Shown piece after piece: positions 1 through 36,365 of a DNA stretch of 36,365 nucleotides. The position numbers and the translations under genes were made by a program. Below the pieces are notes generated by a model. The model was not told the origin of the DNA. It searched no databases and worked only from the letters and a program-made list of their open reading frames with translations. Source of the DNA: Candidatus Binatia bacterium (GTDB lineage Bacteria > Desulfobacterota > Binatia > HRBIN30 > CADEER01). The stretch lies in assembly GCA_028282445.1 (NCBI GenBank), contig JANQHZ010000167.1:1-36365 (forward strand), in the 5' to 3' direction. Position 1 is the first letter of the stretch. Every line of letters begins with the position of its first letter.

Positions 1-1190
1 ACGCCGGGCCGGGCTTGGTGGACGGCCTTGACGGTGCAACTCACGCCGCGGTCAGTCCGGACAACCAATACATCTACGTAGCGGGCGAGATCGATGACGC
101 TGTGGCCGTGTTCGAGCTCCCAGACGACACTCCGCCGAGCGGCAGCTGCGAGCTGGACATTACCAGCTTCGTGGAGGCCAAGACGGATTCAGACCTCAAC
201 AAGGCCCGGTCGGTCGCACTCGATCCGAGTGGCGACAACGTTTACGTTGCATCAGCCAACGGGGATGCAATCGTCACATTCGATCGCAACTCATCAGACG
301 GCACGCTCACAATTGGCGATTCCGCAGTTGACGGGGTCGACGGCTTCACGTGCCTGAACGGCGCGACCTCGGTGGTCGTCTCGGCCGACGGAGAATGCTT
401 GTATGTCGCGGCGGAATCCGCCAACAAGCTTTGTGTCATCGACCGCGATACGAGCGACGGGTCGCTCTCTCAGAGCTCGGAGTGGGTAGACGCACAGAGC
501 GCCGACCAACAGAGCAACAACATTGTAGCGAACCTCAAAGGAGCGCGTTGGGTCACTATCAGTCCGGACGACGACCACATCTACGTCGCGGCACCAACAG
601 ATGACGCCGTGCTGGTCTTCGAGCGGGACGCAACAGGCTGCGACCTGACCTTCGTCGAAGACTGGCTCGACTCCGAGATCACCGGAGGGGGCCTCAACCA
701 GGTCAGCTCGATCGATGTCACGCCGGACGGTGGCCGAGTCTACGCCTCAGCCAAGCAGGACGATGCAGTCGTCGAGTTCCTGCGAGATCCCTCTACCGGC
801 GAGCTCACCTCCCCAGCCGTAGCCGTCAGCGGCACCGGACTCAACGGCGCCCTCGGGATATATGCGGAGGACCAGCGGCTCTACGTATCCGCCAGCATCA
901 ACGACTCGGTGACGACCTATGAAGTAAACAGCTGCTGTGGCGACGCAACCCTCCATCGAAATGAGGACTGTGACAATCCGTCAGCGTGTTGTGCATCCGA
1001 CTGCACGGTGGCACTAGATTCGGGATCACTCTGCGGTGACCTCAACGGCTGCACCGGCCCCGACACATGCGATGCGAACGGAGTGTGCTTGTCGGGTCCC
1101 TGCAACGTTCCCAACGCATGCACCACAAGCTGTGGAGGAACCGGGACCTGCGCGACGGACGGAACAACCTGCGGCTGCCAGCCGGACTAG
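1..1190 (+). CDS. 5'-partial beta-propeller repeat protein (lactonase/YVTN-type blades) with C-terminal cysteine-rich domain, probably secreted
   Basis: The reading frame is open to the window edge; the track start at 15 is only a TTG, so the gene probably continues upstream. There are six blade-like repeats: YIYVAGEIDDAVAVFE, NVYVASANGDAIVTFD, CLYVAAESANKLCVID, HIYVAAPTDDAVLVFE, RVYASAKQDDAVVEFL, RLYVSASINDSVTTYE. The last ~85 aa (nt 933-1187) contain 16 Cys (CCGD...CDNPSACC...CGD...), resembling Myxococcus-type or disintegrin-like Cys-rich repeats. Confidence 0.75.
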   Translation, partial: AGPGLVDGLDGATHAAVSPDNQYIYVAGEIDDAVAVFELPDDTPPSGSCELDITSFVEAKTDSDLNKARSVALDPSGDNVYVASANGDAIVTFDRNSSDGTLTIGDSAVDGVDGFTCLNGATSVVVSADGECLYVAAESANKLCVIDRDTSDGSLSQSSEWVDAQSADQQSNNIVANLKGARWVTISPDDDHIYVAAPTDDAVLVFERDATGCDLTFVEDWLDSEITGGGLNQVSSIDVTPDGGRVYASAKQDDAVVEFLRDPSTGELTSPAVAVSGTGLNGALGIYAEDQRLYVSASINDSVTTYEVNSCCGDATLHRNEDCDNPSACCASDCTVALDSGSLCGDLNGCTGPDTCDANGVCLSGPCNVPNACTTSCGGTGTCATDGTTCGCQPD

Positions 1191-2642
1191 GATAAGCACA
1201 TTCCTAGCGCGCAGAACCCGATCGATTCTCCAGCCCACCTATCCGTGACCGGCAAGCGAGTATTTCGACCCACCGCGAGAGGCTTGGGGACAACGGCAGC
1301 GAGCTAGCCAAAACGGTCGGTCGTTTCTCCTATCCGGCGAGTAACACGGGCTCCGGGCCTCGCGTATCCGAAGAAGGAGTGTCTCCGAGTTGTACGGAGC
1401 GACATCGAACCTTCCCAGCTTTGGTAGACCAACCAGACGTAGAGTCCGATCTCTATCTCGAGACCCGCGAACGACTTGATCAGGGACGTCTCCGCGGTAA
1501 TTGAACGTCATCTCCCGTCAACACACGAACTACAGCGTTCTCCAGCTGTCACCCGCTGAGCCTACCAAACACGCCGGATCCGACCGCAGCCGCGCCAAGC
1601 TCCGGTTCAAGAGTCCTTGCTCCCCGGGACTCCGCGGGTAGCGTCTCAGTTCTCGTAACGGATGGGACCTGGCAGTCTCCAGACCGCCCTCCTCCTCCGC
1701 AAGACGAATCATCGATGGAGCCTTCGAAGCGCCGGCCGCACCGTCTCCATCAGCTGGGACCGGCCACAGGTGCCTGGACAACAGTACCGATACGGCGCTT
1801 CTGCGACACACTCAGGCCGAACCTGCTTCGCTTGCGAGCTCACTACGTGTTTTCCACAACTGCTCCGATCAAGGCATTTGGAGTATGCACCCACGAGCCG
1901 TGGCGCAGATCGACGTATCGAGATTTCTATTGAGCATGGAACGGGAGTTTCGCGCCGGGGCGAGCGTGGATCGTCGCCGAGACATTCTGGCGATCCTGCG
2001 TCGCTGGGCACACGACCCAACGATCACGTCCGACAATCGGCGTGTGGCAAAACAACTGCTCACGGAGTTCGATTTCGATCCATCTATCGGTTGATCCGTG
2101 CGCGGCGACTCTGGTGACACGGACACGTGCGGGATCTTGACGCCCTCTCGGATGCGGCCTTCGTACCTGCAGTCCGCAGGGAATCACCAAGCGAGCGCCT
2201 CCAGAAGGTAGAAGTGGGCCTCTTGCCACCATCGCGTTGGGGATCACCGTTCGCCTCGGAAGGTCTGACCGACGAGAAACCCCACCCGCCCTCACTTAAC
2301 AGCTGAATAGCTCCGACGGGTTGACAGACGCCGGCCTCCCCCTCGAAGCTGGTAGCGCGCGAGCCCGGAACCGCCCGCATTCCCAACTCTAGAGAGCGCG
2401 GCGTCAACCCCAGTCTCTGGTAGGATCCTGCCCCCGCGACGCTTCATAGGAGCGCCCCATGAAGCGAGTCGAGAATCACCCGTGCAAGATTCGTGATCCC
2501 CCTAGCGACACCTCCAGAAGAGTGTGATCGCAAAGCCGACTCGTGGCTGTTCAGCAAAACGGGCAGCCCAACAGTCGGCAGCCAAAGCCGCTGATGATCT
2601 CGGAATCGGGCACTCTCGGGAGTACCCGACAAGGAGTAAAGA

Positions 2643-3425
2643 ATGAACCCGCAACGCTGTCACGAGCTCAGAACAAGACTGATGATCTTGCTGGCGATTA
2701 CCGTACTCACCTCCGTTTCGACGAGGGGAAGCGCCATCGAAGAATGCGACGACATTGCCCTGGGGCCGGGAACGACCACCCTGCAGTTCGACTATGAGGT
2801 CACGGGAAACGGCCCCTGCTTTCGCGCCGACACAGCCAACTCGACGCTCGACATGGATGGACACTCCATCACCTGCAACAACACGAGCAGTGACTGCTCT
2901 TCCGCCATCGATGTCGATGTCGATGGGTTTACGATCAAGGACGGCCTGATCGAGTCCGGAACCAACGACTTCACCTTCGCCATCAACGCCATCAGCCCCG
3001 GCATCGTGCACGACACACGGGTCCTGCGCATGACAATTGCGGACGCCGGAACCGGCATTGTCGGCGGTGAGGACATTGAGCGGAGTGTCTTCAAGGGTAT
3101 CCAGGGAGCGTGTATCACCTATGGCCTCGTGCGCGCCCTCGATGGCGGCCTCATCGATCAGAACTACTGCGAATCGGGCGCCACGGGGTTTGCGATTTCC
3201 GGGCCGGCAACGGGAAGCGTCACGGTTCGCAAGAACTACATTCGGGCGCTGACGACCGGGTTCATCGTCAACCAGAACCTGGACATCGAAAAGAACATCA
3301 TCGACTCTGCCGATCCGTTCTCGGTAGTGTCATCGAGCGGTGTGACCTTCTCCAAGAACCTCTGCAGCGACACAGACTGCGATGAACCCGACGACACGCC
3401 CTTTACCCTGAACCTAAACTGGTAG
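2643..3425 (+). CDS. secreted right-handed parallel beta-helix repeat protein
   Basis: An AAGGAG lies 7 nt upstream of the ATG. The N-terminus is signal-peptide-like (MNPQRCHELRTRLMILLAITVLTSVSTRGSA). It is followed by repeating ~22-25-aa units rich in G/N/I/D (DVDGFTIKDGLIE, GIVHDTRVLRMTI, GFAISGPATGSVTVRKNYI, NLDIEKNIIDS), typical of PbH1/pectate-lyase-like beta-helices. Confidence 0.8.
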   Translation: MNPQRCHELRTRLMILLAITVLTSVSTRGSAIEECDDIALGPGTTTLQFDYEVTGNGPCFRADTANSTLDMDGHSITCNNTSSDCSSAIDVDVDGFTIKDGLIESGTNDFTFAINAISPGIVHDTRVLRMTIADAGTGIVGGEDIERSVFKGIQGACITYGLVRALDGGLIDQNYCESGATGFAISGPATGSVTVRKNYIRALTTGFIVNQNLDIEKNIIDSADPFSVVSSSGVTFSKNLCSDTDCDEPDDTPFTLNLNW

Positions 3426-3490
3426 CCGTCTAGTCGGAGTCATGCTCACGGCGTATGCCAATTTGGAGCTGCCCGAGCAAAGAGAACGCT

Positions 3491-3521
3491 GCGTCCCGCC
3501 CGGATGCGCCGGGCGGGACGC
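3491..3521. terminator. perfect 13-bp GC-rich hairpin; candidate (possibly bidirectional) intrinsic terminator
   Basis: GCGTCCCGCCCGG (3491-3503), loop ATGCG, CCGGGCGGGACGC (3509-3521). It lies 66 nt after the stop of the 2643-3425 gene and just beyond the 3' end of the possible minus-strand ORF 3566-3961. There is no U-tract, which is common in high-GC genomes but lowers confidence. Confidence 0.45.
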
Positions 3522-3565
3522 TGGGTAGCTCCAGCAGACCTCAACGGACACATTGCGGCAGATGG

Positions 3566-3961
3566 CTACTTCTCCCGCACTGGTCGTCGACGCGCGCCAT
3601 CACTGCGGTTGTCCGTGATGACGATCGACGGAGATCCTCGCAACCCAGGACGGAGCACAGCTGCGCCCTGGCACACACCCGACTGTTGGACCGTGCCAGA
3701 CCTCGAGGGAGCACGATTCCAAGAGCACGCATACGCTGGGTGTTGCCCAATGGTAGCGTCCCCACTATCGATCGCCGCGCAATGAGGCGCCGGATTGTCC
3801 ACCCCGCGTAGCGTCTTCAGGGTGAGGAAGGTCACGTCGTCCAGGTCGTGGGCCACGGTCCAGGTTGGCGTAGCGTCGAGTGAGCGCCGCGCGCCTGTCG
3901 CGTAACACGTCAACTCGTACAGAATCGTCGTGTTCGAGCTCTCGTGGTCGACGACTGTCAT
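3566..3961 (-). CDS. hypothetical protein (possibly a gene remnant)
   Basis: From the minus-strand ATG at 3961 (MTVVDHESSNTTILYELTCYATGARRSLDATPTWTVAHDLDDVTFLTLK...), the first ~50 codons show strong G/C third-position bias. The 3' half looks less coding-like. There is no obvious Shine-Dalgarno and no recognisable domain. The track's longer GTG start at 4033 is also possible. Confidence 0.25.
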   Translation of the reverse strand: MTVVDHESSNTTILYELTCYATGARRSLDATPTWTVAHDLDDVTFLTLKTLRGVDNPAPHCAAIDSGDATIGQHPAYACSWNRAPSRSGTVQQSGVCQGAAVLRPGLRGSPSIVITDNRSDGARRRPVREK

Positions 3962-4146
3962 CCGCGAGCGCGGTAAGCCACAGAGATCGGCGGATGCGGC
4001 AGCTGAAACTAACCTGCCGCCGCATCCGCTCACCTATTGATTGGCTAGCCTTGTATATCAATTAGATTCGTCGAACTTTCGCTTGCGATGTCAAGGCCAG
4101 TGTGTTTCGTCAAGACACTCACCGAAAACAGGGAGAGCAGATAAAG

Positions 4147-4968
4147 ATGGGTCCATACATTAGGAGTTTGCTTTCCAAGTTAGTGTTTGGGTTTTCCCTC
4201 GGCTGCGCTTTCTTACCCGAGACTTCGAGTGCCGAGAGCGCGGCTATCGTGATGAGCGACGTCTGTGAAGACCCAGCGGCCGTATTCGACCACAGGTGGG
4301 CAAGCGACACGGCGGGAGCCACCACGGTCTTTTACATGGCGGACAATGGGACCGTCTACAGAATCAGCGAAGGCAACGGCGCGTTGGGGAACTTCGAAGA
4401 CCTGTACGTATTCGCCCACGGCGCACCCGGCACCATCAACAACATGGGGTACGAGGCTTTCGCTCAACACCTAGAGAACGCGCACCCGGCGATACCGAAC
4501 AGCGTGTCCTTCGGCGTGTGCTACTCGGCGATCGGCCCGAATAGTCTACTGAAGCGCGTGAACGTTCAATACGGCGGATTGGTCAATCGCCTATCCGGTG
4601 GGGTTGTCGCTTGTGCACTCACCGGCAACGGCGACCGCCGCCTGGCGAATGCAGAGTATCGGATTCGCGTCGGGCATTCGGATGACGAACGATACAAGCG
4701 AATCGTCGACAACATTCACGCCAAGTGGGCTGAAAACTACCCGGGGACGGAGACCAGCTACGCGGACTACTGCCGCGCGTCCTTAAATCCATTCGATGCC
4801 GGGCGGTTGCGGGACTTTATGGAGACCGTTTTTGATGAGTTCTCAGTTGCCAATCCCGAACCGAATTCCACCGACTATCTCGAGCTCGTAGCATTGAATA
4901 TCGATGGCGAGCCTCTGACGGTTTGCGGCCAGGACCCGGCGGGTAGAGGGCGAGTCGACTGCCCGTAG
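4147..4968 (+). CDS. exported hypothetical protein
   Basis: The internal ATG at 4147 is preceded by GGGAGAGCAGATAAAG. The signal peptide is MGPYIRSLLSKLVFGFSLGCAFLPETSSAES. The motif LYVFAHGAPGTINNMG is not one I can place with confidence. The 5' end and upstream region are conspicuously AT-richer than their surroundings. Confidence 0.75.
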   Translation: MGPYIRSLLSKLVFGFSLGCAFLPETSSAESAAIVMSDVCEDPAAVFDHRWASDTAGATTVFYMADNGTVYRISEGNGALGNFEDLYVFAHGAPGTINNMGYEAFAQHLENAHPAIPNSVSFGVCYSAIGPNSLLKRVNVQYGGLVNRLSGGVVACALTGNGDRRLANAEYRIRVGHSDDERYKRIVDNIHAKWAENYPGTETSYADYCRASLNPFDAGRLRDFMETVFDEFSVANPEPNSTDYLELVALNIDGEPLTVCGQDPAGRGRVDCP

Positions 4969-5050
4969 CGGGCAAAGCCTCAGGTACTTGGGACCTTTGA
5001 CGCACCGTTGACGCCGGCCTGCACCCGGCCCTCGCAGGAAGGAGACTGTC

Positions 5051-6070
5051 GTGCTCCGTACCCCTCACGAATTGCTCGGACAGCTGCCTCGATTTGCTGT
5101 CGATGAGCAGCTTGGCTCTGTCGTGCGGAGCCTGTCGCTCATATCTGCGACGCCGGGGGTGGTCGTGAGTCTCGCCACCATCCTTTGGCTCGGCGTTCCG
5201 GTCTCCGGTCTCCAGATCACCGGCGGGCCGGTATACGAGCTACCAAAGGGTGGTTCGTGCCTCGTCACGGGAATCCCGGGGGCAGGTTCCGGTACGCACT
5301 ATGCGTGCTCGGGGGTTGACCTCGGCGCCTACACGCACGTGTACTTCGGGATCAAGAACGCGGCGTGCGACAAAGTCCATGGCAAGAAGTCGTGTCCAGC
5401 CAATCCGAATGGCAACAGTATGAACGGAAGCCCGTTTACGGCTGGGGGCGACGCGATCTTCACGATCGACTCCTTCGATCGAAACTCGATAACCTACCAG
5501 AGTAAGACCGGCATCGTGAACGAGCTCGCAAGTCCAAACGCGTCCGCGGTCACAAGCCACTTAACGTTGACGGTCACCGATGGGGCAGCGACAGTGGTCC
5601 CTACAAAAGGCACCCCGGCCGATACGGGGTGGGGCGACATCGGCTATCTCTTCAAAATCGACAGCGCGTCTTTCAGCGTCACCGTCACGATCGTCGCCAA
5701 TTCGCCCGACTACGTGGGACTCGCGGACTCGGCCGTATTCGATCCAACCCACACACCGGAGGGAACACAAGACTCGACCAGCGTCGATTTGGCATTTTAC
5801 TACTACCAAAGCGACCCAAGCTCCCTGGGAAAGTTTCCCGACGGTGATTCCGGCGCGAGCGCGTCCGCTACCGCGCTTCCAGCTCTGCGCAGCACTGGTG
5901 ACGGCCGTACGGACTCGCCACGTCTCGACGGAGCGGACGCAGATCGGATCGTACCGAGACCGTGGCAGGTTCTTACGCCTCGCGGCCGGAACTCGTCTCG
6001 CAAGGGCCGAGAACCGGTAACCCGCATAGAGCTCGGAGCCCGCGCCGGACGTCGGGTCGATGTCGACTAG
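5051..6070 (+). CDS. membrane-anchored or exported beta-rich hypothetical protein; first gene of the giant-protein operon
   Basis: GTG start with GGAAGGAG 6-7 nt upstream. A hydrophobic segment at aa ~33-55 (ATPGVVVSLATILWLGVPVSGL) suggests a signal anchor. A T/S/V-rich beta-like core follows, then an R/P/G/D-rich, apparently disordered C-terminal tail. The stop overlaps the start of the 3047-aa ORF by 11 nt. Confidence 0.7.
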   Translation: MLRTPHELLGQLPRFAVDEQLGSVVRSLSLISATPGVVVSLATILWLGVPVSGLQITGGPVYELPKGGSCLVTGIPGAGSGTHYACSGVDLGAYTHVYFGIKNAACDKVHGKKSCPANPNGNSMNGSPFTAGGDAIFTIDSFDRNSITYQSKTGIVNELASPNASAVTSHLTLTVTDGAATVVPTKGTPADTGWGDIGYLFKIDSASFSVTVTIVANSPDYVGLADSAVFDPTHTPEGTQDSTSVDLAFYYYQSDPSSLGKFPDGDSGASASATALPALRSTGDGRTDSPRLDGADADRIVPRPWQVLTPRGRNSSRKGREPVTRIELGARAGRRVDVD

Positions 6071-9000
6071 CGTCACGATCAATCGGTCGGATCTCGATCC
6101 GACGGTACTCGATCTGGGCCTGGTTACGGGACTGCTAACGGATGGTGGTGGCGGTGACGAAGTAGATCTTAACTCGGGGTGGTTCGACGATCCGTTTTCT
6201 TACCTCGAACGCATCCCGAATAGTCCCGAGTTCTTTCCGCTACTGGCAAGCCTATTGGGGTCCTTAGGAGGCGATGCACTCGGAACGGTCAAGCAGACCG
6301 CCGATCGCTCGTGGTATCCCCTGAACATCCCCGGCGAAGGGGCCAATGGACCGCCGACTGCTAGTGGGTTCTATCTCGTTACGAACAAAGTCCCGAGCAA
6401 CGGAAAGGGAAACGGAAACAGTACCGGTGTCATTGCCGGCTTGGGTGCAATCCGGACCTTCGTCGAGCAAGGCGTATCGATCACCCCTTACGCGTTGTTC
6501 CCCCTCGTAAAGATACCCTCGGAGGATGCTACACAGAAAGATGCTTCCTTCGTCCTCGGCCAGGAGCCGATCGAGATCGGAATCGACGTGTCGGCCGCAT
6601 CGGGGGCGTTCTCGTTCGGTGGGGGTAAGGGAGCCGTGGCAACTGCCTCGCTCGACGGGGACAAGGTTGGGACGTCGGTCAAGATCGATGCGCCCGGCTC
6701 CGGTTACAACGCTCAGACCGAGGTTTACTTCGTCGGCGGAGGGGGCTCGGGCGCATGCGGCAAGGTCTCGGTCGATGAAGGCGAGGTGACCGGTGTTCGG
6801 GTCACGTCTCAGGGGAGTGGCTATACTCGCGCGCCGGACGTCGTGTTTGTCGACGGTGTCTCCTTTGACGGCCTCAAGATCGACGTGACGATCCCTTTCG
6901 AAGGAAGCCCGCCCAAGATCGGATTCGACATCGTTCTCCTCAATCTAGCCGTACCCGGCGGCCCGCCTGCCAATCGTTCGTTGGTCGAGCTCATCGCCAA
7001 CGCGGAGCAGGAGGTCGAAGAATGGTTGAGGATCGTACTCTCAATTCTCGGGGCGCAGCTTGCGAAACAGAATTCGCAAGCCGGCGCGATGTTCGAGAAT
7101 GTGATGAGACTCCTCGGCATCGTGGGGGATGTCCCGCCGATTGATTGGAAGCGGCTCATCGAGGAAGCGAAGTCGGGCAATGGAGATCCGGCGCAGGTCT
7201 TTGTCGAGTGGCTTCGTGCCGTTGTCGGCTCGGATACAGCAGCCGAGTCATGGCTGGACGACTGCTACGCCCTACTGCACCCTGCCGCAGACACCTCTGA
7301 TGCGGTTTCCGGCTCCGGGACGCTGTCCGAACCATGGAAGATCTGCCTCTACGATCTCGCTGATCGAGCGAGCCTGTTCTTCACTCTGGCCGCTCACAAC
7401 ACCGGCAACACAAACAGCTCGAGTAAGTCGAAAGTACGCGCCGTTGCGCCGGATGAGCTGGCCGACGGCGCACCGAGTGGAACCCTTCAAGTCTATCCCG
7501 GACTGGAGATCCGCTCCGACGCGAAGACGATGGTCGCGAGCTACGTTTCCGCGAGCCTCGACTGCTCGCTGCAGTTCTTGCAGCTCGATCTGCCGGCTTC
7601 CGGGGAGGTCCCCGCCCCGGTCTCCTTTCCAGCATTCGACCTGATGCTCGCTTTCACCAATCCGAGTGCCGACGACCTTCCCCTCATACACTTCGGTACC
7701 GGTGCCGACGCGACGTTCGAGGTCGATTCGATCGAGGTAGGTTTCGGGCTCAGCAAGCTAAGGGGAGCACTTACGCCGAACCCCTGTATCCGCCTGGTCG
7801 GCGTCAAGACACCCTACGGCTCGTGGCCGGAGCTCAACCTCTCCGACTTCAACGCGAAGGCGGTGAAAGATGAGCTTGCGTCGATCCTGCAGAAAGAGAT
7901 TGAGAAACTGCTTGGGGTCGATTCGAACGACGGGACCGTTGATCCATCCGCCAACGCTTTCGCTCAGCATCTTGCCGCAGTCATCGGGGTGATCGCACCG
8001 CCCTCGTATCCCGGAGGCTCGGGCCCGTGGCCCCTTTCCGATGGAAAGATGCTGTTGTCCGCGGAAGAGCTGGGGTTGTTGGTCCACGAGCCGTTCGGCG
8101 CGGTGGGTGCATACTACTCCCGCTGCCTCGCGCCTCCTCAAGGGGGCGGCGTGTGGCAGTACATTCTCATCGAGCTTGCCCGATTGTTCGGATCCTCGTC
8201 CAGCAAGCTCGTCAACCCCGCGGCCGCTGGCAACGCAACTGATCCCTGGCGCGTGGTGCTCGTCGCCACGAGCTCGGGCGATCCTGAGGTCGTCGTCGAG
8301 GCGTGGCAGCCCGAGGGAACGACGCACGAGCTAATCTTGGCCTTTGCCGTCGACATTCCCCTCCCGCTTCCACCGGAAGTAGCCTCGGACGCCGAGGCGA
8401 CTTTGTCGTTCGTGTTGGAGTTATTGCACGTCACGTTGCCCGACGGATCCGGTAAGGGGCCGGTCTCGGCCGATTGGCTTCGCGGCGCCGGCGCCGAGCT
8501 CGTAGTGAGCGGGCCCGGCGGGGCTTCGCTGACGCTCCCGGATCTCGCGGGCGTTCAGATTTCGATCGCCGACGTCAAGCTCTATGCAGGTTGGCAAAAG
8601 TCCGGGGAGCTCGGTTGGGAAGCGACGATCGATTCGTTGACGTTGTCGGCCGACGGCCACGAGGTCGGGAAGGTGCCCCACATCTCCTTCGGGAGCACCA
8701 CGAGCAATTGGCAGAGCGATCTGGAGAAACTTGCGCCGCTGGCATTGAACGTCCTTGGGGTGTTGGCGCTCGAGCACGGAGGGCGCCCGGGCGTAGCGGC
8801 GAGCGCCTTGCTTGGCGCACTTCCCAACGCGCCTTCCCTCATCGATGGGAGCGACGATTCGCCCTTCATGCTTCCGAAGGGGCTAAAGCTCCCGACGACG
8901 TGGCCGGCCCTCGAGCTCTCGCATCCGACGCAACCGTGGCTCGACCTGCAGGCGCAGTTACAAGGCCTCCTTGGGGATGGCGCCGCGATGGAAGCCGCGA

Positions 9001-12000
9001 TGCGGCTGATAGGCTGGGCGATCACCGGGCAAGTTCCCACCGCCCCGGCTACGCAACCGACCGGCGATCGCAATGATCCCTGGTCGGTGCTTCTACCGGA
9101 TGTCTGGGACGTCTCCCTTCTCGCCTGGAGCGAGGACCAAAAGCAGATGGGGCTCGGCCTCGAGCGCGTAATGGCATCGGAGGTTTCCGGCGACATCGAG
9201 GTTGCCGTCGAGATGCGTCTGGACGTCCCCGCCTTTCCGCTGCCCGGAGGTTCTTTCGGCAATGTTGCGCCGGCGATCTCCGTTTCGGTCGACCTCCGTA
9301 ACCCCAGCCAAGGCAAAGCGCTACTCGATCTACCGAGCGGGCTCCGCATCGAGCGCGCGCGAATCGGTGCCTCCGCCCAACTCAGTACGAGCGGAGTAAG
9401 CTACGCTCCGACGGTTGATCTCTACGGAGCGCGCCTAACGAGCCAGCACTCTCCTGCGACCGTTCACCTCTCACCGGTTCCGGGAACGCCCAAGTTTACC
9501 TGCGAACAGGGGATGCAGGTCATCGGGACGTTGCTAGCTGCTCTGATGCAGGAGGTGTCACACGCGGCAACTTCGTTGCCGAAGCTCCAGGCTGCCCTAG
9601 GGGTCCTCGAGGTGTTTTCGCTCGTCGATGACAAGTCGACGAGCTCGGAGTCGCTCGACGAAGCTGCTAACTACGGGATCAACCTCGGGGCCTGGACCGG
9701 CATGCTGGCGAATCCGGGCAATTTCTTCGGCGGCCGAGCGACGGCTATTCTCGAAGACCCGTCCGAGTCCAAGGCGCTCTACGACGCACTTGCCGTGCTT
9801 CTAGGGGTCGGCTCTTTCAAACTGCCGAAGCAGGTCGAGGTGCTGGAGGACGTTCTCGTTGCGCTCGAGCTGCTCGAGCCGACTCCCGGGGGTTGGTTCT
9901 CTGTGCCGGTGTCGAGCTGGCTCAGTCTCGTAGACAACCCGCGGCGCTACCTCGAGAATGAAGTTTCCGCCATCTTTTCGGATTCGGACGGTCGCCTCAA
10001 GCAACTTCTTACCCAACTCGGCGCCCTTGCCGGGGTTGAAAGCGCCTATCTCTCGGTTGACGCCACCGGTACCGTCGTCACACTCACCCTTCCTGACCTC
10101 GCGATTGGCGCGGAGCTCTTCGCTTACGGGAGCTTGGGCCTCGACCTGAAATCCTTCGAGTTCGAGGTCGAAGTTGCCGCAGCCGCCCGCTGGAAAAATG
10201 TCGTCGGCGGCCAGGAGAGCGATTCGGTCGGGGCTGCGTTGCTGTTGCAGTACAAGCCTCAGGTCGGCGCCGACTTCTCGCTGGCCGGATCTCCAACGCT
10301 GTCCCTCGCCGCGGCACCGGGGCCGCAGCCGGCGGCATTCGAGCCGCTGCCGCTGTACCCGCCCCCCGACCCGATCGGTCCCTACTTGGCGCGCCTGGGA
10401 ACGGAGATCCCGATTACGGTTCTCTCGGCGGTAGCCGTGCAGGCGCTCAATCGTTTCGTCATGCCTGCGACGGCCGATCCGAGCCCGGCCAGGCAGTTGG
10501 CCGGCAACATCTTCAAAGCCTTTGGTCTCGCGTCGCAGGTCGCACCGGACAAGCCCGTGCAGGTCAAGCCTCTGGCGGCGGCGTTCACCCACCCGATCGA
10601 TTGGCTGCTGAGTCCGGACGTGCTGGGCGACGGCAAGGGCGGAATCGATCTGACCAATCTGGGCAAGATTCTCTACGCCATTCCGGGCGCCGGAATCACC
10701 GGGCCGGGCAATATCGAGCTCAAAGCGTTTTCATTTCAGTCTCAAAACAATGGCCTTCAGCTGATCAATCTGCCCTACGGCGTTTCGTTCAATGTGTACT
10801 CCGACGAGACCGACGGCGTCGGCATCGAAACTACGATCGACGAATCAATCCAGTCCGGCGCCGTCGAGGTCGCGATTACGCCTGGGATCTCTTTTGGGCA
10901 CGGGGCCGGGGTGCATGTCGACGGTACGATCAGCCTCAGCTTCGCCCTCGGTGCGAGTGCGAACGGCAACGGCAACCAAGTCTCGATCGAGGCCGGCTAC
11001 AACACAAAGGTCGCGCAAGGCTTCGACCTCACGTTGAGCGGGCAGATCGCCGATGGGAGTACTGTCGACAAATTTGGGCCCTACGACCTCGTACCGTTTA
11101 CGGGACTCAACCAATTCTTGAACGGTGCCGGTGAGGCGGTGCTCAACCTGGTCGGCCAGAAGCTGTTTGACGAGCTCGCCAGCTACGAGGGTGCGCACCC
11201 GGACGTCGACTGGGTTAAGTTTGTCAAGACGATCCAGTCCTCTACGGGTCTGTCGTCATTCTCGAAGCTCGAGACCTTCATTCAGAACCTCATCGCGGAC
11301 CCACTCGCGCCGTTCGAATCAGCGCAGGCGCCGTCCACAATGCGAACATTACAGAAGCTGCTGACCGGCGCACCGCTCGGCTTCGACGCGTCGACCTTCC
11401 CGGTCGACCACGGCGTCATTAGCTACAAACTGCCGATCGGCGGCACCGACGCCGCGATCACGGTCTCGGTCGGCAATCAATCGATGAACGGGACGGATAA
11501 CGTATTCGGGCTCTGGATCGTTCCGACTCTAGAGGTCGAGTGGCTCGAGCTCAGCTTAGCCAGCGACGGCGCGCAAAGCGGAATCGGAGTCGTCCTGCCA
11601 TCACCCCCCGCAACCGCGGCGTCTCCACCCACCGTTGAGTATGCGCTGCTACCCAAGGCTGCCGTCGATCTCAGTCGCTTCAGCGTGCCGGCTCTACCCG
11701 GCGCTCCCGTCCTACAGCTCACCCTTGACGGCCAGGTGCTGCCTACGCCAACGGTGGGGCAGTTCTCGCTTCAGGTCTATCCCGCCGGAGAAGGAAGTAC
11801 ACCGCAGACGCTGGTCGTCGACCTTCTCCCCACGCCACGACTGGCGTACGGAAATGGGCAGTCGGCAGCCAGCGTTGGCCCCTGGCTCGAACAGCTCGCG
11901 TTCGACTTGCTGATCCCGCTACTCGCAGACATCGCGCTCAGTCTCGCGGCTGTTCGCTCCTTCCTGAACAAAGATATCGTGGCGGGCGACGACAAGAGCT

Positions 12001-15000
12001 GTTTGGGGAGCATCCTCAGTACATGGGGGCTACTCGATCAGACCGGGAGCGGCGACAGTGCGGTGTACGCTCTTGCCGACCTACGGCAAGCTTTTCCCGT
12101 CAGTAGCCTGTCTGACGTCGAGGGGATCGTTTTTCGTCTACTCGCCGCACTCGCCGACGCGCTCGCCGGGCATCCGCTCATCCCGGGTGTCGACATCGAG
12201 ATCGCAGAAAGGCAAAGCCCGGCAAACAAAGATCATACCTTCTACGGCCTCGAGCTGAGCCTCCCGGACATCGTCGTCTCGAAGAAGCCCGGCTCGCCGA
12301 AGTTGGTGCTACAGCTCGGCAAGTGGCTCGACGGCGAGACGGATGACAACTGGATCCATCAGTCCGATCCTGACTTCCCGAAAGAGGGAACGTCGCCAGG
12401 CGTCGCATTTTACTTGTTGCTCGTGGACGAGTCGGGGAGCAAGAGAAGCTACTCGTTCGGCCCGGGGGTCGAGCTGATCAGCGTTGGCCTCGACTTCGAT
12501 GGCGCCGATGCTCAGCATCCCCTCGTCGACGTGAAGGGCTTCTCGGTTGGGTCTATCCAGCCGAGAGTCTACGGGAGCTTCTTCGATGACGGCGGCCAGC
12601 TCGAGTGGGCGCTCGGTGGCGCTCTCCTTTGCGACCAGATTGGTGTTCCTCTCGGGCCAGGCTTCGGCAACGCGAGCGGCGACAACGCCGTTGCCCAGAA
12701 CATCCTGGCGTCCGGCAAGACGAATCAGCACGGCAAGGATCAGGGAGTGAATCCAGCGTTCTCAGCCTCTTTTGCCTACGTCTATGCTGACGGTGGACAG
12801 ACGTCGACGGTTCCGGTGTTCCAGTTCTACGACCCGCAAGGAAATCCAACGGACAAGGTGTGGATTCCGATCCAGCGCGCCTTCGGCCCGATTCAATGCA
12901 GCCAGCTCGGTTTGGGATGGGAGGCGCAGCCGAAAATCGTGGACATCGGATTCGACGGCTCGGTGGAGCTGGCCGGGCTCGCCGTTGAGCTCGATCAGTT
13001 GATGATCGGAATACCGATCCGAACGCCGACCGATTTCGGAGCCTACCGGTTGGGCCTCCAAGGGCTCGAAATTACCTATCAAGGCGGGTCGGTCGATGTG
13101 AGTGCCGGCTTTCTGCACTTGGATTCCGGCTACTACGGTGAGGCGCGTATCCAAGTAGAGGACTTTTCGATCTCCGGACTTGGAGGTTACGACGTCCTTG
13201 CCCACCATCCGTCGCTCTTCATTTACGCTGCAGTGGAAGCGCCCCTGGGGGATCCGACGGGCACCGGAGCCTTCTTCGTGACCGGGGTTGCCGCGGGTTT
13301 CGGGTACAACCGCGGACTCAACCTACCCGATCCCGAGAACGTGGCAACCTATCCCTTCGTCGCCGCGGTGGAGAGCCCGGGCGACTACCCGCCGCCTCCT
13401 GACAACCCGTCAGGATACCAGGCGGCGATGAGTGAGCTTCTCACCAAGCTGGCCTCGGCGGTACCACCCCAGCTCGGCGAGAATTGGGTCGCGGCGGGCG
13501 TCAAGTGGACGTCCTTTGACCTCATCGATTCGTTTGCTCTACTGACGGTTGCATTCGGTACCGACTTCGAGATCGGACTACTCGGAGTCTCGACCATCGA
13601 GCTCCCCAAGTCGCTCAAGGATGACAACGACAAGGACAAGCTCAGTCCGATTATATTCTCGCAGCTCGAGATCGATGTAACCTATACGGAGAAGTCCGGG
13701 ATTCTCAAAGCGGCCGCCGTCATCAATCCCGCTTCGTATGTCCTCGATCCGGACTGCCACTTGCAGGGCGGGTTCGCCTTCTACGCTTGGTTCAAGGATC
13801 AGCTTCCGGATCCGGCCAAGGATGGGGAGGCCGGCCAGTTCGTCATTACGCTAGGCGGCTACCATCCGGACTTCGTGGCGCCGTTTCGCCCGCCATACTA
13901 CCCGAACGAGCCGCGGGTCGGCTTCAACTGGGCGGTAGGCGGCGGCGTCGACATCAAAGGAGGACTGTATTTTGCGCTGACGCCGGCCGCCGTAATGGCC
14001 GGAGGCAGCCTGGACCTGACCTTCCAGTCCGGTGCATTGAGGGCGTGGTTCGACGCGTACGCGGACTTCCTCATCATGTGGAAGCCGTTTCACTACGAAG
14101 CCGATATCGGAGTCAGTATCGGCGCCTCGTACCGCGTCGACGCGTTGTTCATTCATCATACTTTCACGATCGAGCTTGGCGCCAGCCTGGCCCTGTGGGG
14201 GCCGAAGTTCGGAGGTAAGGCGCACGTCAGTTGGTTCATCATTTCCTTCACGATTCATTTCGGCGACCAGAGCAGTCGTAACGCGCGCCCCCCGCTCGAC
14301 TGGCAACAGTTCGCCGAATCGTTTCTTCCCGCGCACAAGAATGGCGGCGGGCAATCGGACTTGCTCTCGAGCGGGACCAATACGCTGGTTGCGACCAACG
14401 ATGATGCCCCCTCGGTGATCACCGCCACCGTATCCAAGGGACTCATGTCGACCCCGAAGGTTGACGGTAAGCCCGTGTGGGTCATCAACCCGCAGGACTT
14501 CACCTTGGTTACGAACGCGATCATCCCCTCGACCGGTGTTTCGATAGCGGGCCACAACGTCACGCCCAGCTTCGCCCCCCGTACCGATTTCGGTGTGCGC
14601 CCCATGCAGCAGTTTGTTGGCGTGGAGTCCGGACACGAGATTTTGCTGTCGAAAGAGAACGCGCAAGGGCAATACGAGGAAAAGGACTGGGATTGGGTCA
14701 GCACGCACATCGTTCCGACGGTTACGCGGAAGAGCGCCCCGATGGCTCTGTGGGCGAACACCGCGGCGTCTGACAAGACCTTCGATGATGAGCAAACGAT
14801 CCCGGACACGATGGGAGGCTTGTGCCTCGAGCCGAAGCCGGTTAACGCAGATGATTACAACCCGGTCGGCCCGTTTCCGAAGTCCCGACTTGCCTGGGAT
14901 ACGATCGACCCGTCCGCTGAGTTTGCGTGGGGAAAGCTCGAACCCTCTACGTCGCCGCAGTATCCGCCGCCCGGCGTCGCCGCAATCGACGAGCTAATGG

Positions 15001-15203
15001 CGACGGTTGCAGCGGAGTCGATCGTTGCGGGGCGGGCCGGTATTCTCGAGGCGTTGGTCGCCAATGGGGTCGCAGTGTCCACCGATGCCGACTTGGCGGT
15101 AATGGCGGCGACAGCTGATGAGTTTCTGCTGGCGTCTCCGTTGCTCGTCTCGCTCGGAAGCAAGCCCAACTTCAAGCCGACGCCCGGGAAGGAGGAGGGC
15201 TGA
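6060..15203 (+). CDS. giant (3047 aa) protein of unknown function; C-terminal ~490 aa tentatively DUF6603-like
   Basis: An uninterrupted 9.1-kb ORF with coding-like codon bias throughout. The region nt ~12800-14280 carries motifs I associate with DUF6603: FFVTGVAAGFGYNRGL (GFGYNR at 13296-13313), ITLGGYHPDF (13854-13874), LYFALTPAAVMAGG and FHYEADIGVSIGA. There is no signal peptide, Walker A, HExxH, RHS/YD or RTX repeat. Confidence 0.95.
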   Translation: MSTSVTINRSDLDPTVLDLGLVTGLLTDGGGGDEVDLNSGWFDDPFSYLERIPNSPEFFPLLASLLGSLGGDALGTVKQTADRSWYPLNIPGEGANGPPTASGFYLVTNKVPSNGKGNGNSTGVIAGLGAIRTFVEQGVSITPYALFPLVKIPSEDATQKDASFVLGQEPIEIGIDVSAASGAFSFGGGKGAVATASLDGDKVGTSVKIDAPGSGYNAQTEVYFVGGGGSGACGKVSVDEGEVTGVRVTSQGSGYTRAPDVVFVDGVSFDGLKIDVTIPFEGSPPKIGFDIVLLNLAVPGGPPANRSLVELIANAEQEVEEWLRIVLSILGAQLAKQNSQAGAMFENVMRLLGIVGDVPPIDWKRLIEEAKSGNGDPAQVFVEWLRAVVGSDTAAESWLDDCYALLHPAADTSDAVSGSGTLSEPWKICLYDLADRASLFFTLAAHNTGNTNSSSKSKVRAVAPDELADGAPSGTLQVYPGLEIRSDAKTMVASYVSASLDCSLQFLQLDLPASGEVPAPVSFPAFDLMLAFTNPSADDLPLIHFGTGADATFEVDSIEVGFGLSKLRGALTPNPCIRLVGVKTPYGSWPELNLSDFNAKAVKDELASILQKEIEKLLGVDSNDGTVDPSANAFAQHLAAVIGVIAPPSYPGGSGPWPLSDGKMLLSAEELGLLVHEPFGAVGAYYSRCLAPPQGGGVWQYILIELARLFGSSSSKLVNPAAAGNATDPWRVVLVATSSGDPEVVVEAWQPEGTTHELILAFAVDIPLPLPPEVASDAEATLSFVLELLHVTLPDGSGKGPVSADWLRGAGAELVVSGPGGASLTLPDLAGVQISIADVKLYAGWQKSGELGWEATIDSLTLSADGHEVGKVPHISFGSTTSNWQSDLEKLAPLALNVLGVLALEHGGRPGVAASALLGALPNAPSLIDGSDDSPFMLPKGLKLPTTWPALELSHPTQPWLDLQAQLQGLLGDGAAMEAAMRLIGWAITGQVPTAPATQPTGDRNDPWSVLLPDVWDVSLLAWSEDQKQMGLGLERVMASEVSGDIEVAVEMRLDVPAFPLPGGSFGNVAPAISVSVDLRNPSQGKALLDLPSGLRIERARIGASAQLSTSGVSYAPTVDLYGARLTSQHSPATVHLSPVPGTPKFTCEQGMQVIGTLLAALMQEVSHAATSLPKLQAALGVLEVFSLVDDKSTSSESLDEAANYGINLGAWTGMLANPGNFFGGRATAILEDPSESKALYDALAVLLGVGSFKLPKQVEVLEDVLVALELLEPTPGGWFSVPVSSWLSLVDNPRRYLENEVSAIFSDSDGRLKQLLTQLGALAGVESAYLSVDATGTVVTLTLPDLAIGAELFAYGSLGLDLKSFEFEVEVAAAARWKNVVGGQESDSVGAALLLQYKPQVGADFSLAGSPTLSLAAAPGPQPAAFEPLPLYPPPDPIGPYLARLGTEIPITVLSAVAVQALNRFVMPATADPSPARQLAGNIFKAFGLASQVAPDKPVQVKPLAAAFTHPIDWLLSPDVLGDGKGGIDLTNLGKILYAIPGAGITGPGNIELKAFSFQSQNNGLQLINLPYGVSFNVYSDETDGVGIETTIDESIQSGAVEVAITPGISFGHGAGVHVDGTISLSFALGASANGNGNQVSIEAGYNTKVAQGFDLTLSGQIADGSTVDKFGPYDLVPFTGLNQFLNGAGEAVLNLVGQKLFDELASYEGAHPDVDWVKFVKTIQSSTGLSSFSKLETFIQNLIADPLAPFESAQAPSTMRTLQKLLTGAPLGFDASTFPVDHGVISYKLPIGGTDAAITVSVGNQSMNGTDNVFGLWIVPTLEVEWLELSLASDGAQSGIGVVLPSPPATAASPPTVEYALLPKAAVDLSRFSVPALPGAPVLQLTLDGQVLPTPTVGQFSLQVYPAGEGSTPQTLVVDLLPTPRLAYGNGQSAASVGPWLEQLAFDLLIPLLADIALSLAAVRSFLNKDIVAGDDKSCLGSILSTWGLLDQTGSGDSAVYALADLRQAFPVSSLSDVEGIVFRLLAALADALAGHPLIPGVDIEIAERQSPANKDHTFYGLELSLPDIVVSKKPGSPKLVLQLGKWLDGETDDNWIHQSDPDFPKEGTSPGVAFYLLLVDESGSKRSYSFGPGVELISVGLDFDGADAQHPLVDVKGFSVGSIQPRVYGSFFDDGGQLEWALGGALLCDQIGVPLGPGFGNASGDNAVAQNILASGKTNQHGKDQGVNPAFSASFAYVYADGGQTSTVPVFQFYDPQGNPTDKVWIPIQRAFGPIQCSQLGLGWEAQPKIVDIGFDGSVELAGLAVELDQLMIGIPIRTPTDFGAYRLGLQGLEITYQGGSVDVSAGFLHLDSGYYGEARIQVEDFSISGLGGYDVLAHHPSLFIYAAVEAPLGDPTGTGAFFVTGVAAGFGYNRGLNLPDPENVATYPFVAAVESPGDYPPPPDNPSGYQAAMSELLTKLASAVPPQLGENWVAAGVKWTSFDLIDSFALLTVAFGTDFEIGLLGVSTIELPKSLKDDNDKDKLSPIIFSQLEIDVTYTEKSGILKAAAVINPASYVLDPDCHLQGGFAFYAWFKDQLPDPAKDGEAGQFVITLGGYHPDFVAPFRPPYYPNEPRVGFNWAVGGGVDIKGGLYFALTPAAVMAGGSLDLTFQSGALRAWFDAYADFLIMWKPFHYEADIGVSIGASYRVDALFIHHTFTIELGASLALWGPKFGGKAHVSWFIISFTIHFGDQSSRNARPPLDWQQFAESFLPAHKNGGGQSDLLSSGTNTLVATNDDAPSVITATVSKGLMSTPKVDGKPVWVINPQDFTLVTNAIIPSTGVSIAGHNVTPSFAPRTDFGVRPMQQFVGVESGHEILLSKENAQGQYEEKDWDWVSTHIVPTVTRKSAPMALWANTAASDKTFDDEQTIPDTMGGLCLEPKPVNADDYNPVGPFPKSRLAWDTIDPSAEFAWGKLEPSTSPQYPPPGVAAIDELMATVAAESIVAGRAGILEALVANGVAVSTDADLAVMAATADEFLLASPLLVSLGSKPNFKPTPGKEEG
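6612..6854 (+). repeat. two tandem ~38-aa glycine-rich modules (protein-level repeat) in the 3047-aa ORF
   Basis: GGGKGAVATASLDGDKVGTSVKIDAPGSGYNAQTEVYF followed by VGGGGSGACGKVSVDEGEVTGVRVTSQGSGYTRAPDVVF. The same module type recurs at 18125-18334. Confidence 0.7.
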
Positions 15204-16792
15204 TGGTCGCGAAGAAGCGCACCGCCGGCACGGCGTCCGGCAGCACGGTCGAGTTCATCGACGGATGGCCACCGCCACTCGAGGCCGGCAACTACAAGAT
15301 CCAGGTCGATCAGAAGGTCTCCGTCGCTACCGAGTCGCTTTCCAGTGAGTTCAAGTTCAGCGTGGGCGCGCCGCGTTTCACGCTCGATCCGGCGCTGATT
15401 CACTCCTTTTTTCCGCCGGCCGCGCATCAAGCCAACTTTTCTGAGTACCTGCCTCAGGTCATCTTTACTCGTAAGACTCTTCCGTGGGAGCGAACGATCG
15501 ACGGAAGCGCGTTGACGCGCCCACTCGACGGTTCGGGAGCCGGACCGCCTCTGATGCCGCCGTGGATGGGAGTGCTGTTATTCGACGAGGAGGATTCGCT
15601 GAACGGTGCGTCAGGGATTCCCAAGGTGGAATCGAAGACGGTCGGCGACTTGATCTCGCGTGCCCACGGCGGCTCGCGGCCCAAGGGTGTCTTCGGTCCG
15701 GAGATCGAGGTCGAGAACCTCGAGGCCGGCCAGCACCTTACCGACCAGTGCATGATCATTGAAGTGGGCTCCGAGCTCTTTCAGAGCATCGCGCCTTCGC
15801 TGGACGACCTTCCCTATCTGGCGCACTCGCGGAAGGTCGATCCAGCCCTGAAGACGTCTCCCGGCACTATCAATGACGACGGGTGGGTGTCGGTCGTGAT
15901 CGGCAACCGTTTTCCCAGACCGGGTAAACCGGGCGGCAAGGCGGCGAAGAACACGGCGTTCCTTGTTTCACTCGAAGGCTTCTCGGAATATCTGAACGGC
16001 GGCAAGCCGATCACCGAGAAGACGACCTATCTCGCGTGCTTGGCCAGTTGGACATTCAACGACATTGGTACCAACGCGAGTTTCGATCAACTCATGACTG
16101 GGCTCAGGAAGGAGCTCGAGACTCAAGAGTACGACGGCAAGCTGAGCGGTAGGTTGGGCTTGCTGCCGACCCAGCCCCCGGCGACCACCGGGCCGGAGCA
16201 TGCCGTGCAGCAGGGCTTGCTGCAGGGATTCACCGCGATCAACCACGTCACGCGACAGGGAGAGAAGACCGTCTCCTGGAATAGAGGCCCGTTGGTCCCG
16301 CTCCAACTCGCGCCGCCAGATCAGCCGCCTCTCTACAACTCTTCCGACGGCGCGCTACGCTACGATCCAGCCTCAGGGCTCTTCGACGTCTCTTACGCCG
16401 CGGCTTGGCAACTCGGCCGCCTGCTCGGTCTCAACAACAAGAAGTTCTCGACCGCTCTACTGAATTGGCGGCGCGCAACTCACCAGTCGACGGCGGCTGC
16501 GTTGACACGCCACCTCTGCCATCGGCAGCTCAGTGGGCTACTTGATTCAGACGGCGACATACTCGACGAACAGTACCTGAAGAACGGCCTGCTCGGCTTC
16601 CTTGCGACGCGAATGCTAGAAACGCTCGCACCCGCCGACGCATCGAAGCCAGGTGTGCTTGGCAAGCTGGGGGACCCGTCGGGGGTGCGGGAGCGTGGCC
16701 TCGACGATGATCGACTTCGCGACATCGTAGAGGGCAGCGATGATCCAGCGCGCGACCTGCTCGAATGGTTGCAACAACGGAAACGGGACTAG
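15203..16792 (+). CDS. hypothetical protein (529 aa), operon member
   Basis: The ATG shares its A with the TGA of the upstream giant ORF (TGATG), and a strong AAGGAGGAG lies upstream. Sharply defined motif blocks are present, e.g. FTRKTLPWERT and VSYAAAWQLGRLLGL (16388-16432). No recognisable catalytic motif. Confidence 0.9.
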   Translation: MVAKKRTAGTASGSTVEFIDGWPPPLEAGNYKIQVDQKVSVATESLSSEFKFSVGAPRFTLDPALIHSFFPPAAHQANFSEYLPQVIFTRKTLPWERTIDGSALTRPLDGSGAGPPLMPPWMGVLLFDEEDSLNGASGIPKVESKTVGDLISRAHGGSRPKGVFGPEIEVENLEAGQHLTDQCMIIEVGSELFQSIAPSLDDLPYLAHSRKVDPALKTSPGTINDDGWVSVVIGNRFPRPGKPGGKAAKNTAFLVSLEGFSEYLNGGKPITEKTTYLACLASWTFNDIGTNASFDQLMTGLRKELETQEYDGKLSGRLGLLPTQPPATTGPEHAVQQGLLQGFTAINHVTRQGEKTVSWNRGPLVPLQLAPPDQPPLYNSSDGALRYDPASGLFDVSYAAAWQLGRLLGLNNKKFSTALLNWRRATHQSTAAALTRHLCHRQLSGLLDSDGDILDEQYLKNGLLGFLATRMLETLAPADASKPGVLGKLGDPSGVRERGLDDDRLRDIVEGSDDPARDLLEWLQQRKRD

Positions 16793-16796
16793 AGCG

Positions 16797-17828
16797 ATGG
16801 CGAGTTGGCAGCCGACGAAGAACCACCTTCCTGGCCTGAAGCGCTTCCTGTCGGAGCCCGAGCACATTCGCGGGTTGCTGAACGAGGATCAGCCCGTTCC
16901 CGACGACATTGCCGGTTGGTTGGCCCGGTTGCGGCTCCTCTACGGCGTTCCCTTCAACTACCTCGTGCCCGACGAGAAGATGTTGCCACAGGAATCAATC
17001 CGGTTCTTCTCTCTGGATCCGAATTGGTTGGAGGCGTTGCTGGACGGCGCTCTGAGTATTGGTCGCAACACCTCCAAGGATGCTGCGCACGACGAGGCAG
17101 TCAAAGAGATCGTGCACGAAGCCGCCGCTAGGGCGGTAGGTGAAATCCGGCCGAGATTCGGTCAGGAGCCCCCGGCGACCGATTCCTCGACAGTGTATTC
17201 CGGGTTTCTACTTCGATCCGCTGTTGTGTCCGGCTGGCCGGGTCTCGAAGTGGAGGCTTACGCCGCCAATTCGCCGGAAAGCCTGCCGATCTGCCGTTTC
17301 GAGCGTCTGTCTCGCGACGTCATGCTTTGCATCTTTAGCGGGTTGTTCGAGAAACTGTACCTCCACGAACCATCCGAGGGCATCCAGTTCGGGGCTTTGT
17401 ACGAACCTACGAATCCGGCCGACACTCGATACCAGATGGACCAACTCCGCGGTCTCGGGGTTCCAGGCGGGGGGATCGCCTCTAAGCCCGCAGGTGAACC
17501 GGTCGCTCAGAAGAATCCGACGGTAACGGTTCCCCTGCGCGCGACTCAGGGAAACGGGAACATGCGCGTGATTGAGGCGGCAAAATTCGCCGAAGGAACG
17601 ACCAAGGCATCTGGCGGGCTGCCTTATTTTCTCGGTCCCGGTGCCCCGAGCCCCCTGACGATCTCGCAGTTCTCGGTTGAGATGGTGAAGAGCCCACAAC
17701 GTCAAGAATTCGTCGACACGACGACCGCCGCCGGGGTACCCACCCTGCACCCACCAAACCGAAAGCTACCGTCGGTCAAGCGGGCTCGAGCCAAGAATCA
17801 GCGTGACCTTTTCGGGAAGGGTGATTGA
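16797..17828 (+). CDS. hypothetical protein (343 aa), operon member
   Basis: The ATG (MASWQPTK...) lies 4 nt after the previous stop; the track's earlier start at 16740 would overlap the upstream gene by 53 nt. There is a long motif block LRLLYGVPFNYLVPDEKMLPQESIRFFSLDPNWLEALLDGALSIG (16929-17063). Confidence 0.85.
   Translation: MASWQPTKNHLPGLKRFLSEPEHIRGLLNEDQPVPDDIAGWLARLRLLYGVPFNYLVPDEKMLPQESIRFFSLDPNWLEALLDGALSIGRNTSKDAAHDEAVKEIVHEAAARAVGEIRPRFGQEPPATDSSTVYSGFLLRSAVVSGWPGLEVEAYAANSPESLPICRFERLSRDVMLCIFSGLFEKLYLHEPSEGIQFGALYEPTNPADTRYQMDQLRGLGVPGGGIASKPAGEPVAQKNPTVTVPLRATQGNGNMRVIEAAKFAEGTTKASGGLPYFLGPGAPSPLTISQFSVEMVKSPQRQEFVDTTTAAGVPTLHPPNRKLPSVKRARAKNQRDLFGKGD

Positions 17829-36365: not shown

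Follow-up and report, generated by a model that had tools for sequence, protein, structure and literature searches.

Among described systems, three come closest to the locus analysed here. The Tc (ABC) toxins of Photorhabdus, Yersinia and Serratia are built from large soluble subunits that carry no signal peptides, and they are released with the help of a holin and an endolysin. The cassette around the DUF6603 domain is like them in logic and not by homology: it is an operon with very large, soluble, beta-rich subunits (about 3000, 1300 and 800 aa) lacking signal peptides, and one DUF6603 locus carries holin and lysin genes. However, RHS/YD, SpvB, FG-GAP, VRP1/TcdA and TcA/TcB domains are absent from its proteins A to E in Pfam and NCBIfam, and no fold similarity to Tc components appears in the two cassette models tested. 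Tailocins, extracellular contractile injection systems and type VI secretion baseplates offer a second likeness, through a presumed cytoplasmic assembly without signal peptides, Ig-like modules and variable tail-collar or binding genes at the 3' end; but the families of sheath, tube, spike, baseplate-J/TssF/TssG, gp6/gp7/gp25-like proteins and AAA+ ATPase are not in the DUF6603 cassette, which is moreover absent from phage and viral collections and whose core proteins have no structural match. Outer-membrane beta-barrels and the beta-belt of ApoB100, finally, share with the DUF6603 domain a long antiparallel meander of amphipathic beta-hairpins, and they head a list of non-significant Foldseek matches. 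Unlike the barrels, the DUF6603 domain is internal to a 3047-aa protein, has no signal peptide and also occurs in monoderms, and its model superposes on known closed barrels with a TM-score of 0.27 at best.

DUF6603 itself has thousands of members and neither function, structure nor literature. The domain name and its accession, PF20248, are absent from the searchable literature, in which we found no paper bearing on function, and NCBI annotation labels the proteins 'DUF6603 domain-containing protein'. Our main finding is that the domain does not occur alone: in the window (the whole stretch of 36,365 nucleotides analysed) and in 80 genomes, it is the signature of a cassette of 10 to 18 kb. 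The features of the window on which the argument rests are the following.

15..1190, + strand: YVTN/lactonase-type beta-propeller protein with a Cys-rich C-terminus, truncated at the window start (Pfam Lactonase, E-value 4.6e-30)
5051..6070, + strand: upstream, locus-specific ORF of 339 aa with a hydrophobic N-terminal segment (gene call on the independent contig L001)
6060..15203, + strand: gene A, DUF6603-family giant protein of 3047 aa (uninterrupted ORF, full-length homologues)
6606..6857, + strand: Ig-like module of about 80 aa near the N-terminus of A, aa 183-266, motif GGGGSGA...GSGY (PHROG)
7077..9689, + strand: three tandem repeats of about 290 aa each, approximately aa 340-1210 of A (hhalign slices)
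12870..14507, + strand: DUF6603 (PF20248) domain, aa 2271-2816 of A (hmmscan, AlphaFold2 model, motifs in alignments)
14508..15200, + strand: conserved C-terminal tail of A, aa 2817-3047 (BLASTP, conserved columns)
15203..16792, + strand: gene B, 529 aa, orphan family (homologues in other loci, junction read)
16797..17828, + strand: gene C, 343 aa from the ATG at 16797 (the mechanical ORF runs from 16740), orphan family
17825..22573, + strand: gene D, 1582 aa, orphan family, likely start at the ATG at 17828
18107..18337, + strand: Ig-like module of D, aa 95-171 (PHROG, sequence reading)
22619..23761, + strand: gene E, 380 aa, likely start at the ATG at 22625; fifth and more variable member of the cassette

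Full-length homologues of the gene A protein measure 2800 to 3440 aa and are 25 to 54% identical to it, the closest relative standing at 54%. The original prediction had proposed, from nine peptide blocks in a beta-rich stretch of this ORF, that the stretch resembled DUF6603, a bacterial domain of about 500 aa without assigned function. All nine blocks (9/9) were located where they had been placed, from PVFQFYDPQGNP (aa 2252-2263, window 12813-12848) to WFIISFTIHFGDQSS (aa 2725-2739, window 14232-14276), and the proposed family was the right one: Pfam hmmscan matches PF20248 with an E-value of 1.8e-135 and a score of 452.8 bits, where the gathering cut-off is 27, in a single stretch covering profile positions 1-498 of 502. 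No characterised family competes for the assignment, DUF6603 being the sole Pfam match in the protein and the NCBIfam and PADLOC searches being empty. Judged by this score the match is far above chance level, and the 3047-aa ORF is, on its sequence, a true family member. The window protein is a new member of a catalogued family that has no assigned function, and for which 3558 representatives of 50%-identity clusters are found at an E-value of at most 1e-3. The motifs FFVTG.AAGFGYNR, LTGGFAF, TLGGYHP and MAGG are kept in alignments of 20 and of 121 sequences, the latter containing 18 invariant and about 70 near-invariant columns, and the window protein carries all the near-invariant family motifs (FFVTG..AGFGYNR, LTGGFAF, TLGGYHP, ALTP..MAGG and W.PF.Y).

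The limits of the domain had been predicted less well. The proposed interval, about aa 2250-2740, overlaps the actual one, aa 2271-2816, which extends about 230 nt past the predicted end at 14280. Nor does the description 'C-terminal' hold, since the domain is followed by a conserved tail of about 230 aa and is therefore not the C-terminus of A. BLASTP alignments with most other A proteins, in all three size classes, extend through this tail to about aa 3010-3040, and conserved alignment columns continue into it past the domain. The description 'beta-rich', for its part, is borne out by an AlphaFold2 model of aa 2250-2830 (mean pLDDT 87.9, pTM 0.81), which predicts a meander of about 30 long beta-strands, nearly all-beta, with one helical insert.

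The remainder of A is more variable in size. Short family members, of about 1300 aa, align to the window protein at aa 1 to about 60 and at about 1950-3030 only, and lack a segment of about 1700 aa (approximately aa 260-1950) within which the three tandem repeats fall. These repeats match one another, slice against slice, with hhalign probabilities of 97-98% and E-values of 1e-11 to 1e-13, at offsets of about 290 and 580 aa. The window protein belongs to the giant size class and has extra Ig-like inserts. Its PHROG matches are limited to the Ig-like module (phrog_708, a baseplate wedge subunit, E-value 8e-11, and phrog_701, a virion structural protein), which is 37% identical to the Ig-like module of D; homology between genes A and D as such was rejected, with an hhalign probability of 0.1%.

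The genes that follow are tightly packed. The ATG of B overlaps the A stop codon by 1 nt, with GGAGGAGG just 5' of the B start; C starts 4 nt past the B stop; and the likely ATG of D overlaps the C stop by 1 nt. Genes A to E (6060-23761) form a translationally coupled operon of which A is the first gene. The 343-aa product of C is a sequence on record (P0121). Proteins of the D family have about 1250-1370 aa elsewhere, and the window D is larger by an Ig-like module and three inserts of about 65 aa, as read from the sequence. PHROG matches in D lie at about aa 76-212, mostly at 95-171, with a weak one at 628-658, and the consensus of the D family does not contain the Ig-like module of about 80 aa. 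E consists of an N-terminal module of beta-sandwich type and an Ig-like C-terminus; it is matched by the profile of the downstream-neighbour family (E-value 1.2e-19), and its aa 289-379 match phrog_2155, a virion structural protein (E-value 8e-5). In some members of the E family the C-terminus is instead a YVTN propeller, matching a Methanosarcina surface-layer protein (PDB 1L0Q, E-value 1e-37), or fn3.

B, C and D have no match in Pfam, NCBIfam, PADLOC or PDB. Pfam searches with 18 B homologues and 22 D homologues, and a PDB search with the D family, also returned nothing, and the profile of C had no match among PDB sequences below an E-value of 0.8. PDB sequence searches with a 65-aa insert of D and with the Ig-like module gave nothing significant. 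Profiles of all five proteins, A being represented both by its domain and by its full N-terminal region, were compared with PDB sequences, and only the YVTN propeller of some E proteins was matched. Overall, Pfam, NCBIfam, PHROG and PADLOC scans of the window cassette proteins yielded DUF6603, the Ig-like module, the phrog_2155 match of E and little else, and no catalytic, pore-forming, needle or ATPase domain is recognisable in A to D. A crude hydropathy scan and inspection of the window's five proteins, with a few N-termini of E-family homologues examined by eye, revealed no obvious N-terminal signal peptide in A to E, no convincing transmembrane helix and no lipobox.

The suggestion that this operon would show which genes accompany an orphan family, and in what order, is confirmed by tabulation of flanking genes, which gives a conserved, co-linear set of partners. 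The survey covered 80 genome loci from more than 10 bacterial phyla: Acidobacteriota, Pseudomonadota, Myxococcota, Bacteroidota, Cyanobacteria, Chloroflexota, Bacillota, Actinomycetota, Planctomycetota, Verrucomicrobiota, Gemmatimonadota and Nitrospirota. Behind the DUF6603 protein A come B, C, D and usually relatives of E, in an order that is nearly always kept; the window's own B to E stand in this canonical order. B and C are each present in 65 of the 66 loci with at least 3 kb of sequence downstream, and D, where there is room of at least 7 kb, in 60 of 61, in 55 of them downstream; of 55 loci with enough room for it, 40 have an E-family gene directly 3' of D. The same core is found in monoderms (Paenibacillus, Streptomyces, Herpetosiphon) and in diderms, with a patchy distribution across phyla and several copies in some genomes. 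In 38 of 65 loci B and C are fused, and in 27 they are separate, the fusions spanning both full profiles end to end, and the size of A tracks this state: a giant A accompanies separate B and C in 18 of 19 cases, and a short A accompanies the fusion in 30 of 32. As B and C form a single polypeptide in about half of the genomes, these two at least act together, and the tight coupling and near-obligate co-occurrence of the four genes argue that A to D make up one multi-subunit assembly.

The genes around this core are diverse. The 5051..6070 ORF, which overlaps the start of A by 11 nt and has no match in Pfam, NCBIfam, PHROG or PADLOC, stands where about 12 other loci have a gene for a class-3 lipase, and may be an accessory or cargo gene. 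As conserved partners, the window's upstream genes at 2643-3425, 4102-4968 and 5051-6070 were rejected, having no homologues in other loci. The propeller part of 15..1190 is matched by the E-family profile (E-value 1e-15) and is similar to the C-terminal propeller of many E proteins; its membership of the cassette is uncertain. Across the survey, Lipase_3 occurs in 12 of 136 upstream ORFs, on the same strand as A and at a median distance of 29 nt; lipases are found at only about 15% of loci and are missing from the window. Trypsin-like proteases account for 3 to 5 upstream ORFs. Downstream, the Collar domain is found in 9 of 79 ORFs and Kelch in 3, and in further genomes the genes behind D include Kelch, Collar and cadherin-like ones. 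Single genomes add other neighbours: in Paenibacillus tarimensis, Phage_holin_6_1 and an Rv2525c/GH25-like gene come directly after E; in Corallococcus and Janthinobacterium, an ACP-like gene, ketosynthases, a gene of the Asp/Arg-hydroxylase family and KR/DH genes do so; and in Nitrospira a patatin gene lies about 5.6 kb downstream. The window and P. chitinolyticus show no lysis cassette, and scanning the remaining loci, many of which end soon after D, did not reveal one either. Searches of the window for Rfam families and tRNAs gave no hits.

Searches by fold brought no closer relative. Against PDB, the best weak Foldseek matches of the DUF6603 model were the ApoB100 beta-belt, FadL and outer-membrane barrels (E-values 3e-3 to 1e-2), with no hit at or below 1e-3 and TM-scores of at most 0.27, values which indicate that there is no real fold match. 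Two unnamed entries of BFVD were matched with E-values of 6e-7 and 7.5e-6; as their TM-scores are 0.14-0.17 despite the low E-values, both were discounted as a resemblance between strings of beta-meander. A high-confidence AlphaFold model of a B-C fusion had no fold relative in PDB by Foldseek, and no solved structure was matched by the DUF6603 family in PDB sequence and fold searches.

What could such an assembly do? Tentatively, and with distinctly less than even confidence, we propose a complex that, once assembled in the cytoplasm, works at the surface of other cells, A to D forming the machine and E with the 3' neighbours its recognition part. Assembly of A to E in the cytoplasm is suggested by the lack of obvious signal peptides in the window's five proteins. 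In the conserved machine, the DUF6603 domain would supply a large amphipathic beta-sheet surface; targets would be recognised by E and the variable 3' neighbours, with their YVTN/Kelch propellers, fn3, Ig-like, cadherin-like and phage tail-collar domains; and class-3 lipases or trypsin-like proteases encoded alongside would be candidates for the payload. Lysis is a conceivable route of release, as holin and lysin genes come directly after the cassette at one Paenibacillus locus; this pair, however, is found in one genome only, and a second Paenibacillus locus is without it. Also counting against cell targeting, A to D lack recognisable catalytic, pore-forming, needle or ATPase domains, neither toxins nor injection machines match the folds of the two models searched, and an extracellular role is not proven by beta-propellers and Ig-like domains, which also act as intracellular sensors.

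It is indeed as sensors that these modules would serve if the cassette were an anti-phage or intracellular conflict system, in which a cytoplasmic A-D complex would detect invader proteins and a lipase or patatin would kill the infected cell through its membrane. The patchy spread over many phyla with multiple copies in some genomes, the lack of export signals in A to E, the phospholipase-type neighbours (Lipase_3 and the Nitrospira patatin) and a serine recombinase that adjoins one Paenibacillus locus all fit this explanation, which we nevertheless consider quite improbable: nine window proteins (cassette and flanking) gave 0 hits in PADLOC-DB v2 at an E-value of at most 0.01, of the domains known from defence effectors or sensor scaffolds (NTPase, nuclease, TIR, SIR2 and others) none is present in A to E, no restriction-modification, toxin-antitoxin, CRISPR-Cas or integrase family is among the recurrent neighbours, and a cassette of 10 to 18 kb would be unusually expensive for defence. 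Less improbable, but still unlikely, is an apparatus for the producer's own lipids or envelope, whose amphipathic DUF6603 sheet would be a binder or carrier of lipid, or else build a surface lattice, while lipases and ACP, ketosynthase and hydroxylase enzymes make or remodel lipid. The nature of the top Foldseek matches, the recurrence of lipid enzymes nearby and the likeness of the E-family propeller to an archaeal surface-layer protein point this way, and the ACP-ketosynthase-hydroxylase cluster after the cassette in two genomes suggests lipid chemistry rather than cell targeting. Yet the TM-scores are too low to sustain the fold resemblance, signal peptides, lipoboxes or transmembrane helices that would place the proteins in the envelope are missing, the same core exists with or without an outer membrane, and most loci have no lipid genes near them.

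Descent from a phage structural module, as a remnant or in domesticated form (tailocin-like, or like a baseplate with fibres), would account for the baseplate-wedge and virion-protein PHROG matches in A, D and E, for the tail-collar genes that recur beside the cassette and for the holin and lysin at one locus. We hold it to be highly improbable. DUF6603 relatives number 0 in the 50,697 phage genomes of INPHARED and 0 in the 2.9 million viral contigs of IMG/VR; the PHROG matches of A and D come down essentially to one inserted module, the one missing from the D-family consensus; and sheath, tube, capsid, terminase and baseplate-J are recognisable neither in the window cassette nor among recurrent neighbours, although one Paenibacillus plasmid does have baseplate-V/VgrG-like genes, about 9-13 kb upstream of the cassette. 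With no PDB fold match for its model, nothing ties B-C to baseplate proteins. Returning to the complex that would act on other cells, its widest formulation is a rather doubtful one: a new class of large machine, assembled in the cytoplasm and released onto other cells, with folds that have no solved relatives and no relation to phage tails, Tc toxins or known secretion systems, which would attach to other cells by exchangeable modules (propeller, Ig-like and collar), deliver enzymes that degrade lipid or assist such enzymes, and have spread by horizontal transfer across more than 10 phyla.

Whichever reading applies, the analysis turns an orphan domain into a defined unit that is experimentally tractable, as compact cassettes exist in culturable Paenibacillus, Streptomyces, Janthinobacterium, Corallococcus and Herpetosiphon. 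It also brings in the partners B, C and D, which have so far stood outside Pfam, and for whose confident models no solved structure offers a match. If the cassette does encode a new cell-targeting or lipid-handling machine, the large apparatuses of bacteria would gain a further kind; otherwise annotators still have a coherent system to name, described by the B-C fusion, the catalogue of accessory genes and the size classes of A.

Protein A is encoded by an unbroken open reading frame (ORF) of 3047 codons (window 6060-15203, + strand), and the nine peptide blocks behind the original prediction of a DUF6603 domain all lie within it, from aa 2252 (window 12813) to aa 2739 (window 14276). A Pfam search of the whole protein with hmmscan found a single family, PF20248 (DUF6603, a ~500-aa domain without assigned function), with E=1.8e-135 and 452.8 bits for a gathering cut-off of 27 bits; the match is one stretch, aa 2271-2816, spanning profile positions 1-498 of 502. 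NCBIfam and PADLOC gave no match for A. These results confirm what was observed as well as the family tentatively assigned, and A is a member of the DUF6603 family. The domain had been placed at 12800-14280, at the C-terminus: its location stands, but it ends ~230 nt further on, at 14507, and is followed by a conserved tail of ~230 aa. The assignment itself is routine, since the family is already known from Pfam and genome annotations, and A is a further member of this catalogued DUF, 54% identical to its closest relative among 1.84 billion cluster representatives searched with phmmer.

Features of protein A
12870-14507, + strand: DUF6603 domain (Pfam hmmscan, aa 2271-2816)
7077-9689, + strand: three tandem ~290-aa repeats (aa ~340-1210; hhalign probability 97-98%)
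6606-6857, + strand: ~80-aa Ig-like module (GGGGSGA...GSGY; aa 183-266; PHROG match)

To characterize the domain, aa 2250-2830 of A were aligned with 120 database relatives (~38-49% identity), in all of which PF20248 is the only recorded Pfam domain. The AlphaFold2 model of this segment (mean pLDDT 87.9, pTM 0.81) is almost wholly beta, as anticipated, with ~30 strands of 3-19 residues (most 7-19) in consecutive hairpins and one helical insert. Foldseek gave no PDB match at E<=1e-3, the best weak ones being the ApoB100 beta-belt, FadL, porins, TonB-dependent receptors and SlpA (TM-scores of at most 0.27), while BFVD yielded two unnamed matches with low E-values and TM-scores of only 0.14-0.17. 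A 121-sequence profile found no PDB sequence either, and the predicted fold is one without a solved relative. Invariant residues are mostly glycine, proline and aromatic (motifs FFVTG..AGFGYNR, LTGGFAF, TLGGYHP and MAGG), with no evident catalytic signature among them.

The exhaustive phmmer search retrieved 3558 DUF6603 relatives at E<=1e-3 and 2646 at E<=1e-30, and when one genome per species was scanned by pattern, at least 539 encoding stretches turned up, from which 80 loci were retained for neighbor analysis. These belong to Acidobacteriota, Alpha-, Beta-, Gamma- and Deltaproteobacteria (including Myxococcota), Bacteroidota, Cyanobacteria, Chloroflexota, Bacillota, Actinomycetota, Planctomycetota, Verrucomicrobiota and Gemmatimonadota; Nitrospirota were added by a separate look-up, outside the 80 loci. 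The same core is present in monoderm and diderm bacteria. A proteins fall into three size classes: giants of ~2800-3440 aa, including that of the window; proteins of ~1250-1400 aa, which match the window protein over its first ~60 aa and over aa ~1950-3030; and proteins of ~1450-1800 aa, which have only aa ~2268-3030 in common with it. The ~290-aa repeats, each with a G.GT..DPW motif, lie inside the segment that only giants have.

The original prediction that the operon would supply partners and gene order for this orphan family was borne out when window proteins were compared by BLASTP with six-frame ORFs of the 80 loci, which revealed a co-linear cassette.

Cassette genes downstream of A
15203-16792, + strand: B, 529 aa; in 65 of the 66 loci whose downstream sequence spans 3 kb or more
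16797-17828, + strand: C, 343 aa; in 65 of the 66 loci whose downstream sequence spans 3 kb or more
17825-22573, + strand: D, 1582 aa; in 60 of the 61 loci offering 7 kb of room or more (on the downstream side in 55, on the upstream side in 5)
22619-23761, + strand: E, 380 aa; immediately 3' of D in 40 of 55 loci with room

The window shows translational coupling of these genes: the stop of A and the start of B share 1 nt, preceded by GGAGGAGG, B and C are separated by 4 nt, the stop of C shares 1 nt with the ATG of D, and ~50 nt separate D from E. The same order was recovered from independent gene calls in Corallococcus coralloides, Janthinobacterium sp. RA13, Nitrospira sp. MA-1, Streptomyces roseirectus and three Paenibacillus species, including a P. 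polymyxa plasmid, where the partner genes carry no annotation beyond 'hypothetical protein'. A opens a conserved, coupled A-B-C-D(-E) cassette. B and C are joined into a single ORF in 38 loci and are separate ORFs in 27. Fused proteins, ~120 of which (750-800 aa) were collected, span the B and C profiles in full, arranged head to tail. The fusions show that B and C act together. The fusion state follows the size of A, with separate B and C in 18 of 19 giants and fused genes in 30 of 32 short A. E is more divergent; its two neighbor clusters are mutually homologous (hhalign probability 99.7%), and their profile matches the window E with E=1.2e-19.

The partners are orphans as well. No Pfam, NCBIfam or PADLOC match was found for B, C and D of the window, no significant Pfam match in 18 B and 22 D homologs, and no recorded Pfam domain in any C relative; no PDB sequence was hit by profiles built from B, C, D or the whole of A. 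P0241, a 773-aa B-C fusion 96% identical to a Gimesia protein, was modeled with 135 sequences (pLDDT 90.3, pTM 0.83) as two alpha/beta domains joined by a helical bundle, for which Foldseek found no PDB match (best E=0.033, TM <0.1). The core is thus without characterized relatives by sequence and, for two of its parts, by fold. Homology between A and D was considered and rejected, the two being mutually unrelated. Within both, the only link to known proteins is the Ig-like module, which matches PHROG baseplate-wedge and virion-structural families with E down to 2e-13.

Inserted modules of D
18107-18337, + strand: ~80-aa Ig-like module (GGGGSGA...GSGY; aa 95-171; PHROG match)
18869-19060, 19280-19471 and 19676-19864, + strand: three ~65-aa inserts sharing the pattern sFTv...FP.g..i.v.gS..nDGsYTv.s.sY..p..TivVd..iPd

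The A and D copies of the Ig-like module are 37% identical, and it looks as if the module was acquired twice, or copied between the two genes. In D it sits at a loop that is short in the D-family consensus, from which the module is absent, so it is a lineage-specific decoration outside the core. The ~65-aa inserts account for most of the extra length of D relative to its ~1300-aa homologs; they were not reported by BLAST self-comparison, and a PDB sequence search gave no significant match.

Variable genes around the core encode binding modules. At their C-termini, 7 of 38 E-family members have a YVTN/lactonase-type propeller, matching PDB 1L0Q (a Methanosarcina surface-layer protein) with E=1e-37, and fn3 is also found at E-family C-termini; downstream ORFs carry a phage tail-collar domain (9 of 79) or a Kelch propeller (3 of 79), and Kelch, Collar and cadherin-like/Big_9 genes lie 3' of D in further genomes. 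Enzymes acting on lipids are recurrent too. Lipase_3 is encoded by 12 of 136 upstream ORFs, usually directly 5' of A and in the same orientation, with examples in Bacteroidota, Verrucomicrobiota, Acidobacteriota, Gammaproteobacteria and Paenibacillus, and a patatin gene lies near the Nitrospira cassette. Directly 3' of E, on the same strand, C. coralloides (locus L084, 16176-19578) and Janthinobacterium sp. RA13 (locus L088, 16143-20386) have genes for an ACP-like small protein, one or two ketosynthases, an Asp/Arg-hydroxylase-family protein, and dehydratases or ketoreductases, which in two such distant genomes suggests an acyl-chain or lipid product tied to the cassette. In Paenibacillus tarimensis (CP166298; locus L085, 17837-18881), Phage_holin_6_1 and Rv2525c/GH25-like genes immediately follow E, a pair that did not turn up in P. 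chitinolyticus, on the P. polymyxa plasmid or in other scanned loci. That plasmid (NZ_CP133769; locus L083, 1-6008) also bears, ~7-13 kb upstream of its cassette, a cluster of toxin-delivery type, with two 'baseplate assembly protein V' (VgrG-like) genes and DUF4280 (PAAR-like), pentapeptide-repeat, GH-E nuclease and ankyrin genes.

Other genes of the window
15-1190, + strand: YVTN/lactonase-type propeller protein, truncated by the window edge, with a Cys-rich tail
2643-3425, + strand: orphan ORF with a signal-peptide-like N-terminus
4102-4968, + strand: orphan ORF with a possible lipoprotein signal (FSLGC)
5051-6070, + strand: 339-aa ORF with a hydrophobic N-terminal segment, overlapping the A start by 11 nt
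25623-27671: Cys-rich 682-aa protein with an N-terminal hydrophobic segment
27593-28693: isochorismatase-family ORF (domain at aa 158-357 only)

The propeller of the 15-1190 protein matches the C-terminal portion of many E-family members, so this protein could be an accessory that has become detached from the cassette, which lies 5 kb away. Three window genes 5' of A have no counterparts in the other loci (BLASTP, 80 loci). The 2643-3425 and 4102-4968 ORFs have no Pfam, NCBIfam, PHROG or PADLOC match and are not kept beside other DUF6603 genes; the 5051-6070 ORF has neither a homolog in other loci nor a family match, and its last ~80 residues resemble low-complexity translation, so its true end is uncertain. 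The 25623-27671 protein likewise has no match in the four collections and none in other loci. In the isochorismatase-family ORF, the Arg/Pro-rich N-terminal ~150 aa are probably non-coding, so that the real start is likely internal, at or just past the Met near aa 116. The window sequence occurs in one other record, a 14-kb contig of sequencing run SRR20820736.

Our tentative reading is that A to D would form a single large complex, built in the cytoplasm and active at the surface of other cells, for which E and the accessory proteins could be exchangeable recognition modules, and lipases or proteases possible payloads. Such a system would parallel Tc toxins and tailocins in logic, without homology to them. 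A lipid or envelope apparatus of the producer, to which the weak ApoB- and FadL-like matches of the DUF6603 model and the lipid genes near the cassette point, seems unlikely: export signals are absent (a hydropathy scan and inspection found no N-terminal signal peptide and no convincing transmembrane helix in A to E of the window), and the cassette is indifferent to envelope type. We give somewhat less credence still to an intracellular defense or conflict system, against which stand the lack of PADLOC matches and known effector domains and the ordinary neighborhoods; defense and mobile-element genes are not among the recurrent neighbors. A phage-derived module is very improbable, and the cassette was not found in 50,697 phage genomes or in IMG/VR. 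The remaining probability falls to something else.

No paper on the cassette or its orphan families was found in the library searched. The value of the finding lies in context, that is, in a widespread 10-18 kb cassette of orphan families. The cassette encodes a large system, either ancient or highly mobile and, within the tests made, without structural precedent, which is now sufficiently defined for study.
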